Positions 1 to 64,000 of a stretch of DNA of 64,000 bases are shown here, piece after piece. The stretch covers positions 1 to 64,000 of the forward strand of contig CAVVUN010000009.1 in the NCBI GenBank assembly GCA_963751455.1, given 5' to 3'. The notes under the pieces were generated by a model, which was not told the DNA's origin, did no database searches, and worked only from the letters and a program-made list of their open reading frames with translations. The number at the start of each line of letters is the position of its first letter. Position 1 is the stretch's first letter. The translations under genes and the position numbers were made by a program. The DNA comes from Nitrospirota bacterium. GTDB lineage: Bacteria > Nitrospirota > UBA9217.

Positions 1-1182
1 TAGTGGGATCGGCACGCATAGCCAAATCGGCGCGCAGTTTGGCTTTGGGCTTTCGTAAACGTTTCTGGCCAGTTTCCCGTTGATGGTCGTTATCCAGCAG
101 GTGGCAGCCGAAATCGGCAGCGTCACCGGGCGCGGGATCGCACGCAATCTTAGGCGGCATTATTCGCCCTGGCTGCTGAGAGGCGTGGTGACGTTGCTGC
201 TCGTCGCAAACATCATCAACCTCGGGGCCGATCTTGGCGCGATGGGGGCTGCACTCGATTTGCTGATTGGCGGGCCGGGGCAGCTATACACGTTGCTGTT
301 CGGCGTCGTTTGCATCGTGCTTGAAGTCTGGCTCAGCTATCCGCGCTATGCTGCGATCCTAAAATGGACGACGCTTTCGCTGTTCTCTTATGTCGCCGTT
401 GTATTTGTGGCCGATGTGCCTTGGCGTGCTGCGCTGAAGTCCTTATTCGTTCCGAGCATCGAGCTGACCGGAGCGTACGCGATGGCGATGGTGGCGATCC
501 TCGGCACGACCATTAGCCCGTATCTGTTTTTCTGGCAAGCAGGGCAGGAAGTCGAGGAGGAACACCGCCATCATACCAAGCCGCTGTGCGTATCGCCGAA
601 GCAGGCGGGCCCGGAGCTTGCTCGGATCCGCATCGATACGATTATTGAAGTGGTTTTCAGTTCACTGGTGTCGCTGGCGATAGTTTTTGCAACCGCGGCG
701 ACACTGCACGCGCACGGAATTACTGACATCGCAACCTCGGCGCAGGCCGCGGAGGCGTTGCGACCCATCGCGGGTGAGTTCGCGTTTGCGCTGTTCGCTG
801 CGGGGATCATCGGTACCGGTCTGCTGGCAGTACCGGTGCTGGCAGGATCTGCGGCTTACGCAGTTAGCGAGATGTTCGGCTGTGCTGGCAGCCTCGACGC
901 CCGACCCAACGATGCGCGGGCCTTCTATGCGACCATAGCGGTTGCTACGTTACTCGGCGCGGCTCTTAGCGTCATTCGAGTTGATCCGGTGCGCGCGCTC
1001 TACTGGGCAGCGGTGGTAAACGGGGTGCTGGCGGCGCGCCGCTTATGGCCGTAATGATTTTGATCGTTCGCAATCCGAGGGTCATGGGGCGACTAACTAT
1101 GTCACGGTCGATGGCGATTTGGGGCTGGGCGGCAACTGCCGTAATGACCGCGGCATCTCTTGCGTTTTTCATTCTGCCATAG
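1..1182 (+). pseudogene. NRAMP/MntH-like divalent metal transporter, 5'-truncated by the window, disrupted
   Basis: Motifs SGIGTHSQIGAQFG, NIINLGADLGAMG, GTTISPYLFFWQ and GIIGTGLLAVPVLAG. In-frame TAA at 56-58 where Trp is typical. Frameshift near 1040; the C-terminal TM segment ends at TAG 1180-1182. Confidence 0.8.
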
Positions 1183-1300
1183 GGTGAGGGCTGTCACTAT
1201 GACTAAGGAAAGCGATGACGGTGATCTGAAAATTTCCACGACACTCGATACGCGATTCGGCGGGAGAGGCTGAACAACACTAACGACATCAGAACAACAA

Positions 1301-1492
1301 GCGCCTGCCCCCACGCGCGAAGAGGTCGAATGGTCGCGCAAGATCATCGCCGCGTTCCGGCAGCCGGAGAACACCAAGAAGGGCGTTATTGTCATCGAAG
1401 GCCGGATGGTCGAACCGCTGCATCTCGGCATGGCCGAGCGCACCGTCTCGATCGCCGAGCAAATCCGCCAGATGGAGACGGCTTGCGTCTGA
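1301..1492 (+). pseudogene. 3' fragment of CitE/HpcH-type CoA-ester lyase
   Basis: Translates as [41 protein letters not shown], typical of CitE-family C-termini. No start or N-terminal part upstream. Confidence 0.65.
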
Positions 1493-1563
1493 TCCCCCTA
1501 AGCGCGGTGCTTGCGTTAGGCCAACGCGCAAGCCATAACGCCCGCTTCGCGAAGGGGCGAGGC

Positions 1564-2603
1564 ATGGCTCAGAAAAAGACCCGCGTGTTCTCCGGCGTGC
1601 AGCCGACCGGCAATCTGCATCTCGGCAATTATCTCGGCGCCATCACCAAATTCGTGGCGCTGCAGGACGAGCACGACTGCCTCTATTGCGTGGTCGATCT
1701 GCACGCCATCACCGTGTTCCAGGACCCCGACGAGCTGACCCGGAACACGCGCGAGGTGACCGCGGCCTTCATCGCCTCCGGCATCGATCCGAAGCGGCAC
1801 ATCGTGTTCAACCAGAGCCAGGTCTCCGGCCACGCCGAGCTTGCCTGGATCTTCAATTGCGTGGCGCGGATGGGCTGGCTGAACCGCATGACGCAGTTCA
1901 AGGACAAGGCGGGCAAGGACCGCGAGAACGCCTCGGCCGGGCTTTACGCCTATCCGAAGCTGATGGCCGCCGACATCCTGCTCTACCACGCGACGCATGT
2001 GCCGGTCGGCGAGGACCAGAAGCAGCATCTCGAGCTCGCCCGCGACATCGCGCAGAAATTCAACAACGACTTCGCCAAGACGATCGCGCGCGCGGGCTAT
2101 GCCGACGGCTTCTTCCCGCTGCCCGAGCCGCTGATCACCGGCCCGGCCACGCGCGTGATGACCTTGCGCGACGGCACGAAGAAGATGTCGAAGTCCGACG
2201 AGATCCGACATGACCCGCATCAACCTGACCGACGACGCCGACACCATCGCCAAGAAGATCCGCAAGGCCAAGACCGATCCCGAGCCGCTGCCGTCCGAGG
2301 TCGAAGGGCTGGAGGCGCGGCCCGAGGCCGACAATCTGGTCGGCATCTATGCCGGGCTTGCCGAGACCAGCCAAGGAGCAGGTGCTGCGCGAGTTCGGCG
2401 GCGCGCCGTTTTCGAAGTTCAAGGAGGCGCTGGCCGAGCTGGCCATCGACAAGCTGACGCCGATCGGCGCCGAGATGGCGCGCCTGATGGCGGACCCGGT
2501 CGAGATCGACCGCATCCTCGCCGATGGCGCCGGCCGCGCGCACGCCATCGCCGATCCGATCCTCGCCAAGACCAAGGACATCGTCGGCTTCATCCGCAGC
2601 TAG
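1564..2603 (+). CDS. trpS: Tryptophanyl-tRNA synthetase (frameshifts near 2205 and 2370)
   Basis: [17 protein letters not shown] (HIGH-like), [13 protein letters not shown] and KMSKS. The C-terminus continues in ORFs 2210+ and 2349+. Confidence 0.95.
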
Positions 2604-2621
2604 GCGAGAGCGCGGGAAGCG

Positions 2622-3290
2622 TCAGGCCCCGCTCTGAACTCCGGTGCCGATCGGGCAGGACACGCCGGTGCCGCCGAGGCCCGCAATAGCCGTGCGGGTT
2701 CTTGGCGAGATATTGCTGGTGGTAGTCCTCGGCGAAATAGAATTCGGGCGCCGGCAGGATCTCGGTGGTGATGGCGCCAAAGCCGCGCGCCTTGAGCGCG
2801 CTGCTCGTAGGCCTGCCTTCGAGGCCTCGGCCGCGCGCCGCTGCTCTTCGTCGAATAGTAATAGATGCCCGAGCGGTATTGCGTGCCGACGTCGTTCCCT
2901 TGGCGCATGCCTTGGGTCGGGTCGTGGCTCTCCCAGAACGTCTTGAGCAGGTCGCTCGTAGCTGACGCGCGCGGGTCGAACACGACGAGCACCGCCTCGT
3001 TGTGGCCGGTCATGCCGGAGCAGACCTCCTCGTAGGTCGGGTTCGGCGTGAGCCCGCCGGCATAGCCCACCGCCGTCACAATGACGCCCGGGATCTGCCA
3101 GAACTTCCGCTCGGCGCCCCAGAAGCAGCCCAGCCCGAACAGCGCCGTTTGCGCGCCTTGCGGGTAAGGGCCCTTGAGGGAAGCCCCGCTCACGAAATGA
3201 TGTCTCGGCCGTCGGGATGGGTTGCGGCCGGCCGGGCAGCGCCTCGCCGGGCGCGGGTATCGACAGGGGTTTGCGCTTCAGGGTGAACAT
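2622..3290 (-). CDS. msrA: Peptide methionine sulfoxide reductase A (frameshifted)
   Basis: GCFWGAE motif, [35 protein letters not shown] and C-terminal [10 protein letters not shown], split across frames. Confidence 0.93.
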
Positions 3291-3341
3291 GAGGACCTCC
3301 GTTGCAGGCGCCAATTCCCCCGAATCGGCTCGAACTCGAGA

Positions 3342-3665
3342 TTAGTTGATGAAGACCTCGACAGGTTTGCGCTTCTGCCCAAGCCAATAGAGCAGCACGC
3401 CGAGAATGCCGAACACGACCCAGGTCGGTGCATGCAGGATGGTGGTGATCACCGGGTCCCACAGGAACGCGCCGACATTGGCCTCGACCGCCGCCTTCGC
3501 GGCCGCCAGGCTCTCAGGGCTGAGCGCCGCCCATTGGTCGCCCATGGGCGTGACCACCCAGGCGCCGCCGCCCGCCAGGCTTTTGGTGGCGTCGATAACG
3601 GCGGCGACCATGGCAAGCAACAGGAGCCAGACGCCAAAAACGCGTAAGAGTGTGAGCATGGCCAT
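3342..3665 (-). CDS. Small two-TM membrane protein (Hyphomicrobiales-type hypothetical)
   Basis: Two hydrophobic segments, LWDPV...P.W motif, GC-rich codon use. Confidence 0.7.
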   Translation of the reverse strand: MAMLTLLRVFGVWLLLLAMVAAVIDATKSLAGGGAWVVTPMGDQWAALSPESLAAAKAAVEANVGAFLWDPVITTILHAPTWVVFGILGVLLYWLGQKRKPVEVFIN

Positions 3666-3849
3666 GCGTGGCTGATGAGCGCTCCCGCTTACATAAGCCA
3701 TTGCCGCCTCGTGTTCAAATCAGCGTTGCTTCAATGCCAAATTCCATGCTATGGACACGCTCCCGACCTTCCCAGCCCTGCCGGCCGGGATCGGAACTTC
3801 GAGGCGTATTGAACCGGGAGGTCGCTTCGCTATAGTGCGGCCCCTTGCA

Positions 3850-3939
3850 GGAGGGGTGGCCGAGTGGTCGAAGGCGCACGCCTGGAAAGTGTGTAGGCGG
3901 GCAACCGTCTCAAGGGTTCGAATCCCTTCCCCTCCGCCA
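3850..3939 (+). tRNA. tRNA-Ser (anticodon GGA)
   Basis: GGAGGGG acceptor stem pairs with CCCCTCC-GCCA. D-loop AGTGGTCGAAG, anticodon loop CT-GGA-AA, long variable arm, T-loop GTTCGAATC; 90 nt. Confidence 0.97.
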
Positions 3940-3981
3940 GATAGCTATATGCACCAAGGGGTTAATGGCTATGTATATTTC

Positions 3982-4001
3982 TACCAACAAAGCTACCAAC
4001 A
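3982..4001 (+). repeat. TACCAACA direct repeat (12-bp period), possible integrase arm-binding sites
   Basis: TACCAACAaagcTACCAACA about 40 bp after the tRNA 3' end. Confidence 0.45.
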
Positions 4002-4227
4002 GCACTAGGTAGGAAAGTCAGGCCTTCGAGCCTGAGATTGGGAGCAGCAGGGTAGAAGTTGCTTTCGAGGTGGCCGCTGGGCGCTTGCCAGGGGCCCCGG
4101 TCCACTCAAGGCCCTCCATCATGGCGGCCTCGCCTGCCATTTCGTTAGGCGAACCACGTCCGATAGCGACCGCGAAGCCAATCCTCGTAGTCGGCGACCG
4201 TGCGAAGCCCTGTTCGATTTCGGTGTC

Positions 4228-4470
4228 TTAATTGCAATTCGTGGTGACCGTATTGCCCATGCCGGTAGAGGTGCAATGAATGGGTTGCTGCATGGGCTGC
4301 ATGGGAGGCGGGATATAGGCGGGCGGCGGCTTCATCATTTGCTGCCCTGTCTGCATCAACGCCTGACTAACGGCCTGCCTACGCGCAGCGTTTTGACCAG
4401 GTCATCCCGAACCGTGGGTCTGCCCACCCCGACAGTCTTGGCGATCTGCCGCTGTCGACATGCCTTCGTC
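4228..4470 (-). pseudogene. Fused gene debris: HTH fragment plus Pro/Cys-rich peptide end
   Basis: The reverse strand reads EGMS/RQIAKTVGVGRPTVRDDL (HTH-like), then in another frame ARRQAVSQALMQTGQQMMKPPP...CTSTGMGNTVTTNCN*. Confidence 0.45.
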
Positions 4471-4913
4471 GGCCCAGGCGGTGCGATCCTTAATTAACGG
4501 AGCAACAGTGGTTGCCGCCAGCAGGGCCCCGGCAAACTATAATGCCGCCTTCACGGGTGCAGGTACAACATGCGACGGCTCCCTTGTTAGTCTAGTCTTC
4601 TCGTAGACGGTCGCAAGTTTTGAGTGCGTTCTGCGGTACGTACCATCGTCGGAGAATGTGTCCGCAGAAGTTAAGGGCTCACTAGTCGACCTAGGCTGCT
4701 GCAACTTCTTCAAACGCGCGGGCAGTCACGGGGCCCCGGAATGAGAGCCGTTACATAAGCTGGCCCCCGACCAAGGGCTCGCTCACGCAACCCCAACCAC
4801 TACCGCGGGAGTATTAGGCGTCAATCAGCGGAAGACCGGAGAACGCCGCAAATTTCTGCTCCCAGCAAACCAGGGGTGGGCACCCCTTTTGTACTGCGTA
4901 GGGAGTATGCGCC

Positions 4914-5252
4914 ATGGAAATCTTGGATTTGGTCGAGGGCAAGCCCGCAGACAATGGTCATCTGGACAAGACCGAGTTTATGAACCTTCGGAGTCTGCAA
5001 CCCAGGGGGAAGCCGGCAAACACCCAAGCAAAGTCGGCTTCCCAATATTGGCCGGCAATCGACAACCTAATTCACGGGCTGGTGGATCTTTTGCCGAAAT
5101 CCGATGGCATCTGGCCAATCGAGGATCGCGCGAAATGGCTCCGGCTGCGGCTGGCATGTTCGACCTCGGCTACAAGGCCGACCGGTGATGACGAACACAA
5201 GAAGATCAGCATTGCTGTCGTGAAAACGGAACCGGGCAACGACAACCCGTAA
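4914..5252 (+). CDS. Hypothetical protein (frameshifted), island-type
   Basis: RBS-like GGGAG upstream. IDNLIHGLVDLLPKSDGIWPIEDRAKWL continues as AAGMFDLGYK in another frame. Confidence 0.5.
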   Translation: MEILDLVEGKPADNGHLDKTEFMNLRSLQPRGKPANTQAKSASQYWPAIDNLIHGLVDLLPKSDGIWPIEDRAKWLRLRLACSTSATRPTGDDEHKKISIAVVKTEPGNDNP

Positions 5253-5279
5253 CGTTTTTTCTGCAGCACCGGTAAAGCG

Positions 5280-6332
5280 GGTGAAGGAGTTCAAGCCGGT
5301 CGGGGCGGCAGGAGGTGTGATGTCGGACGCCGCGATCAGCGTGGTTACCTCAGCCGCATCGCTGGCATCCGAAAGATTCTTTGAGCTGTCGAATGCCTTT
5401 ACGGTAAACGTGTAGGCAGTAGAGGCGGAAAGCTTGGGAACGACACACACTGTTGAGGTAACTGTGGCCGCCTCTACACCATTCTGGTAAACTTTATATC
5501 CCATCACGTCGGTGCTTGACGACATGGACCACGAAAGAAGCACCTGTGTGGAACTTACCGCAATACCCGTAAGCCCTGTCGGCTTTTCCGGGGCAATGGT
5601 GTCGGCCACGAGAGATATTGCATTGCTGTCAATTACGGCGGAGGTGGACCCTCCGTTCTGGAGAACAGCAGTTTCCAGTGCCGAATCGGGGACCACGGTG
5701 ACGCTTATGGCCGCGCCGCTGCTGTTGATGGTCGTGTCATGTATGACTTTGTCGAAGCCCTGGGGATCGGAAGAAGAGGCCGTAAAAGGTGTATTGATAA
5801 GATCGAAGGCGGCCGGATTGGAAACGCCGGCTGCTTTAAGCAGGTCCTGGACGACTTCCTGGACAACTGCCTTGATTATGTTCACTTCTGTTTCACTCGG
5901 GACCGGCACAGAAGTCGAGCTGCCGTAATTGCTGAAGGCGCTGTCGATATCGAGACCCTGTACTTTGAACCAGGTTCGCATGATAGGATCTGTAAGAGGA
6001 TGAATGTTTGCCGTGCCGCTGATCGCTGCGTAACTATACATGTTTCCGCCGCCCGGCTTGGGCACCTGTAATACCCAGGGGGCTGTACCGGTCATTGTAA
6101 TAGAATATGTTCCGGTTGCGCCGGTAGTTACGGTTGTAACGATGCCTTTGGAATCCCGAAGCGTGATCTGCGCCCCGCTGACAGGAGCGCCGGTTGCAAC
6201 CGTTCCCGAAAGTGTAACTTGTCCAGATGCCTGTTGTTGCTGCACTGAATCACTCTTTTTGCTGCTGCATCCAAAATTAAGCAATAACAGTGATGCAATT
6301 ACTAAAGATGAAACAATATGCAGCCTTTTCAT
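5280..6332 (-). CDS. Lipoprotein with carboxypeptidase-regulatory-like and fibronectin type III domains, 3'-truncated
   Basis: RBS GGGAGGGG and lipobox LNFG-C. One FN3 repeat (DTIAPEKPTGL..LSW..GYKVY..YTFTVKAFD..N.S). A second repeat (DITPPAAPTGL) is cut at the sequence junction. Confidence 0.8.
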
Positions 6333-6464
6333 AACGACCCCTCCCAATCTCTGAATGTATTTGCAACCTTGGTCGTAATTTTGCATGAAAGTGCGAATAT
6401 TGTCAATAAATATATTAACTAAATGTGGTTGGAATTGATGCAGCGCGCAAAGCCTAAGAAGGTT

Positions 6465-6600
6465 CTAGCAGGCTGTTGAAAAACGGTTGTGCGTCATCCT
6501 GAACGCAGTGATGGATTTCAATTCTTTGGAAGGGCGAGATTCTTCGCTGCGCTCTGAATGACATTTCCCGGTTTTCGGAAATTGTTCAACAGCCTGCTAG
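6465..6600. mobile_element. MITE-like element with 16-bp perfect terminal inverted repeats enclosing a GTCAT...ATGAC palindromic REP-like unit
   Basis: CTAGCAGGCTGTTGAA ... TTCAACAGCCTGCTAG; inner GTCATCCTGAACGCAGTGATGGAT ... ATTCTTCGCTGCGCTCTGAATGAC. Confidence 0.75.
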
Positions 6601-6653
6601 GATCTCAAGCCTGTTATTTTTTTTCTGTGGACTTGAATAAGCTCTTTTCCCTC

Positions 6654-6682
6654 TTGACAACGTACGGCTAAAGGCATATAAA
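6654..6682 (+). promoter_or_regulatory. sigma70 promoter upstream of sulP
   Basis: TTGACA-17 bp-TATAAA. Confidence 0.7.
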
Positions 6683-6925
6683 TGTCGTCGTAAATTTATT
6701 TGATCACGCTGCTGGGAAACGAGTAAACGGCTTTCCTTAATTGCGTTCCCGAGTTTGACAGTACGTTATCGTTGCCGCAAACATCACCGCTGATAGCAAC
6801 TTCCACGAACGTCGCCATAACAGGACCCCGCATTCGGATCGACCATCGCTTTTTCCATGTAAACTTAGCTCATCTCGTCCAGCACGCGATTATCTCTATT
6901 TTTTCTTTCTGAGAGGACGACGAAG

Positions 6926-8611
6926 ATGCCTGAATCAAAACTCGAACCGAAACTGCTGACCGTTATCCGGGAAGGGTACACCGGCGGGATCTTCTTCAAG
7001 GACCTGACCGCCGGGATCATCGTCGGCATCGTGGCCCTGCCGCTCGCGATCGCCTTTGCCATCGCATCCGGCGTCAAGCCGGAGCAGGGGCTTTATACCG
7101 CCATCGTCGCCGGGTTCCTCATCTCGGTCCTGAGCGGCAGCCGCGTCCAGGTCGGCGGCCCGACCGGCGCTTTCATCGTCATCATCTACGGCATCGTCCA
7201 GAAATACGGCTACGACGGCCTGGTGATCGCCACGATCATGTCCGGCATCCTGCTCGTGATCATGGGCTTGGTCAAGCTGGGCAGTGTGATCAAGTACATT
7301 CCTTACCCGGTAACCGTCGGGTTCACCTCCGGCATCGCGCTCATCATCGCGATGGGACAGATCCGGGACTTCTTCGGCCTTCACATGGAAAAGGTCCCGG
7401 CGGAGTTCGTGGACAAGGTCGAGGAATACGCAAAGCATGCAGGCACCATCACTCCGGCCGCTGCCGCTGATCGGCATTCTGACCCTCCTGATCGTCGTTT
7501 TCTGGCCCCGCGTCACCAGGCGCGTGCCCGGTTCGCTCGTGGCCATCATCGCCACGACCGCCCTCGTGCCCCTGTTCAACCTGCCCGTCGAGACGATCGG
7601 GAGCAGGTTCGGAGCCGTTTCGAGCACGCCGCCCACGCTGCATCTTCCCCATATCGACTGGAGCAAACTTCCGCATATGGTCTCGCCCGCCATCTCCATC
7701 GCGCTGCTTGCCGGCATCGAATCGCTTCTTTCCGCGGTCGTCGCCGACGGTATGACCGGCCGAAGGCACCGTTCGAACATGGAACTGGTGGCCCAGGGCG
7801 TGGCAAACATCGCCTCTCCGCTCTTCGGCGGCATCCCGGCAACGGGCGCCATCGCGCGAACGGCAACGAACATCAAGAACGGAGCGCACACGCCGGTCGC
7901 GGGCATCATCCACGCCATCGTCCTGCTGCTGATCATGATGTTCTTCGGCAAATGGGCGGCGCTCATCCCGATGGCGACGCTTGCGGGCATCCTGCTCGTG
8001 GTCTGCCTACAACATGAGCGAATGGCATCTGTTCGTCAAGATGTTCAAGAGCCCGAAGAGCGACATCGCGGTGCTGATCGTGACCTTCCTGCTCACGGTG
8101 CTGCTCGATCTCACGGTCGCGATCCAGGCGGGCGTCGTGCTGGCCGCGCTCCTGTTCATGAAGCGCATGGCCGACGTGACGCAGGTGGGATACATCACGT
8201 CCATGATGGAGGACGAGGAGGACACCTCGGACCAGGACCCGAACGCCATCAAGCGCTTCACCGTGCCGCAGGGCGTCGAGGTGTTCGAGGTGAACGGCCC
8301 GTTCTTCTTCGGCGCCGCCGACCGGTTCAAGCACGTGCTCTCGCTGATCGTGCGAAAGCCGAAAGTGCTCATCCTCCGCATGCGCACCGTCCTGTCCATG
8401 GACGCAACGGCGCTCCGCGCGCTCGAGGAAGTGTACGAACAGACCCGGCGGGAAGGAGCGGTGCTGCTTGCTTGCCGGCGTCCATGCCCAGCCGCTCATC
8501 GCCATGGACCGCGCCGGCTTTCTGGACAAGGTGGGCGTGGACAACGTGTTCGAGAACGTCTGCGACGCGCTGAAAAGGTCACGCGACATGGTGGGAACTG
8601 AGCCAGCCTGA
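6926..8611 (+). CDS. SulP/SLC26 anion permease with STAS domain (frameshifted)
   Basis: [50 protein letters not shown] and STAS motif GPFFFGAA, spread over four frames. Confidence 0.92.
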
Positions 8612-8682
8612 AAAGCCAGGAATCGACCGTCCAGGAAGTTGCGTGGGAGGTTTCAAGTAAGAAGCGGCTCAGTATAAGTCCG

Positions 8683-8739
8683 AAGTAAGAAGAACAGAAG
8701 TGAGAAATCAGAATTAAGAAGTCAGAAATAAGAGTAACG
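8683..8739 (+). repeat. Degenerate heptamer tandem repeat
   Basis: AAGTAAG/AAGTGAG/AAATCAG/AATTAAG/AAGTCAG/AAATAAG. Confidence 0.7.
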
Positions 8740-8867
8740 AGCAGGCAGTTCGCGTCCTTCCTCCCAGTGAGGAAAGCGAACGATTGTCCCTCGTCCTTCG
8801 CGGTTATGATTTTCACTTGACTCGCATAAGGCCATTGTAGTAAATTCATCCATCGTTCTTCGTAGCT

Positions 8868-8885
8868 GTTGCAACAATCTGCAAC
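8868..8885. promoter_or_regulatory. Palindromic putative operator upstream of the Ehr operon
   Basis: GTTGCA-N6-TGCAAC about 150 bp before the hyfB start. Confidence 0.3.
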
Positions 8886-9034
8886 GAGTACCGATATTTG
8901 AAAATGGGCGTTGTAAGCATGGACTCGTTCGCGTAACAATTATTTTCTTTCTGTGCAATCACTTCCCGGCTTCAGTTCAAGAACCCCAACTCTCAGATAT
9001 CTCTTCCCGATCCTGTTCCGGAGGAGGGAAGAGC

Positions 9035-11088
9035 ATGATCGATCTCTCCGCTGCACATCGTATTGCCTTTCTTTCCTGTTCCTTTTCTTTCTTCTTCTGA
9101 CGATCCCGTTCCTCCGTCTTAACCAGCGCCTCCTGATCAACGCCGGTTTTTCCCTCACAGCCGTTGCTTCTCTTCTCGCCGCGGTCGCGGGTATATGGGC
9201 CGTGGCATCCGGGTACAGGTACAGACGTTCGTTCTGTCCGCTGGGCCTGCCCGATCTGCCGTTTCATCTGCGCCTCGACCTCCTGTCCGGTTTTTTTCTG
9301 GTCGTCGTCGGCCTGCTCGCCTTTTTCGTCTCGATCTATTCGATCGGCTACGTCAAGGGATATCTCGGCCACCGGTCGGTGACGAGCCTGGTCGTCTTTT
9401 ATACGCTCTTTCTCGCCGGCATGCTCCTGGTGGTCCTGGCCGATGACGCCTTCTTCTTCCTGATAGCCTGGGAGATGATGGCCGCGTCGTCCTATTTCCT
9501 GGTGCTGTTCGAGGACGAGCGGATCGAGAACAGGAGGGCCGCGTTCCTGTACCTCGTCGTGGCCCATGTGGGCGCCATCGCGATCCTGCTGTCGTTCGGC
9601 GTCATGGCCGGGCTGGCAACCGGGTTCACCGGATTTCAAAGCTATACCTTCGACGCCATGCGGGAAACCGAGCTGCCCGCGGGCCTGGCCACGCTCGCCT
9701 TTCTGCTTGCCTTCTTCGGGTTTGCCGCCAAGGCCGGCGTGATTCCGCTCCATGTCTGGCTGCCCGAGGCCCATCCGGTCGCGCCTTCGAACGTGTCCGC
9801 GCTGATGAGCGGCGTCATGCTCAAGACGGCGATCTACGGCATCGTCCGCGTGGTCTTCGATCTGATCGGCGATTTCCCTGGTGGTGGGGCGCGCTGGTGC
9901 TGGTGTTCGGCCTGGTGTCCGCGGTCATGGGCGTTCTGTATGCCCTGATGCAGCACGATCTCAAGCGGCTCCTGGCCTATCATTCCGTGGAGAACATCGG
10001 CATCATCCTGATCGGCATCGGCCTTGCCATGATCTTCACGTCCTTCAACATGTCCCTCCTGGCCGCACTGGCCCTGATCGCCGGCCTGTACCATACGCTG
10101 AACCACGCCATGTTCAAGGGGCTCCTCTTCATGGGCGCCGGCGCCGTGCTCCATGCCACGCATGAACGGAACATGGAGGAGATGGGCGGGCTCATCCGCT
10201 TCATGCCCTGGACCGCGGTCCTCTTTCTCATCGGCTGCATCTCGATCTCCGCGCTGCCGCCTTTCAACGGGTTCGTCTCCGAATGGCTGACGTACCAGGC
10301 TTTCCTGCTTTCGCCCGCGCTCCCCAGTCCGCTCCTGAACCTGCTCATTCCGCTCGGCGCCGCGCTCCTGGCGCTCACGAGCGCGCTGGCCGCCGCCTGT
10401 TTCGTAAAGGCCTTCGGCGTAACGTTTCTCGGGCACCGGCGCGGACACCACCACGTGCCGGTCCACGAAGTGGGCTGGTCCATGCGCATCGGCATGCTGC
10501 TCGCGGCGCTCACCTGCCTTGGCCTCGGCGTTCTCCCCACGTTCATGATCAACTGGATGGACCCGCTTGCGCAGGAGCTGGTGGGCGGCGACGATCGCCG
10601 CGTCGGCCTCGGGCCTGGGCTGGATGTGGCTCACCCCGATTGCTGCTGAACGGGCCTCCTATTCCGCGCCCATCGCCTTTGTCGGCATCCTGGCCGTCGT
10701 GGTCGTTACCTATCTGCTGCTCCATGCCCGGCCCGGCGCGATCACGCCGGGTGCCGCTCTGGGACTGCGGGTTCGAAAAGGTGACCAACCGGATGCAGTA
10801 CACGGCCACGTCCTTTTCCATGCCGCTGCGCCGGATATTCGGGTATCCTGTTCAGCATCAAGGAGCATGTGCGACGTGATTCCGCCGGCTGCGCATCCGG
10901 CTTTTCCGGAGCGGCTGCATTATCATCTGCGGGTGCGGGACCGGTTCTGGGGTGGCTGTACCAGCCGGTCGTGGACGCCAGCTTCTGGCTTTCGCGCAGG
11001 ATCGGCAGGATGCAGCAGGGACGGATCCAGATCTACCTGATCTATTCGTTCGTCACGATCCTGGTGCTGCTGATGTTTGTCGAAATGA
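9035..11088 (+). CDS. hyfB: Hydrogenase-4 subunit B-like antiporter subunit of an Ehr complex (frameshifted)
   Basis: AWEMMAASSYFLV, KAGVIPLHVWLPEAHPVAPS, DLKRLLAYHSVENIG, LPPFNGFVSEW, WDCGF..RMQYTA. RBS GGAGG before ATG 9035. End approximate. Confidence 0.9.
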
Positions 11089-11122
11089 ATATCTTACCCG
11101 CTGGATCTGATTGCGTGTTAAC

Positions 11123-11189
11123 TTTGGTTTGTTTAGTTTTTTTCCGTCAAAGCTGAATAAACGACATAAACAAGACAAATTAAATGAAC
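11123..11189. repeat. 9-mer periodic inverted-arm repeat at the hyfB/hyfC junction
   Basis: TTTGGTTTG TTTAGTTTT ... ATAAACGAC ATAAACAAG ACAAATTAA ATGAAC. Confidence 0.6.
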
Positions 11190-11202
11190 ATAGGAGTTGT
11201 GA

Positions 11203-12152
11203 TTGACTATCCATCCACTCCTCATAGAGATCCTGCAGATCGCGGTCCTGCTCTTCGTCGCCCCGCTGTTTGCCGGCTGGGTCAAGATGGTAAAGTGCTG
11301 GTTCCAGGGCCGGACGTCGCCGAGCCTTTTCCAGCCCTACCGCGACATCCGGAAGCTCTTCTCCAAGGATGTGACGCTCGCGGAGAACGCCTCCTGGATA
11401 TTCCGCTTCACGCCCTATCTGGTATTCGGCGTTTCGGTCCTGGCGGGCGGCATCATCCCGATCCTTTCCACGGACCTGCCGCTGTCGGCCACAGCCGACG
11501 TCATCGCCCTGGTCGCGCTCTTTGCCATCGCCCGGTTCTTTACGGCCCTGGCCGGCATGGACATCGGAACCGCCTTCGGCGGCATGGGGTCGAGCCGGGA
11601 AATGACGATCGCCTCTCTTGCCGAGCCGGCCATGCTCATGGCGGTATTCGCCGTTTCCCTCGTGAGCAAGTCCACGTCGCTGTCGCAGATGGCGTTCGTC
11701 ATATCCCAGGGCCACTCGCTGCTCCGGCCGTCGCTGGTCTTCGCGCTCCTTGCGTTCGTGCTGATCGCGCTGGCCGAGACCGGCAGGGTGCCCGGTGGAC
11801 AATCCGGCGACCCACCTGGAACTGACGATGATCCACGAGGCCATGATCCTCGAATATTCCGGCCGGCACCTGGCGCTCATCGAATGGGCCGAGATGATGA
11901 AGCTCTTTCTCTTCGTCGGTCCTCGGCATCGCGTCCTTCTTCCCCTGGGGGATTGCGCTGAGCGGGCGACCTGGCGGACGTGCTTGATCGCGTTTCCGGT
12001 CCTGCTGTTCAAGCTCGGCGGTCGTCGGCGTCGGCCTGGTGCTGATCGAGACCGGTCTGGCAAAGATGAGGATATTCCGCATAACCGAATTTCTGGGGAC
12101 CGCGTTCCTGTTCGCGACCCTCGGGATGCTGTCGTATTTCATGCTGGAGTGA
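11203..12152 (+). CDS. hyfC: HyfC/HycD (NuoH-like) membrane subunit (frameshifted)
   Basis: QPYRDIRKLFSK, FGGMGSSRE, AETGR.PVDNPATHLELTMIHEAMILEYSG. Confidence 0.9.
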
Positions 12153-12163
12153 TAGACAAATTT

Positions 12164-12245
12164 CCGACAGATTACGCAAATTGCAAGCTGATATCATAAT
12201 AGGTAATAATCAAGCGTTATATTCGAATCTGTGAAATCTGTTCGG
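12164..12245. repeat. CAGATT/AATCTG 9-mer palindromic insert at the hyfC/hyfE junction
   Basis: CCGACAGATTACGCAAATT ... AATCTGTGAAATCTGTTCGG. Confidence 0.65.
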
Positions 12246-12283
12246 AGTTTAGATATCGTGCCTGAGCAGTGTAGAGGTTTGAC

Positions 12284-12949
12284 ATGAACATTCAGCTTGC
12301 AGCACAAATCAACAGTCTTCTGGCGTCGCTGATCCTGCTGACCGCCTTTGGCCTGCTGGTGCAGCGCAGGATGAACGCGCTTCTGCACCTGTTCGCCTGG
12401 CAGGGCTTTCTGCTTGCGGTCAGCACCGCCATCGTCGGGTACCTGGGCGGGGCGCACGATCTCTACATCTCCTCGGTCCTGACGCTGGCGATCAAGGTCG
12501 TTCTGCTGCCGTATATTCTGCATAAACTGATCGTGAAACTGAAGATCCACAAGGAAGTGGAAACGGTCGTGAACATCCCGACGACCATGCTGATGGGCAT
12601 CGTCCTGGTGATCTTCTCCTATCATCTGACCGCGCCGATCCGGGAGCTTTCGACGCTCGTCACCCGGTCCACCCTGGCCGTGGCCCTTGCAACGGTCATG
12701 CTCGGGTTCCTGATGATGATCACCCGCAAGCACGCGGTCACCCAGATCATCGGGTTCCTCGCCATGGAGAACGGCCTGCTGTTCGCCGCAACCAGCGCGA
12801 CCTACGGCATGCCGCTGGTGGTCGAACTGGGCGTTGCCCTGGACCTGCTGATCGCGGCCTTCATCTTCGGCATGTTCTTCTTCCATATCAGTACGACCTT
12901 CGACAGCCTGGATGTGGACCAGATGGCGAGGTTGAAGGAAGAGGATTGA
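12284..12949 (+). CDS. hyfE: Hydrogenase-4 subunit E-like membrane protein
   Basis: Multi-TM protein with QIIGFLAMENG and GMPLVVELGVALD; expected operon position. Confidence 0.9.
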   Translation: MNIQLAAQINSLLASLILLTAFGLLVQRRMNALLHLFAWQGFLLAVSTAIVGYLGGAHDLYISSVLTLAIKVVLLPYILHKLIVKLKIHKEVETVVNIPTTMLMGIVLVIFSYHLTAPIRELSTLVTRSTLAVALATVMLGFLMMITRKHAVTQIIGFLAMENGLLFAATSATYGMPLVVELGVALDLLIAAFIFGMFFFHISTTFDSLDVDQMARLKEED

Positions 12950-12951
12950 TT

Positions 12952-13028
12952 GCAAAATGGCAAAATTCAAAATTCAAGAATCAATGCACTTCTTGACTTT
13001 GGAATCTTGAATCTTGCAATATTGCATT
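12952..13028. repeat. Heptamer palindromic insert at the hyfE/hyfF junction
   Basis: GCAAAAT/TCAAAAT/TCAAGAA ... TTGAATC/TTGCAAT/ATTGCAT. Confidence 0.7.
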
Positions 13029-13046
13029 CGAATCGTGAGGTTCGTC

Positions 13047-14497
13047 ATGTCTCTTCTGATTCTCCTGGTCGTTCCGCTCATCGCATCTCTGGCGCTGGCC
13101 TTCATCGGCGACCGGAAACTCGCGCCCGAGGTGAACATCCTCGGCTCGGCAGCCACTTTCGCCGCGAGTGTCGACCTGGCGCTCCAGGTCTACGAACAGG
13201 GCCCGATCCTGGCCGGGAACAACTTCTTCTTTGTCGACGCCTTCAGCGTCTATCTCACGGTCCTTACGTCCTTCGTCTCCATGACCACCGCCATCTTCAG
13301 CAGGCGCTACATGCGGCGGGAGCGGGAACACGGCACGATCGGGCACCGGAGGATGCGCTTCTACCATTCCATGTTCCAGCTCTTCATTTTCGCCATGCTG
13401 CTCTGCCTGCTGACGAACAACGTCGGCATTCTCTGGATCGCCATGGAGCTTGCCACCCTCTCCACGGTCCTGCTGGTCTCCCTGTACCGCACGCCGGCCG
13501 CCATCGAAGCAGCCTGGAAATATTTCATTCTCTGCGGCGTCGGCATCGCCCTTGCCCTGTTCGGCACCGTGCTGCTGTACTTCGCGGCGGAAAAAGTGCT
13601 GGGCGCGGGCGGGGCCGCGCTCCACTGGACGAACCTGGTCCAGGTGAGCAGATCAGCTGGAACCGACGATCCTGTCCCTGGCCTTCGTGTTTCTGATGGT
13701 GGGATACGGCACCAAGGTCGGCCTCGTTCCGATCCATAACTGGCTGCCCGACGCGCACAGCGAAGGCCCGACGCCGATCTCGGCCGTGCTCTCCGGCCTT
13801 CTGCTGAACATCGCGCTCTACGCGCTGGTCCGGTGCAAGGTGCTCGTCGACGGCTCCACCGGCACCCACCATTCCGGCGACATCATGATGGGCTTCGGCA
13901 TCATCTCGATCATCGTCGCTTCCTTTTCCCTGCTGCGGCAGAAGGACATCAAGCGCATGTTCGCCTATTCCTCCATCGAGCACATGGGCATCGCGACCTT
14001 TGCCTTCGGCCTGGGCGGTCCGGTCGCGACCTTCGGCGCCCTGCTGCACATGCTGGTCCACAGCCTGACCAAGTCGGCCATCTTCTTCACCGTGGGCCAT
14101 GCCTCGCAGATGCACCGGACCCAGGAGATGGACAGGATCAAGGGACTGATCCGGGGCAATCCGCTGGTCGGGTGGGGCATGGCGCTGGGCGTCATGGCGA
14201 TCGTCGGCATGCCTCCTTTCGGCGTTTTCACGAGCGAGTTCCTGATCCTTACCGCGACGATCAAGGACGCCCCGCTTCTGGCGCCCTTTCTGCTGCTGGG
14301 GCTTGCCGTTTCCTTTGCGGCGCTGTTCAGAAGGGTGCAGCCCATGGTGGCCGGAGAGGTTCCGCCGTACCAGAAGCGGATGAAGGCTGCCCATGTTCCC
14401 GGTGATCCTGCATATGGCGCTGGTCCTCGTGCTCGGCCTGTATATGCCGAAGTTTCTTTCGGGCTGGTTCCAGACGGCGGTGGAGCTGTTGAAGTAG
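13047..14497 (+). CDS. hyfF: Hydrogenase-4 subunit F-like antiporter subunit (frameshifted)
   Basis: WIAMELATL, EAAWKYFILC, GYGTKVGLVP.H.WLPDAHSEGP, KRMFAYSSIEHMG, PPFGVFTSEF. Confidence 0.9.
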
Positions 14498-14523
14498 AGC
14501 CGAGAGACGAAGGACGAAGATCT

Positions 14524-14618
14524 TTCCGCAGATTCCGCAGATTCCGCAGATTGCGCTGATTCAGAAGCCTGATAATCAGGTCCGTTGTCATCTGTGAAAT
14601 CCGTGTAATCTGCGGATA
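14524..14618. repeat. CCGCAGATT x3 palindromic insert at the hyfF/large-subunit junction
   Basis: (CCGCAGATT)3 ... ATCTGTGAAATCCGTGTAATCTGCGGATA. Confidence 0.8.
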
Positions 14619-14659
14619 AAAATCTTAACCTCTATATGATCAGACTGAAGAACCTCATA

Positions 14660-16216
14660 ATGAATCGTCATTCGGCCCGGACGCGAAAGAGGATGAACGC
14701 TCGCACCGTCGTCGGTCATGTCGCTCTCATCGTCCCCGAGCGAGCGGTTCGCCGAGGCGGCAAAGGCGCTCAAGAAGGAGTATGCCCTGCTGGCTGCCGA
14801 ATGGGCCACGGACGAGACCGCCTTCGGCAGGGGGTTCGGGATCTACGCCTGCTATCGGCGGGAGCAGGAATACCTCGTCGTCAAGACCGAAGTGCCGGCT
14901 GACGATCCGACCTTCCCGAGCCTGACGAAGAAATTCGTTCCTGCTTTCCGGTTCGAGCGCCAGATGCAAAGCCTGATGGGAGTCATACCGCACGGGTCAT
15001 CCCGATCCGCGGCCCTGGATCAAGCACGAGGACTGGCCCGCGGACGCCTGGCCGCTCAGGAAATCGTTCGACCCGTCACAAAAGCTGCCGCGGGTCCCGG
15101 GCGAATATCGCTGGATACGGGCCGAAGGCGAGGGGGTCTACGAAATCCCGGTCGGGCCGGTTCATGCGGGCATCATCGAGCCCGGCCATTTCCGCTTCCA
15201 GGCCATGGGAGAGGACGTCATCAATCTCGAAGAGAAGCTCGGGTACGTGCACAAGGGCATCGAAAAACGGTTCGAGTCGCTGTCCTGGCAGGAAGCTGCG
15301 CGGCTGGCGGCCCGCGTATCGGGCGATACCACCGTTGCCCACAGCCTGGCCTACTGCCAGGCTGTTGAAGCGCTGACCGGGTGCATTGTGCCCGACCGGG
15401 CCCATTGGCTGCGGGCGCTGTTCCTCGAGCGGGAGCGGATCGCGAACCATCTGGGCGACCTGGGCGCTATCTGCAATGACGTGGCTTTCGCGTTCCTCCT
15501 GTATCAGTTCCATCGCCTGAAGGAGATTGTGCTCCGCACCAACCTGCAAGCTCTTCGGCCATCGCTTCATGATGGACAGGGTCGTCGCCGGGAGGCGTCA
15601 CGATCGATATCACGGCGGAAGGCGTGCAGGAGATCTGCGCCGAGATGGAGCGGCTGGCAAAGGAGTTCGAGCGGCTGGTCCTCATCTATGACGAAAACTC
15701 ATCTGTTGAGGACCGGGTGAGGGACACCGGCATACTCTCGTTCCGAGAAGGCCCGCGACCTGGGCGTGGTCGGTTTTGTGGCGCGGGCAAGCGGCCTGAA
15801 CCTCGATTGCCGGATCCATCACCCGTTTCCGCCCTATGACCGGATCGAGGTCACCATCCCGATCCTTGTTACCGGGGATGTTCATTCCCGGGCCTGGGTC
15901 AGGGTCGAAGAGATCCGCGATTCGATCCGGATCATCCGGGAGATTCTCAAAACGCTCCCGAGCGGCAGGTTGACCTCTGGCTTCCAGAACGCCGATGCCG
16001 GACAGGTCCGGGTTCGCGGCAGTGGAGGGATGGCGGGGAGAGATCATTTACTGGGTGCAGTCCGGTCCGAAAGGGGAGATCAACCGGTGCATGGTCAGGG
16101 ACCCGTCGAGCGTGAACTGGCTGGCGCTGGAGCAGTGCATCCACGGGAACATCGTTCCCGATTTCCCGGTGTGCAACAAGAGCTTCAACCAGTCGTATTC
16201 GGGAAATGATTTGTAA
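14660..16216 (+). CDS. Ehr large subunit (HyfG/HycE, NuoCD-like) lacking NiFe cysteines (frameshifted)
   Basis: GPVHAGIIEPGHFRF, GYVHKGIEK, RVSGDTTVAH (instead of RxCGxC), ERIANHLGD, EGWRGE. C-terminus DFPVCNKSFNQSYSGNDL replaces DPCxxC. Confidence 0.88.
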
Positions 16217-16568
16217 AAGCGGTTTAACAGATGAACACAGATGAAAACCAGATGCACGGAAAAAAGTGCATAGAAAATAAAGATTTCTTTTGATACAATT
16301 CAGGAAATGATTTGTAAAGAATACTACAACTAACCGGGGTTTTTTTGTCCGCAGATTTCATAGATTAAAACCAAAATTCGAATCTATAGTTTTAAATCTG
16401 CGGTCATCTGCGCAATCTGCGGATAGATCAGTTTGTTTAGATTTCGATCATAATGGGAAAATGATTTATGAAGACTATCGGCAACTACTCAGGACTTTAT
16501 TGCCGTAACCGGAATTAGAATTTATAGTTTTAAATCTGCGTCCATCTGCGTAATCTGCGGATAGATGA
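16197..16568. repeat. Cluster of duplicated gene 3' end plus 9-mer palindromic repeats
   Basis: ATTC(G/A)GGAAATGATTTGTAAA at 16197 and 16298. ~48-bp direct repeat TATAGTTTTAAATCTGCG..ATCTGCG.AATCTGCGGATAGAT near 16385 and 16523. Confidence 0.8.
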
Positions 16569-16583
16569 TTAAATGAGCGATAT

Positions 16584-17093
16584 ATGATCAGAATCCTTAA
16601 ACAGATTTTCCGCACGGGCATCAAGACCGAGCCGTTGCCTCCTGTCATTGACCCGGAAATTGAAAAGATCGGATCGCGCCTGGAAGAGGTCATCAAGCAG
16701 CGGTTCAGACGCAGCCTGACGATCCGGCAGGTGGATGCGGGTTCATGCAACGGCTGCGAGCTGGAGATCCATGCCGTCAATAATGTTGTATACAACTGCG
16801 AGCGCTTCGGCATTCATTTTACCGCCTCCCCCAGGTTTGCCGACCTTCTGCTCGTGACAGGGCCGGTGTCTCATAACATGGAGATCGCGCTCAGGCGCAC
16901 CTATAAGGCCACTCCTTCCCCGAAACTGGTCATTGCTGTCGGAGATTGCGGCTGCAACGGCGGCATATTCGGCGAAAGCTATGCCTCACTGGGCGGCATC
17001 GACAAGGTCGTGCCCGTGGATGCCTGCATACCCGGCTGCCCGCCAAGTCCCGCTGCCCTGCTTCAAGGAATTCTCAAGGCGATAGAAGCTTAA
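16584..17093 (+). CDS. Ehr small subunit (HyfI/HycG, NuoB-like Fe-S)
   Basis: GSCNGCELE, SPRFAD.LLVTGP, VGDCG, PGCPP. Confidence 0.92.
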   Translation: MIRILKQIFRTGIKTEPLPPVIDPEIEKIGSRLEEVIKQRFRRSLTIRQVDAGSCNGCELEIHAVNNVVYNCERFGIHFTASPRFADLLLVTGPVSHNMEIALRRTYKATPSPKLVIAVGDCGCNGGIFGESYASLGGIDKVVPVDACIPGCPPSPAALLQGILKAIEA

Positions 17094-17269
17094 GATTTTG
17101 TCTCACAGAATCAAGCATCGGAAAATGCCTGTGAACCCTCATCTCCGTCATTGCTAGTAAAAATAAGTGCAATAAACTGTAAGCTCACTGTTGTTTTCGT
17201 ATTAAAATACAGAAATATTTGATATAATCAAATTACTGCTCGAAACACAATCCATAAGGGGGGTGTGTC

Positions 17270-17599
17270 ATGAAAAAAGCGTTAGGCTGGAGCTGTGCAT
17301 TCGTACTGGCAACATGCTTGGCTGTACCCGGCAGTTCCGTTGCGGAAAAAATAGGCGGCGGCGATCTCACATTCACTCCGAAAGGCGCAAAACCGGTAAT
17401 CTTCAGTCATGAAGTTCATGTGAACAGCAAAGGCTTAAAATGCAGTGGTTGTCATTATCATGTGTTTCAAATGACCAAGGGTTCGTACAAGATGGACATG
17501 AGCAAGATCACGAAAGGCGATTTCTGCGGCAAATGCCATAACGGGATCAAATCATTCGACGTGAAGGAAAACAATAACTGCCTTAAATGTCACAAATAA
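17270..17599 (+). CDS. Periplasmic triheme c7/c3-family cytochrome
   Basis: Signal peptide; FSHEVH; three CxxCH motifs (CSGCH, CGKCH, CLKCH). Confidence 0.9.
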   Translation: MKKALGWSCAFVLATCLAVPGSSVAEKIGGGDLTFTPKGAKPVIFSHEVHVNSKGLKCSGCHYHVFQMTKGSYKMDMSKITKGDFCGKCHNGIKSFDVKENNNCLKCHK

Positions 17600-17635
17600 A
17601 AAGAACCTACCTGTTGCAACGGAGCGGGTGCATCT

Positions 17636-18478
17636 GTGAACGACACCATAACGACCGCTTGGGCGGTATATAAGCTTTCGGCTTTATCGCTTATCCTGCT
17701 ATTTACGTTCAGCTGTTATTTGCCGTCGAAGATCAAGGTGCCGATAGACACCGTCTATTACCAGGCGCCGGACGCACGGAACGAACAACTGTTCGTATTC
17801 CTTCCAGGAAACGGTGAAGACCTTTCTACATTCGAACGGCATGGCCTGATCCAGGCGGTCAAACAAAGAGGCCTGCCGATCGACATGGTCACCGTAGATG
17901 CTTACCTCAGCTATTACATGAACGGGAGCATTATAACGCGTCTGAAGAATGATGTTATCGAACCGGCCAAGGCCAGGGGATATACGAAAATATGGCTGAT
18001 CGGCAATTCTCTCGGCGGATTCGGCTCTTTAATGTATGTGCGTAATTATCCCCACGACATCGCGGGCGTTGTTCTGCTGGGTCCCTTCCTCGGAGAAAAA
18101 AAGACCGTGAATCAAATCGAAGCGGCAGGGGGCCTGCAGAAGTGGGATCCCGGCATCGTACCGGTCAATTCGGAAGAAGGTTGGGAAAAGCAGCTGTGGC
18201 GCTGGCTTAAAGACCGCCAGCAGCAGAGGGATTTCTGGCATTGGGTTAAAGATTGCGAAGAGGCCGGGGGGTGCTTTCCCGAAATATATCTCGGATACGG
18301 AACGCGCGACCGGTATTCCTACGGGCAAAAACTCCTGGCCGGGATCCTGCCCGCCGAACATGTCGCAGTAGTGGACGGGGGACACAACTGGCAGGCCTGG
18401 ACACAATTATGGGAGATATTCCTGGACGCCATTTCATCTAATAAACAATCCGTTACCCTGGAGGCGGGTATCCGTTAA
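17636..18478 (+). CDS. Alpha/beta hydrolase, probable lipoprotein
   Basis: FLPG, nucleophile elbow GNSLGG, GGHNW; lipobox-like FTFS-C. Confidence 0.8.
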   Translation: MNDTITTAWAVYKLSALSLILLFTFSCYLPSKIKVPIDTVYYQAPDARNEQLFVFLPGNGEDLSTFERHGLIQAVKQRGLPIDMVTVDAYLSYYMNGSIITRLKNDVIEPAKARGYTKIWLIGNSLGGFGSLMYVRNYPHDIAGVVLLGPFLGEKKTVNQIEAAGGLQKWDPGIVPVNSEEGWEKQLWRWLKDRQQQRDFWHWVKDCEEAGGCFPEIYLGYGTRDRYSYGQKLLAGILPAEHVAVVDGGHNWQAWTQLWEIFLDAISSNKQSVTLEAGIR

Positions 18479-18647
18479 TACCTGTCTTTATTTTCGATTG
18501 CCATTCCGTCTCTTGACCTTAATCTGTTTTTGCAGTAAACTCCCTGATAAAATCTCGCTCCTTTCTTGCAGACGCTTTCCGCGATTACCTGCGTCAAGGT
18601 TGCGTGCTGCCGAAGCGTGAAGAACTCAGGAAGGGGAAAAAATACTC

Positions 18648-19157
18648 ATGCTTAAAAAACTCGGCGCCTTGTGGGGGCTGATTGGTGTGTCATTCTTACT
18701 GGCAAGCGCCATTTACCGGCTGACGCCGGTTGCACTCGACGCTTTTTTCTTGACGCTGACATGGTATCACTGGGCTTTCCTGGCATGCGTGCTGGTGTTC
18801 ATGGCATATGCCGAAGGATACCGCGCTTTTCAGAAAGGTTTTTCGCCGAGGGTTGCCGCCAGAGCACGGTATCTGCGAACTCATAAAAATGTCATTCATA
18901 TTATTCTTGCCCCGCTGTTTTGCATGGGCTATTTTCATACGACCAGGAGGAGACAGATAGCTTCCCTTTCCGTAACCACCGGCATCATTATCCTGATTAT
19001 TCTGGTGCGGCTTCTTCCCCAGCCGTGGCGCGGTATCGTGGATGGGGGTGTTGTAGTCGGTCTCGCGTGGGGCCTCATATCACTGGCCGTGTTCGGTTTT
19101 CAGGCCTTTACGGGTGAGCGGTTCCGCCACTCACCGGAAGTGCCGGAATGCCCGTAA
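18648..19157 (+). CDS. Conserved-looking multi-TM hypothetical membrane protein
   Basis: Hydrophobic helices; FMAYAEGYRAFQKGFSPRV and QPWRGIVDGGVV motifs; RBS upstream. Confidence 0.75.
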   Translation: MLKKLGALWGLIGVSFLLASAIYRLTPVALDAFFLTLTWYHWAFLACVLVFMAYAEGYRAFQKGFSPRVAARARYLRTHKNVIHIILAPLFCMGYFHTTRRRQIASLSVTTGIIILIILVRLLPQPWRGIVDGGVVVGLAWGLISLAVFGFQAFTGERFRHSPEVPECP

Positions 19158-19289
19158 TGCATGGACTGAATTCTTCTAATTGAGAAGACAGCTTTGGCAC
19201 AGATTAATACACCCTGCATTCGCGCTGCACACTGCTTAGACTCATTGTCGCCATCTCGATAAGAAACGTTAACCCATAGCTGCATTGTA

Positions 19290-19484
19290 CTAGTGTAGAG
19301 TCTCTTAAATAGATGGTGTTATAAGATGGAGCGACAAATCGTCCTTATCTCGTCATTCCGGCTTGTCCGGAATCTTTCCACCCATTCAGAAGGATTCCCG
19401 ACGCGCTTCGCTTGCGGGAATGACCGTCTTGGGAAAGTGACTATGGCCGCAATAACACCATTCGTTTGTGAGACACTACACTAG
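19290..19484. mobile_element. MITE-like element with long imperfect TIRs and an inner GTCATTCC...GGAATGAC REP-like unit
   Basis: CTAGTGTAGAGTCTC..ATGGTGTTAT ... ATAACACCAT..GAGACACTACACTAG; inner GTCATTCCGGC...GCGGGAATGAC. Confidence 0.78.
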
Positions 19485-19575
19485 CCTTCCGCCGAAATAT
19501 GCGAAAGGGGAATCAATGACGAGACGGGAATCAAGGACATCAGTGACTAAAAATACTGCAGGGAGCCGAAATTAA

Positions 19576-20592
19576 ATGATATCCGGAAGACTGGTTGTTT
19601 TTCTTTTTGGCGAGACCTCTGTAAATCTCGAGACTTCCAAGGTAGTCGAGATAAAGGCCCTTAAAAGCGCGCCGAGCTACCCGGATGTCATACCGAAACA
19701 GAAGGTTATCAAAGTCGAAACTCGCGCGGTAGACGGCGCCGGCGTTGAGTTTCTCGTGAAGGCCTACCTGCCGGACGTTGTCGTCGTTGAAGCTTCGGTG
19801 GATATGACGGACATTCTTTCCGATACAACGCTGGACTTCAAACGTTCGCTTATCAACCAGTGCAGAAAAGTCCTGGGCGAGTTCGGCTGCGACCCGCAGT
19901 TCGACGAGGAATACAGCGTATATTGCATATCGAGCTACAGCGGCGACCCGGAAGAGTGTCTTTCCCGGCATGGGGACAAGATCGCCGCCTTTCTCAAGAA
20001 CGAAAAAATATCGCTCGACGAAGAACAAGTAAAGGCGACTCTATCGACATACCTGAAATACGGGAAAGATGACATCACGATCGTCGACTGGGACGGCGCC
20101 TTTATCTTCGATTCCTCGGGCGACTTTGACAGCAATATCGAGCTGTTCGAAATTGCAAATCTCCAGCTTTTAAAATATCGTATCCTCGATTTTGATCTCG
20201 ACGACCGCCTCGAAAAAACCCTGAAGTTGATGGGCGTGTCAAAGCGGCTGCCGGTTATCCGGTCCGGCGAGGTGAGGCGTGTACTGAGGGAGATCATAGA
20301 GATCAGGACGCAGTCCATTCTTGAATCCGAAGCAGTGGAGCGGAACATCAAACTGATCGGGGACTGGTACTCGGCGAAGCTGTATTCGCTGGTCTCGAGG
20401 AAATTTCATCTTGACAGCTGGAAGGCCGAGATCAAGGAAAAACTGGACACCCTCGAGGATATTTATACCATGGCAACCGAAAATTTCAGCGTATCCTACA
20501 GGGCAACCCTGGAATTTGTAATTCTCGGCGGCTGGCTGCTCCTGCTCCTGCTGTACATCGGAGAGTTTTTCCTGCTGCAGTGGAATAAATAG
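19576..20592 (+). CDS. Hypothetical protein with C-terminal TM helix (RMD1/DUF155-like helical region)
   Basis: Long ORF; LFEIANLQLL, IKLIGDWYSAKLY, W...I..KL..L..IY and a terminal TM helix. Confidence 0.7.
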   Translation: MISGRLVVFLFGETSVNLETSKVVEIKALKSAPSYPDVIPKQKVIKVETRAVDGAGVEFLVKAYLPDVVVVEASVDMTDILSDTTLDFKRSLINQCRKVLGEFGCDPQFDEEYSVYCISSYSGDPEECLSRHGDKIAAFLKNEKISLDEEQVKATLSTYLKYGKDDITIVDWDGAFIFDSSGDFDSNIELFEIANLQLLKYRILDFDLDDRLEKTLKLMGVSKRLPVIRSGEVRRVLREIIEIRTQSILESEAVERNIKLIGDWYSAKLYSLVSRKFHLDSWKAEIKEKLDTLEDIYTMATENFSVSYRATLEFVILGGWLLLLLLYIGEFFLLQWNK

Positions 20593-21015
20593 AACGGCCC
20601 GGAAGAGTTCTCGATCTATGCCATCCTTCAATGTGACAGTGCACTTCTTTCTATTAGCCGCAAAAAATAGCCAAGAGTCGCAATTACAACCTTTCTGCGC
20701 TATATACAATACAAACCTGCTCTTGACTGTGCCCGCATTCGTTAATCACTACTTTCATTGATACCTTTTTGCGCATTTTTGCGTCTAATTTTTTCCGTTT
20801 TCAACATGCGGCAAATCGCAAATTTGTACCGTTTCTAATCTCGCTCTTTTAATACTTATGTACGTTGACTCCCTATCAGCTGCGAGGTACGATTTATTTA
20901 TATTTAACCGTTAGACTAAACTTTCAGCAGCAAAGTGTAAAGCTTCTTGCCATGTCCGTTTGATGCCAGGCATACAGTAAAAACGTGGCAGGGACCCGGT
21001 AAACAAGGAGGTACA

Positions 21016-21606
21016 ATGTTGAAGAGTTTTACGCGCCCGCCGTCCCGCAGTGAGCAATGGGCCTTGTTCGCAAAAAATTTTTTTCAGCATCCGAAGATGC
21101 TCGGTTCACTTATTCCGAGTTCGCGCTTCCTGATCGAGCGTCTGCTGCGGGAAATCAATTGGGACCAGGCGCGCGTTATCGTGGAATACGGTCCGGGAGT
21201 CGGAACATTTACCGGCGAGATTCTGCGGCTCATGCGTCCCGATGCGGTGCTGATTGCCGTCGAAACAAACCTGGAATTCGTGTCCTTTCTGCGCCGTTCG
21301 TTCCATGATGCACGGCTTCGGGTGGTCCACGCATCCGCTGACGACGTGGAGCGGGTTCTTGCGGAGCGCGGACTTTCCCGTGCGGACTATGTTATCTCCG
21401 GCATACCGCTGAGTACGATCCCCGACGATGTACGTCTGGGAATCCTGCGCAGCACGCACCGCGTATTGCTTCCGGGCGGAGAGTTGCTGATATACCAGTT
21501 CTCGCCGAAGGTGCTTCCCGATCTGCGGAGGGTATTCTCCCGCGTTACCCGAAGCTTCGAGCCCTTGAATATCCTGCCTGCGCAGATTTTCTACTGCGCT
21601 CCGTGA
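21016..21606 (+). CDS. SAM-dependent phospholipid N-methyltransferase-like protein
   Basis: GSLIPSSRFL, VEYGPGVGTFT, VISGIP, NILPA; RBS GGAGG. Confidence 0.85.
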   Translation: MLKSFTRPPSRSEQWALFAKNFFQHPKMLGSLIPSSRFLIERLLREINWDQARVIVEYGPGVGTFTGEILRLMRPDAVLIAVETNLEFVSFLRRSFHDARLRVVHASADDVERVLAERGLSRADYVISGIPLSTIPDDVRLGILRSTHRVLLPGGELLIYQFSPKVLPDLRRVFSRVTRSFEPLNILPAQIFYCAP

Positions 21607-21633
21607 TGTTCCATTATCTTATAAAGAGCATTT

Positions 21634-21768
21634 GGGACGCAGAAAAATCGGATAAACGCGGATAAAGTCTGATAAAGACTTTATCCTATCCTAAAGCACT
21701 CAGTCTTGGTTATCTTTCTCTAAAATTCGTTTGTTTGATCCGCTGTTATCTGCGTTCATCCGCGTCCA
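21634..21768. repeat. 9-mer (CGGATAAA-type) palindromic insert between convergent genes
   Basis: GGACGCAGA..CGGATAAACGCGGATAAA ... TTATCTGCGTTCATCCGCGTCC; same family as 43662-43792. Confidence 0.75.
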
Positions 21769-21776
21769 GGAAACCG

Positions 21777-23144
21777 TCACTTCTGTAGTCCGATTTTTTT
21801 CCGCAGCGTAAGCCTGTTTATGCCCAAAAGCCGTGCCGCTTCCGACTGGTTTTCGCGGGTATGGGAAAGTATGAACTCGAAGACGTGCCGGTCCACTTCG
21901 GCATGGACTTTCTCGTAGACGTTGTTCTCGTTCTTTTCAAGCGCTTTTTTTACATACGGAATGAGCACCGCTGCCATGGCATCCAATCCGTTGTTCTGCA
22001 TACGGGTTGTAGAATCTGCGCCCAGGTCCACGAGGTCCTGCGTGGTGAGATAATCAGTCTTGCAGGTTGCGATCGCCGATCGAAGGGTGTTCTCGAGCTC
22101 ACGGATGTTGCCCGGCCAGTCATGCTCGAGAAGCCGGTCCATGAACGCCTTGGTGACGCCCTTGATCGGCTTTTGTGCCGTGTGGGCGTGACGGTAAAAC
22201 AGACACTGGACGAGCGGCGGTATATCCTTGGTCCGTTCCCTGAGCGGAGGCACATGGATAGAGACAACACGGATGCGGTGGTACAGGTCTTCCCGGAAAG
22301 TGCCTTCCCGCACCATGGCCGCCAGCTCGCGGTTCGTCGCCGATATGACGCGTACGTTCACTTGGACTTCTTTGGTGCTTCCCACGGGATAGAAGGTCTG
22401 CGTCTGCAGGAACCGGAGGAGTTTTCCCTGTACGAGCAGCGGAAGCTCGCCGATCTCGTCGAAGAACACGCATCCTCCGTCAGCGGTTTTAAGCATGCCT
22501 TCTTTCGGGGCCACGGCGCCGGTAAAAGCGCCGCGTTCATACCCGAAGAGCTCCGATTCAAGCAGCGTATCGGGTACGGCCGCGCAGTTGATCACTACGA
22601 ACGGCTTGCCGAAGCGGGATGAGAGCTGTGCGATGGCTTCGGCCACGAGTTCTTTCCCTGTTCCGGTCTCACCCGTAACGAGCACGGGAACTTCAACCTG
22701 GGCAATGCGGGCAACTTTTTCGCAAAGACTCATGACCAGGGAAGAGCGGCCGACGATAACGCAGGTTGCCGCCGGCGCTACCGTGTCCTTCGATATCGTT
22801 ACAGCATGCGCCATTTCTTTTCTGAGTTCCGACAGTTCCCGCAGAGTGCGCTCGATCCGTTCTCTCTTGAGCGGCCGCCGCATGATCTCGTACGCGCCCA
22901 AGGTAGCAGCTTCCATGACCGGTCCGGTCATTTCCCGGCCTGTCACGGCGATTACGAAGGCCTTTTCGCAATAGTCCCTTATCAGCTCCAGGTTTTTAGT
23001 ATCGATGTCCACGAGCACAACATATTCATCGCCGTAAGAAACAGCTTTGCCGCCGGGCTTTGGGAGCTTGTACCCCTTTGGCAACAGGTCAAGAAGCTCT
23101 CTTCTCAGCGTATCATCGTCGGTAAGCACCAGAATTGTGGGCAT
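21777..23144 (-). CDS. sigma54-dependent enhancer-binding protein (atypical receiver, AAA+, Fis HTH)
   Basis: GETGTGKE, ESELFGYERGAFTGA, FFDEIGE, WPGNIRELEN, NQSEAARLLGINR. Confidence 0.95.
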   Translation of the reverse strand: MPTILVLTDDDTLRRELLDLLPKGYKLPKPGGKAVSYGDEYVVLVDIDTKNLELIRDYCEKAFVIAVTGREMTGPVMEAATLGAYEIMRRPLKRERIERTLRELSELRKEMAHAVTISKDTVAPAATCVIVGRSSLVMSLCEKVARIAQVEVPVLVTGETGTGKELVAEAIAQLSSRFGKPFVVINCAAVPDTLLESELFGYERGAFTGAVAPKEGMLKTADGGCVFFDEIGELPLLVQGKLLRFLQTQTFYPVGSTKEVQVNVRVISATNRELAAMVREGTFREDLYHRIRVVSIHVPPLRERTKDIPPLVQCLFYRHAHTAQKPIKGVTKAFMDRLLEHDWPGNIRELENTLRSAIATCKTDYLTTQDLVDLGADSTTRMQNNGLDAMAAVLIPYVKKALEKNENNVYEKVHAEVDRHVFEFILSHTRENQSEAARLLGINRLTLRKKIGLQK

Positions 23145-23233
23145 GTCCGCCTCCTGTAAAAAAACTATACAACCTGTATATATATAAATCAAACGTTATT
23201 TGCAGTGATGGTGCCTGGTGTTACAACTTTACC

Positions 23234-23266
23234 CGTATAATATATGTTCTGTATACAATCTATACA
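23234..23266. promoter_or_regulatory. Putative upstream activator sequence (copy 1)
   Basis: CGTATAATATATGTTCTGTATACAATCTATACA; contains the TGTAT-N7-ATACA palindrome and is similar to 28723-28755. Confidence 0.65.
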
Positions 23267-23328
23267 TAGACAATCGAAAAGAAGAATGGATCAAAAGCTA
23301 ACTAGCTGTTATTTCCCTCATATTTATC

Positions 23329-23344
23329 TGGCACGCATGTTGCG
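23329..23344 (+). promoter_or_regulatory. sigma54 -24/-12 promoter of the dsrC-like/MCP operon
   Basis: TGGCACGCATGTTGC (GG-N10-GC consensus). Confidence 0.85.
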
Positions 23345-23484
23345 TGCAATGCACAAGAACGCGCAGAACACACGGGAGCATTCCGTTATCTTTTTACGGA
23401 ATTGCGGTATTGGCATGGTCCGGTTCAGCTGATTTAAAGTTTTCAGAGTAATTTCCATACCGCGCAACGAAAAGAGGATGAGCA

Positions 23485-23820
23485 ATGGGAACGATTTCTG
23501 TAAAAGGCAGGACCCTTGAAGTCGGCGAGAACGGCTTTCTGGCGAATGTAGACGACTGGAACAAAGACGTAGCAGAGTATTTTGCAGAGAAAGAGGGAAT
23601 TCACATGTCGGAGCAGCACTGGGAGGTGGCGAATTATCTGAACGAGTATTACAAACAATACCAGATCGCCCCTATGGTCAAGATTATCGTGAAGGAACTC
23701 GGCAGAAAACTCGGACCTGAAAAAGGCAATACCCGGTATCTTTACCATCTCTATCCTGCCGGCCCTGCCAGCCAGGCATGCAAGATTGCGGGCCTCCCGA
23801 GCCCGAAGGGCTGTCTATAA
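23485..23820 (+). CDS. DsrC/TusE-family sulfur relay protein (copy 1)
   Basis: ENGFL..DW, HWEV, YLY.LYP.GPA.QACKIAGLPSPKGCL; C-X10-C tail. Confidence 0.93.
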   Translation: MGTISVKGRTLEVGENGFLANVDDWNKDVAEYFAEKEGIHMSEQHWEVANYLNEYYKQYQIAPMVKIIVKELGRKLGPEKGNTRYLYHLYPAGPASQACKIAGLPSPKGCL

Positions 23821-23902
23821 CCATGAAACACTGTTCTGGAACTCATTATGTGATTTTAAAATAATGACGATGGACTAACCGCATTACAGTAATGTTTAAA
23901 AA

Positions 23903-26803
23903 ATGACTATGAAAAAAAGTATTGAACTCAAACTGCTTGCGATCGTGGCGGCCCTGTTTGTCGCCGGTGTCAGTGCCGCCGGTTTTATGGCAGTAGCGAT
24001 ACAGAAAGAAACCTTGTACAGCGTTGCGGAATCAGGCGCGGAAAATATTGCTAACATCATTTTCCAGGACATTGAGACGACCATGCTCGAGGGAAAGGCG
24101 GACATTACCAAACGGATCATCGAGAAAATATCCAGGACCCGCGGGATCGAGCAAATCATCGTACTCAACGCCGAGGGCCGCGAAGCCTTCGGGAAAGATT
24201 CCGCTGCCCGGGAAGAAGCCGCTCTCGCGGAACTGAGTTCAGGCAAGGAAAGACTGCTGAACCGGGACCCATCCCGGCTTGTTTATTATATGCCCTTTAA
24301 GAACGAGGTATCGTGCCGGATGTGCCATGGCGCGGAAAAAACACTGCTGGGGGCGGTAAAGGTCTCGATCACGATCGAAAGGGAATACAGGAAGGCCATG
24401 GCGCTCATAACGATCGTGATCGCCGTCACCGTCGTTGTGTCCCTGATATTCTGCTTCGTGCTCTGGGCGCTGCTGAAGAAGACGATCATCAAACCGGTAA
24501 AGGCGATCGAGACCGCGGCTGCCGGGATCGCCGCCGGCGATCTTTCCTTTGCAATCGGAGCGACAAGCGATGATGAGATCGGCAGAGCGGGCGCCATGCT
24601 GAAAGATTCGTTTCTCACGCAGCAGGGGGTGCTCAAGAGGATCAAGGAGTTATCTCAGCGGATCCTGAGCGTCGTTCACGAGGTCGGGGCAGAGTCCGAA
24701 AAAGTGGTAAAAGGGGCCGAGGCTGAAGCGGATGCGGTGAACAGCATTTCCAGTTCAGTGCAGCAGCTGAACGCTACCTCGGCGGAAGTAGCCGACAACA
24801 CTGAAAAACTTGCTGCTTCGGCCGGAGAAACCTCCGCCTCGATCGAGCAGATGGCATCGAGTATCCAAAGCATCAACGGAAGCATCAGGGACCTGAACGG
24901 CATCGTGGAGTCCACGTCGGCATCCATTGAACAACTCACGGCAGCGGTAAAGGAGGTCGCGGGCAGCGCGGAGAACCTGGCGAGTGCGGCCGAAGACACC
25001 CTCTCGTCGATATCGGAAATTACCACGGCGATCAGGGAAGTCGACGCCGGCGCTGAGGAATCTGCGAGGCTTTCGGAAAAGGTCACGAGCGATGCCGCCA
25101 ATCTCGGCATGGCATCGATTGAAAAGGTGATCGGCGGAATGAAGGACATAGAGGCCTCTGTCCGCAATACATCCGAGTGCATCGCGGTGCTGGGAAGCAG
25201 GTCCCAGGAGATTGAGACGATCTTGAACATCATCGAAAATGTAACCGACGACACGGCGCTGCTTTCTCTGAATGCCAGGATACTGGCGGCGCAGGCAGGA
25301 GAACACGGCAAAGGGTTTGCCGTTGTTGCCGGCGAGATCAGGGACCTTGCAAAAAAAACCGAGATATCCACAAAGGACATTGCGGCCCGTATCGAGGCGG
25401 TCCAGAATGAAGTGAACAACGCCGCTGTGGCAATGCAGAAGGGGATCGCTTCGGTGGAATCCGGGCTGGTGCTGGCCTGGGAGGCGGGGAATGCATTACA
25501 GATGGTTCTGGACAGCTCGAAAAAGTCTTCCGAGATGACCCATGCAATAAAACGCAGCACCGAGGAACAGGCGAAGGCCGCGAAGCTCGTAACGGAATCC
25601 ATGCAATCCATCAGGGACATGATCGATCAGGTGGCAAAGGCCACAGCGGAACAGTCCCGGGGCGTCGTTCTGGTGATGGAGTCCGCCGAAAAGATGAAGG
25701 CCTTGTCCCACCAGGTGACCAAGGCGACCGGGGAGCAGGAAATCAGCGGCAGGCAGATAGCTCTTGCGACGGAAAACGTGTCCGAGCGCAGTCAGCAGAT
25801 ATCGAAGTCTCTCGGGGAGCATAAAAAAGGATCCCAAAACATACTTTCCAGCATAGAAGCGGTAAAAGATATCCCTGTCGAAAACAGAAAACTGGCCTTT
25901 AGAATAAACAAGACCCTCTGGAATCTCGAGAAGGACGCGGAACTTCTGGGTGCCGAGATGGAGCGGTTCAAAATATCGGAACAGAGAGGTCAAGCGCTCC
26001 GGTTCGGCGTCGTTCCTCTGAAAGAGCCGTCGGAGATGTTCAGAAAATTCACTCCGCTTTCCCATTACCTCGGCGTGAAAATCGGGAGGAGGATCGATCT
26101 CAAGGTCGCCATTGATATGGACGGCGCAGTGGAGGACCTTGGAGATGACTGCACGCAGCTTTGTGCCATGGGACCGTCAAACTACCTTGACGCGCACAAA
26201 AAATACGGTGTCAGGGTGATTGCCAAAGCGCTCCGGCGGGGTAAGCCGTTTCATCGGGCAGCGATCGTGGTAAAGGCGGATTCCGGCGTGCGGTTCGTAG
26301 GCGACCTGAAAGGCAAGACCTTTGCTTTTGTGAGTCTGAAATCCGCCACAGGCCATATCGCCCCTCTTGCAGCGCTCAAGGATAAAGGGATGAGCAGCGG
26401 TGACCTTGCGGATTTCCGGTTTCTGGGCAGCCATGACAAGGTTGCCGACGCCGTGCTGTCCGGCGAATTCGACGCAGGTGGCCTGATGGAGGAAACCGCA
26501 TACAAGTATAAAGATAAAGGGCTGCGAATACTCAAATTGTCGCCGGAAGTCCCGGAGTTCAATGTATGCTGCAACCTCTCCGTCGACGAAACGACGCTGA
26601 AGGCAGTCAGGGATGCCCTGGTCGCCCTTGATGTTTCGAAAGCAGAAGACGCAACGGTACTGAAGTCGCTCGGCAAAGACTGCACCGGTTTTGTCGCGGC
26701 AACTGAAAGCGACTATGATATCTTCAGGGAGAAAATCCTTAGCGTGGAGAATGAAGTGAACAGCGAAAGCGGCCTTCCCGCGATGCACGGCGTGCGAGCC
26801 TAA
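23903..26803 (+). CDS. Methyl-accepting chemotaxis protein with periplasmic heme-c sensor, HAMP and C-terminal PhnD-like binding domain
   Basis: TM-CRMCH-TM, HAMP (DDEIG), MCP hairpin LLSLNARILAAQAGEHGKGFAVVAGEIR. C-terminal LRFGVVP...DLKGKTFAF...SATGH...SHDKV..AVLSGEFDAG. Confidence 0.9.
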   Translation: MTMKKSIELKLLAIVAALFVAGVSAAGFMAVAIQKETLYSVAESGAENIANIIFQDIETTMLEGKADITKRIIEKISRTRGIEQIIVLNAEGREAFGKDSAAREEAALAELSSGKERLLNRDPSRLVYYMPFKNEVSCRMCHGAEKTLLGAVKVSITIEREYRKAMALITIVIAVTVVVSLIFCFVLWALLKKTIIKPVKAIETAAAGIAAGDLSFAIGATSDDEIGRAGAMLKDSFLTQQGVLKRIKELSQRILSVVHEVGAESEKVVKGAEAEADAVNSISSSVQQLNATSAEVADNTEKLAASAGETSASIEQMASSIQSINGSIRDLNGIVESTSASIEQLTAAVKEVAGSAENLASAAEDTLSSISEITTAIREVDAGAEESARLSEKVTSDAANLGMASIEKVIGGMKDIEASVRNTSECIAVLGSRSQEIETILNIIENVTDDTALLSLNARILAAQAGEHGKGFAVVAGEIRDLAKKTEISTKDIAARIEAVQNEVNNAAVAMQKGIASVESGLVLAWEAGNALQMVLDSSKKSSEMTHAIKRSTEEQAKAAKLVTESMQSIRDMIDQVAKATAEQSRGVVLVMESAEKMKALSHQVTKATGEQEISGRQIALATENVSERSQQISKSLGEHKKGSQNILSSIEAVKDIPVENRKLAFRINKTLWNLEKDAELLGAEMERFKISEQRGQALRFGVVPLKEPSEMFRKFTPLSHYLGVKIGRRIDLKVAIDMDGAVEDLGDDCTQLCAMGPSNYLDAHKKYGVRVIAKALRRGKPFHRAAIVVKADSGVRFVGDLKGKTFAFVSLKSATGHIAPLAALKDKGMSSGDLADFRFLGSHDKVADAVLSGEFDAGGLMEETAYKYKDKGLRILKLSPEVPEFNVCCNLSVDETTLKAVRDALVALDVSKAEDATVLKSLGKDCTGFVAATESDYDIFREKILSVENEVNSESGLPAMHGVRA

Positions 26804-26858
26804 GATCAGAATCGATCTACAGTCAATTATCGTCTTCTGTGGTCCGTGGAGCTCCCTG

Positions 26859-27863
26859 CTACCGGATCCGGTGCCGTTCTATGAGTTCATCGCCTGCAGG
26901 CGCGGCCAGAACAGGTAAATTCCCGGTTTCGCCGATAATACTGACCTCAACTTCCGGTTGATGCTTCAGGTCCGAGTACCGCGCGCACAAAGAAGCGCCA
27001 AGATCGAGATGTTTTCCCGCGTCAGGTCCCTGGAGCAGCGTGACAGGGCTTCCTGCGTGCTCAACCTGCAACAGTATATCGCCGGGCCTTCGCATCTTTT
27101 CGATCGCGCTGTTCTCGGCCTCGTTCCTTCCGACAATGATTTTGCATCCCGGCGACGGCCTGAAGTGCCGTCCAAGACGAAGAAGGCCGAGGTCTCTGCT
27201 GTCCGGATCGGGGTTATCGCTGAGCAGATCACGCAGGCGCATGGAGTAGATCGGATCGGTCAGCAGGCAGCCGCCGGCGGGAGACGGATAGTCTGTCAAG
27301 CCCAGTTCACGGGCAAGGGCGATCTGAGGTTTTCTGGTTCTCCCGCTTATTGCAAGCAGGCGATTCCTGTCTACTATTCCACTGGCTTCGGGTTTGGTTT
27401 CACGCAAAAGACGGGCGGACAAAGGACGCACCACGAGGCCGCTCAAACCGCTTTCCCTCTCGATGATATCCAGGGTGTCCCTGCGCTGTGACATGGGACG
27501 CTGGCCCAGCACTTCCCCGGTAATAATGAAGTCCGCACCCGTCATCTCCATGAGAGCCCCGGCTTCCCTGAGCATCAGGATGCGGCAGTCGATGCAGGGG
27601 TTCATGTTTTTGCCGTGGCCGTAGTGCGGCTTCTTTACGATCTCTACGAACTTCTGGCCGAGATGGCAGAGTTTGAGGTCGAACCCGAATTGGGCAGCGG
27701 CAGGCGCTCCGTCCCTGGAACAGGACGATGAATCGCTGATATTACATCCGAAATCGGTCAGGAAGGTGACGGCCAGTACCTTGATATCCTGCTTCAGCAT
27801 GACCAGGATTGCGAGAGTACTGTCAAGCCCGCCGGAAAAAAGGGCTACTGCTTTTCGTTCCAT
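26859..27863 (-). CDS. ThiI/MnmA-like PP-loop tRNA thiolation-family protein with DUF814-like C-terminus
   Basis: ALFSGGLDS, NPCIDC, TGEVLGQRPMSQ, GGCLLTD, GRHFR..KIIVGRNE.EN. Confidence 0.85.
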   Translation of the reverse strand: MERKAVALFSGGLDSTLAILVMLKQDIKVLAVTFLTDFGCNISDSSSCSRDGAPAAAQFGFDLKLCHLGQKFVEIVKKPHYGHGKNMNPCIDCRILMLREAGALMEMTGADFIITGEVLGQRPMSQRRDTLDIIERESGLSGLVVRPLSARLLRETKPEASGIVDRNRLLAISGRTRKPQIALARELGLTDYPSPAGGCLLTDPIYSMRLRDLLSDNPDPDSRDLGLLRLGRHFRPSPGCKIIVGRNEAENSAIEKMRRPGDILLQVEHAGSPVTLLQGPDAGKHLDLGASLCARYSDLKHQPEVEVSIIGETGNLPVLAAPAGDELIERHRIR

Positions 27864-28065
27864 TTCTCTCCGTGTGTTCCCAGGGGAATGTTCTATGCGA
27901 ACCCCGGGCTGCTGATATTACCACACTTTTGCCGTGATCCGCTCCGCATTTATAAATTATTGTGTTGGAATGAGGAAGGAGAGAGAAAGAGCGGAGACGC
28001 TCCTTGGGAAGGAGTATCACCGCTTTATACAGAAGGCAGCATTTTTATCGCTTACTTTGCCGATA

Positions 28066-28401
28066 CTACAGGCAGCCGGTCGGTTTTGGCAGCCCTGCGA
28101 TCTTGCATGCCTGCTTGGCAGGTCCTTCAGGAAAGAGCTGCTCGAGATAGCGGGTGTTGCCTTTTTCCGGACCGAATTTTCTTTCGATTTGTCTCACCAG
28201 GATATTGATTATCGGCGCAATCTGGTAACGTCTATAATAGTCGCGGAGGAAATTCACGACTTCCCAGTGCTGTTCAGTCATCGCGATCCCTTCTGCGTTC
28301 GCAAGATGGCTGGCAATTTCGGTGTTCCAGTCGTTTATATTCTGCTGGTATCCGTTCTCGTTTACATCAATTGACGTGCCGTTTACTGAAATGGTTCCCA
28401 T
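28066..28401 (-). CDS. DsrC/TusE-family sulfur relay protein (copy 2)
   Basis: Paralog of 23485-23820; tail QACKIAGLPKPTGCL (C-X10-C). Confidence 0.93.
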   Translation of the reverse strand: MGTISVNGTSIDVNENGYQQNINDWNTEIASHLANAEGIAMTEQHWEVVNFLRDYYRRYQIAPIINILVRQIERKFGPEKGNTRYLEQLFPEGPAKQACKIAGLPKPTGCL

Positions 28402-28722
28402 TCTTATTCCCCTTTCCGTGATGGTGTCAGCCGTAATCTGGTGCGCTGCTCGTTCGATTCTTTCAATGAATCATTTTAAGCTCTCCTGGCCGTATTCGGC
28501 AGAATTCAGCAGTCTCTTGCGCGTTATTGAACGTTCCCCCGCGCGGTTGGTGTTGAAGCATTTTTTAAATTCTATCACCGGCTTAATCAATTTTCAGTAT
28601 GGTCGACGGGAAAAGAATATTTTGTCCGGGGCGAGAGCCCGAAGGCAGTAAATGAGGGCAGGGCTGTTTGAATCCCGCGACTTGCAATCCCCCGGCTCCT
28701 GCCGGAGGGGGCTCCACTAGTA

Positions 28723-28755
28723 TGTATAATATACAGCTTGTATTAATAATACACA
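28723..28755. promoter_or_regulatory. Putative upstream activator sequence (copy 2)
   Basis: TGTATAATATACAGCTTGTATTAATAATACACA; aligns without gaps to 23234-23266. Confidence 0.65.
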
Positions 28756-28903
28756 AAATCCTTTTTTTTTCTGTCTAATTTACTTGCGGGATAGAACTTC
28801 TTGGCATGGCAGAACCAGTTTATAATTCTGAATCCCTGTTTTTACCGCTTGTTATAGCAATATCGATGACACACGTGGATTCAAAACAACTCCTTCAAAC
28901 ATC

Positions 28904-28919
28904 TGGCATGACCGTTGCT
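28904..28919 (+). promoter_or_regulatory. sigma54 -24/-12 promoter of the sulfite-reductase-like gene
   Basis: TGGCATGACCGTTGCT (GG-N10-GC). Confidence 0.8.
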
Positions 28920-29065
28920 ATATAGTGTGCATGTTGCTTCACCTTAGCGAAGGCAGGAAGTGATTTTCCCCCTTTTATCGTGCTTCCTGTCTTCGCAGTT
29001 TCATCCTGCAGCGAAGATGATCAAGGCAGGGGGATGCTGTCATTTATTCAAACTGAGAGGAGTTT

Positions 29066-30220
29066 TTGATGAGCAATCTTGCGGCAGAAGCGCCATCGAA
29101 ATCCAAAATCGATGAGCTGAAGAGGGTTGGGATCATAGCACAGAAACAAAAAGACACTTTTTTGATCCGCCTGAGGACCGTCGGCGGCGGCATGACGGCG
29201 GAGGAATTGAATACGGTAGCCCATGTTACACAGAAGTTCGCCGGCGGCCGGATACACCTCACGACCCGCCAGGCCGTTGAAATTCACAACATCCATGTTG
29301 ATAATCTGCAGGCTGCCCGGGAAGAACTGGAGCGTAACGGCATCGTTCTCGGGGTGTGCGGACCCCGCGGACGCGGTATTGTAGCATGCCCCGGGAGCGC
29401 AACCTGCACATCAGGAATCATTGAAACCAGGGAACTCGCCTCGGAGCTCGATTCCCTCTATTTCCGCGAACAGGCGCCGCACAAGTTCAAGATCGGCATC
29501 TCGGGCTGCGCAAACAACTGCTCGAAACCGATCGAGAACGATGTCGGGATCATGGGAGGGGTGCTGCCGGCGTGGAACAAGGACGCATGCATCTCCTGCA
29601 GACTTTGCGCAAGCATCTGCCCGAGCAGCGCGATCGAACAGAAGGACAAGGACTGTGTCCTCGATACGGAGAAATGCCTTCTCTGCGGGCTCTGCATCAA
29701 TAATTGCCCGACGGCGGCCTGGAAACCGCAAAAAACCGGTTATTCGCTGTATCTCGGCGGGACGATGGGCAAGAGGCCCCGTCTCGGTACGAAGGCCAAA
29801 ACGCTGATCGAATCGAAAGAGGAACTGCTTCGGCATATAAAACGCTCGTTCGAGTATTATCGCGCGCACGGGCTGAAGAAAGAACGCTTCGGCCATACGC
29901 TTGACCGTATTGGGGTGAACCGGGCATTTGAGGCGATATTTTCCGAAAACGGGACGGAAGCGCCTGCCTCGGCGGGCCCGGACACGGGGGCCGCGGCAAG
30001 AAAAAATTTCCTCGATCTCAGGGGCGTATGCTGCCCGCTCAATTTTGTCAAGGCAAAGCTGGCGATGGACAAGATCAAGACCGGAGAAACCATGGAGTTT
30101 TATCTTGACGATGGCGAACCGATCGTCAATGTCACGAGAAGTCTGAAGGATGAAGGCCATCAGGTGCTGCTGGTCACCGCGAAAGAGACGTACTTCGAGC
30201 TGATGGTTGAAAAAAAGTAA
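29066..30220 (+). CDS. Nitrite/sulfite reductase-like siroheme-[4Fe-4S] protein with 2x[4Fe-4S] ferredoxin and C-terminal TusA/SirA domain
   Basis: LTTRQ, ACPGSATC...KFKIGISGCANNC, CISCRLCASIC, CLLCGLCINNC, LDLRGVCCPLNFVKAK. Confidence 0.9.
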   Translation: MMSNLAAEAPSKSKIDELKRVGIIAQKQKDTFLIRLRTVGGGMTAEELNTVAHVTQKFAGGRIHLTTRQAVEIHNIHVDNLQAAREELERNGIVLGVCGPRGRGIVACPGSATCTSGIIETRELASELDSLYFREQAPHKFKIGISGCANNCSKPIENDVGIMGGVLPAWNKDACISCRLCASICPSSAIEQKDKDCVLDTEKCLLCGLCINNCPTAAWKPQKTGYSLYLGGTMGKRPRLGTKAKTLIESKEELLRHIKRSFEYYRAHGLKKERFGHTLDRIGVNRAFEAIFSENGTEAPASAGPDTGAAARKNFLDLRGVCCPLNFVKAKLAMDKIKTGETMEFYLDDGEPIVNVTRSLKDEGHQVLLVTAKETYFELMVEKK

Positions 30221-30413
30221 AACACACAATGTTTCGCAGCTGGTTGTGCAACCTGAAGACGACCTGACCAGTTCGTAGCGTAGTATCGCACAAAAGTCCT
30301 CAACCTTGACATTCACTCAAAAGCTTTGTACGATTTTCAATATGCACTGTACATAATTTACGGCGCCTGCTGATGCTTTCAGGCGCCGAATCGTTTTTGG
30401 GAGAAATGTCGTT

Positions 30414-31499
30414 ATGAATCGGACAACAACGCCGGCAACTCCTTTGCCGGAGATATGTGCCAGTACGATTTTCGAGGCGAGCGGCGTGAAGCTGGGTCCC
30501 GGTATCGCGTCCGAGCTCTGGTCCAAGATAATGCGCCATAAATGGCTCATGTCGGAGAAGCTGCGGCGGGACGTCGGCTTTAAAACGGCATGCATCGATT
30601 TTCTCGAAAACATGGATCTCGCCTTGAAAGAATACCTGGAGTATAAGCGCAGGGACGTCCTGAATGAGATGGGCGCAAAGACGGTCGGCAGGGATATGTG
30701 GGACACGATTTCCGATTCCCAGCCGCCGAAGCAATTGATCAATCGAAAAATCATTCTTCCTCTGAAAGAAGAATCTCTTTCGAAAAAACACGGGGTCCGT
30801 TCGCCGAACACGATCATGTTTTTCGGACCTCCGGGAACCGGCAAAACGCATTTTGTAAAAGCAATTGCAGGCATCCTCTCGTGGTGGTATGTGGAAATAC
30901 TGCCAAGTATGCTTACCATAGACGGCGCCGAAAGAATGGGAATCAATCTGCACACGATTCTTGAGAAAGCAAGGACACTGGAAGATGCGGTCGTTTTCAT
31001 AGACGAATTCGACGAAATAGCGGCCAGCCGGAACACCGCGGCCCGGATCGATAAAGGCATCACGAATACGTTTCTGAAGCAGGTACCCCTGTTCAAACAA
31101 GAAGGGAAAAACATATTGCTCGTTTGCGCAACCAACTTTATCAGCCATCTCGACCCTGCTTTGCTGCGGCCGGGTCGCTTCGACTATATCATTCCGGTCG
31201 GCGGCCTGGATGAAGACAGCAGGAAAACCATTCTGGAATACTATCTGCGAAAGCTCAATGCCGGGGAAATCGACAAAGATTTGGTCGTGAAGATGACTTC
31301 GCGATTTACTCCCGCTGACATAGAATATCTGTTTCAGACGGTAGCGCACTATTCCTTCGAGAAGGAGTACGTCGATCGCCGGGACTACAAGGTTACGACC
31401 GAAACGTTCATTCAGATATTGCCCAGGATGAGGCCTTCTTTGACCGAAGAGATCATCGACGACTTTAAGAAAGACAGCATTACCTATTCCAGAATGTGA
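30414..31499 (+). CDS. AAA+ ATPase with small N-terminal helical domain
   Basis: Walker A GPPGTGKT, Walker B VFIDEFD, SRH LDPALLRPGRFD. Confidence 0.88.
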   Translation: MNRTTTPATPLPEICASTIFEASGVKLGPGIASELWSKIMRHKWLMSEKLRRDVGFKTACIDFLENMDLALKEYLEYKRRDVLNEMGAKTVGRDMWDTISDSQPPKQLINRKIILPLKEESLSKKHGVRSPNTIMFFGPPGTGKTHFVKAIAGILSWWYVEILPSMLTIDGAERMGINLHTILEKARTLEDAVVFIDEFDEIAASRNTAARIDKGITNTFLKQVPLFKQEGKNILLVCATNFISHLDPALLRPGRFDYIIPVGGLDEDSRKTILEYYLRKLNAGEIDKDLVVKMTSRFTPADIEYLFQTVAHYSFEKEYVDRRDYKVTTETFIQILPRMRPSLTEEIIDDFKKDSITYSRM

Positions 31500-31818
31500 C
31501 GGATTTTGTATGTTATTCCGGTTCGAGCCGGCAGGCCCCTCGGCCCAACGGCTCGGTGCAGTCGGACAGCTCTTATGGTCTAAGTCGTGATAGGCGGCAA
31601 TCACCGGTGATCGTGCTCTCCGTCGCTGCCTGATAATCGCGGTGAAATGCTTGGAGCTGAGCTGATCAACACTCCACGACAACCACAGTCAAGTTGCTTA
31701 AAACTTTCCACTTTGCTATAATGATTTTCACATACACATACTGCTGGCATCTTCATCGTCCTGCGTTCATGAGAGCCCGCAGGCGAGAAGCTGCGGCAGG
31801 CTGCGGGGGCGCTGGAGC

Positions 31819-32673
31819 ATGGGAAAGTACAGGAAGATACTTGTAGCTGTCGACGGGTCGGAATCGGGCTGGCATGCGCTGCGCCAGGCATTCAAGTTTG
31901 CGTCCGACGAGAAATGCTGGATCACGGTCACCTGCGTGGTCCCGCCGTATGACGGAGAGGTCGAGATACTGGGCATCAAGGACATACGGTCTTCGCTTCG
32001 GAAGCCCTGCGACGATGCCCTGAGGGAAGCGCGGAAGATTGCTGACACAGAGCGGGCGCTCATCAAGACGGTCTGCGAAGAGGGGGAGGCCCACGAACGG
32101 ATCGTTGACCTCGCAGATGCTGAAAACTGCGATCTGATCATTATGGGGCGAAGGGGGCGTCGCAAGGTTGAACGCATGCTCGTTGGACGGGTGACAGCGC
32201 GCGTTATTGGCCATTCCCAGCGCGATGTGCTTGTCGTCCCGAACGGAACGAAAGTAGGCTGGAAAACAGTGGCTGTTGCTACCGATGGCTCAAAGTACAG
32301 CGACACGGCAGCCGCACGGGCCATCGAGTTCGCGAAAGCGTACGGTGGAGAGATGAAGGTTCTTTCCGTTGTTGATGTACCCGCCGAGTTTTACGGGGAA
32401 GCGCCCCAAGCTGTGGAGGACCTGGTTAAACAAGCAAAAGGCTTCGTCGCTGATGTAAAGAAAAAGGCAGAGGAGGCCGGAATCAGGGCAGATACCTTTG
32501 TCGGCGAGGCAGAAGCCGACCAGGCAATAAATGCCATGGCCCGGGAACAGAAGGCCGATATGATCGTTATCGGTTCACATGGGCGGACCGGCTTGAGGCG
32601 GCTGCTCATGGGAAGCGTTGCCGAAAAAGCGATCGGTTTCGCGACCTGCCCGGTGCTGGTCGTCAAATCATGA
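31819..32673 (+). CDS. Tandem universal stress protein
   Basis: Two USP domains (ILVAVDGS; VAVATDGS...IVIGSHGRTG..GSV). Confidence 0.93.
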   Translation: MGKYRKILVAVDGSESGWHALRQAFKFASDEKCWITVTCVVPPYDGEVEILGIKDIRSSLRKPCDDALREARKIADTERALIKTVCEEGEAHERIVDLADAENCDLIIMGRRGRRKVERMLVGRVTARVIGHSQRDVLVVPNGTKVGWKTVAVATDGSKYSDTAAARAIEFAKAYGGEMKVLSVVDVPAEFYGEAPQAVEDLVKQAKGFVADVKKKAEEAGIRADTFVGEAEADQAINAMAREQKADMIVIGSHGRTGLRRLLMGSVAEKAIGFATCPVLVVKS

Positions 32674-32813
32674 TCCCGGCACACTGCTTATGAGAACCGG
32701 GCTGTCGGCGACAAACTGCTTCTTTCTCTTGCATTTTTCCCCGAACTGTATTATTCTTTTCCTAACGCACAAATGCAAACCTCATTTTCCGCGTAAAGTT
32801 CTCGTCTTATTGT

Positions 32814-34628
32814 ATGCCCGATAAAATCTCTCCATTCAAAGGAACGATCAAATCACTAGGCCTCGTCTTCGGCGATATCGGCACGAGCCCGATCTATACG
32901 CTGACCGTGATTTTTCTGATCACGCCGCGCACGGAGCACAATGTAATAGGCGTGCTGTCGCTGATCTTCTGGACGCTGATCCTGTTAGTCACCGTCCAGT
33001 ACACGTGGCTGGCGATGAGTCTTGGAAAGCGCGGTGAAGGAGGCACTATCGTGCTTCGGGAGATCCTTGTACCGCTCCTGAAGTCAAGCAGGAATGTGGC
33101 CTTTGTCACGCTTCTGTCCTTCATCGGCATTTCGCTCATGGTCGGCGATGGTGTCATCACTCCCGCTATCAGTATTTTGAGCGCGGTCGAGGGCATCCTG
33201 CTGATTCCCGGGCTTGAAAAAACCAGCCAGGGAACACTGATTGTAATCGCGGGAATCATTGCGGTTATTCTTTTTTACTTCCAAAAGAAGGGGACGGACA
33301 AGGTATCAGGGGCCTTCGGACCCATCGTTCTTGTGTGGTTTGTGATACTGGCAGTATCCGGGATTGCCTCGATCATACAGGTGCCCGGTGTAATCAAGGC
33401 TGTAAATCCATTGAATGCCTTCCAATTTTTTCTGAACAACGGGTTATCCGGTTTCTTCGTCCTTTCCGAAGTGATTCTGTGCGCAACAGGCGGTGAGGCC
33501 CTGTACGCGGATATGGGACATCTGGGGAGGGCGCCTATTGTCAGAGCCTGGTCCGGCGTCTTCTGGGCCCTGGTATTAAACTATTTCGGGCAGGGGGCAT
33601 TCATTATCGCGCATCCGAATGCAAAAAACGTTCTTTTTGAGATGTTTTTCCATCAGGCCCGTATTCTTTACATACCGTTCCTCCTCCTTTCTATAATGGC
33701 CACAGTGATTGCTTCACAGGCGATGATAAGCGGTATGTTCTCGATTGTGTACCAGGGGATAACGACGCGCATCATGCCGATGTTCAAAGTCGATTACACG
33801 TCGACCGAGCGGCAATCTCAAATCTACATCGGGTTCGTGAACTGGTTCCTGCTCCTTCTCGTGATCTTCATTATGATAGAGTTTCGCGAGTCGAGCCGGC
33901 TTGCCGCAGCATACGGCCTGGCGGTGACAGGTACGATGACGCTGACAGGCGTCATGATGACCTGGATATACTTCCTACGAAGAAACTTCCTTCGGGCCTG
34001 CATCTCGTTCTTCGTAATGCTGGTTTCCGCAATTTACCTCATTTCGAATACGTACAAAATCCCGCACGGCGGCTACTGGTCGTTGATAATCGCCGCGATC
34101 CCGTTCTCGATCATCATGCTGTATCGCAGGGGCCAGCGGAAACTCTATAATGCGCTCCAACCGCTCCCGCTCGATGTGTTTCTGCTGAGCTACGATCAGA
34201 TCTACAAGTCAGTGAACAAAATCAATGGCACCGCGCTCTATTTTGCCAAGGACGCGAACGAGATGCCGCCCTATATCGTCCATACCATGTTTAAGAACAA
34301 CATCGTTTACCGGGACAACATCATCGTTTCGATTGTTCGCCGCGATGACCCGTTCGGAATTACCGGGTATTTCAAACAGGAGCTTGCGCCGGGGCTGCGG
34401 ACGTTCCAAATACAGGCCGGGTATATGGAAGTGCCCGACGTGGAAGAGATTCTGCGCGAAGCCGGGATCAGCGAGAAAACGATTTTCTACGGTGTCGAGG
34501 ACATAATCCCGTCAAACGTCATTTGGCACATGTTCTCGATCATAAAGCGGCTCACCCCGAACATCGTACAGTTCTACAAACTGCCCCCGAACAAGCTCCA
34601 CGGCGTAGTGACACGTATAGAGATGTAA
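32814..34628 (+). CDS. kup: KUP/HAK/KT potassium transporter
   Basis: GLVFGDIGTSPIY, GEGG, GDGVITPAISILSAVEG, TGGEALYADMGH, LAAAYG. Confidence 0.95.
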   Translation: MPDKISPFKGTIKSLGLVFGDIGTSPIYTLTVIFLITPRTEHNVIGVLSLIFWTLILLVTVQYTWLAMSLGKRGEGGTIVLREILVPLLKSSRNVAFVTLLSFIGISLMVGDGVITPAISILSAVEGILLIPGLEKTSQGTLIVIAGIIAVILFYFQKKGTDKVSGAFGPIVLVWFVILAVSGIASIIQVPGVIKAVNPLNAFQFFLNNGLSGFFVLSEVILCATGGEALYADMGHLGRAPIVRAWSGVFWALVLNYFGQGAFIIAHPNAKNVLFEMFFHQARILYIPFLLLSIMATVIASQAMISGMFSIVYQGITTRIMPMFKVDYTSTERQSQIYIGFVNWFLLLLVIFIMIEFRESSRLAAAYGLAVTGTMTLTGVMMTWIYFLRRNFLRACISFFVMLVSAIYLISNTYKIPHGGYWSLIIAAIPFSIIMLYRRGQRKLYNALQPLPLDVFLLSYDQIYKSVNKINGTALYFAKDANEMPPYIVHTMFKNNIVYRDNIIVSIVRRDDPFGITGYFKQELAPGLRTFQIQAGYMEVPDVEEILREAGISEKTIFYGVEDIIPSNVIWHMFSIIKRLTPNIVQFYKLPPNKLHGVVTRIEM

Positions 34629-34681
34629 GAAGGATGCGGTACTGAATAGTCTAAGTAACAGGCCTGAAGTCAAGATAATGC

Positions 34682-34710
34682 TTGACTTCCTGGTTCAGAA
34701 GGGGCATAGT
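34682..34710 (+). promoter_or_regulatory. sigma70 promoter of the cold-shock gene
   Basis: TTGACT-17 bp-CATAGT. Confidence 0.5.
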
Positions 34711-34822
34711 ACACCAGAAGTTCCGGATGTGCTTGCAGGGGAAACCGCAAAGACAAATCGACTTTGCGGCATTTTTTTGTTAATTTCCGTCGCTTCAATT
34801 CACAAGAAGGAGGTAGAACATC

Positions 34823-35023
34823 ATGGAGACAGGTACCGTAAAGTGGTTCAATGATTCCAAAGGTTTTGGATTCATTACCCGTGAAAAAGGCGGCGATGTG
34901 TTCGTTCATTTTGGCGACATTCAGGACAGCGGCTTTAAGTCGTTGGCTGAAGGTCAGCAAGTCGAATTCGACGTTGTTGATTCGCCCAAAGGCCCCAAGG
35001 CATCCAACGTTATAAAACTCTAA
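34823..35023 (+). CDS. Cold-shock protein (CspA family)
   Basis: GTVKWFN..KGFGFI...DVFVHF; RBS GGAGG. Confidence 0.97.
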
Positions 35024-35043
35024 GCTAATCGCTTAAATCTTCG

Positions 35044-35074
35044 CAGGCCCTGGTCATTCAGGGCCTGTTTTTTT
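35044..35074 (+). terminator. Rho-independent terminator
   Basis: CAGGCCCTG-gtcatt-CAGGGCCTG followed by T7. Confidence 0.85.
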
Positions 35075-35140
35075 ATTCTCTTTTTCCATACGGTGAATGG
35101 CCCGAGCGACTCGGAACTGCATAAGCTCGGAAGGTCTTTG

Positions 35141-35386
35141 TCACTGCACTGACGGTCTTTCACTATACGGCTGCTTCCGGCTTTCTTCCATTTTTCTTCG
35201 TATTCTTATCCACCATAAAACGCTTATTCCCGCAACCATACCGGCAACAAAGAAAAGCAGTGCTATGACGGCCAGCGACCCGTCGAAGCGCCAGAACAGG
35301 AATGAAATTGCGACGGGCATGGCGTTCTGGACTGAAAAAAAAGCAGTGAAGACTATTACAAGAGCAATAAGAATTATCGCAGCCAT
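35141..35386 (-). CDS. LapA (DUF1049)-domain small membrane protein
   Basis: FSVQN..V.I.FLFW...SLA motif, two TM helices, basic tail. Confidence 0.85.
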   Translation of the reverse strand: MAAIILIALVIVFTAFFSVQNAMPVAISFLFWRFDGSLAVIALLFFVAGMVAGISVLWWIRIRRKMEESRKQPYSERPSVQ

Positions 35387-35669
35387 AGGATCCTCCAAGG
35401 TGGAACATGTTGGTGCAAGGGACACGCTTGTATTGTCTACATTGCAGGAGCGGCTTTATGACCTGATTTCATTTTAGCTCATCAAGCGAGTAAACGGCCG
35501 TCGCTGCGTAATTCGGTAGCGTTTATATCGGGAAGTTGCATGAAAAGAAGGAGGAGTGGAGGATGGTTGCATGGGCAGTTTCCCGGTTTGTTAAAGAGAT
35601 TTGCTTCCAGAAAGCCGGCTGAATAAGAGGCGCGTCATCGGTCGCAGAAAGCGGTATTTTATCAGCCGA

Positions 35670-36062
35670 TTACTTGCCAATAAAGCTGTTTACGGAATGT
35701 ACCAGCTCCTTGCTGAATTGATTTAATCTAATACCTTTATGAACGAATCCGGTTGCGCCTGCTTCCCGCGCGGCAAGGACATCGCTTTCCAGTGTCGAGC
35801 CGGTTACAATAAGGACCGGGATTTCTTTCAACCGGTCATCGGCACGTATTCTGCGAACTGTCTCAAGGCCGCCCATTCCGGGCATTTTGAGATCCATTAA
35901 TATAATTGACGGCAACTCGGCAATCTTTCTCAAATGTTCAAGCGCTCGTTCGCCGCTGATAACGCTTTCGATCCGCAAATCAGCGGGGACCCCTTTCAAC
36001 GCCATTTCCGTCAACAGGACGTCATCCGGCCTGTCATCAACAATCAGTATAGTCCTAGTCAT
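35670..36062 (-). CDS. Single-domain response regulator
   Basis: ILIVDD, LMDLKMPGMGG, GA.GFVHK. Confidence 0.9.
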   Translation of the reverse strand: MTRTILIVDDRPDDVLLTEMALKGVPADLRIESVISGERALEHLRKIAELPSIILMDLKMPGMGGLETVRRIRADDRLKEIPVLIVTGSTLESDVLAAREAGATGFVHKGIRLNQFSKELVHSVNSFIGK

Positions 36063-36263
36063 CGTCGCTTTTACAAGCAATAAGCTTGAGAAGAAACGGG
36101 AACCCCCCTTCGTATAATGATGATGCAGTAAAATGCAGACCCGCACTTTAGCATAAAAATAATATCGTGTAAATAAATTATTATACGAATGTAAAAGAGA
36201 AATAACGCAGGCAAATAACCAAAGGGATCAAAAAGCGGCCCTGAGCAGGATGGCAGTATTGTG

Positions 36264-37394
36264 TTACAACGGCAGTTTTTTCGTTTCTTCGACAAGAGCC
36301 GCTTCTGCGCCGCTCAATGATTGAAGCCGGTCTCCGAATTTGATCAGACGCTTGTCCGCGTCCTCGTACTTCGTTTTCATGCTCGCCATATGTTTTCCCA
36401 TCAAATCGAAATCCGACCTGAACCGGTCGAAATCGCCGGAAAGCCGGGCAAGGCTTTTCAGGATATCCTGGGCCTGCTCCTCGATGTGCAGGCCCTTTAA
36501 CCCCAGCAGGATCGTCTGAAGGTAAGCGTAGAAACTATTCGGCGAGACGGGTATGACGCGTTTCGCAAAAGAGTAATTCATGAGTCCTTTATCCGTGTCG
36601 ACTGACTCGTCCTTGATGATGAGTTCGTAATAAACATTCTCGGCAGGGATGTACATAAGCGCGAAATCGAAGGTGCCTTCGTCGGGCAGAATATACTTGC
36701 AGGCAATGGCATCCACATGTTTCTTCACGTCCGCAAGAAACTTTCTTTTCGAGGACTTCTGCTCGTCTTCGGCTGTTGTTTCAACCATGCGCTTGAAGTT
36801 CTCGAGAGGGAATTTTGCGTCTACGGGCACCAGGTTATTGCCCAGCCTGATGACCGCGTCCACAGCCTCGCCGCTCTTGAACCGGTATTGGATCGTATAA
36901 TGCGCAGGCGGGAGTATCTGGGCCAGCAGATCGCCCAGAAAAAGCTCGCCGAGACCGCCGCGAAGCTTGGGAGAACGAAGGATTTCCTGGAGGCTGGCGA
37001 TGTCCTTGCCAACGAGAAAAACCTTCTGCGTCGCTTCGCTCAAGCCGCCGAGGCTTTTACTCACTTCCTGAACAACCCGGGCCGCGTTATCGAGCCTGGT
37101 ATTCAGGTCTCCGGTCGATTTTTGGAGCTGCTGAGCGACTTGGCCGAGTTGTGTATTTACCTGCGACGTTACCGATCCGAGCTGGTTATTTACCTGCGAG
37201 GTAATCTGTCCGAGCTGCTGGTTGACGCTTTCCTGGCTTCTTTGAACCGCCTCGGTCAACTGGCCGCGGAGCGACTGCACCTCCTGCTGGAGCATGGTAA
37301 CGCCCGGGTCAGCGGTCTTCGAGCGGGACTGGAAAATGTTCCAGACGAGAACGAGCAGCACGAGCGCGAGCAATATGAGGATGGCGATTTGCAT
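36264..37394 (-). CDS. rmuC: DNA recombination protein RmuC family
   Basis: N-terminal TM and coiled coil; RG.LGE..L, PVDAKFP, KYI, DFALMYIPAE, SP.S. Confidence 0.92.
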   Translation of the reverse strand: MQIAILILLALVLLVLVWNIFQSRSKTADPGVTMLQQEVQSLRGQLTEAVQRSQESVNQQLGQITSQVNNQLGSVTSQVNTQLGQVAQQLQKSTGDLNTRLDNAARVVQEVSKSLGGLSEATQKVFLVGKDIASLQEILRSPKLRGGLGELFLGDLLAQILPPAHYTIQYRFKSGEAVDAVIRLGNNLVPVDAKFPLENFKRMVETTAEDEQKSSKRKFLADVKKHVDAIACKYILPDEGTFDFALMYIPAENVYYELIIKDESVDTDKGLMNYSFAKRVIPVSPNSFYAYLQTILLGLKGLHIEEQAQDILKSLARLSGDFDRFRSDFDLMGKHMASMKTKYEDADKRLIKFGDRLQSLSGAEAALVEETKKLPL

Positions 37395-37489
37395 AGTTAG
37401 TTCGGAGTTCGGGGTTCAGAGTTTGAAAAAAATGCTGGAGATTGGCGTCGTTTAGAGAATCAGAATTTTACTCCGCAATCCGCCATGAT

Positions 37490-38488
37490 TTATTTGATTT
37501 CCAGCATTCTGTCCAGCGCTCTCTTTGCCCTGGTTCGGATATCTTCAGGAACCGTGATGAGGTACTGCATTTTCTCCATCGCGGTCAGGACGCTTTGGAG
37601 CTTCGTTCGCTTCATGTTCGGACAAACCATCTCTTTATTGAGAACATAGAATTGTTTGTCCGGGCTGTCTTTTTTAAGACGGTGGAGAATGCCTTCCTCG
37701 GTCCCGATGATAAATTCCGCATTTTTCGATTCCTTGCAGTACCGGATCATGCCCGACGTGCTGGTAATATGATCAGCCATATCCTGTACTTCAGGAGGAC
37801 ACTCGGGATGGACAAGAAGAACGGCGTCGGGATGCTCTGCCTTTGCCCGCTTCACGTCATCAATATCGAGATGCGCCATATGCACATTACAGAAGCCGTC
37901 CCAGGAGATGATTTTTTTCTTTGTTCTCTTTGCCGCGTACGAGGATAGATTACGGTCCGGGATGCAGATGACGGTATCTTCTCTCAGGGATTCGACCACT
38001 TTGACCACATTCGCGGAAGTACAGCAGACATCGCTTTCGGCCTTCACTGCGGCGGAGGTATTGACATACGCGACGACCGGTACGCCGGGATGTTTTTTCT
38101 TCATGTCCAGGAGCGTAAATTCGTCTGCAAATTCAAAGCTAATGCCAAGAATGTCCGAATAATGCTCCCGTCTGGTCTTGCGGGGTCCTTTTACGGTAAC
38201 CATATCAGCCATCGGACAGCCGGCGCCGATTTCTGGCAGCAGGACCGTTTTTTGCGGAGAAAGAATCGCGGCGCTTTCAGCCATGAAGTGAACGCCGCAG
38301 AACACAATGACCCTGTGGTCGGTCTTTGCTGCAGCGCGGGAAAGTTCGAGGGAGTCGCCGGTAATATCAGCTATGTCCTGGACTTCGGGACGCTGATAAT
38401 TGTGGGCCAGGATAATTGCATTCAGTTCAGTCTTTAGTTTCAGGATTTTTTCGCTGATTGCCGTGATGTCAGTCTTATGTTTAGTCAT
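37490..38488 (-). CDS. nadA: Quinolinate synthase
   Basis: [46 protein letters not shown]. Confidence 0.95.
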
Positions 38489-38546
38489 AGTAGGTGATAA
38501 TACCGATAATAACGGCAGATTGTCAAATGGAAAGTAAATGCACATA

Positions 38547-38621
38547 GGGCATGGCGCATAGCGTGGAGTACTGCGAAATTAGTGCGATCCTGAAGGCTGC
38601 GCTTTGCGCTATGCGCCATGC
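38547..38621. repeat. Heptamer (GCATGGC/GCATAGC) inverted-arm repeat between nadA and era
   Basis: GGGCATGGCGCATAGCG ... CGCTTTGCGCTATGCGCCATGC. Confidence 0.7.
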
Positions 38622-38672
38622 GGAAAGGGTTTTATGTTGCGCCGAATACCGATTTCGGGTATTCTACCGCTC

Positions 38673-39572
38673 ATGTCAGAAGAAAAGAACTTCAAATCCG
38701 GCTTCATCTCGATCATCGGCCGGCCGAATGTCGGCAAATCGACGCTCCTGAACACGCTTCTCGGTGAAAAAATAGCCATCATTTCCGACAAGCCGCAAAC
38801 TACACGTAACCGGATTCTGGGTGTGGTAAACATGCCCGGCATGCAGATGGTCTTCATGGACACACCCGGCATTCATAAACCCATGCACAAGATGAACGAG
38901 TTTATGGTCAAGACTGCGCTCTCCACGTACAACGAAGTCGACGTCATCCTGCTGCTTGTGGAGGCGACTGAAAAGCCCGGCGGCGGTGACAAATACATCA
39001 TTGAGACGCTGAAGCAGGTGAGGACCCCGGTTTTTCTCCTCATCAACAAGGTGGATCTCGTCGAAAAAGAAAGACTTCTGCCGCTCATCGGTGAATTCAA
39101 TACGCTTTATAACTTCGCTGAAATTATCCCGATTTCCGCGCTCCGGAATGACGTCGGCGGGCTGCTGGACGCGATCAGCAGGCGGCTGCCTGAGGGGCCG
39201 CAGTATTTTCCGGAAGACCAGCTGACCGATCAGCCCGAGAGGTTCATCGTATCCGAAATCATACGCGAGAAGGTTTTTGAGCTGACCAAGGAAGAGATCC
39301 CGTACTCCACGGCAGTAGCGATAGAGGAAATGAAGGAAGAGCCGGACATTACGAAGATCGAGGCGGTCATCTATGTCGAGCGCGAGTCGCAGAAGGGGAT
39401 ACTGATCGGCAAAGGCGGGACGATGCTGAAGAGAATCGGCACGCTTGCACGGGAAGACTCTGAAAAACTGCTCGGAACTAAAATATTTCTCAAACTCTGG
39501 GTCAAGGTGAAGAAAGGCTGGCGCGAGGACGAGAGGATGCTGAGGAACCTTGGACTCGTATCGGAAGAATGA
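38673..39572 (+). CDS. era: GTPase Era
   Basis: GRPNVGKSTL, QTTR, DTPG, NKVD, KH domain with IGKGG, L.LWVKV. Confidence 0.97.
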   Translation: MSEEKNFKSGFISIIGRPNVGKSTLLNTLLGEKIAIISDKPQTTRNRILGVVNMPGMQMVFMDTPGIHKPMHKMNEFMVKTALSTYNEVDVILLLVEATEKPGGGDKYIIETLKQVRTPVFLLINKVDLVEKERLLPLIGEFNTLYNFAEIIPISALRNDVGGLLDAISRRLPEGPQYFPEDQLTDQPERFIVSEIIREKVFELTKEEIPYSTAVAIEEMKEEPDITKIEAVIYVERESQKGILIGKGGTMLKRIGTLAREDSEKLLGTKIFLKLWVKVKKGWREDERMLRNLGLVSEE

Positions 39573-39578
39573 AACGTT

Positions 39579-39725
39579 TATCCGCAGATTACGCAGATTC
39601 TATAGATTTCAAAGAACAGCAAATTACAGGAGGGGTAATGCTTTTAAAGCCCTTAAGCTATCAGTCTGCGTCATCTGCTTGTGCCCGGCGTTTTGGCAAC
39701 AGCAGGGTACGAAATCTGCAGATAG
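39579..39725. repeat. CGCAGATT 9-mer palindromic insert at the era/dedA junction
   Basis: TATCCGCAGATTACGCAGATT ... TCTGCGTCATCTGC ... AAATCTGCAGATA. Confidence 0.7.
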
Positions 39726-39731
39726 AATTGG

Positions 39732-40349
39732 ATGGATAAAATCATGCATGAACTGGTGAACTGGCTGGTCCAGACCATAGGCGCTCTCGGATACCCGGGT
39801 ATCTTCCTTCTGATGGCCATGGAGAGCTCGGTCATCCCGATTCCGAGCGAACTGGTGATGCCGCCTGCCGGCTATCTCGCGCATGAGGGAAGGATGAACA
39901 TCTGGTTCGCCATTCTGAGCGGCACCGCGGGCAGCCTTGTTGGCGCGTACGCGAACTATTTTGCGGCCCATTATCTGGGACGGCCGCTTGTCCTGAAATA
40001 CGGCAAGTACGTCTGGATCACCGAAGAAAAATTCGGGAAGGTCGAAACGTTCTTCAGAGACCATGGAGAGATATCGACTTTTATCGGCCGGCTGCTTCCC
40101 GTAATCAGGCATCTGATCTCGCTGCCCGCAGGACTGGCGGGCATGAACCATCTGACGTTCTCGCTCTATACGCTGCTCGGCGCAGGGCTGTGGGTCACGA
40201 TTCTGACGTACATCGGCTATTTCATAGGCGCGAACCGCGAACTCATTATAAAGTACTCGAATCAGGCGCTGATCGGCGCAGTTGTATTCAGTATCGTCAT
40301 CATCGCGGTTTATGTGGGGCGCCACAGAAGAAAAAAAGAAATTATGTGA
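39732..40349 (+). CDS. DedA family membrane protein
   Basis: ESSVIPIPSELVMPPAG, FIGRLLPVIRHLISLPAG. Confidence 0.93.
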   Translation: MDKIMHELVNWLVQTIGALGYPGIFLLMAMESSVIPIPSELVMPPAGYLAHEGRMNIWFAILSGTAGSLVGAYANYFAAHYLGRPLVLKYGKYVWITEEKFGKVETFFRDHGEISTFIGRLLPVIRHLISLPAGLAGMNHLTFSLYTLLGAGLWVTILTYIGYFIGANRELIIKYSNQALIGAVVFSIVIIAVYVGRHRRKKEIM

Positions 40350-40355
40350 GACAAG

Positions 40356-40580
40356 TCAAGACCCGTTGCAGCCTTGCCTCCACGCCCGTCGCCTCTCGCT
40401 GTAGGGGCATTGATGTTCGCTGGTTTGATTTGTTGTCTTCCGTATCGGGTCAATGCCAACGAACACCCATCCGCTGCCCCGGCGAAACATCGCTATCTTG
40501 CCTGATTCGAGAGACTGATCAAGCAGCAAAGGCTTGATTAAATCGTATTTAAAATTCTGATACACTACGCGGATAAGCAT
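40356..40580 (-). CDS. GSU3473-like small protein
   Basis: MLIRVVY...D.I...LL..L..G.I..F.R..GWV..G.DPIR....Y.ERR pattern. Confidence 0.8.
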   Translation of the reverse strand: MLIRVVYQNFKYDLIKPLLLDQSLESGKIAMFRRGSGWVFVGIDPIRKTTNQTSEHQCPYSERRRAWRQGCNGS

Positions 40581-40657
40581 TTCAGCGCTCCATGGAAGTT
40601 ACGATCTTCTTAACCTTCAGGGGCAAAACAGGCTTGGCAATTTCTTCTCCAGGCCGC

Positions 40658-41407
40658 TTACTTCTTATGACAGGAGAGGCAAAGATTGCTGCCTCTGTCC
40701 ATGACCCATGTGAACTTCGAGCCTTCGTTCTGCGTATTGTGAACATCGTGGCAGGTCGTACATTCCATTCTGCCGTTCCAGAGAAGATCGTAAATCCTTA
40801 GCCCATACATATTATCACCGAGAAGAAGCGTGTCGGCAGGGTAGAGTTCACTGTTTACGTCGGCAACATCCTGGTAGACAAAGCCGACAGGGTGGTGATT
40901 TCGCAGGTCGCCGGTCCCTCCGCCGATCAGGATTCTGCCCGATGCCTTTGCGCCTTCAGTGTTACGCAGTGGTCTAGAGGGAATGAAGCCGTAGGCGCTG
41001 ATTCCTATGGAACCATCGTGACAGCTCAGGCAGAGCAAGGATGGGCCGTTTGGTTCGGTGGTGGGTTGCAAGTACAGTGAATTGTCATGAACCGAGCCCC
41101 AATAAGCGGTGCCGTTCGAATACATCGTAAATTCTGAAAGAGTGACCGAATGGTTCCAAAGAGGATAGTATGTGAGCCTTGCGAAGCCGGTAGTATCCTG
41201 CGCGGAATTGATTGCATGATGAGGAGCGTGGCAATAGATGCAGATCCGGTCCAGGTTGTCCCGGGTCCCTTCGAAATAGAAAGCCGACATTCCGCTGATG
41301 CTCAGATCATGTGATGTATGTTTAATACCCGATCCCGGCGTTACGTCTGCGCTTGCTGTAACAGCAAATGCCAACGCAAGTCCTAGTGCTGTGCCATATA
41401 TCTTCAT
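40658..41407 (-). CDS. Secreted tetraheme cytochrome c (doubled-CxxCH type)
   Basis: Signal peptide; CIYCH, CLSCH, CTTCH, CLSCH; HDLS, PLWNH, HHPVG. Confidence 0.9.
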   Translation of the reverse strand: MKIYGTALGLALAFAVTASADVTPGSGIKHTSHDLSISGMSAFYFEGTRDNLDRICIYCHAPHHAINSAQDTTGFARLTYYPLWNHSVTLSEFTMYSNGTAYWGSVHDNSLYLQPTTEPNGPSLLCLSCHDGSIGISAYGFIPSRPLRNTEGAKASGRILIGGGTGDLRNHHPVGFVYQDVADVNSELYPADTLLLGDNMYGLRIYDLLWNGRMECTTCHDVHNTQNEGSKFTWVMDRGSNLCLSCHKK

Positions 41408-41772
41408 TATCGTTCTCCTTTCCTGCAGGGTGACAAACAAGATGTGGTCAGTCAGAAGAGCGAAGTAAAAATTGTTTGGTTATCCTCCGTCTTTCCCTGA
41501 GAAAAACATTTTTCGAGTCTGTACCTAACAAAATCCTACCATCCTGTTTCCTGTTGTCAAATACTCGCGGCTTGAAGTCGCAGATAGTATGGATTAAAAA
41601 ACAGAGGAGACCCGGCGAGATTTGCCTTATGCTGCAAATTCTAATGAAAAGGGTGAAGAAGGGGAGGGCATACGGGAATGAGCTATTGTTGATCTAACAC
41701 TTGTATCGCAGAAAGAAAAGTATTAAGGATCTGCGAAGGGGAAAAAAGAAAGAAGAAGGCGGATCAAAATGC

Positions 41773-43560
41773 CTATTCAAATGTCTTTAGGAAAACAGCG
41801 ACAAGCTCGGGATCGAACTGAGTGCCGGCATGCCGCAAGAGTTCGCTTTTCGCCGATTCAACGGTGAGCCCGTTTCGATAGGACCGCTGGGAGGTCATCG
41901 CGTCCCAGGCATCGGCTATTTTTATTATTCGCGCCTTGTACGGTATTTCCGTGCCTTTGAGCCCCAGAGGATAGCCGGTCCCGTCGAAGTTTTCATGGTG
42001 GTGACGGAGTGCGGACAGCGCGGGTTTGAGAAAGCGGATCGGCTCCAGGATCTGAGCGCCCTTGTCCGGATGGCTCCTGATCTCGGCCTCCTCCCGTGCG
42101 TCAAGGGCTTCCTGTTTTTGAAGAATTTCCTTGCTGATGCCTATTTTGCCGATGTCATGCAGGGTGGCCGCAAATCGGAGATATTCTTTTTCCTGCCATC
42201 CAAGGTTCAGTGTGTCCGCCATTTTTGCGCAGATTTCCGCAACACGCTCGCTGTGGCCGCGGGTATATTGATCCTTCGCTTCGACGGCGTTCGACAGGGC
42301 CGAGACCGTCTGAAGGTACGACGCCTCCATATCTTCATATATCCGTCCGTTGAGGATGCCTGCGGATATGACCTCGGCCAGGAGTTGGAAAAATTGCTTG
42401 TTATCGTCGCTGTATTGGATCGCCTGGTCTGAGGCGAGGTACAAGACTCCGATGATCTGGTCCTTTGCCTGAAGGGGCATGGCGATCTCTGTTGCGGCCT
42501 CCATCGGTATGCTGAAGGGATTCTTTTCGCCCTTGCCGATGATCGTATACCCGGTCAACAGCGCCTTGGTGATCGTTTCGTTATCGGGTTTCAACGGTTG
42601 CCTCAGAGAACTCGCGTCAGAGAGGCCCGATACCATCCGCGGGCTGAGCACAGTGCCTGCAAAAAAACTGCATGAGGCGCAGGTCTTCATTTTGTCGTCG
42701 AAGCTATCATGCGGCTTATAATAATGCTTGCGGCAAACCGTACCAGACAACCTCCAGCAGTTCGTTTCGGTCTTGTATGCAGGACAGTTGTGGGCGGTGC
42801 AGTGAAAATAATCGAAACAGCGCTGCGCCACATATTCCTCGAGCAGCAGCACGACGCCGACTTTCAATTTTGTGATGTTCAACACGACTTTGAGCGATTC
42901 GGACAGGATCTGTTCGATCTGGAGCGTAGAAGTCGTAAGACGGGAGGCGTCGAGCAGCGTTGTCAGTTTGACGTTGCTTATCTTCAGTTCCTCACGGCTA
43001 ACGTTCAGTCTTTTGCTCAGGTAGCTGACGAAGTAGGCGGTAAATCCGATCGTACAGATGAAAGCCATGCCGTAGCTGCCGGTTACTGCGAGGTCGCTGA
43101 AAATCATCGGTTCATTGCGGAAAATTCCGATATGAGGAAGAATACCTGCATGCTTCAGTCCCATGACCGCGGTTGGAAACAGAGCGGCGAGTATGGTGAA
43201 ACCGAACGTGTATCGCTGCGGCAGCAAAATCCCGCTTATGATGATATGGAATATGAAAAAATAAATGAAGGGACTGTCACACCCGCCCGAGTAGTACATC
43301 GCGAATGCCAGCGTAATCTGATCGAGAAAAATCTGAGAAACCGCCTGCCTGAGAAAATTATCATTCTGATTCCTCAGTCGATGGCTGAAGTAAATGTTAT
43401 AGAGCGCTGCAAAACCGGTAATCCCGTACACGGGAACCAGTGAAAAAGACAGAAACGCAATGGCTCTCACCGCGTGTGTGACCACGAGGACACCCACAAT
43501 GCCGATCCATCGCAGTTTGACGAGCCATTCCAGTCTTTCCTTCAGCTCTTCGCTTGGCAT
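41773..43560 (-). CDS. Membrane HD-GYP phosphodiesterase with GAF and an inserted Cys-rich (two-CW-like) domain
   Basis: About 5-6 N-terminal TM helices; CFDYFHC....CPAY....CW..SGTVC...CASC; GHSERV, LHDIGKI, HHE.FDGTGYP. Confidence 0.9.
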   Translation of the reverse strand: MPSEELKERLEWLVKLRWIGIVGVLVVTHAVRAIAFLSFSLVPVYGITGFAALYNIYFSHRLRNQNDNFLRQAVSQIFLDQITLAFAMYYSGGCDSPFIYFFIFHIIISGILLPQRYTFGFTILAALFPTAVMGLKHAGILPHIGIFRNEPMIFSDLAVTGSYGMAFICTIGFTAYFVSYLSKRLNVSREELKISNVKLTTLLDASRLTTSTLQIEQILSESLKVVLNITKLKVGVVLLLEEYVAQRCFDYFHCTAHNCPAYKTETNCWRLSGTVCRKHYYKPHDSFDDKMKTCASCSFFAGTVLSPRMVSGLSDASSLRQPLKPDNETITKALLTGYTIIGKGEKNPFSIPMEAATEIAMPLQAKDQIIGVLYLASDQAIQYSDDNKQFFQLLAEVISAGILNGRIYEDMEASYLQTVSALSNAVEAKDQYTRGHSERVAEICAKMADTLNLGWQEKEYLRFAATLHDIGKIGISKEILQKQEALDAREEAEIRSHPDKGAQILEPIRFLKPALSALRHHHENFDGTGYPLGLKGTEIPYKARIIKIADAWDAMTSQRSYRNGLTVESAKSELLRHAGTQFDPELVAVFLKTFE

Positions 43561-43661
43561 ACTGTTCTCTCTACACTTTTCGAATCGATGTTTCTAAAAA
43601 TCGAAAGAAATTGAGGTCCCGAAATAATCAGGTTATATGGATAAACCTGAAAAAAGCAGTT

Positions 43662-43792
43662 GGACACGGATAAAATCTGATCAACACGGATTTATAGGAA
43701 GTTACGAACAGTAATGGATTCACCCAAAAGGCGAGATGGCTTTTTGCTCTATCACATTGTTTTGATCCGCTGTTTCCGTGTTCATCCGTGTT
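43662..43792. repeat. CACGGAT 9-mer palindromic insert
   Basis: GGACACGGATAAAATCTGATCAACACGGAT ... TGATCCGCTGTTTCCGTGTTCATCCGTGTT. Confidence 0.75.
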
Positions 43793-44024
43793 CAAATGCC
43801 GTTTTTAGGATAAAATAGTCGCGCGCACGGCGCGAGTACCGGCATTATGAAAGCGCAGGCGCAAGACGGCAACTACGACGCCCAGTTCGGAGATTACAGG
43901 AAGTCTCAATAAATTGCAAGGGCTAAGCTGTATTGTGCCGGCAGTCTGTTGAAAGAGAATTAGCAGTCTTTGCGAGCATAGCGAATTATCTAGGTTTAAC
44001 AAATCAGTCGCTTCGCGATTGCAA

Positions 44025-44079
44025 TACCCCGAAAATACCCCATTAATTTTCTTGCAACGATGTGTCTATTTATTGTACT
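44025..44079 (+). promoter_or_regulatory. TACCC direct-repeat site plus promoter (copy A)
   Basis: TACCCCGAAAATACCCC, then TTGCAA-16-TGTACT. Confidence 0.5.
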
Positions 44080-44230
44080 CTCTAAACGGGAGCGGGTACT
44101 TTTTACGATAGATTTATTGTGGCTGCAGGCGTATCCCTGATCTCTTTTTCCCCTGATTTTATTTTGAGTTTATCGGTTCTCCCGATAGACCGGCTTTCTG
44201 AGTGTCTTGTTTATTAAATCAATAAACATT

Positions 44231-45973
44231 ATGTTTACTTTTATTAAAAAGAAACTTGAGTTAAAGATCATCATGGCCGTCACGGTCGTAATTGGCTGCA
44301 TGATCGGAATCTTTGCGTACGTCGACATCCGTGACGTGCGGTTGGATTCCATCCGTACATCCGAACGGACACTGGGCGCGTTTGCTGAAGCGATCAAGGG
44401 CAGCGTGGTCGCGTCCATGAAAAAAGGACATCATGAAGACGTCCGCATGGTGCTCAAGGAAGTCAATACTCCGTACTTCATTGAGCGCGTCATGATCTAT
44501 GACGAAACCGGAAGGCCCCGGGACGGCATCGAAAAGCTCCACGACCAGGGGGGCCTGGATATGAGCCTTCCCCCGGGCGTTTTTGACAGCGTGGTCAACG
44601 GTGATTTGACTGACGTCACCAAGCAGGGCGACGGGCACTTCATATCATATTATTCTCCAATCAGGAACCGGAAGGAATGTGTTCGCTGCCATTATAAGAA
44701 CCCGCGTCTGAACGGCATCCTGCGCGTAGATTTCTCGCTGCGCGACCTTGATGATATTGTCATTGGACGGAGAAACCGGGTCCTTATTCGGAGCGTGCTC
44801 CTGATCGTACTCATGACCCTCGTTCTCGTTGCCCTGATGAGGAGAGTCATTTACCGCCCGGTCAAGGAACTTCGGGACGCAATGGTGAACGTCAGGGAGG
44901 GGCTGCCCCCGCTTGCACTGTCGACCACGGGCGAAGACGAACTGGCAGACCTCAAGAAGAGCTTCGTAAGCATGCTCGATCGGATTAACGGGCTTCACCG
45001 GACGAACCTCGAAAAGGAGAAGGAAATCGCGCGCAATCAGGAGGAGATGCGCTTCCGTGAGGAGCTCAGGACAATGTTCGACGCGATGCCGGACGGTGTG
45101 CTGCTGGTCGACAGAGACTTGAAAATCATTCAGAGCAATCCCCGGTTCTACGCGCTGGTACCTCCAGTGGAACCGGTCGGAGGACAAATCAAACCCGATT
45201 GTCTCCGGAAGGACTGCTGTCCTTTTCAAGGCATAGAACGGGCTCTGAAAGACGGTACGATAATTGAGACGCAGTGCACTTTCACCATGCCCGGCAAGGA
45301 GGCGCGTAACCTTCACAGCATCTGTGCGCCGATCGTGGAGGTTGGTCGTGTAGAATATATCGTCGTGGTCATTCGAGACATCACGGAGCGGATAAGGACG
45401 GAGCGGGAACTGGAAGAAAGGACGGCGCAGCTCATAGCAGCAAACCGGCTGCTTTCCCAGATCGCAGCCACCGACAGCCTGACCCAGGTCCACACTCGCC
45501 GTTATTTCGACGAGATCCTGAACAAGGAGATCAAGCGTTTTAACCGGCGAAAATATTCTCATCTTTCGCTCATGATGATCGACATCGACCATTTCAAACA
45601 ACTGAACGACCGTTACGGACATCTGGCGGGTGATACCGTCCTTCGGGAGATGGGCGCAGCGCTCAGGGAAAGCGTAAGGGAAACCGACACTGTTGCACGT
45701 TACGGCGGAGAGGAGTTTGCCGTCATCATGCCGGACACGCTTCTTGAAGGCGCGAAGTATCGGGCAGAGGCGCTCAGAAATAAAATAGAAACAAACACAT
45801 TCCCGGGCATGGACCAACCTATAACTGCGACCATCAGCATCGGTGTGGCTACGTATGTCGCCGGTCCCGCGGAGAATCTTGTCAGGCTCGCGGACGAGGC
45901 GCTCTACCAGGCAAAGAAGTCGGGCAGAAACAAGGTCGTTGTCAGCCCGCTCGAGACGGTGGATAAAGAGTAA
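44231..45973 (+). CDS. Diguanylate cyclase with periplasmic heme-c sensor, HAMP and PAS
   Basis: TM-CVRCH-TM; HAMP (EDELADL); PAS (FDAMPDGV); DIDHFK, I-site RETD, GGEEF. Confidence 0.93.
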   Translation: MFTFIKKKLELKIIMAVTVVIGCMIGIFAYVDIRDVRLDSIRTSERTLGAFAEAIKGSVVASMKKGHHEDVRMVLKEVNTPYFIERVMIYDETGRPRDGIEKLHDQGGLDMSLPPGVFDSVVNGDLTDVTKQGDGHFISYYSPIRNRKECVRCHYKNPRLNGILRVDFSLRDLDDIVIGRRNRVLIRSVLLIVLMTLVLVALMRRVIYRPVKELRDAMVNVREGLPPLALSTTGEDELADLKKSFVSMLDRINGLHRTNLEKEKEIARNQEEMRFREELRTMFDAMPDGVLLVDRDLKIIQSNPRFYALVPPVEPVGGQIKPDCLRKDCCPFQGIERALKDGTIIETQCTFTMPGKEARNLHSICAPIVEVGRVEYIVVVIRDITERIRTERELEERTAQLIAANRLLSQIAATDSLTQVHTRRYFDEILNKEIKRFNRRKYSHLSLMMIDIDHFKQLNDRYGHLAGDTVLREMGAALRESVRETDTVARYGGEEFAVIMPDTLLEGAKYRAEALRNKIETNTFPGMDQPITATISIGVATYVAGPAENLVRLADEALYQAKKSGRNKVVVSPLETVDKE

Positions 45974-46080
45974 GCAGGAATTAACAGCAGGATGATTTGA
46001 CGTTGGCTTCAAATACCTCGCTATCAGCCCCTCATGCCGGTTCGGCAATCAAGAAAGTGGAATATCAAGCGAGTGATCCT

Positions 46081-46983
46081 TCACGCAGCCTTCTTTCGCT
46101 GTCTCTTCTTTAATCCTCTCAAATCGTTTTGCCTCATTGAGTGATAGGCTTCCCAGGCGTTCAGTAAAGGGGGTGCGAAAGAGCACGGGCTTCGTCTTGA
46201 AGTGTCTGTGAGTGCGGTTTTTATGTCCCGGGCAGTCGATCGCGGCAATACGGACCACAAGAGAGCTATAGCGCCGGTAACGAAAGGGACCGCGGTGCTC
46301 GTGCCGCAGAATTTCGCTGACTGACCGTTGCTTCCCAGGCTCGTTATTTTCTCCCCGGGCCCTCGCAGCCCGTTTCTACGGATTGAGTTCGCGATGTTCG
46401 AGTAAGCCGCAGGCCTGCCCCGCAGGTCGCAGGCAGCAACCGGTAAAACCCAGGGATGACGGGTAAGGGCCGAGCCGCTGATAATCCCCTGGTTGCCCGC
46501 AGCAGCAACTACGAGCACAGCTTTTTGAGCGGCAAAGTCAAGCGCGTCTTTAAGTTTACGGTCGCCCTCCGGTGAAGGTTCCTCCAGAGCTACACTCAAA
46601 TTCAGCACACGGGCGCCTTCCTGAATGCACTCGAAGATTGCGGATGCAAGCTCGACTGGAGTCGCTCCCGGCACTTCATCGGTACCCCGTGCGGGTTGTT
46701 CAAAAAAGACAGGCCGAATGAGAAGCGTGCAGCCGGGGCAGAGTGCGGGAGCTCTTGAGCTTCTTTTAGCTTTTAAAATACCGGCGATAAAAGTCCCATG
46801 CCTGCAGGCGGCATCGTCCGTGTCATTGCACGAAGCTCCTTCAGGGATAGTGCGGAGGTTTTCAGGATTAAGCTCCGGATGAGCTGTTGCAACCGGTCCG
46901 TCGATAAGCCCGATGACGACCTCCGGAATACCGCATGTCCGCTGCATCAACGGCGAAAGCCCGGTCAAGTTCAGTGCATTCAT
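46081..46983 (-). CDS. S8 subtilisin-like protease, PatA/PatG protease-domain type, no signal peptide
   Basis: Catalytic triad motifs IGLIDGPV, HGTFIAGIL and GTSTAVPFVTG; AAAGNQG; G.PEV.IG.IDGPV...HP.L N-terminus. Confidence 0.85.
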   Translation of the reverse strand: MNALNLTGLSPLMQRTCGIPEVVIGLIDGPVATAHPELNPENLRTIPEGASCNDTDDAACRHGTFIAGILKAKRSSRAPALCPGCTLLIRPVFFEQPARGTDEVPGATPVELASAIFECIQEGARVLNLSVALEEPSPEGDRKLKDALDFAAQKAVLVVAAAGNQGIISGSALTRHPWVLPVAACDLRGRPAAYSNIANSIRRNGLRGPGEKITSLGSNGQSAKFCGTSTAVPFVTGAIALLWSVLPRSTARDIKTALTDTSRRSPCSFAPPLLNAWEAYHSMRQNDLRGLKKRQRKKAA

Positions 46984-47339
46984 ACGAATCCTGCCTTGAT
47001 TCCCGTCTCTGCGGTCATTGATCCCCGCCGCACGACTTGCACCCAGCGCATACGAGTGCGCAGCGCGAGTGCAGGGCGTTCTCAGTGCGATGGTCCACAA
47101 ACGGTCTAGTCGGTCCTTACTCAGCGAGACGGCACGATAATGAGGCCCTTGATTCCCGTCGACCGTGTCTAAACGCGATGGTACGACAACGGGGCTTGGT
47201 ATTGTGCGAATCGGGAGTGCATGGGTTACACAGAGTCATCGTATCCGAATCACACAGTACGGAAGTGACATGAAGACAATATTTCATGGATGTTCTGAAT
47301 ATAGCGCTGATCAACTCTAACAAGAGCCGTCTTCGGCAG

Positions 47340-47417
47340 TACCCTAAAAATACCCCGATTTTTTCCTTTATCTCACCATCTGAATTCGTTATACTTTGGT
47401 TGCATTTCCCGATTTCC
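47340..47417 (+). promoter_or_regulatory. TACCC direct-repeat site plus promoter (copy B), upstream of the A2M operon
   Basis: TACCCTAAAAATACCCCG...TTTATC-17-TATACT TTGGTTG; about 75-bp similarity to 63606-63687. Confidence 0.65.
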
Positions 47418-47501
47418 TTTTCTTCTGCTCTTGCCGTTAGCGCGTAAATAAGACTTATCTGAAACAAATATAGTTCCTGGATTTTACTCTTGGGCGCTCT
47501 C

Positions 47502-48155
47502 ATGCACCTTCTTTCAATACGGGTATTAATCGCTATCTTGATTATGTTATGTCCGTTCAGCCTTCGAGCAGAGGTGCGACCTTTGCCCGCTGATTGCACT
47601 TATGTTTTGCAGACCTGGAACGTGAACTCGAAGGCCAGCGTTAAGAGTCAAAAAGTGCGTCATCCCTATAAGGAGCTTACACCGGCTGAAATTGAACCCT
47701 TAACCGGATGTACGATCTGCAGCGAGGACCAGGAAACTATAAGCATACCGCCGCTTCCGCCTTTTTCCGTTTGTTTTAAACTGGCACCGAAAATACGGTC
47801 ATTGGCGGAGTATCTGGTCAAAAAGGGCGAACCACTTCAAACCGTGGTGGCGTATCACGTCATTAAATCACGAGGCCCGGTTGATGTAACAGGGAACAGG
47901 ACTGAGTTCAGCAACCATTCATTCGGAACAGCCATAGATATCAATCCAGAGCTGAACGGCCTGTACGATAACTGCATCAAGTTTGGCCCGGAATGCCGGT
48001 TGATCAGGGGCGGGGAGTGGCGTCCGGGCGTGCCCGGCACGCTCGAAAAAAACGGCGACATTGTCACGATGTTCAAGCAGGCGGGTTTTTTGTGGGGCGG
48101 CGAGATTGCAGGCAAGCAGAAGGACTTCATGCATTTTTCACTGACGGGGTATTAA
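47502..48155 (+). CDS. M15-family (VanY/D,D- or L,D-type) zinc peptidoglycan peptidase, secreted
   Basis: Signal peptide; SNHSFGTAIDIN (SxHxxGxAxD), WGG, DFMHF. Confidence 0.85.
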   Translation: MHLLSIRVLIAILIMLCPFSLRAEVRPLPADCTYVLQTWNVNSKASVKSQKVRHPYKELTPAEIEPLTGCTICSEDQETISIPPLPPFSVCFKLAPKIRSLAEYLVKKGEPLQTVVAYHVIKSRGPVDVTGNRTEFSNHSFGTAIDINPELNGLYDNCIKFGPECRLIRGGEWRPGVPGTLEKNGDIVTMFKQAGFLWGGEIAGKQKDFMHFSLTGY

Positions 48156-48380
48156 CGAGTAAAGAAATTTATGAGGATCGCGTTGTATCGTTACTGAGAA
48201 GTCATTTATTTCGGAGGTAGACTTGTGAAGGCTATAGTTGCTCTGTTCAAAGCACTGCTCGGCACTCTTTCAAAGCTTTTCGGTTCGTTCTCCTGGTCTC
48301 CTCCTCCTTGGTTCCAGTTTCCTATGAATCTCTCCTCGTTAAATTTTTCATTTATTGATATATTTTCCGCACCAGGGAGG

Positions 48381-51300
48381 ATGTCCATGAAGGCGAACCA
48401 TCGGCTCCATTGCCCAGGGATATGCATCTTGTGTGCTCTTGTTCCTCTTCTCCTGTTGTGCGGTTTGTACCCTGCCGGCCTGCATGCTGCGTCCTTGGCT
48501 TCCCAGGCCGTTTTGAGCAAATTCGATCTTCCCGCCCAGGGCCGCCAGGAATCTATCCTCACGATCACGGCATTCGGCCGTTACGCTGTTACCGTTAAGA
48601 GCGACCAGGGCACGGCATTGCAGCTTATTGACCGTATGGCAGGGCCGGGGACGATTTCCGGCGTCGCAGGCGAACGGGACGGCAGGCTCGATCTCTTCCT
48701 GGAACGGGGCGACTACAAGATTGTCACCCACGGTCATGACAAGGCATCCGGGACTATTCGACTGGAAGCGCATCCCTTTTCGGAGAAGAATGCTCCACAG
48801 TCTCCCGCCCTCGTAGAATACAAACTGATCGAGACGGAAGTCAACGATTTCGAGCAGGTGTCCTACTGGCTCGATGTTAAAGAACGCAAACGTGTGGTTC
48901 TCGAAGCAGCGGGACGGAACCTGGCTGATCTGCGCTTATGGAAAGACGGCGCGTGGCTGGTCGATGCCGCACCGGTCATCGAAACGGTCCAACCGAAAAC
49001 TGGTCAGCCTCTGCGGGTTTGTCGTCTGGCACCGGAACTCGAACAGGGCCTGTATCTTCTCACTGCATACGGCGGTGTTGCCCTTCCCTGGGCCGAGGAT
49101 GGTGGTCATCCGTTCTATATGCGCTCCGGCATTCCCGAACTCGGTTCAGTTACCCGCAAACGATTCAAAATAAGCCCATTCGGAACGGACCGCTTCATCG
49201 TTCCCGGCTCAAGCACTTACTTCAGGACGGAACTCCCTGAAGCGCGAGAACTGTCACTTCAATCAGGATGGATTAACTTGAGTGATCCGTTCAGCAATAA
49301 CGGACAAATCAAGAATATCCAGAAAAATTCATTGCCTCCCGTTGCCGAGTTGTTCACCGAGGGGAAAACAAATGCCAAGCACATCGTGACTGTCACCGGG
49401 GAGCCGGGTATGCCCTATGTATTTCAGCACTTCGAATTGAAATATTCATATTCATTTCAAGGCAGCGGAGATTACTGGATATCGAGCGTTCACTCCGGTC
49501 ATCCGCAGGATTCCGTGGACGCAACGGCGATTATGGCATCGGGCAGCGATATGTACGGGATCCGGCCCATGATGGAGCAGACGATCGAGTTGGATCAGAC
49601 AACGGGCTATTCACGCCGTGCAAATCTTCTGGAAACCCTTACGCTTTTTCTCAAGATCAAGACGAAAGGTCGATACCAGATTATTGCGCAGGGCGTTGAG
49701 GCTCGTTTTCTCATCGAACCATTCCTCATATCGCGTCCCCGGGAGTATTCCAGACCGAAAGCGCAGCCGGCAGGATACACATGGGACCTCGATGCCGGCT
49801 ACTATACGCTGACGGTGGATCCCGAGAAGAAGGGAATAATGGATTTGATCATCCGACCTGCTTCCTGGGTCAGCTGGGTATGGGGAAAACTTGACCTCGA
49901 TAAAGGCAAGACCGTACAGCCGGTCAGTGCAGCAATTCGTTTTCCCCGGGTCTCTCTTAACCGGGATCAATGGTATACCGTGTACATGAACCGTCAGCCT
50001 GAAGTTAAAACAGGGTTCGTCGTTCGCCCCCTGCCTCTGGACCTGACGGATCCGCTGCCCGTCACGCAGCGGCCTGATGAATCCGTGATCGTTCCTTTTC
50101 AGGTATCGGAAGAGGGGATCGTCCGGGCGGAGGCCGAGGACGGCTCGCTCATGGATTTGTCCGTTGACAAAGGGCCCTGGCAAAAAACATTCAACGTGGG
50201 AGCAGGAAAGCACTCTGTTTCAGTTCGATTGACTGCAAAAAATACTATCAATTATGCGTTATATGTCGAGCCGCGCAGGCTAAGTGCAGAGACTGGTCTG
50301 CCGGCCATTTCACAAACAGCGCTTGACAGCCTCCCTAAATTCCCGGTCCTCGCAAATACCAAGCCTCTTTTTTTCGATTTAGACCGCAATTCTTCATCGA
50401 CCTTTAACGTACAGGCCGACAAATCGGCCCTTTTCCAAATCCAGTCCACAGGGCTCCTTGCGACGGAAGGCAATCTTCGCAGCAGGACCACGCCGCAATT
50501 TGTGCGGGAATCCGAGAACGGAAAAGGGAGGAACTTCTTTATCCGGCAGTACCTGCATGAAGGAGATTACCAGATAACGGTTGCGAGCAAGGGACAGTCA
50601 AAGGGACACCTGGGCTTGACTATGGAGAAGAGCGGTCTGATTCAAGGCGGGTACCTCACGAACCGCACGCCGGCGCGCCTTTCCCTTCCTGCAGGAAAAG
50701 CTGCAGCGTATCAATTCGTTGTTACGAAAGCAGGCGAATACCGTGTCCGGGCATTCGGTCTCGGAAGAAAGCTGAAGTGGCGGCTCGAGGACAAGGAGGG
50801 CTGGCCGGTTGTCACTCCCAACACAAAGGCGGATATAACCCGCATTTTTGAGAAGGGCACATACCGTTTGATCATTCTTCCCGAAAGCACGGATGCGAAG
50901 ATTGTAACCGTAATCGATCCGGTGAAGCGCGGCCGTCGGTTTAAAGGACATGGCCCTCACGTGTTGCCGTTGGCTCTTCCAGTTGATCATACATGGACCG
51001 AACCGATTTCGGGAAAAGCACGACAGCCAGACAAGTGGAAATTCGAACTTCCCGCCGATGGCGATATATCGATTGAGTTAACGGGAGAGATGCAGGCTGA
51101 CCTTTTAAAAATCAACTCCGACGGAACGGCAACACGGACTGCATTCATTCCGCCGGTACGGGGATGGCAGGGCACCCTGCAGGCCGGCTCCTACCGGATC
51201 GAAGCGGTCTCCATGCGTATCAATAACCAGGCTGCGTATCGATTGGTTGTCTCTCCCCGTTCTCTCATGACCGGTATGAGCCGTGATATCAGTGTCCCAT

Positions 51301-53822
51301 CCGTCGTCCCGATCGCAATCGGGCAGGCGGGAGTGGCTGAATTGTCGTCTTTCGGCGATGTTGACGTAAAGGCTCGTTTGATGATCGATGACGGCACCTT
51401 GATCGCTGAGAATGACGATCGCCCCGATGACTGGAATTTCCATATCGTCACGACTTTGAAACCGGGCAATTATCGATTATATGTCGATCAGTCAGGACCC
51501 GGCCACGGCACGTGCACGGTATCGCTGAGGGTACCGAAGGAAGAGGGGAAAAATGCACTCATCCTGCCGACCAGTGCGAAGATAAAACTAAGCGATGCAG
51601 TTCAAATTTTTCCGCTTACACTTCCTTCCAGGGGAGAGCTCCTGATGCTTTCTGCGCCGGCGAGGGAAAACGTCGGACTTGCAGTGGAAGTCTCCGACCA
51701 GGGGGGATGGAAAACCATCGGAACGACATCGGGCCGTAACACCCACCTTGAGATACCCCTTCTCAATACCCGGCCGTCGATCTCAAATGTCAGATATCGC
51801 CTGCGCATCTGGTCCATGGACTATCGCCATACGTCCGTTGAACTCTCAGCGCAGTTCATTTCGCCTCGCCAATTCAGTGAAAGCGATTTGAAAAAAGGCA
51901 TACACCTGCCGCTTGTCGAGGGATCCAAAACCCCGATTGCGGCTGCAGTCGTGCGGATCGAGCGAGGCGGTTTGCTGCGGATCCCTGAAGAATTCCAACA
52001 TTTGCGCTGGTCTGCAGAGGTGCTCCGTTCCTGCTCACAACCCGAAAATTATCTTCCCGTTCAACACGGCTTTATCTGGATCACCGGAGAAACAACAACG
52101 CGAGGCCCGGCACCTGAGGCAAGGGCAGAACGCGCGGGTTTGGGGTCGGGGGAGGACAAAGCGATCCAGGTCAGAATGAACGGCGGGGAAAATATGCTGT
52201 GCGATCTCGCGGGCGACTGGCGCGGTCCCGTTATGGCAATCGCTTCGTCGCGCATCGGGCGTCCAGCCGCTGAGCTTATAGAGCAGGAAAAAAACGAACC
52301 GGTGAATACCAACCGGCTTGTAGTGGGCGAGCATGGCTCTCTCAGCTTGTCTCTCCATCCGAAAAATCCTGCGGTAAAGCTCTGGGCCGCTTCTCCTGTA
52401 GATGAACCATTTGAAGTGCGACTTCTGCAGATAAGCTTTCCCGCGCCAGAGTCGGCCTCCGCCAAGGAAGGCCTGCACGGTGCAATCGCCGGGAAGAAAG
52501 CGCGGGTGTACGAACTTCCGAATGGGAAAAAACGTATGCGGATTTCTCTTAGCGAAGCCCTTGTTGCGGCACTGCAGAAGGACGATGCCGTCGCAAGCGT
52601 GCATTGGGCTGAGGGAAATGCATTTACGGAAACGTTCGAAACGGATGCAGATCGTCTGCTTCTGCTTCATATGCGGGAGGAAGAGGACCATTTTGCAATC
52701 GAACTATCCCCCCTGATTGCTGATGTTTCTACACGAGCCCTCGCTATCGGAGTTCCCTTCGAAGAGGTCATGCTGAATTCAGGAAGGTTGAGGTTATCCG
52801 TTGATGCAGGTGAAACACGTATCAAAAGAACACTTCATGTCCGGGGTGCAAAGAAGGCCCTCTTTACCGACAAGCTGGGCAATGTCATCCCAGGCAATGA
52901 CATGGATATCGACGAACGGAACGGCGTGCTTATCATCGATCACGGACCCGGTCCGTTGCTCGCCTGGCTTGACAGACCGGGAGAAGAAGCTGCCGACCTC
53001 TGGGCCCTAACCAAGAAGCCCGACAGGACATCCATAACGTTGCCTGCTCTACTGCCCCTGGACGGGAAATCCCACGCGTACCGAATCGACGCCGGCAAAC
53101 CCGTGATGCTCCATGTCCGCAGTGCCACGCCCCTCGCAACCTACCTGGACCGCGGGGACAAAACGCCGGATGTAGAGGTCCATTCCCGGGGGGTCATGCT
53201 CGATGCCTATCTGCCGAGAGGATCTGGAGAAGTTCGGCTGCGCGCCCTAAACGGGGGCCGCATGTCCGGGCAGGTTTCGATTTCCGGGTCTCCGGTCCTG
53301 CCCACTGATGAAGGATTGGGGCCCGAGGTCCTGCTCGCAGCAGGTGCTACGAGATTGTTTTCGTTCACGGTCCGCGAGGAAAGCATGATCGGCGCGGGAG
53401 TGAAGGCTGATTCCGATGCCGTTGATATGGAAATCTTGAACAGCGCTGGAGCGGTTCTTGGCAGGGGCGTCGCCCAGATGCTGCGCCTGAAGCCGGGCGT
53501 CTATTTGATGAAATTGCACGCGTTTGATACCGGGCGGCCGGTAAAAGCGCAGCCTGCACTTGTCGGCCTGAAGACCCCTGATACCGGTCCTCCTCCCGAC
53601 GAGATCACGAAATACCTTCATCCTGAAACAGAAATGCCTGCTGCCTATTCAAGCCGCAGAGGCAATGTGACGCAGGACAGAGCATACCAAAGCCCGAGTG
53701 AACCCGCGTATGAAAGTGACAACCCGGCGCCCGCTCCTGAATCTGAATACGGCGAAGGCATGACTGAGGAAGGCGAACAAACCGTTGATCCGGGAAGTGG
53801 TGAAGGAGAACGAGAACCATGA
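48381..53822 (+). CDS. Giant secreted protein with many PPC-like beta-sandwich repeats (ORF open from 48225)
   Basis: RBS GGGAGG and a signal peptide after 48381. At least 8 LxxGxYxl motifs, including LIAENDD...NF.I...LKPGNYRLYV. Acidic tail. Confidence 0.8.
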   Translation: MSMKANHRLHCPGICILCALVPLLLLCGLYPAGLHAASLASQAVLSKFDLPAQGRQESILTITAFGRYAVTVKSDQGTALQLIDRMAGPGTISGVAGERDGRLDLFLERGDYKIVTHGHDKASGTIRLEAHPFSEKNAPQSPALVEYKLIETEVNDFEQVSYWLDVKERKRVVLEAAGRNLADLRLWKDGAWLVDAAPVIETVQPKTGQPLRVCRLAPELEQGLYLLTAYGGVALPWAEDGGHPFYMRSGIPELGSVTRKRFKISPFGTDRFIVPGSSTYFRTELPEARELSLQSGWINLSDPFSNNGQIKNIQKNSLPPVAELFTEGKTNAKHIVTVTGEPGMPYVFQHFELKYSYSFQGSGDYWISSVHSGHPQDSVDATAIMASGSDMYGIRPMMEQTIELDQTTGYSRRANLLETLTLFLKIKTKGRYQIIAQGVEARFLIEPFLISRPREYSRPKAQPAGYTWDLDAGYYTLTVDPEKKGIMDLIIRPASWVSWVWGKLDLDKGKTVQPVSAAIRFPRVSLNRDQWYTVYMNRQPEVKTGFVVRPLPLDLTDPLPVTQRPDESVIVPFQVSEEGIVRAEAEDGSLMDLSVDKGPWQKTFNVGAGKHSVSVRLTAKNTINYALYVEPRRLSAETGLPAISQTALDSLPKFPVLANTKPLFFDLDRNSSSTFNVQADKSALFQIQSTGLLATEGNLRSRTTPQFVRESENGKGRNFFIRQYLHEGDYQITVASKGQSKGHLGLTMEKSGLIQGGYLTNRTPARLSLPAGKAAAYQFVVTKAGEYRVRAFGLGRKLKWRLEDKEGWPVVTPNTKADITRIFEKGTYRLIILPESTDAKIVTVIDPVKRGRRFKGHGPHVLPLALPVDHTWTEPISGKARQPDKWKFELPADGDISIELTGEMQADLLKINSDGTATRTAFIPPVRGWQGTLQAGSYRIEAVSMRINNQAAYRLVVSPRSLMTGMSRDISVPSVVPIAIGQAGVAELSSFGDVDVKARLMIDDGTLIAENDDRPDDWNFHIVTTLKPGNYRLYVDQSGPGHGTCTVSLRVPKEEGKNALILPTSAKIKLSDAVQIFPLTLPSRGELLMLSAPARENVGLAVEVSDQGGWKTIGTTSGRNTHLEIPLLNTRPSISNVRYRLRIWSMDYRHTSVELSAQFISPRQFSESDLKKGIHLPLVEGSKTPIAAAVVRIERGGLLRIPEEFQHLRWSAEVLRSCSQPENYLPVQHGFIWITGETTTRGPAPEARAERAGLGSGEDKAIQVRMNGGENMLCDLAGDWRGPVMAIASSRIGRPAAELIEQEKNEPVNTNRLVVGEHGSLSLSLHPKNPAVKLWAASPVDEPFEVRLLQISFPAPESASAKEGLHGAIAGKKARVYELPNGKKRMRISLSEALVAALQKDDAVASVHWAEGNAFTETFETDADRLLLLHMREEEDHFAIELSPLIADVSTRALAIGVPFEEVMLNSGRLRLSVDAGETRIKRTLHVRGAKKALFTDKLGNVIPGNDMDIDERNGVLIIDHGPGPLLAWLDRPGEEAADLWALTKKPDRTSITLPALLPLDGKSHAYRIDAGKPVMLHVRSATPLATYLDRGDKTPDVEVHSRGVMLDAYLPRGSGEVRLRALNGGRMSGQVSISGSPVLPTDEGLGPEVLLAAGATRLFSFTVREESMIGAGVKADSDAVDMEILNSAGAVLGRGVAQMLRLKPGVYLMKLHAFDTGRPVKAQPALVGLKTPDTGPPPDEITKYLHPETEMPAAYSSRRGNVTQDRAYQSPSEPAYESDNPAPAPESEYGEGMTEEGEQTVDPGSGEGEREP

Positions 53823-53971
53823 GCCGGCTTGTCATGAGGAGCGAATATACCGAATCGCATTCATCACTCAGAATAGATGCGGGAAGTGATACGAGCGTTG
53901 AAAGACGCCGGGAACCGGTATCGAGCACGATTCATAATCTGCGATATACAGCATTACCAAGGAGAGCAAAC

Positions 53972-56900
53972 ATGCAAAACCGTTTTTCAGGAATGCTTCT
54001 GGCCATGTTGATTCTCGTCACGCCCGTTGTCGTCCGGGGTGAATCCAGGCAGGCAGCGGCGATTATTCGACCGGAATTTGTCACAGAAACCACGATTATC
54101 CCGGAGCATTTTCTTCGGCGTTGGGATCCGGTAACGATTTTCTTTACCCGGGAACGGGGACCGAAGAACGGCGGTCCCGAAGACCATCCGGACAAATACG
54201 TTACCGTGGATACGGATCACCCCGGAGCTTATCGGTGGCTCGACGACAGGACGCTTCAGTTTCAACCTTCCGAACCCTGGCCTTCGCTGTCACGCTTTAT
54301 CTGGACCGTCGACAAAAAAGCCACGGCTCTCTTCACATTGATGGAAGCGCCGGTCACAATGAACCCGGCTGACAAGACGGAGGGACTGGAGCAGGTGAAG
54401 AATATAGCGCTCACCTTTGCAGAGCCGCTCGATCCCCAGGCTTTGGCAAGCATGGTCTCGCTCGAACTGCGGCCTTTGCCCGGCGCAGGATCTGATAAAT
54501 CCCGCTGGCTTACCAAAAACGATTTTACGATCAAAGTCATGGAGCGGCGGTCCCGCTCGGACAAAGCTTCCTACGTGCTCACTCTGAAGGAGCCGATCTC
54601 CCACGGGATCAAGACGATCGTGCATATGCGCCTGGCGCTGGATGACAAGGTTACAGAATCATTTAGAGAGTTTTCTTTTTCCACTGCCGAGCCCTTCCGG
54701 GTCGTGGCCCTCGGAACAAGAGAACGAAGATATCCTGTTACTCCCGAAGGTTCTCATTATTCCCGGGAACAGGCCATTCGCGGCGAATCCTCGGAACGGA
54801 GCGTTATAGTTGATTTTTCGTCTCCGCCGGACCTTGCTGACGACTCCCTGACATTGTCGGGAAGAAACCTTGTCGGATTCGCTCCTGCTGTCCCCCGGCT
54901 TACGTATCGGCTCGAAGGAAGCCAACTGGTCATCGCGGGCGACTTCGCTCGCGACACGCTTTACCGGGTTTCGCTTTCACCGGTCCCGGTCAGCGACAAG
55001 CAGGGAAAGCACCTTGAAATGAAAGGCGCGAGCGACCTGTTCGTGTATTTTCCCCGCAGCCAATCCTACGTCCGGCTGAGAGCCGGGCAGGGCATTGTTG
55101 AACGGTTCGGAAAGCAGTTGATCCCGGTGGAAGGCAGAGGAGAAGAGCGCATAGACCTTCGCATCTATCCAGTGCAGCCGCTAGACCGGTCGTTCTGGCC
55201 TTTTCCCGGCTATCCGCTCGAAACAGATGATGGCAGTCGGCCGCCTGGACCTGGTGAAGAGCCCGAACCGTTTACTGCGCCTGACCAGTCAGCCCGAGCA
55301 GACGAATTAGTCCGCCAGATTTCGATCCTGGGATCGCCGCCTGTCTCGGCACTCGTTGCGCTGCCTCTCAAAAAGGAAGGCGGATCGGCTTCCTTTGGTC
55401 TTGATCTTACGCCGCATCTTGCAAAGCTTTCCGGAAAAGATCAACCCGGCTCATATTTGATCGGTTTGCGAGATCTTGCTGTGGGGAGCAGACGCACATG
55501 GATCCGGCTTCAGGTTACTGACCTTTCACTTACTACGATTGAAGAGCCGGATGCAGTCAAATATATCGTCACATCCCTTCACTCGGCTGAGCCCGTCTCC
55601 AAGGCACGTATACACATCGAAGGCACTCTTTATGATCGCGGTAAACCGTCGTGGATGACGCTTGCAGAGGGGATCACTGACGGGGATGGTATATTCCGCT
55701 GGCGCGCTCCCGGCCGGACCCGCTCAGGCGAGCAGAAAACGGTGCGGCGGATTATAGTGGAGAAGGACAAGGATCTCCTCGTCTTCGATCCCGCAAATCC
55801 GCCTGATGTGTATTTCGACAATCAATGGTCGGTCGACCGGTCACCGTGGCTGCAATGGACCCATGAATCACTTGAAGGGCGCGGAGCGCAGCCGCAAATG
55901 GTGAGCCACATTTTCACGGACCGTCCCGTATATCGCCCAGAAGAGGAAGTTCATATCAAAGGATATCTCCGCAAACGGGAGAAAGGACATCTTCAGCCGG
56001 TCAAGACGGGCGGCTGGCTGATCGTCGAGGGCCCGGGTGATGTTTCCTGGAAATATCCGGCGACCCTGACCGACGTGGGCAGCTTCTACCATGCTTTTTC
56101 TGAAAAAGATCTTCCCACGGGAACGTACTCGGCGCACCTCGAAAACCAGGACCGTACAGAAACGTATGGTCGGGTTACCTTCCAGATGGAGGCGTATCGA
56201 CTCCCGCTTTTCGAGGTCAATCTGCACGCCGCGGACCAGGTTTCGCTGGACAAAGAATTCGAGGTGAAACTTGCAGCCTCCTATTATGCGGGCGGCAAAG
56301 TAGGCGGCCGGCCCGTGGAATGGCGCGTAACCCAGTATCCTTTTGCATGGACTCCCAGGAAACGGGAGGGGTTCCTTTATTCATCAGACGGCCGTTTTTC
56401 CCGGACTGAACGGTTTCAGGCGTCGCCCCGTCTCGAAAAACAGGATACGACGGACGAAAACGGTTCCGCGTCGATCATGCTCAATCCTGCCCTGGAACTG
56501 ACTGCGCAGCCCCGGACCTACATGGTCGAAGCGACGGTCACGGGAGCGGACGATCAGACAGTGACAGCTTCAAAATCGATTTCCGCACTTCCTGCATTTG
56601 TTCTCGGACTGAAGGTGCCTCGTTATATCGAGAAGGCAAAAGAGATCGCACCGGAGATCATTGTCGTGGGACCGGATGACTCGCTGCTCAAGGACAAAGA
56701 AGTGACGGTCCGGCTTCTGCGGCGGGAGTGGCACTCGGCGCTCAAGGCGAGCGACTTTTCTGACGGCGTTGCCCGATATGTAACCGACGTGGTTGATGAA
56801 AAGATTTCTGAAAAGACGATCAGAAGCGGAGCGGAGCCCGTCAAAACAACGTTCCCGGTTCCGAAAGCCGGGGTATACATTGTCGAACTGGAAGCGCACG

Positions 56901-59794
56901 ATAAATTGGACCGCGCGCAAGTCGTGCGCGTCGATCTGTACGCAGGCGGTGATGAGCGTGTTGCCTGGCCCAAACCGATTACGCGCATATTCACCGTTAC
57001 GCCGGACAAGGCCAAATACGATCCGGGCATGACAGCGAAGATCATTTTGCAGAGCCCGTTCCAGAAAGCCCGTGCCCTTGCCATTGTTGAAACGCCTGAC
57101 GGCAACAAGTATCACTGGCTCGATGTCGAAGGAGCCACGGCCGTCTTTTCCCTTCCTATTGAAGGTAATTATGCACCTCGCTTGCCGGTTCACTTCATCC
57201 TCATGAGAGGCCGGTTGGCCGGCACGGGACCTTCTCCTGCAGGCGGCATGGATATGGGAAAACCGGAAACCATGGCTGCTACAGCCTGGATCGACGTCAA
57301 TCCCGTTGCTCACCAGATGAAGGTGGAGCTCGAATATCCTCCCGTGGCGCGTCCTGGAGAAAAAATCAAGGTCGGCGTTTCGCTCAAAGATCCTTCAGGC
57401 AAACCTCTTTCCGGCGAGGTTACGCTCTGGCTTGTTGACCAGGCGGTGCTGTCTTTGGGCAAAGAGCAGCATCTTGATCCCGTGCCTGATTTTATCCGGC
57501 AGGTCCACTCCTTTATCAAGGTCCATGATTCCCGCAACCTGGCGTTCGGCAACCTGCCTTTTGCAGAGAACCCGGGCGGCGACGAGGGCAGTGAAGAGTC
57601 GCTCCTTGAGAAGGTCACAGTGCGGAAGAATTTCAAGACGGTGCCGTACTATAATCCTCTCATCATGGTCGGTCCCGATGGAAAGGCCGTCGTGGAGATC
57701 ACGCTCTCCGATGACCTGACGAACTTTAAACTGCGGGCGAAGGCCGCATCAGGAGCCGAGCGTTTCGGTTTTGGAGTGGGGCACCTGGCCGTGAGACTGC
57801 CGCTGATCGTGCAGCCGGCCCTTCCACGCTTCGTCCGTCCAGGAGATTCATTTACGGCAAAAGCGATAAGCAGGATCGTGGAAGGAAAGGACGGGCCGGG
57901 TCAAGCGGAGTACAAGGTGCAGGGAGCGAAGATCACCGGTCCGGCGAAACAGGAGTTACAGTGGACCGGCAGCAACCCGCTTGCTATCGAATTCCCGGTG
58001 GAAGTGGCTTCTCCAGTCTACACCACCGAGGGCAAACCATCGATCCAGAACGTGACGTTTACGGTCGGTGTACGGAGGAATTCGGACAACGCAAAGGACG
58101 CGTTTGAGGTCAAGCTGCCGTTCCGAGAGGATCGGGGCAGGGTATCTAAGCGAAAAATTGCGGAGCTGAAGCCTTCTGAGCCTTTTATTATTGAGGCAGT
58201 TAACGAAAAGGTGCGGCCCGGTACACTGACCCGCTCGGTTCTGCTCTCAGACCAACCCGGTCTCATCAAAATGGCGGCGGGTCTGGACTTCTTCATGCAC
58301 TACCCCTACGGGTGCACCGAGCAGCAGCTCAGCCGAGCCCGCGTCTATATGGCTTTGCGTAAATTCCGAACGCTGTTGAAACAGGAAGGTTCGGACAAAG
58401 AAATGAAACGGGCCGTGAGCGAGGTCATGAATTTGATCCCGACCGTTATCGACGGAAACGGCCAGGTCGCATTCTGGCCGGGTTCCAGGGGATACGTCAG
58501 CCTGACTGCCTGGACGGTGCAGTTTTTTATAGAGGCAAAAGAGGCGGGGTTCACGATCGATGAAAAAATTCTTACCCAACTGATGAACTCTCTTGAACAG
58601 GCCCTGCGTTCCGATTACAGCCACTTTATAGACGGAGAATCGTTTGCCGAACGGGTATGGGCGCATCTTGCCCTGACACGAGCAGGCAAATACAACGCAG
58701 CATACGCTGCAGAGCTGTCGAGAAAAGCCGAGTTCCTGAACCTTGAAAGCATTGCGGCGATCCTCTATTCCTTCTCACTAGCAGAGCAAAACTCGTCAAC
58801 GGCAACACAGCTCGAAAAGGCGCTCTGGGACGGCATTGTGGTGCGTTTGTATCAGGGACGTGAAATGTACGGAGGCCTGCAGGAAAAAAACACTACACGG
58901 AACAATTTGATCCTTCCGACAGAAACACGCACGCTCGCGGAGATGACCCGCGCTGTTGCCCGCTACGACGGTAAGAATCAACGGCTTCCGCTCCTCGTCG
59001 ATTCACTGGTAACGCTCGGCCGCGACGACGGGTGGGGAACCACAAACGCAAATGCCGAGGCGCTTCTTGCCTTGTCGGAAATACTGAAACCTCCTTATTC
59101 GGGTGCAAAAGCGGCCCAGGTCCGTGTTAAGCTTGACGGAAAAGAGCAGACAATTAATCTGGGATCCGACCTCCCGCTGGGTTTTGTCTCAGGAAACGGC
59201 TTGAGTGCCGGGGAAGCGCTTCTTCAAAGCAAAACAGGATCGAAGCCTGTAGCTGTCCGTGTGGACACATCATACGTGCCTGCTGAAGACGGCAGCAAGG
59301 TGGCGGCGGAGAGCAACGGATTCGTTGTGACCCGTGAATTGCTGCTGATCCAGAAAGACGGCCCCCCGAAGAAAATCGCCTTGACCCAGGCAGGCACGAC
59401 GCAGACTTTTGCGGTCGGAGATGTCATTGAAGAGCATGTGCAGGTCGTGAATCCCAAAGAACGCCACTATGTCGCCGTGACCGCGCCGCTCGCGGCCGGC
59501 ATGGAACCGCTGAATCCGAAGCTCCAGACAGCGCCGCCCGAGGCCGCTCCTAACGGAAATACAACGCTTAACCCGACGTATATAGCCTATCAGGACGATC
59601 AGGCAGCGTTCTATTACAACGTGCTCCCTGCAGGGACCTATGATTTTTATTTCCGGACAAGAGCAACAGTTGTCGGGACATTTATCCAGCCCGCTGCTAA
59701 GGCAGAGACGATGTACGATGGCGCGGTGTTTGGCCTTTCGAACGGGGCGAAGATCGTTGTCAATGAAAAAGAGGAGAATCATGGAGAGCGCTAA
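53972..59794 (+). CDS. Bacterial alpha-2-macroglobulin
   Basis: MG2 FTDRPVYRP.E.V..KG; LWLVDQAVL.L; VRKNF; LPRFVRPGD; thioester YPYGCTEQ; LAAGMEP; AETMY. RBS AAGGAG. Confidence 0.95.
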   Translation: MQNRFSGMLLAMLILVTPVVVRGESRQAAAIIRPEFVTETTIIPEHFLRRWDPVTIFFTRERGPKNGGPEDHPDKYVTVDTDHPGAYRWLDDRTLQFQPSEPWPSLSRFIWTVDKKATALFTLMEAPVTMNPADKTEGLEQVKNIALTFAEPLDPQALASMVSLELRPLPGAGSDKSRWLTKNDFTIKVMERRSRSDKASYVLTLKEPISHGIKTIVHMRLALDDKVTESFREFSFSTAEPFRVVALGTRERRYPVTPEGSHYSREQAIRGESSERSVIVDFSSPPDLADDSLTLSGRNLVGFAPAVPRLTYRLEGSQLVIAGDFARDTLYRVSLSPVPVSDKQGKHLEMKGASDLFVYFPRSQSYVRLRAGQGIVERFGKQLIPVEGRGEERIDLRIYPVQPLDRSFWPFPGYPLETDDGSRPPGPGEEPEPFTAPDQSARADELVRQISILGSPPVSALVALPLKKEGGSASFGLDLTPHLAKLSGKDQPGSYLIGLRDLAVGSRRTWIRLQVTDLSLTTIEEPDAVKYIVTSLHSAEPVSKARIHIEGTLYDRGKPSWMTLAEGITDGDGIFRWRAPGRTRSGEQKTVRRIIVEKDKDLLVFDPANPPDVYFDNQWSVDRSPWLQWTHESLEGRGAQPQMVSHIFTDRPVYRPEEEVHIKGYLRKREKGHLQPVKTGGWLIVEGPGDVSWKYPATLTDVGSFYHAFSEKDLPTGTYSAHLENQDRTETYGRVTFQMEAYRLPLFEVNLHAADQVSLDKEFEVKLAASYYAGGKVGGRPVEWRVTQYPFAWTPRKREGFLYSSDGRFSRTERFQASPRLEKQDTTDENGSASIMLNPALELTAQPRTYMVEATVTGADDQTVTASKSISALPAFVLGLKVPRYIEKAKEIAPEIIVVGPDDSLLKDKEVTVRLLRREWHSALKASDFSDGVARYVTDVVDEKISEKTIRSGAEPVKTTFPVPKAGVYIVELEAHDKLDRAQVVRVDLYAGGDERVAWPKPITRIFTVTPDKAKYDPGMTAKIILQSPFQKARALAIVETPDGNKYHWLDVEGATAVFSLPIEGNYAPRLPVHFILMRGRLAGTGPSPAGGMDMGKPETMAATAWIDVNPVAHQMKVELEYPPVARPGEKIKVGVSLKDPSGKPLSGEVTLWLVDQAVLSLGKEQHLDPVPDFIRQVHSFIKVHDSRNLAFGNLPFAENPGGDEGSEESLLEKVTVRKNFKTVPYYNPLIMVGPDGKAVVEITLSDDLTNFKLRAKAASGAERFGFGVGHLAVRLPLIVQPALPRFVRPGDSFTAKAISRIVEGKDGPGQAEYKVQGAKITGPAKQELQWTGSNPLAIEFPVEVASPVYTTEGKPSIQNVTFTVGVRRNSDNAKDAFEVKLPFREDRGRVSKRKIAELKPSEPFIIEAVNEKVRPGTLTRSVLLSDQPGLIKMAAGLDFFMHYPYGCTEQQLSRARVYMALRKFRTLLKQEGSDKEMKRAVSEVMNLIPTVIDGNGQVAFWPGSRGYVSLTAWTVQFFIEAKEAGFTIDEKILTQLMNSLEQALRSDYSHFIDGESFAERVWAHLALTRAGKYNAAYAAELSRKAEFLNLESIAAILYSFSLAEQNSSTATQLEKALWDGIVVRLYQGREMYGGLQEKNTTRNNLILPTETRTLAEMTRAVARYDGKNQRLPLLVDSLVTLGRDDGWGTTNANAEALLALSEILKPPYSGAKAAQVRVKLDGKEQTINLGSDLPLGFVSGNGLSAGEALLQSKTGSKPVAVRVDTSYVPAEDGSKVAAESNGFVVTRELLLIQKDGPPKKIALTQAGTTQTFAVGDVIEEHVQVVNPKERHYVAVTAPLAAGMEPLNPKLQTAPPEAAPNGNTTLNPTYIAYQDDQAAFYYNVLPAGTYDFYFRTRATVVGTFIQPAAKAETMYDGAVFGLSNGAKIVVNEKEENHGER

Positions 59795-59890
59795 CAAGGT
59801 GCAGCAGATGTAAAATCGATCTTGCCTATACGCCGGAGAGAAGTCATAAATAGAGAGCCACGGAGATAGGCCTAAATAAGGAGGAATCAT

Positions 59891-61120
59891 ATGAAAAGAG
59901 GATTGTTCGTTGCGATTGCCGTATTCGTTCTATTTGCCGGTATTTCCTTTGCCGACGACTGGAACCTGGTAAAGAATGTGAAACGGCTGGAGCGTGTATC
60001 TCCCGATTATCCGGACGATAAGGACATCGACAAGAAGTTTCTTGACGTTCTCGATCTAACAGAGAAGACGAAGACCAACCCCGAAGTGTATCAGGCGCTA
60101 AAAAAGATTGCATCAATGCCTTCTTTGTCACAGAGCAAATACATGGATTCCTTTCTGTACTTCATGCTCGTCAAGTCATCATCGCTGTACAAGACGGGAA
60201 CAAGTGAGCCCGACTTCTGGCTGGGCCTTCTCAATTCTTATGACAAAAGCCCTCATCTCCTTGCTGCGCATCTTGTACGGATGAAACTCGCGGCGAAAAA
60301 TTCGTCTGACGTCCGCAGGGAGGCGCAGATCATTGCGGACTGGGTCAAAGCGCAAAAAAACGAGATGAAGGTCCGCGCGCCGGAATACACCGGCAACGTT
60401 CTGCTCGGTTACAAACCCCGTGTTTCTTTTGCTGAAGGAGAGTACCTCAAACTCTATAAACTCTCTTATTATATAGAGACTGTTACTCCTCCAGCCGGAT
60501 TTCTCGAAGACGACACGTATGTTTCCGTTCTTTCAAAGATTAAGGAAGGCCGCGAGGACATCTTGACCGAGATGGCGGCCATTTACCGCAAGATGGGAAA
60601 GCGAAAGGAAGCATCGGATATCCTTTTTCAGCATGCTATGCTGAAAGCGAATGCTAAGGATTTCCAACGGGCAAAGACACTCCTTGATGACGCTGTCAGG
60701 TTCAACCCGGAAAACGCCGCCGCGAAGAAGGAACGGGACAGGATAAAGCTTGAATTGACTTATCAATCGCTTGAACCAGCGGTCCCGGCTGCCGCGTCGG
60801 CGTCCGAGTCCGTTCAGGAAAAACAGGCAGAACCGGCCGCTGTCCCTGACCAATTGAAAAACGTGAATGGGTATCTGATTCCGGCCGATCGCATAATAGC
60901 CGAATCCGAGCTTCTGGGGAAAAGCAGAGCGGAACTTCGGGTAATGCGGAATGAAATTTTTGCCCGTCATGGAAAGATCTTTGAATCCGCGGACCTCAAC
61001 GATTATTTTTCTCAGAAGTCATGGTATACTCAAAATCCGAACTACTCGGACACTCTTTTGTCCGATATTGATAAAGAAAATATCAGAATCATTCGGGAAA
61101 CTGAGAACAGAGCACAATGA
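59891..61120 (+). CDS. Secreted TPR + YARHG-domain protein
   Basis: Signal peptide; TPR-like AKTLLDDAVRFNPEN; C-terminal LRVMRNEIFARHG.IF....L..YF....WY. Confidence 0.9.
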   Translation: MKRGLFVAIAVFVLFAGISFADDWNLVKNVKRLERVSPDYPDDKDIDKKFLDVLDLTEKTKTNPEVYQALKKIASMPSLSQSKYMDSFLYFMLVKSSSLYKTGTSEPDFWLGLLNSYDKSPHLLAAHLVRMKLAAKNSSDVRREAQIIADWVKAQKNEMKVRAPEYTGNVLLGYKPRVSFAEGEYLKLYKLSYYIETVTPPAGFLEDDTYVSVLSKIKEGREDILTEMAAIYRKMGKRKEASDILFQHAMLKANAKDFQRAKTLLDDAVRFNPENAAAKKERDRIKLELTYQSLEPAVPAAASASESVQEKQAEPAAVPDQLKNVNGYLIPADRIIAESELLGKSRAELRVMRNEIFARHGKIFESADLNDYFSQKSWYTQNPNYSDTLLSDIDKENIRIIRETENRAQ

Positions 61121-61183
61121 AATTCAAAATCGGCCTTGGGATAAAATCAACAACAGCTTCTTAAATACGAGAGTCCGAGCACT

Positions 61184-63598
61184 ATGCTATGTCGATTGAT
61201 TCATTTTGAAAAAAAGCAGACCGCTCTACTAGCTTTAGCAGGAGTTTTTTTCCTCGCGTTGCTGCTCGTGCTTACCGGCATTGCGTACCACCGCGCCCAC
61301 TTGACATCACCTGACCCTACCTATTTCCTGCGCGACCGGCATGGCGCGTTCCTTGGCGAGGTTGGTGCCCCTGTTGACGGTGAGTACGGCTATTGGGAGC
61401 TGGAAACCATGCCGCCGCGCGTGGCAGCGGCAACCCTCGCCGTCGAAGACCGGAGGTTCTGGAACCATCCCGGGGTCGATGTACTTGCTGTTGCCAGGGC
61501 CTTGTATCAGAATACCATTCGCCTGAAACGGTCTTCCGGCGCATCGACGATCGCCATGCAGGTGACGCGCATGCAGAATCCAGGCTCCCGAAGCTATCTC
61601 AGGAAAGCAGTGGAAGCAATGACGGCGTTCTTTATTACGGCCCGGTTCAACCGCGAGGATATTCTGAAACACTATCTTTGCATCGTCCCGTATGGAAACC
61701 GGATCCACGGCATAGCGTACGCCGCACGCCGCTATTTTGACAAGCCGGTGGATGATCTCAGCTGGGCTGAAACTGCTTTTCTGACCGCAATTCCTCAAGC
61801 CCCGAAACGCTTGAATCCTTTTACGGAACAGGGGAAGAAGCGCGCGGCCCTCAGGGGAAAACGCATCCTGGACCTGCTATATCGTGACAAAGCGCTGAAC
61901 AGGGAAGAGTACGAACTCGCCTGTCTCCAAATTGAGGATCTTGCGGTTCCGCGACCGGGCATCAGGCCTGAACAGGCCATGCATGCGTTGCTCAGGATGG
62001 AGAGCATGCTGAAAGACAAGTCAGTGCAGCTTCAACCCCAGACGGGTCGGCTGGTCACGACCACACTTGACCTGGACTTGCAAAATGAAATGAGCCGACT
62101 CGTGTACGAGACAATAAGAAAATGGGATGCTGCGGGCGCACGAAATGCTGCAGCCATTATCGTGGATCGTGAAAGCAACGAGATCCTGTCGTGGATCGGG
62201 TCTACCGATTATTTTAACGAGTCCCATTCGGGAGCAATCGATTACGGGGATGTTCCACGGTCACCGGGCAGCGCGCTAAAACCGTTCTTCTATGCTCTTG
62301 CTCTTGAATCGCGCGACATAACGCCCTCAACGATTCTGAACGATCTGCAGCGGGGTCCGGGTGGGATCGTGAATGCCGACGCATTATTCATGGGACCCGT
62401 TCTGCCTCGCGTTGCTCTTGCTAATTCCCGAAATGTACCTGCAGCGGCGCTCCTGGAACAAATCGGCATTGAAAAGGGATATGATTTTCTTCGCGTTCTC
62501 GGCCTGCACCATGGCGAAGAGCCTGCGAGCCGGTACGGCGTGGGCATGTCGATCGGAAATTTTCCGGTTACGCTCGAAAAACTCGTACGCGCGTATTCCG
62601 TATTGTCGCGAGAAGGCCGTCTCGACGATCTGGTATGGTTCAAGGGGCAGACGAAAACGGCATCGCGACGCGTTCTGTCAGAAGACACAACCAGGCAAAT
62701 TGCACTCTTTCTTTCCGATCCGCTTGCGCGGATGCCCGGATTTTCGCGCATGAGTGCGCTCGAGTTTCCTTTTCCTGTTGCAATTAAAACCGGCACTTCA
62801 TCGCGCTTTCGGGACGCGTGGGCCTTGGCATTTTCCGTCCGCTATCTCGTAGGCGTATGGGTAGGGGACCCGGATTTCCAGCCCATGAACCATCTTACCG
62901 GCTCGACATCTGCTGCGGAACTTGTTAAAAATATATTGACCACCCTGCACGCTGATCAGCAGACCGGATTAAATGATCTGTCCTTCCCGCCGCCCCGAGG
63001 CTTCAAAGCGGCGCGAGTGTGTGCCCTGACAGGGAACCTGGCAACTGATGCCTGCGATCGGGTGCTCCTCGAATGGTTCAGGCCATCGGAATACCCGGTC
63101 AATCACTGCTCGGTACATGTCCGGATCGCGATTGACGGTCGAACCGGCATCCCGGCGTTGTCGACGACACCTCGTGAGTTCATAACCGTCAGGACGTTTG
63201 TCGATCTCCCTCCACGATATGCCGACTGGGCTGCGGCAGCCGGGCTCAGTATGCCGCCCAAAAGGCCGGTTGACAATGCACTGTTCAAACCGGGTTCAGA
63301 GGAAGCGCTGCTTTCCCTTCGCGATAAAAAGGTTCTTGTAAATATCGTTTCCCCGGAAAACGGCCTGCGCCTGATTCGCGACCCTGAAACGCCAGAAGAC
63401 CAGGCAACACTGGCATTAAGGGCTGTTGTTGATCCCGTTGTTCCGCAACTGGTGTGGTATGTGGACGGGAAACCCTTCCAGGTTGCGGACTATCCCTACA
63501 CAGCGCGTCTTGCGCTCACTCCCGGGGAGCACACGATACAGGCAGGTTTTCCTGATGCGCCTTTTTCTTCAAGACGGGTCACAATAATTGTCCAGTAA
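61184..63598 (+). CDS. pbpC: Penicillin-binding protein 1C
   Basis: TG motifs EDRRFW.HPG and GASTIAMQ; TP motifs SALK, SRN, KTGTS; C-terminal WYVDG domain; follows A2M. Confidence 0.93.
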   Translation: MLCRLIHFEKKQTALLALAGVFFLALLLVLTGIAYHRAHLTSPDPTYFLRDRHGAFLGEVGAPVDGEYGYWELETMPPRVAAATLAVEDRRFWNHPGVDVLAVARALYQNTIRLKRSSGASTIAMQVTRMQNPGSRSYLRKAVEAMTAFFITARFNREDILKHYLCIVPYGNRIHGIAYAARRYFDKPVDDLSWAETAFLTAIPQAPKRLNPFTEQGKKRAALRGKRILDLLYRDKALNREEYELACLQIEDLAVPRPGIRPEQAMHALLRMESMLKDKSVQLQPQTGRLVTTTLDLDLQNEMSRLVYETIRKWDAAGARNAAAIIVDRESNEILSWIGSTDYFNESHSGAIDYGDVPRSPGSALKPFFYALALESRDITPSTILNDLQRGPGGIVNADALFMGPVLPRVALANSRNVPAAALLEQIGIEKGYDFLRVLGLHHGEEPASRYGVGMSIGNFPVTLEKLVRAYSVLSREGRLDDLVWFKGQTKTASRRVLSEDTTRQIALFLSDPLARMPGFSRMSALEFPFPVAIKTGTSSRFRDAWALAFSVRYLVGVWVGDPDFQPMNHLTGSTSAAELVKNILTTLHADQQTGLNDLSFPPPRGFKAARVCALTGNLATDACDRVLLEWFRPSEYPVNHCSVHVRIAIDGRTGIPALSTTPREFITVRTFVDLPPRYADWAAAAGLSMPPKRPVDNALFKPGSEEALLSLRDKKVLVNIVSPENGLRLIRDPETPEDQATLALRAVVDPVVPQLVWYVDGKPFQVADYPYTARLALTPGEHTIQAGFPDAPFSSRRVTIIVQ

Positions 63599-63605
63599 GA
63601 CTGCA

Positions 63606-63687
63606 TACCCTAAAAAATACCCCGTTTTATTTTCTTTATATCAATTATCAATTCTATTATACTTTGGTTGTAATTCTTTGATCTTCC
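63606..63687 (+). promoter_or_regulatory. TACCC direct-repeat site plus promoter (copy C)
   Basis: TACCCTAAAAAATACCCCG...TTTATA-17-TATACT TTGGTTG. Confidence 0.65.
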
Positions 63688-63864
63688 ATATTCGCGCCTA
63701 TTTGTTTTACGGACTGCAAATCTGAAGACTTTTTTTTCAAAAATATTAGTTGCTGGTGGCTTATGTAGATGGATGTTTTTTATGAATCATGCGGAGAGGA
63801 TGCAAGATAGCGGACGTAGTAGCGAAAGATTTTGATATTACTGAACTGAACAGGAGGTGTTGTC

Positions 63865-64000
63865 ATGAGTACTATAGGCGAGGGGATGAGCGGTCTGGAG
63901 ATGTTCTTTCTGATATGCGCTCTTATCGGCGGGGGACTCTTTGTAGTCAGGTTCGTGATCCAGCTCTTTGGCGGCAGCCACACCGACGGTGACATGGATA
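63865..64000 (+). CDS. 5' part of a membrane protein resembling NfeD/YuaF-like flotillin partners (runs off the window)
   Basis: RBS AGGAGG; MSTIGEGMSGLEMFFLICALIGGGLFVVRFVIQLFGGSHTDGDMD (TM followed by an Asp/His-rich linker). Confidence 0.55.
   Translation, partial: MSTIGEGMSGLEMFFLICALIGGGLFVVRFVIQLFGGSHTDGDMD

Follow-up and report, generated by a model that had tools for sequence, protein, structure and literature searches.

Predicted sigma54-controlled sulfur-supply genes around a Dsr-like sulfite reductase-TusA fusion in an uncultured Nitrospirota bacterium

The stretch of DNA analyzed here, 64,000 nucleotides of a Nitrospirota contig (CAVVUN010000009.1; hereafter, the window), carries six genes for a sigma54 enhancer-binding protein (bEBP), two DsrC duplicates, a heme-c chemoreceptor, a ThiI-like protein and a sulfite reductase-TusA fusion, together with two sigma54-type promoters (Table 1). 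Domain profiles bore out all six genes as they had been annotated in a preliminary description of the locus, and both sigma54 boxes noted there proved to be real. Matches to such boxes number 3 in the 64-kb window, which is not above chance (mean 4.4), and the region ahead of dsrC2 showed none on that gene's strand.

Table 1. Positions of genes and predicted regulatory features within the window (C2 is the contig of the same genome carrying the dsr operon).
Feature	Position	Strand	Remarks
sigma54 enhancer-binding protein (bEBP) gene	21777..23144	-	455 aa; ATG at 23144 with AGGAGG ribosome site
UAS 1, predicted enhancer	23155..23192	.	pair of 17-bp palindromes separated by 3 bp; 174 bp before P1 sigma54 box
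Extra perfect 17-bp half-site	23250..23266	.	79 bp before P1 sigma54 box; half-site score 18.1
P1, sigma54 -24/-12 promoter	23329..23344	+	exact consensus match
dsrC1, DsrC duplicate	23485..23820	+	C-terminal C99 and C110; 74% identity to canonical dsrC on contig C2
Heme-c receptor (MCP)	23903..26803	+	CxxCH sensor PF21563, HAMP, MCPsignal and C-terminal Phosphonate-bd domain
ThiI-like PP-loop and NFACT-R (DUF814) gene, second copy	26859..27863	-	predicted tRNA sulfurtransferase; NFACT-R_2
dsrC2, DsrC duplicate	28066..28401	-	C99 and C110, AGLPKPTGC motif; 66% identity to canonical dsrC
UAS 2, predicted enhancer	28719..28756	.	185 bp before P2
P2, sigma54 -24/-12 promoter	28904..28919	+	1 mismatch
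Conserved leader hairpin	28947..28996	+	long stem, C/U-rich loop; precedes sulfite reductase-TusA gene
Group III Dsr-like (Fsr-C/AsrC-type) siroheme sulfite reductase-TusA fusion	29069..30220	+	two extra [4Fe-4S] motifs; invariant C322

The bEBP combines a Sigma54_activat domain (E 4e-66) with HTH_8 in profile searches; its sequence contains an AAA+ domain with intact GAFTGA and Walker A/B motifs, followed by a Fis-type helix-turn-helix. The N-terminus is a degenerate receiver-like region: the Response_reg profile found no match there, and at what we take to be the canonical receiver positions Asp and Thr are retained and Lys is replaced by Arg, leaving the full set of acidic pocket, Asp, Thr and Lys incomplete. 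The protein belongs to a Nitrospirota-specific clade, and rpoN was found in the host genome. A literature search, with most subscription papers and supplements outside its reach, returned no description of this regulator.

Both promoters had been thought to share a 33-bp upstream motif. The shared signal stands, but its delimitation does not—orthologue loci define the element as a 38-bp tandem palindrome, which recurs ahead of 34 orthologous activator genes in Nitrospirota, in most cases with a sigma54 box 86-90 bp further on. The best ungapped 33-nt matches between the two upstream regions reached 21-22 of 33 positions; as 99 of 200 local-composition shuffles gave at least 21 matches, the similarity of the pair taken by itself lacks significance. 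The 33-bp motif is also absent from the 20 direct-repeat families listed by a repeat finder. A position weight matrix (PWM) trained on the 34 orthologue loci, with the window left out, scored UAS 1 at 40.4 and UAS 2 at 28.0—the best and second-best matches in the 5.7-Mb genome—and the third-best match (22.8) lacks a sigma54 box. When 39 strict sigma54 boxes were ranked by their upstream UAS, P1 came first, P2 second, and the third scored 10.7. These rankings support the earlier proposal of a dedicated sigma54 activator with a common enhancer at both promoters.

The distance between enhancer and box was 86-90 bp in 22 of the 27 training sites with a box (78 bp in 3 of the 27) and 86-89 bp in 18 of 21 sites from loci outside the training set. 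Compared with the usual 88 bp, the window enhancers are remote, at a separation in line with the 170-221 bp seen in four other loci. The extra half-site before P1 is the top phased half-site among the 39 strict boxes and agrees with the orthologues' 78-bp spacing class. On the reverse strand, UAS 1 holds a sigma70-like -35/-10 promoter directed at the activator gene and UAS 2 a weak one directed at dsrC2. Such overlap could explain part of the motif conservation; as a full account, a sigma70 promoter alone was rejected because the spacer positions are conserved and the distance to the sigma54 boxes is fixed. Binding and activation by the bEBP at both UAS-bearing promoters are predicted, and likely, on sequence grounds. 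A strict enhancer-plus-promoter pattern, run over 41 genomes, returned just two sites, both known beforehand, and failed to pick up the window, being too strict for regulon mapping.

In the reductase fusion, profile searches gave the domain order NIR_SIR_ferr, NIR_SIR, two [4Fe-4S] and TusA, and among solved structures the nearest match is the sulfite reductase half of Fsr (E 2.5e-44). The cysteine pattern of Group III Dsr-LP is present, with C107/C113 and C147/C151 (Cx5C, Cx3C) and two CxxCxxCxxxC motifs invariant in 64 homologues. R34, R67, R102, K139 and K141 are likewise invariant and pair with basic Fsr residues in the alignment; they are candidates for the four sulfite-binding Arg/Lys of subgroup d. 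The TusA domain (PF01206, 64 bits) contains an invariant CP motif, C322-P323, and the score against AsrC TIGR02912 (135.4 bits) falls below the cut-off of 324.1. A group IIId Dsr-LP is described as sustaining growth of M. maripaludis with sulfite as sole sulfur source (10.1101/2024.03.05.583561). The leader hairpin ahead of the fusion gene shows covariation, has no Rfam match and is a candidate cis-regulatory RNA; that it might be a dispersed repeat was rejected, as all 17 strong matches in 64 genomes precede the reductase gene.

Comparison with relatives separated a conserved core, activator plus reductase-TusA only, from the remainder: the six genes are not conserved as a block. Among 20 same-family genomes with the reductase-TusA (kin, as are all the compared genomes, rather than independent samples), the activator is directly divergent in 15 and lies within ~10 kb in 3 more, which, like the window, have two copies of the enhancer. 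In or beside the enhancer-driven units of relatives we found cysK, metY, metX, metW, nifS, nifU, cysH, thiF, JAB, tusA, dsrE and a ThiS-like gene. The cysK, metY/X/W, nifSU, cysH and thiF/JAB neighbors point to sulfur assimilation. The sulfur-relay theme proposed earlier, taking in the reductase-TusA, the DsrC duplicates and the ThiI-like gene, is supported as well. The host's own cysK, metY and nifS are located elsewhere in its genome, without an enhancer scoring at least 22, and no CysH was found in that genome. Outside the family, the gene most often found divergent from the activator is not a sulfur gene but one for an unannotated protein of 115 aa.

The absence of dsrAB, noted earlier, applies to the window alone: the host genome has dsrAB and aprA, and contig C2 carries a full dsr operon (dsrA-B-D-N-C-H/E/F-like-T-M-K-J-O), the region of which gave no enhancer match. 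The canonical dsrC sits inside this operon; dsrC1 and dsrC2, both above cut-off for PF04358 and TIGR03342, lie outside it and are not encoded with DsrAB/DsrMK. A first set of 36 Nitrospirota activator loci contained no nearby dsrC (0/36), but a wider set did: within the regulon unit, a DsrC duplicate is intact in 3 of the 20 relatives (G054, G047, G041) and decayed in 3 (G050, G063, G064), and on one metagenome contig (L197) it is divergent from the reductase. The other 14 reductase-bearing relatives have no duplicate nearby, with some of their contigs ending early. Five further two-cysteine duplicates form a separate clade without a regulon link, and in a metagenome scan with dsrC1, 79 of 80 loci had no link to the unit, nearly all being inside dsr gene clusters.

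The ThiI-like protein has the features expected of a ThiI+NFACT-R enzyme—PP-loop SGGxDS, CxxC, internal Cys, GRxRxxQ and a C-terminal NFACT-R domain. Of 63 relatives, 10 have a second copy of this gene, and the activator is present in 8 of the 10 (base rate 27/63); the copy adjoins the enhancer or activator in 4 relatives and a metY-metX-metW-dsrC-nifS cluster in 1.

Together, these data suggest, with a probability of about two in three, that a Nitrospirota sigma54 activator and its tandem-palindrome site at both promoters define a sulfur-supply (assimilation) regulon, with the reductase-TusA as its core, DsrC and ThiI-like proteins as accessories and the chemoreceptor as a passenger. The activator would bind the 17-bp palindromes as tandem dimers and open P1 and P2; it may also repress its own gene, because its site overlaps a sigma70-like promoter on the opposite strand, and possibly dsrC2-thiI. 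The reductase would turn sulfite, supplied by AprAB here and by CysH in some relatives, into sulfide or TusA-bound persulfide, from which sulfur could pass to CysK/MetY, NifS/U and the ThiI+NFACT-R enzyme. In such a scheme, the DsrC duplicates and ThiI-like proteins are likely accessory persulfide carriers and users, the former being optional and uncoupled from the respiratory DsrAB/DsrMK cycle. A 5.5-kb insert may have split the usual divergent activator-reductase pair in this lineage; retention of the enhancer on both sides would then have put dsrC1 and the receptor under P1. Low reduced-sulfur status is our guess for the activating signal.

The locus had originally been read as one integrated module, producing sulfane sulfur and linking the cell's sulfur status with motility via DsrC1 and the heme-c chemoreceptor. 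The receptor starts 82 bp after dsrC1 and, because no terminator-like site is predicted in this gap, is probably co-transcribed with it from P1, judging from sequence; the genome also has 16 CheW matches and 3 PilT matches above cut-off, making a pilus-linked output possible. Conservation speaks against the coupling. No orthologous receptor lies near 36 first activator loci or 36 later ones, where weak matches (27-29%, near the first set) cover the C-terminal binding domain only. The receptor is absent from the activator and reductase loci of relatives and was recovered from 0/80 dsrC1-like metagenome loci; its sensor region was matched in 0/63 same-family genomes at E 1e-40. Within 1.5 kb of related heme-c receptors, in a set of 29 loci that leaves out the three closest homologues (77-78%), dsrC, the enhancer and strict sigma54 boxes were all missing (0/29). 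Finally, the host genome (15 contigs, scored 100% complete) has no Flagellin_N or FliG_C match. The proposed link to motility thus found no support and is quite improbable; the chemoreceptor is likely a local passenger, and instead of a module for sulfur chemotaxis the locus is likely an assimilatory regulon whose accessory genes are patchily distributed.

A slightly less improbable alternative is detoxification of sulfite or reactive sulfur, the reductase clearing excess sulfite and the DsrC duplicates buffering persulfide or backing up respiratory DsrAB. The M. maripaludis Dsr-LP is described as also giving sulfite resistance (10.1101/2024.03.05.583561), both duplicates retain the two cysteines used by DsrAB, and a host with dsrAB and aprA should produce sulfide while respiring; however, the recurring operon partners are biosynthetic, CysH would produce sulfite rather than remove it, and the dsr operon itself lacks the enhancer. 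It is very doubtful, too, that activator and reductase-TusA are the sole functional unit, with the DsrC duplicates and second ThiI-like gene as drifting, dispensable hitch-hikers. Frameshifts or truncations affect three of the six linked duplicates in relatives, close orthologues of dsrC1 and dsrC2 are lacking (best matches 77% and 68%), and in DsrC trees a single origin of the linked copies was neither shown nor rejected (AU p 0.57). Against drift, pairwise dN/dS is ~0.2-0.26 among most linked duplicates, well below 1 (compared with ~0.01 among canonical copies), every intact copy retains both C-terminal cysteines, and duplicates are placed in this way in four genera as well as on one metagenome contig. 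A bolder extension of the sulfur-supply reading, which we consider unlikely, would have the duplicates serve specifically as sulfur acceptors for a homodimeric Dsr-like reductase-TusA—DsrAB/DsrC-style chemistry re-routed from respiration to biosynthesis under a new sigma54 activator and a leader RNA switch, a system that in this lineage would also set the level of a heme gas-sensing receptor. It would then be a living example of how DsrC cooperated with a reductase of pre-DsrAB type. A predicted complex of the reductase-TusA dimer with DsrC1 scored 0.00, a value that carries no weight for or against interaction.

Sigma54 control of sulfur genes is known from two sulfur-responsive activators, SfnR of Pseudomonas putida and CdsR of Clostridioides difficile. 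In the thiocarboxylate methionine route of Wolinella, a sulfite reductase is clustered with ThiS/ThiF/JAB/MetY genes, an arrangement resembling two of our loci (L252, L253). Targets, motif and lineage differ from these systems, a distinction drawn from general descriptions rather than sequence. OrpR, from the sulfate reducer Desulfovibrio vulgaris, is likewise described as a one-component sigma54 activator whose regulon has two promoters, but senses redox via an Fe-S PAS domain (PMC8359166), in contrast to the degenerate receiver here; in the main text on the D. vulgaris sigma54 regulome (PMC4641369), cysteine, sulfite and dsrC do not occur. Group III Dsr-LP as described (IIId, Fsr C-terminal half, AsrC; PMC3448663, 10.1101/2024.03.05.583561) share the half-size siroheme reductase, coupled-cluster motif and two extra [4Fe-4S] motifs, but the fusion here differs by its C-terminal TusA, its score below the AsrC cut-off and its dedicated activator. 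The duplicates resemble DsrC of the DsrAB/DsrMKJOP pathway, as presented in PMC8477390, PMC10229431 and PMC10504309, in fold family, length and both C-terminal cysteines; the DiSCo AGLPKPTG-C motif is complete in dsrC2, and dsrC1 departs from it at two positions. They differ in lying outside the dsr operon, in a ~20-fold relaxed dN/dS and in their linkage to assimilation genes. The ThiI-like protein matches the predicted 4-thiouridine pathway of PMC4075521 in PP-loop, CxxC, internal Cys, GRxRxxQ and NFACT-R_2 and in its association with TusA and cysteine desulfurase; here, however, it is an additional paralogue (46% to the housekeeping one, which lies on contig C10) tied to the regulon and the DsrC duplicates, with a predicted function.

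The two-cysteine DsrC duplicates in the unit, the second ThiI+NFACT-R copy tracking it and the covarying leader hairpin are new. The analysis predicts which regulator, DNA site and genes serve sulfur supply in uncultured Nitrospirota that reduce sulfate, in which a separate assimilatory route is usually assumed to be unneeded. Additional dsrC copies with both cysteines, liable to be scored as respiratory DsrC by marker-based tools, gain a testable job, and a Dsr-LP-TusA with a DsrC duplicate offers a compact natural system to ask whether DsrC can serve a non-DsrAB reductase. As for the receptor, heme-c chemoreceptor sensors of Geobacter have a gas-sensing role. Their PAS-like structures (PDB 3b42, 3b47) likewise represent periplasmic CxxCH sensors of PF21563, to which the receptor here adds a C-terminal phosphonate-binding-like domain—a feature unmentioned in the preliminary description, and an architecture common in other Nitrospirota families.

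Sequence comparison across relatives indicates that the window carries a real sigma54 regulon, whose role is likely to be assimilatory sulfur supply. Its enhancer can be defined and its core of two genes, activator and reductase-TusA, is conserved, whereas duplicates of DsrC and of the ThiI-like protein have been recruited to it in a patchy manner. Domain searches recovered all six genes where the preliminary description had placed them, and sigma54 boxes are present at both promoters that it claimed: at 23329 (P1, ahead of dsrC1 and a chemoreceptor gene) and at 28904 (P2, ahead of the gene for a sulfite reductase-TusA fusion). The genome of the host, a Nitrospirota judging from its relatives, also contains rpoN and aprA. 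The reported absence of dsrAB holds for the window only, as contig C2 bears a complete dsr operon that includes a canonical dsrC. Both dsrA (G000 C2:327010-328189) and aprA (C8:14886-16840) are broken across reading frames, probably by assembly indels. Although the host is of the reductive type, its dsr operon has dsrH/E/F-like genes downstream of the canonical dsrC (L009:14284-15503, G000 C2), to be compared with type II DsrEFH (PMC13293266).

Genes and enhancer elements of the candidate regulon in the window
Feature	Position	Strand
Sigma54 activator gene	21777-23144	minus
Enhancer element, first copy	23155-23192	
dsrC1	23485-23820	plus
Heme-c sensor/HAMP/MCP receptor with C-terminal phosphonate-binding-like domain	23903-26803	plus
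PP-loop+NFACT-R (ThiI-like) gene	26859-27863	minus
dsrC2	28066-28401	minus
Enhancer element, second copy	28719-28756	
Sulfite reductase-like/ferredoxin/TusA fusion	29069-30220	plus

The activator, an enhancer-binding protein, belongs to a clade of Nitrospirota proteins, represented by 31 loci with 54-78% identity, and was found by search in 27 of 63 same-family genomes, with a further copy seen at a contig end in G018. The 33-bp motif first proposed to be shared by the two promoters did not stand as such: the best pairwise match is only 21-22 of 33 positions, and at least 21 was reached in 99 of 200 shuffles. Orthologues nevertheless reveal a real shared element of 38 bp, composed of two 17-bp palindromes (consensus TGTATA-N5-TATACA) with a 3-bp spacer and present in all 34 activator upstream regions used. 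A sigma54 box follows it in 27 of these 34 training regions (22 at 86-90 bp, three at 78 bp and two farther away) and lies at 86-89 bp in 18 of the 21 element sites that have a box in loci outside the training set, four loci duplicating training contigs having been excluded. A motif scan of the 5.7-Mb genome gave three matches scoring at least 22, namely 23155 (40.4), 28719 (28.0) and a third that scores 22.8 and has no box. P1 and P2 rank first and second for an upstream element among the 39 strict sigma54 boxes of the genome. In addition, a perfect 17-bp half-site lies 79 bp upstream of the P1 box. On the reverse strand, the element contains a sigma70-like -35/-10 pair directed at the activator and a weaker one directed at dsrC2; this overlap suggests that the activator might repress its own gene, with control of the opposite sign predicted for dsrC2-thiI, and could explain part of the element's conservation. 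Separately, the activator family retains cysteines where the AAA+ domain begins (residues 129, 142 and 188), with C142 invariant and C129 almost invariant; redox state or persulfide might be sensed there. No description of the activator was found in the main texts of the literature searched, the supplements of which could hold these genes; PMC4641369, PMC8359166 and PMC10504309 describe other systems.

Among the 20 same-family genomes carrying reductase-TusA, the activator is directly divergent from it in 15, an insert separates the pair in three, which like the window retain the element at both ends, and the region ends at a contig break in two. In or beside the element-driven units of relatives lie cysK, metY, metX, metW, nifS, nifU, cysH, thiF, JAB, a ThiS-like carrier, tusA and dsrE. 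Outside the family, the gene usually divergent from the activator is sigma54-driven and encodes a protein of ~115 aa that lacks annotation and has a conserved cysteine near its N-terminus (L032-L055, e.g., L053:9487-9840, minus strand); this protein was not found in the host genome and had no NCBIfam match at 1e-12 and, for the one member tested, no Pfam match at 1e-5.

The reductase has the group III Dsr-LP layout outlined in PMC3448663. Across 64 homologues there is no variation at any of the cluster cysteines, at five basic residues that are candidates for the active site or at the TusA cysteine. One group III member is reported to permit growth on sulfite and to confer sulfite resistance (10.1101/2024.03.05.583561). 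Among solved structures, the closest match is to the sulfite reductase half of Fsr. According to PMC10229431, Fsr differs from DsrAB in that its sirohemes are buried and its sulfide is released directly; these properties speak against a docking of DsrC to the reductase and in favour of sulfur transfer that would proceed through TusA. Direct TusA-DsrC sulfur exchange in vitro has been described for cable-bacteria proteins (PMC13293266).

The reductase leader forms a long stem closed by a loop rich in C and U (folding z -6.0). In an alignment of 18 leaders, hand-chosen and trimmed to the region of the predicted stem, pairing holds in 92% of cells and two-sided changes occur at 12 of 18 pairs; none of 500 shuffles equals this, and slid controls pair at 37-51%. 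These came from 22 leaders examined, with one lacking a called box and three of differing fold or length omitted. A hairpin model gave 17 strong matches in 64 genomes, every one ahead of the reductase and that in G068 from outside the training set, and no Rfam match was obtained. As guesses, the hairpin could stabilise the 5' end, or its loop could pair with the ribosome site.

Both dsrC1 and dsrC2 retain C99 and C110, two C-terminal cysteines being the DsrC criterion in PMC8477390. No close orthologue of either was found (best matches 77% and 68%), whereas within this clade canonical copies share 91-98% identity with the C2 gene. Around the activator, dsrC was absent from the first 36 loci compared but turned up in a wider set. 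Intact linked duplicates occur in G054 (reductase-cysK-dsrC), G047 (reductase-usp-cysK-metY-metX-metW-hydrolase-dsrC-nifU) and G041 (metY-metX-metW-hydrolase-thiI-dsrC-nifS), and decayed ones in G050, G063 and G064. On metagenome contig L197 a duplicate and the reductase gene diverge from each other, and the element there lies 88 bp upstream of the box. In G077 and G078 a more distant DsrC-family gene closes an element-driven thiF/JAB/tusA operon. Pairwise dN/dS is ~0.2-0.26 among most linked duplicates; between canonical copies it is ~0.01, and synonymous sites are almost saturated. A single origin of the linked duplicates was neither shown nor rejected by a tree test (AU p 0.57). Five further two-cysteine duplicates (L119, L256, L257, L258 and L259) form a separate clade with an extra cysteine in a YPCGP motif and have no link to dsrAB or to the regulon.

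The window ThiI-like protein has the ThiI+NFACT-R features set out in section 7 of PMC4075521. Most relatives carry a housekeeping copy at 44-49% identity; a second copy (59-80%) occurs in 10 of 63, eight of which have the activator, and adjoins a regulon unit or a met/dsrC/nifS cluster in five. The host itself has two near-duplicate housekeeping copies (G000 C10:7130-7960 and C15:1574461-1575211), one frameshifted, which may reflect 5% contamination or assembly redundancy.

An 82-bp gap without a terminator-like site places the receptor gene probably on the P1 transcript with dsrC1. The proposed coupling of sulfur status to chemotaxis as a conserved module was not borne out: other Nitrospirota families commonly have this receptor architecture (48 of 400 genomes), against none of 63 genomes in the host's family. 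When 29 loci of this kind were inspected over 1.5 kb, not one showed dsrC, the element or a strict sigma54 box. Homologues of the receptor reach 65-78% identity (P0242-P0252). Neither flagellin nor FliG was matched in the host genome, which has 16 CheW matches and three PilT over cut-off. A local insertion is the reading that best fits the receptor. Several host MCPs carry C-terminal phosphonate-binding-like domains.

Directly after the reductase gene, at 30414-31499, lies the gene for a stand-alone AAA ATPase whose N-terminus weakly resembles DUF4032; relatives do not keep it there. On the compared contigs L252 (9409-13996) and L253, one enhancer-driven operon has genes for a RuBisCO-like protein, a hydrolase, MetY and a carrier of ThiS/SAMP type; behind it lies another operon with its own enhancer, made up of metZ-like, thiF, JAB, tusA and dsrC-like genes.

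Follow-up and report, generated by a model that had tools for sequence, protein, structure and literature searches.

Gene content of the locus

The window, a 64,000-nucleotide stretch from the genome of a Nitrospirota bacterium, carries five co-oriented genes between positions 47502 and 63598, all of which were confirmed as open reading frames on the + strand and belong to the Pfam families that an earlier note on this DNA had named. The first encodes a putative zinc peptidoglycan peptidase of the M15 type (47502..48155; 217 aa with a signal peptide; Peptidase_M15_4, PF13539, E 4e-13) and is followed by genes for an exported giant all-beta protein (48387..53822; 1,811 aa), a thioester alpha-2-macroglobulin (A2M) with a signal peptide and without a lipobox, here A2Ma (53972..59794; 1,940 aa), an exported TPR-like/YARHG protein (59891..61120; 409 aa), and PBP1C (61184..63598), a bifunctional class A PBP with an N-terminal membrane anchor. 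We treat the giant, A2Ma and PBP1C as core genes and those for M15 and TPR-YARHG as accessory. Each of the five proteins has one N-terminal hydrophobic stretch and none elsewhere. Scans for promoters and terminators gave numbers of hits in line with chance (11 vs 9.4 and 24 vs 19.4), so operon structure is not supported by the scan. A divergent S8 peptidase gene (46081-46980) was rejected as a member of the system, as it was missing from 145 of 145 survey loci.

The giant most likely starts at the ATG at 48387, which has a Shine-Dalgarno sequence (GGAGG) and gives a 5´ end matching that of close homologues; the longer ORF of 1,865 aa joins an in-frame upstream relic of another A2M gene to the 1,811-aa giant. 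A2Ma might alternatively begin at 53819, a start that shares bases with the stop codon of the giant.

A2Ma combines a thioester with the lack of a lipobox

Pfam searches identified bMG3, MG2, MG3, bMG6, A2M_BRD, A2M and bMG10 domains in A2Ma, with bMG3 and MG3 below the cut-off. The C-T-E-Q thioester motif (58313..58324, residues 1448-1451) lies within YPYGCTEQ (1444-1451), and GCTEQ is present in most A2Ma relatives examined. Since C1448 is the sole cysteine of A2Ma, a lipobox is impossible, in agreement with the earlier description of an A2M with CTEQ and no evident lipobox. The N-termini of relatives, inspected by eye, carry cleavable-type signals and no conserved cysteine. No PDB sequence match was found for A2Ma at E 0.001; those obtained with its N-terminus were solely Ig-like domains of L,D-transpeptidases.

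Bacterial A2Ms are described, in the excerpts of the literature available to us, as two types, either lipidated with a thioester and accompanied by pbpC, or cysteine-free and encoded within the mag operon. A2Ma shares with type I (E. coli yfhM/ECAM-pbpC, Salmonella Sa-A2M) the CxEQ thioester, the MG/BRD/A2M/bMG10 domains and the downstream PBP1C, but lacks the lipobox, is about 290 aa longer and has a 1,800-aa upstream partner; its identity to E. coli YfhM is 22%. Like the type II protein MagD of P. aeruginosa (magABCDEF), it is an unlipidated A2M found alongside partner genes (excerpts of PMC3735191 and PMC5764988); gene linkage suggests that A2Ma may also depend on its partner. MagD, however, is described there as having neither a thioester cysteine nor a pbpC neighbour and as being held by the membrane-anchored MagB, whereas A2Ma has both CTEQ and PBP1C, its partner is a single all-beta giant that lacks an anchor, and the core comprises three genes including PBP1C rather than the six of a mag-type operon without pbpC. 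No Mag-type family was detected in the giant by Pfam. A2Ma also formed a separate clade among A2Ms (SH-aLRT 100) in a quick tree that sampled 22 of the 85 A2Ma rows at random and from which A2Mb was left out by a GCxEQ motif filter. The A2Ma subfamily fits neither described bacterial A2M type.

The giant is predicted to be a chain of diverged beta-sandwiches

Residues 38-1050 of the giant are predicted to form about ten beta-sandwich modules, and the C-terminus bears an acidic tail. The AF2 model covers the first 1,050 residues (pLDDT 92.5, pTM 0.81), with residues 1051-1811 outside it. In the predicted structures, modules 7-10 have a PPC/CUB-like fold and superpose on known domains of this kind at Z 10-13, and modules 7, 9 and 10 reach Z 11-13 to PPC-type domains; modules 1-6 were barely covered by the structural comparison. 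VIA-align gave a match to the ColG CBD (1nqd; Z 13.0, rmsd 2.0, 98 residues aligned), and top Foldseek matches included CUB tandems and ColG s3a-s3b. Module 9 also matched PliG, which inhibits lysozyme in the periplasm (4dzg; Z 10.7, rmsd 3.0, 98 residues aligned). The fold of modules 7-10 is thus the one shared by the PPC/clostridial CBD domains (ColG s3b 1nqd, 5sv5), CUB tandems and PliG, but the giant differs from these structures in stringing together some ten or more diverged modules whose order is fixed, at 10-18% sequence identity, and from ColG-type proteins in having no attached peptidase domain.

At the sequence level, Pfam PPC (PF04151) gave one sub-threshold match (19.1 bits against a cut-off of 25.9, E 0.0025), and only modules 7-10 match one another by profile (hhalign probability 52-86). 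Because the modules are so highly diverged, what had been called an ~1800-aa PPC-repeat protein is better described as a chain of diverged beta-sandwiches; the PPC fold is borne out by structure for modules 7-10, but near-identical repeats are not. No catalytic family was found in the giant with Pfam or NCBIfam, and its profile had no PDB sequence match.

We collected 398 homologues of the giant, and its N-terminal profile retrieved 801 clusters at 50% identity, fragments included. A lipobox pattern was present in 1 of 213 full-length homologues, and the giant has no membrane anchor. An LprI-like motif was detected in 14 of the 165 giant ORFs having an N-terminus and was confirmed by Pfam in one of those as well as in 7 further homologues, while one homologue (P0257) carries two SH3_3 domains. 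These LprI and SH3b fusions point to a wall-directed defence. For Salmonella ScwA, the LprI domain alone gave no lysozyme resistance, according to an excerpt of PMC7933661.

The giant, A2Ma and PBP1C are linked across phyla

Downstream of the giant, an A2M was present in 58 of 58 judgeable GTDB loci and in 32 of 34 metagenome loci. The reverse search, counted after removal of two centre genomes, found the giant directly upstream of 40 of the 41 independently found A2Ma-type A2Ms (11/12 and 29/29). Exceptions were a locus with 4.3 kb after the giant and no A2M (L101) and an A2Ma for which no giant was found, at a contig edge in a draft genome (G460). PBP1C, in which Pfam recognized Transgly, Transpeptidase and BiPBP_C domains, scored 465.7 bits against TIGR02073, just below the cut-off of 494.2, and contains the motifs EDRRFWNHPG, GASTIAMQ, SALK, SRN and KTG. 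Its gene lies downstream of A2Ma in 45/49 and 19/20 judgeable loci, one gene apart at this locus, and was absent after the A2M in 5 of the 69 judgeable loci. No gene conserved between the trio members was found across the survey loci, where neighbours were assessed by tblastn and HMM (in high-GC loci, automatic ORF clustering picked up too many antisense frames). Trio loci occur in Nitrospirota, Elusimicrobiota, Acidobacteriota, Pseudomonadota and deltaproteobacterial lineages. Each of the three plasmid records examined from Rhizobium contained the trio, and Rhizobium records with it include NZ_CP020952 and NZ_CP035000.

Among 53 trios, the distance correlation between giant and A2M was r 0.96 (partial 0.81 given PBP1C), and that between giant and PBP1C given A2M was 0.00; these values are no proof of contact, since linked genes are co-inherited and the giant adjoins the A2M. 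Covariation between giant and A2M was uninformative, with scattered pairs and no cluster (76 paired rows, Neff 57), and none of 2,701 longer candidate proteins was a giant-A2M fusion, which is weak evidence. Our literature searches turned up no description of a giant-A2Ma unit. Collectively, the giant, A2Ma and PBP1C are likely to be an undescribed envelope-defence unit present across many phyla. The earlier proposal of a distinct, uncharacterised multi-gene A2M variant is supported for these three linked genes but not for the other two.

The M15 and TPR-YARHG genes are likely local additions

Among 188 loci, an intact M15 gene was found in 1 and a TPR-YARHG gene in 2 distinct contigs, and neither was found in 40 loci from two other phyla, contrary to the idea that both are conserved A2M partners. 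Beside the giant-type A2M, M15 and YARHG are not conserved. Both do accompany A2M/PBP1C systems in the source family as genuine satellites, but mostly those with other A2M types.

The M15 motifs SNHSxGTAxDIN and QKDFMHFS are more than 90% conserved in 121 homologues, and we take the SxHxxGxAxD and DxxH-type motifs to be metal/catalytic. M15 orthologues lie directly upstream of a membrane-anchored A2M, A2Mb, in five genomes (G240, G174, G135, G023, G255), and M15 precedes either A2Mb or an A2Mb scar. Beyond the source family, M15 was found in just one of 251 genomes from a betaproteobacterial order, namely the centre genome; plasmids gave no match, and one further copy (G1110) has no A2M genes within 1.5 kb. 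At the locus studied here, the segment 48225..48338 (+ strand) has a Shine-Dalgarno sequence, a GTG start and the first ~38 codons of A2Mb, and it shares its reading frame with the giant gene. It matches the A2Mb N-terminus at 56% over 34 aa (tblastn) and A2Mb 5´ ends at 81-83% (blastn, E 9e-20 and 5e-17), with identity dropping from ~80% to <55% past ~48320, and the remainder of A2Mb had no other match in this genome (G000). Judged from these alignments, the segment is the scar of a deleted A2Mb, and the M15 gene is likely the leftover of a deleted M15-A2Mb unit.

The YARHG domain of the fourth protein is clear (PF13308, E 7.5e-21), while its TPR matches are weak and below the cut-off. The gene occurs in 16 of 63 source-family genomes and in 0 of 237 other genomes of the phylum. 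The copy at this locus belongs to a clade linked to A2M/PBP1C systems, in which eight copies in an A2M context group together (support 100/99) and whose members mostly follow a third A2M type, A2Mc (CVEQ), most often directly, or precede a third PBP1C type. A2Mc has no obvious lipobox, by inspection of N-termini, and no giant, so a missing lipobox alone does not require a giant. Known YARHG-domain proteins share the C-terminal YARHG in a signal-peptide protein; they differ in that here the N-terminal region is TPR-like and the clade is tied to A2M/PBP1C loci, a link not seen among the papers listed for the domain or in the available part of the original account, where peptidoglycan binding was proposed, not demonstrated (Coggill and Bateman, 2012; PMC3355149). 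Two other A2M systems that use the same chromosomal hotspot are the likely sources of M15 and TPR-YARHG, both of them local extras.

A candidate role for the giant and alternative readings

The explanation we favor, and consider probable, is that the trio is a conserved unit in which the giant likely serves as an obligate non-enzymatic partner that both holds and positions the A2M trap in the periplasm, with M15 and YARHG as accessories, likely from two other A2M systems at the hotspot. The giant and A2Ma co-occur in fixed order in both search directions, A2Ma carries a signal peptide and a single cysteine (that of the thioester) but neither a lipobox nor a membrane anchor, and the giant is predicted to be a rigid chain of PPC/CUB-like beta-sandwiches. 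As suggested by the biochemistry of E. coli and Salmonella A2Ms, a protease entering the periplasm would cut the bait and be captured through the thioester while PBP1C would re-polymerise the wall. MagD is reported to form 1:1 complexes with its operon partners and to be degraded without MagB (excerpt of PMC5764988); by analogy with this stabilisation, the giant may bind and stabilise A2Ma and, substituting for a lipid anchor, localise it, perhaps to peptidoglycan. Since the giant has no membrane anchor, anchoring of the A2M in the manner of MagB is impossible. The giant-A2Ma-YARHG-PBP1C block would have displaced the main part of an M15-A2Mb unit, of which M15, the ~114-bp scar and, on the downstream side, a disrupted second PBP1C remain.

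A bolder, tentative version, which we hold possible if doubtful, is that the unit is a two-subunit complement-like trap and a third bacterial A2M class. A polyvalent PPC/CUB/PliG-like giant, optionally with LprI or SH3b, would capture wall-lytic enzymes and proteases of predators or T6SS attackers and present them to the A2M beside PBP1C. Each A2M type would have its own tether or helper (membrane anchor and M15 for A2Mb, TPR-YARHG for A2Mc, the giant for A2Ma), swapped as cassettes at one hotspot.

It is unlikely that the giant is instead an independent, co-regulated defence protein whose PliG/PPC-like array binds or decoys lytic enzymes without contacting the A2M. The match of module 9 to PliG and the LprI fusions, DUF1311/LprI being cited among T6SS immunity domains (excerpt of PMC12135965), would suit such a role, but the PliG match ranks under the PPC and collagen-binding matches, a common fold shows no function, and an independent protein would be expected alone more often than in 1-2 of 92 loci. 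That the trio builds a surface or extracellular structure, such as an adhesin or S-layer-like lattice, for whose assembly PBP1C opens or remodels the wall, rather than a periplasmic trap, seems quite unlikely. The PPC/CBD/CUB folds typify substrate-binding modules that act outside the cell, both large proteins lack a lipobox, and pilin-like and PilC-like genes adjoin the island in one locus (L006); yet conservation extends to the thioester motif and the set of A2M domains, no conserved secretion-system gene was found near trio loci, and pairing with PBP1C is, in the excerpt of PMC3735191, a hallmark of periplasmic type I A2Ms. Least probable is the earlier note's single breach-sensing and wall-repair complex of all five proteins, which the co-orientation of the genes, the export of all products, the M15 gene directly before PBP1C in the giant operon of a betaproteobacterium (L008), the presence of all five genes at one island in 3 of the 4 giant-bearing family genomes (G000, G174, G255) and an A2M over the cut-off in 12 of 13 M15-positive family genomes versus 25 of 63 overall (kin, not independent) would favor, but against which stand, beside the scarcity of M15 and TPR-YARHG and their ties to other A2M and PBP1C types, a gene order that varies among all genomes with five genes (the G255 island being split over two contigs) and the finding of no giant in 13 of 16 YARHG and 10 of 13 M15 family genomes.

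Taken as a complex of five genes, the finding is of local rather than general reach, and the likely mosaic origin of the M15 and YARHG extras is new. The tie of the TPR-YARHG clade to A2M loci provides a candidate role for the YARHG domain. Culturable Rhizobium with intact copies makes the trio tractable, and the unit offers a testable handle on the targets of bacterial A2M-PBP1C defence. Given its wide spread in free-living bacteria together with a constant large partner, the A2Ma subfamily suggests a role in microbe-microbe conflict, not host colonisation.

Five co-oriented genes and their products

The earlier note had proposed co-oriented genes for an M15 peptidase, a giant repeat protein, an A2M, a YARHG protein and PBP1C; ORF reading and Pfam bore out both the five-gene arrangement and the M15, A2M, YARHG and PBP1C families. 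Five same-strand ORFs span 47502..63598 (+) with GC content near that of the genome remainder: M15 (47502..48155; M15_4), the giant (48387..53822; a sub-threshold PPC match only), A2M (53972..59794; full A2M domain set), TPR-YARHG (59891..61120; YARHG and weak TPR matches) and PBP1C (61184..63598). Each protein has one N-terminal hydrophobic stretch and no second. PBP1C retains glycosyltransferase and transpeptidase motifs, and M15 those conserved across 121 homologues, all of which we take to be catalytic. Translated from the ATG at 53972, A2M has a sole cysteine, C1448, inside YPYGCTEQ. The CTEQ thioester without a lipobox was thus read correctly and, since the one cysteine is that of the thioester motif, lipidation is impossible; we refer to this type as A2Ma. 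An S8 subtilase gene (46081-46980, -), whose best-scoring families, mycosin and PatA/PatG, stay under the cut-off, is the divergent neighbor of M15 and was not found in related loci.

Mutual linkage of the giant and A2M

The giant has 398 homologues in the full-length range, its N-terminal profile matches 801 clusters at 50% identity, fragments counted, and named close homologues are from Nitrospirota and Elusimicrobiota. We surveyed 71 GTDB loci (from the best 80 of 271 stretches) and 74 metagenome loci (from the best 80 of 295), sets that share some contigs, and restricted linkage counts to complete giants with judgeable downstream sequence. Among these best-match loci, A2M was downstream of the giant in 58/58 GTDB and 32/34 metagenome cases, the exceptions being L097, where the contig runs out after a toxin-antitoxin-like pair, and L101, where 4.3 kb hold no A2M. 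PBP1C followed A2M in 45/49 GTDB and 19/20 metagenome judgeable loci. Reciprocally, the N-terminal 660 aa of A2M matched 13/301 genomes of one phylum and 42/251 of another (30 loci fetched from the latter), and the giant was immediately upstream in 12/13 and 30/30 (40/41 excluding the two centre genomes). In the exception, draft genome G460, a PIN gene and the contig start lie within 822 nt upstream of A2M, and the giant was not found anywhere in that assembly. The gene linkage is thus mutual, holding in both search directions. The giant is also present in seven Rhizobium plasmid records, and in all three of those examined the giant, an MG2 protein and a transglycosylase are consecutive; in the window's family the trio is patchy (4/64 genomes). 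Over 53 trios, giant and A2M distances correlate (r 0.96, partial 0.81) and the giant-PBP1C correlation is 0.00 with A2M held constant, a pattern that gene linkage by itself could be enough to yield. Inter-protein covariation between giant and A2M was uninformative.

By eye, inserts are frequent between the core genes, namely toxin-antitoxin-like pairs and PIN or four-helix-bundle-like genes (L071, L097, L255, L199, L006, L055). Pilin-like and PilC-like genes separate the giant from A2Mb, a distinct A2M type with an N-terminal membrane segment, at L006:7147-9172, and an OmpA-domain protein gene lies between A2Ma and PBP1C at L033:21091-21972. An NfeD-like and flotillin-like pair follows PBP1C on the window's own contig (window 63865 to G000:C9:66307; by eye), and a flotillin gene lies upstream of the trio at L297.

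M15 and TPR-YARHG as satellites

M15 and TPR-YARHG were searched by profile and tblastn in 188 loci, of which 145 came from the survey, 40 from the reciprocal search and 3 from plasmids, a redundant and partly short set. Intact M15 was found in one (L008, upstream of PBP1C) and a fragment in one more, and TPR-YARHG on two distinct contigs. M15 orthologues occur in 14/300 other genomes of the phylum, five directly upstream of A2Mb, two after PBP1C, five unlinked and two at contig edges. Window positions 48225-48338 share 81-83% identity with the 5´ ends of A2Mb genes, which occupy the corresponding place after M15, and the giant's own 5´ end starts near 48360. No A2Mb body was found in the window's genome. 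Past the window, 8 kb beyond the operon, a second PBP1C, of type b (G000:C9:71436-76077), is broken into three pieces, 68-81% identical to the copy in a relative, the larger insert carrying group II intron-like reverse-transcriptase fragments; it is likely the orphaned partner of the deleted A2Mb. Given this scar, the giant's start, the missing body and the broken PBP1C, the window M15 is most simply read as the remnant of an M15-A2Mb unit with a replaced body, and the five-gene region, judged from these similarities, has a mosaic structure. GGAGG Shine-Dalgarno sequences precede both the scar GTG (48211-48227) and the giant ATG (48373-48389), so a longer chimeric giant with an A2Mb leader could be made. 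By eye, the island is flanked by era-dedA (window 38604-40349) and a recO-like gene (G000:C9:76360-77250), a hotspot that in relatives holds one to three differing A2M/PBP1C systems. A 232-aa ORF with numerous imperfect 14-residue repeats lies at G000:C9:67272-67970.

Two genomes, G174 and G255, also have all five genes at the island, in orders differing from the window, and A2M is found in 12/13 M15-positive family genomes vs 25/63 overall (kin, not independent), which counts against a pure leftover reading. The TPR-YARHG family occurs in 16/63 family genomes and 0/237 others. The window copy belongs to a clade of 8 (support 100/99), all adjoining A2M or PBP1C genes, most commonly directly after A2Mc (CVEQ type); copies outside it have housekeeping contexts. 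A paralogous group (L162-L168) lies, by eye, in an IclR-YARHG-larE-purD context with no A2M link. Thus, within the family, M15 and TPR-YARHG are general satellites of A2M/PBP1C systems rather than fixed components of the one with the giant.

Predicted fold and fusions of the giant

The AF2 model of giant residues 38-1050 (alignment of 102 rows; pLDDT 92.5, pTM 0.81) is a nearly all-beta chain of about ten sandwiches. In VIA-align, which covered mainly modules 7-10 and barely modules 1-6, modules 7, 9 and 10 match PPC/collagen-binding domains (best 1nqd, Z 13.0, rmsd 2.0, 98 aligned; next 5sv5, Z 12.7, and Tk-SP, Z 11.2), and module 9 additionally matches the lysozyme inhibitor PliG (Z 10.7). 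Profile self-comparison gave clear links among modules 7-10 only. Foldseek returned CUB tandems, A2M/complement chains and ColG, with low TM-scores throughout, and an Atlas search placed two unnamed clusters (1,743 and 1,766 aa) ahead of PPC proteins. The giant is predicted to be a non-catalytic PPC/CUB-like scaffold.

An LprI-like motif occurs in 14/165 giant ORFs having an N-terminus (Pfam-confirmed in one), and LprI was Pfam-confirmed in 7/21 further homologues sampled for extra length. Giants with N-terminal LprI/DUF1311 include those at L014, L038, L041, L042, L048, L115, L121, L123, L130, L138, L147 and L296-L298, and homologue P0142 among others; the named ones are alphaproteobacterial, bar L042 (labelled Terriglobales). 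Homologue P0257 has two inserted SH3_3 domains. LprI by itself gave no lysozyme resistance in Salmonella ScwA, which instead affects a lytic transglycosylase (PMC7933661), and T6SS immunity domains have been said to include DUF1311/LprI (PMC12135965). The fusions point to the wall, short of proving inhibition.

A three-gene variant A2M system

Type I bacterial A2Ms have a lipobox, a thioester and pbpC, and type II are cysteine-free in a six-gene operon (PMC3735191, PMC5764988). A2Ma departs from type I in one defining feature and from type II in two. Its identity to E. coli YfhM is 22%, and a quick tree (22 sampled A2Ma rows, 4 A2Mc rows, YfhM) places it in a separate clade. Full-text literature searches, one of them crowded by work on human A2M, yielded no description, as judged by title and abstract, of a giant partner or of an A2M tie of M15 or YARHG, a scope lying outside most subscription journals and supplements, where neighbourhood tables are possible; the consulted parts of PMC12939704 and PMC3355149 contain nothing on the giant-A2M-PBP1C system. 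Archaeal A2Ms are reported to adjoin Ig-domain surface protein genes (PMC8416519), a loose parallel to giant-A2Ma.

For type I, protease capture by A2M with wall repair by PBP1C has been hypothesized (PMC5764988). By analogy, A2Ma would undergo bait cleavage and capture the protease covalently, PBP1C would carry out the accompanying wall repair, and the giant may form a complex with A2Ma after the manner of MagB-MagD; as the giant is without a membrane anchor, any tethering would be via peptidoglycan or PBP1C. That the giant is a partner subunit of A2Ma is the reading we favor, with some confidence. Set beside the mutual linkage, an independent decoy array seems unlikely. A surface structure built by the trio is more doubtful still. 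One complex of all five proteins is the least probable: the five-part A2M system first suggested held for the giant, A2M and PBP1C, which are linked, and not for M15 and TPR-YARHG, near-absent from the 188 loci. The unit is a variant A2M system of three genes, not five.
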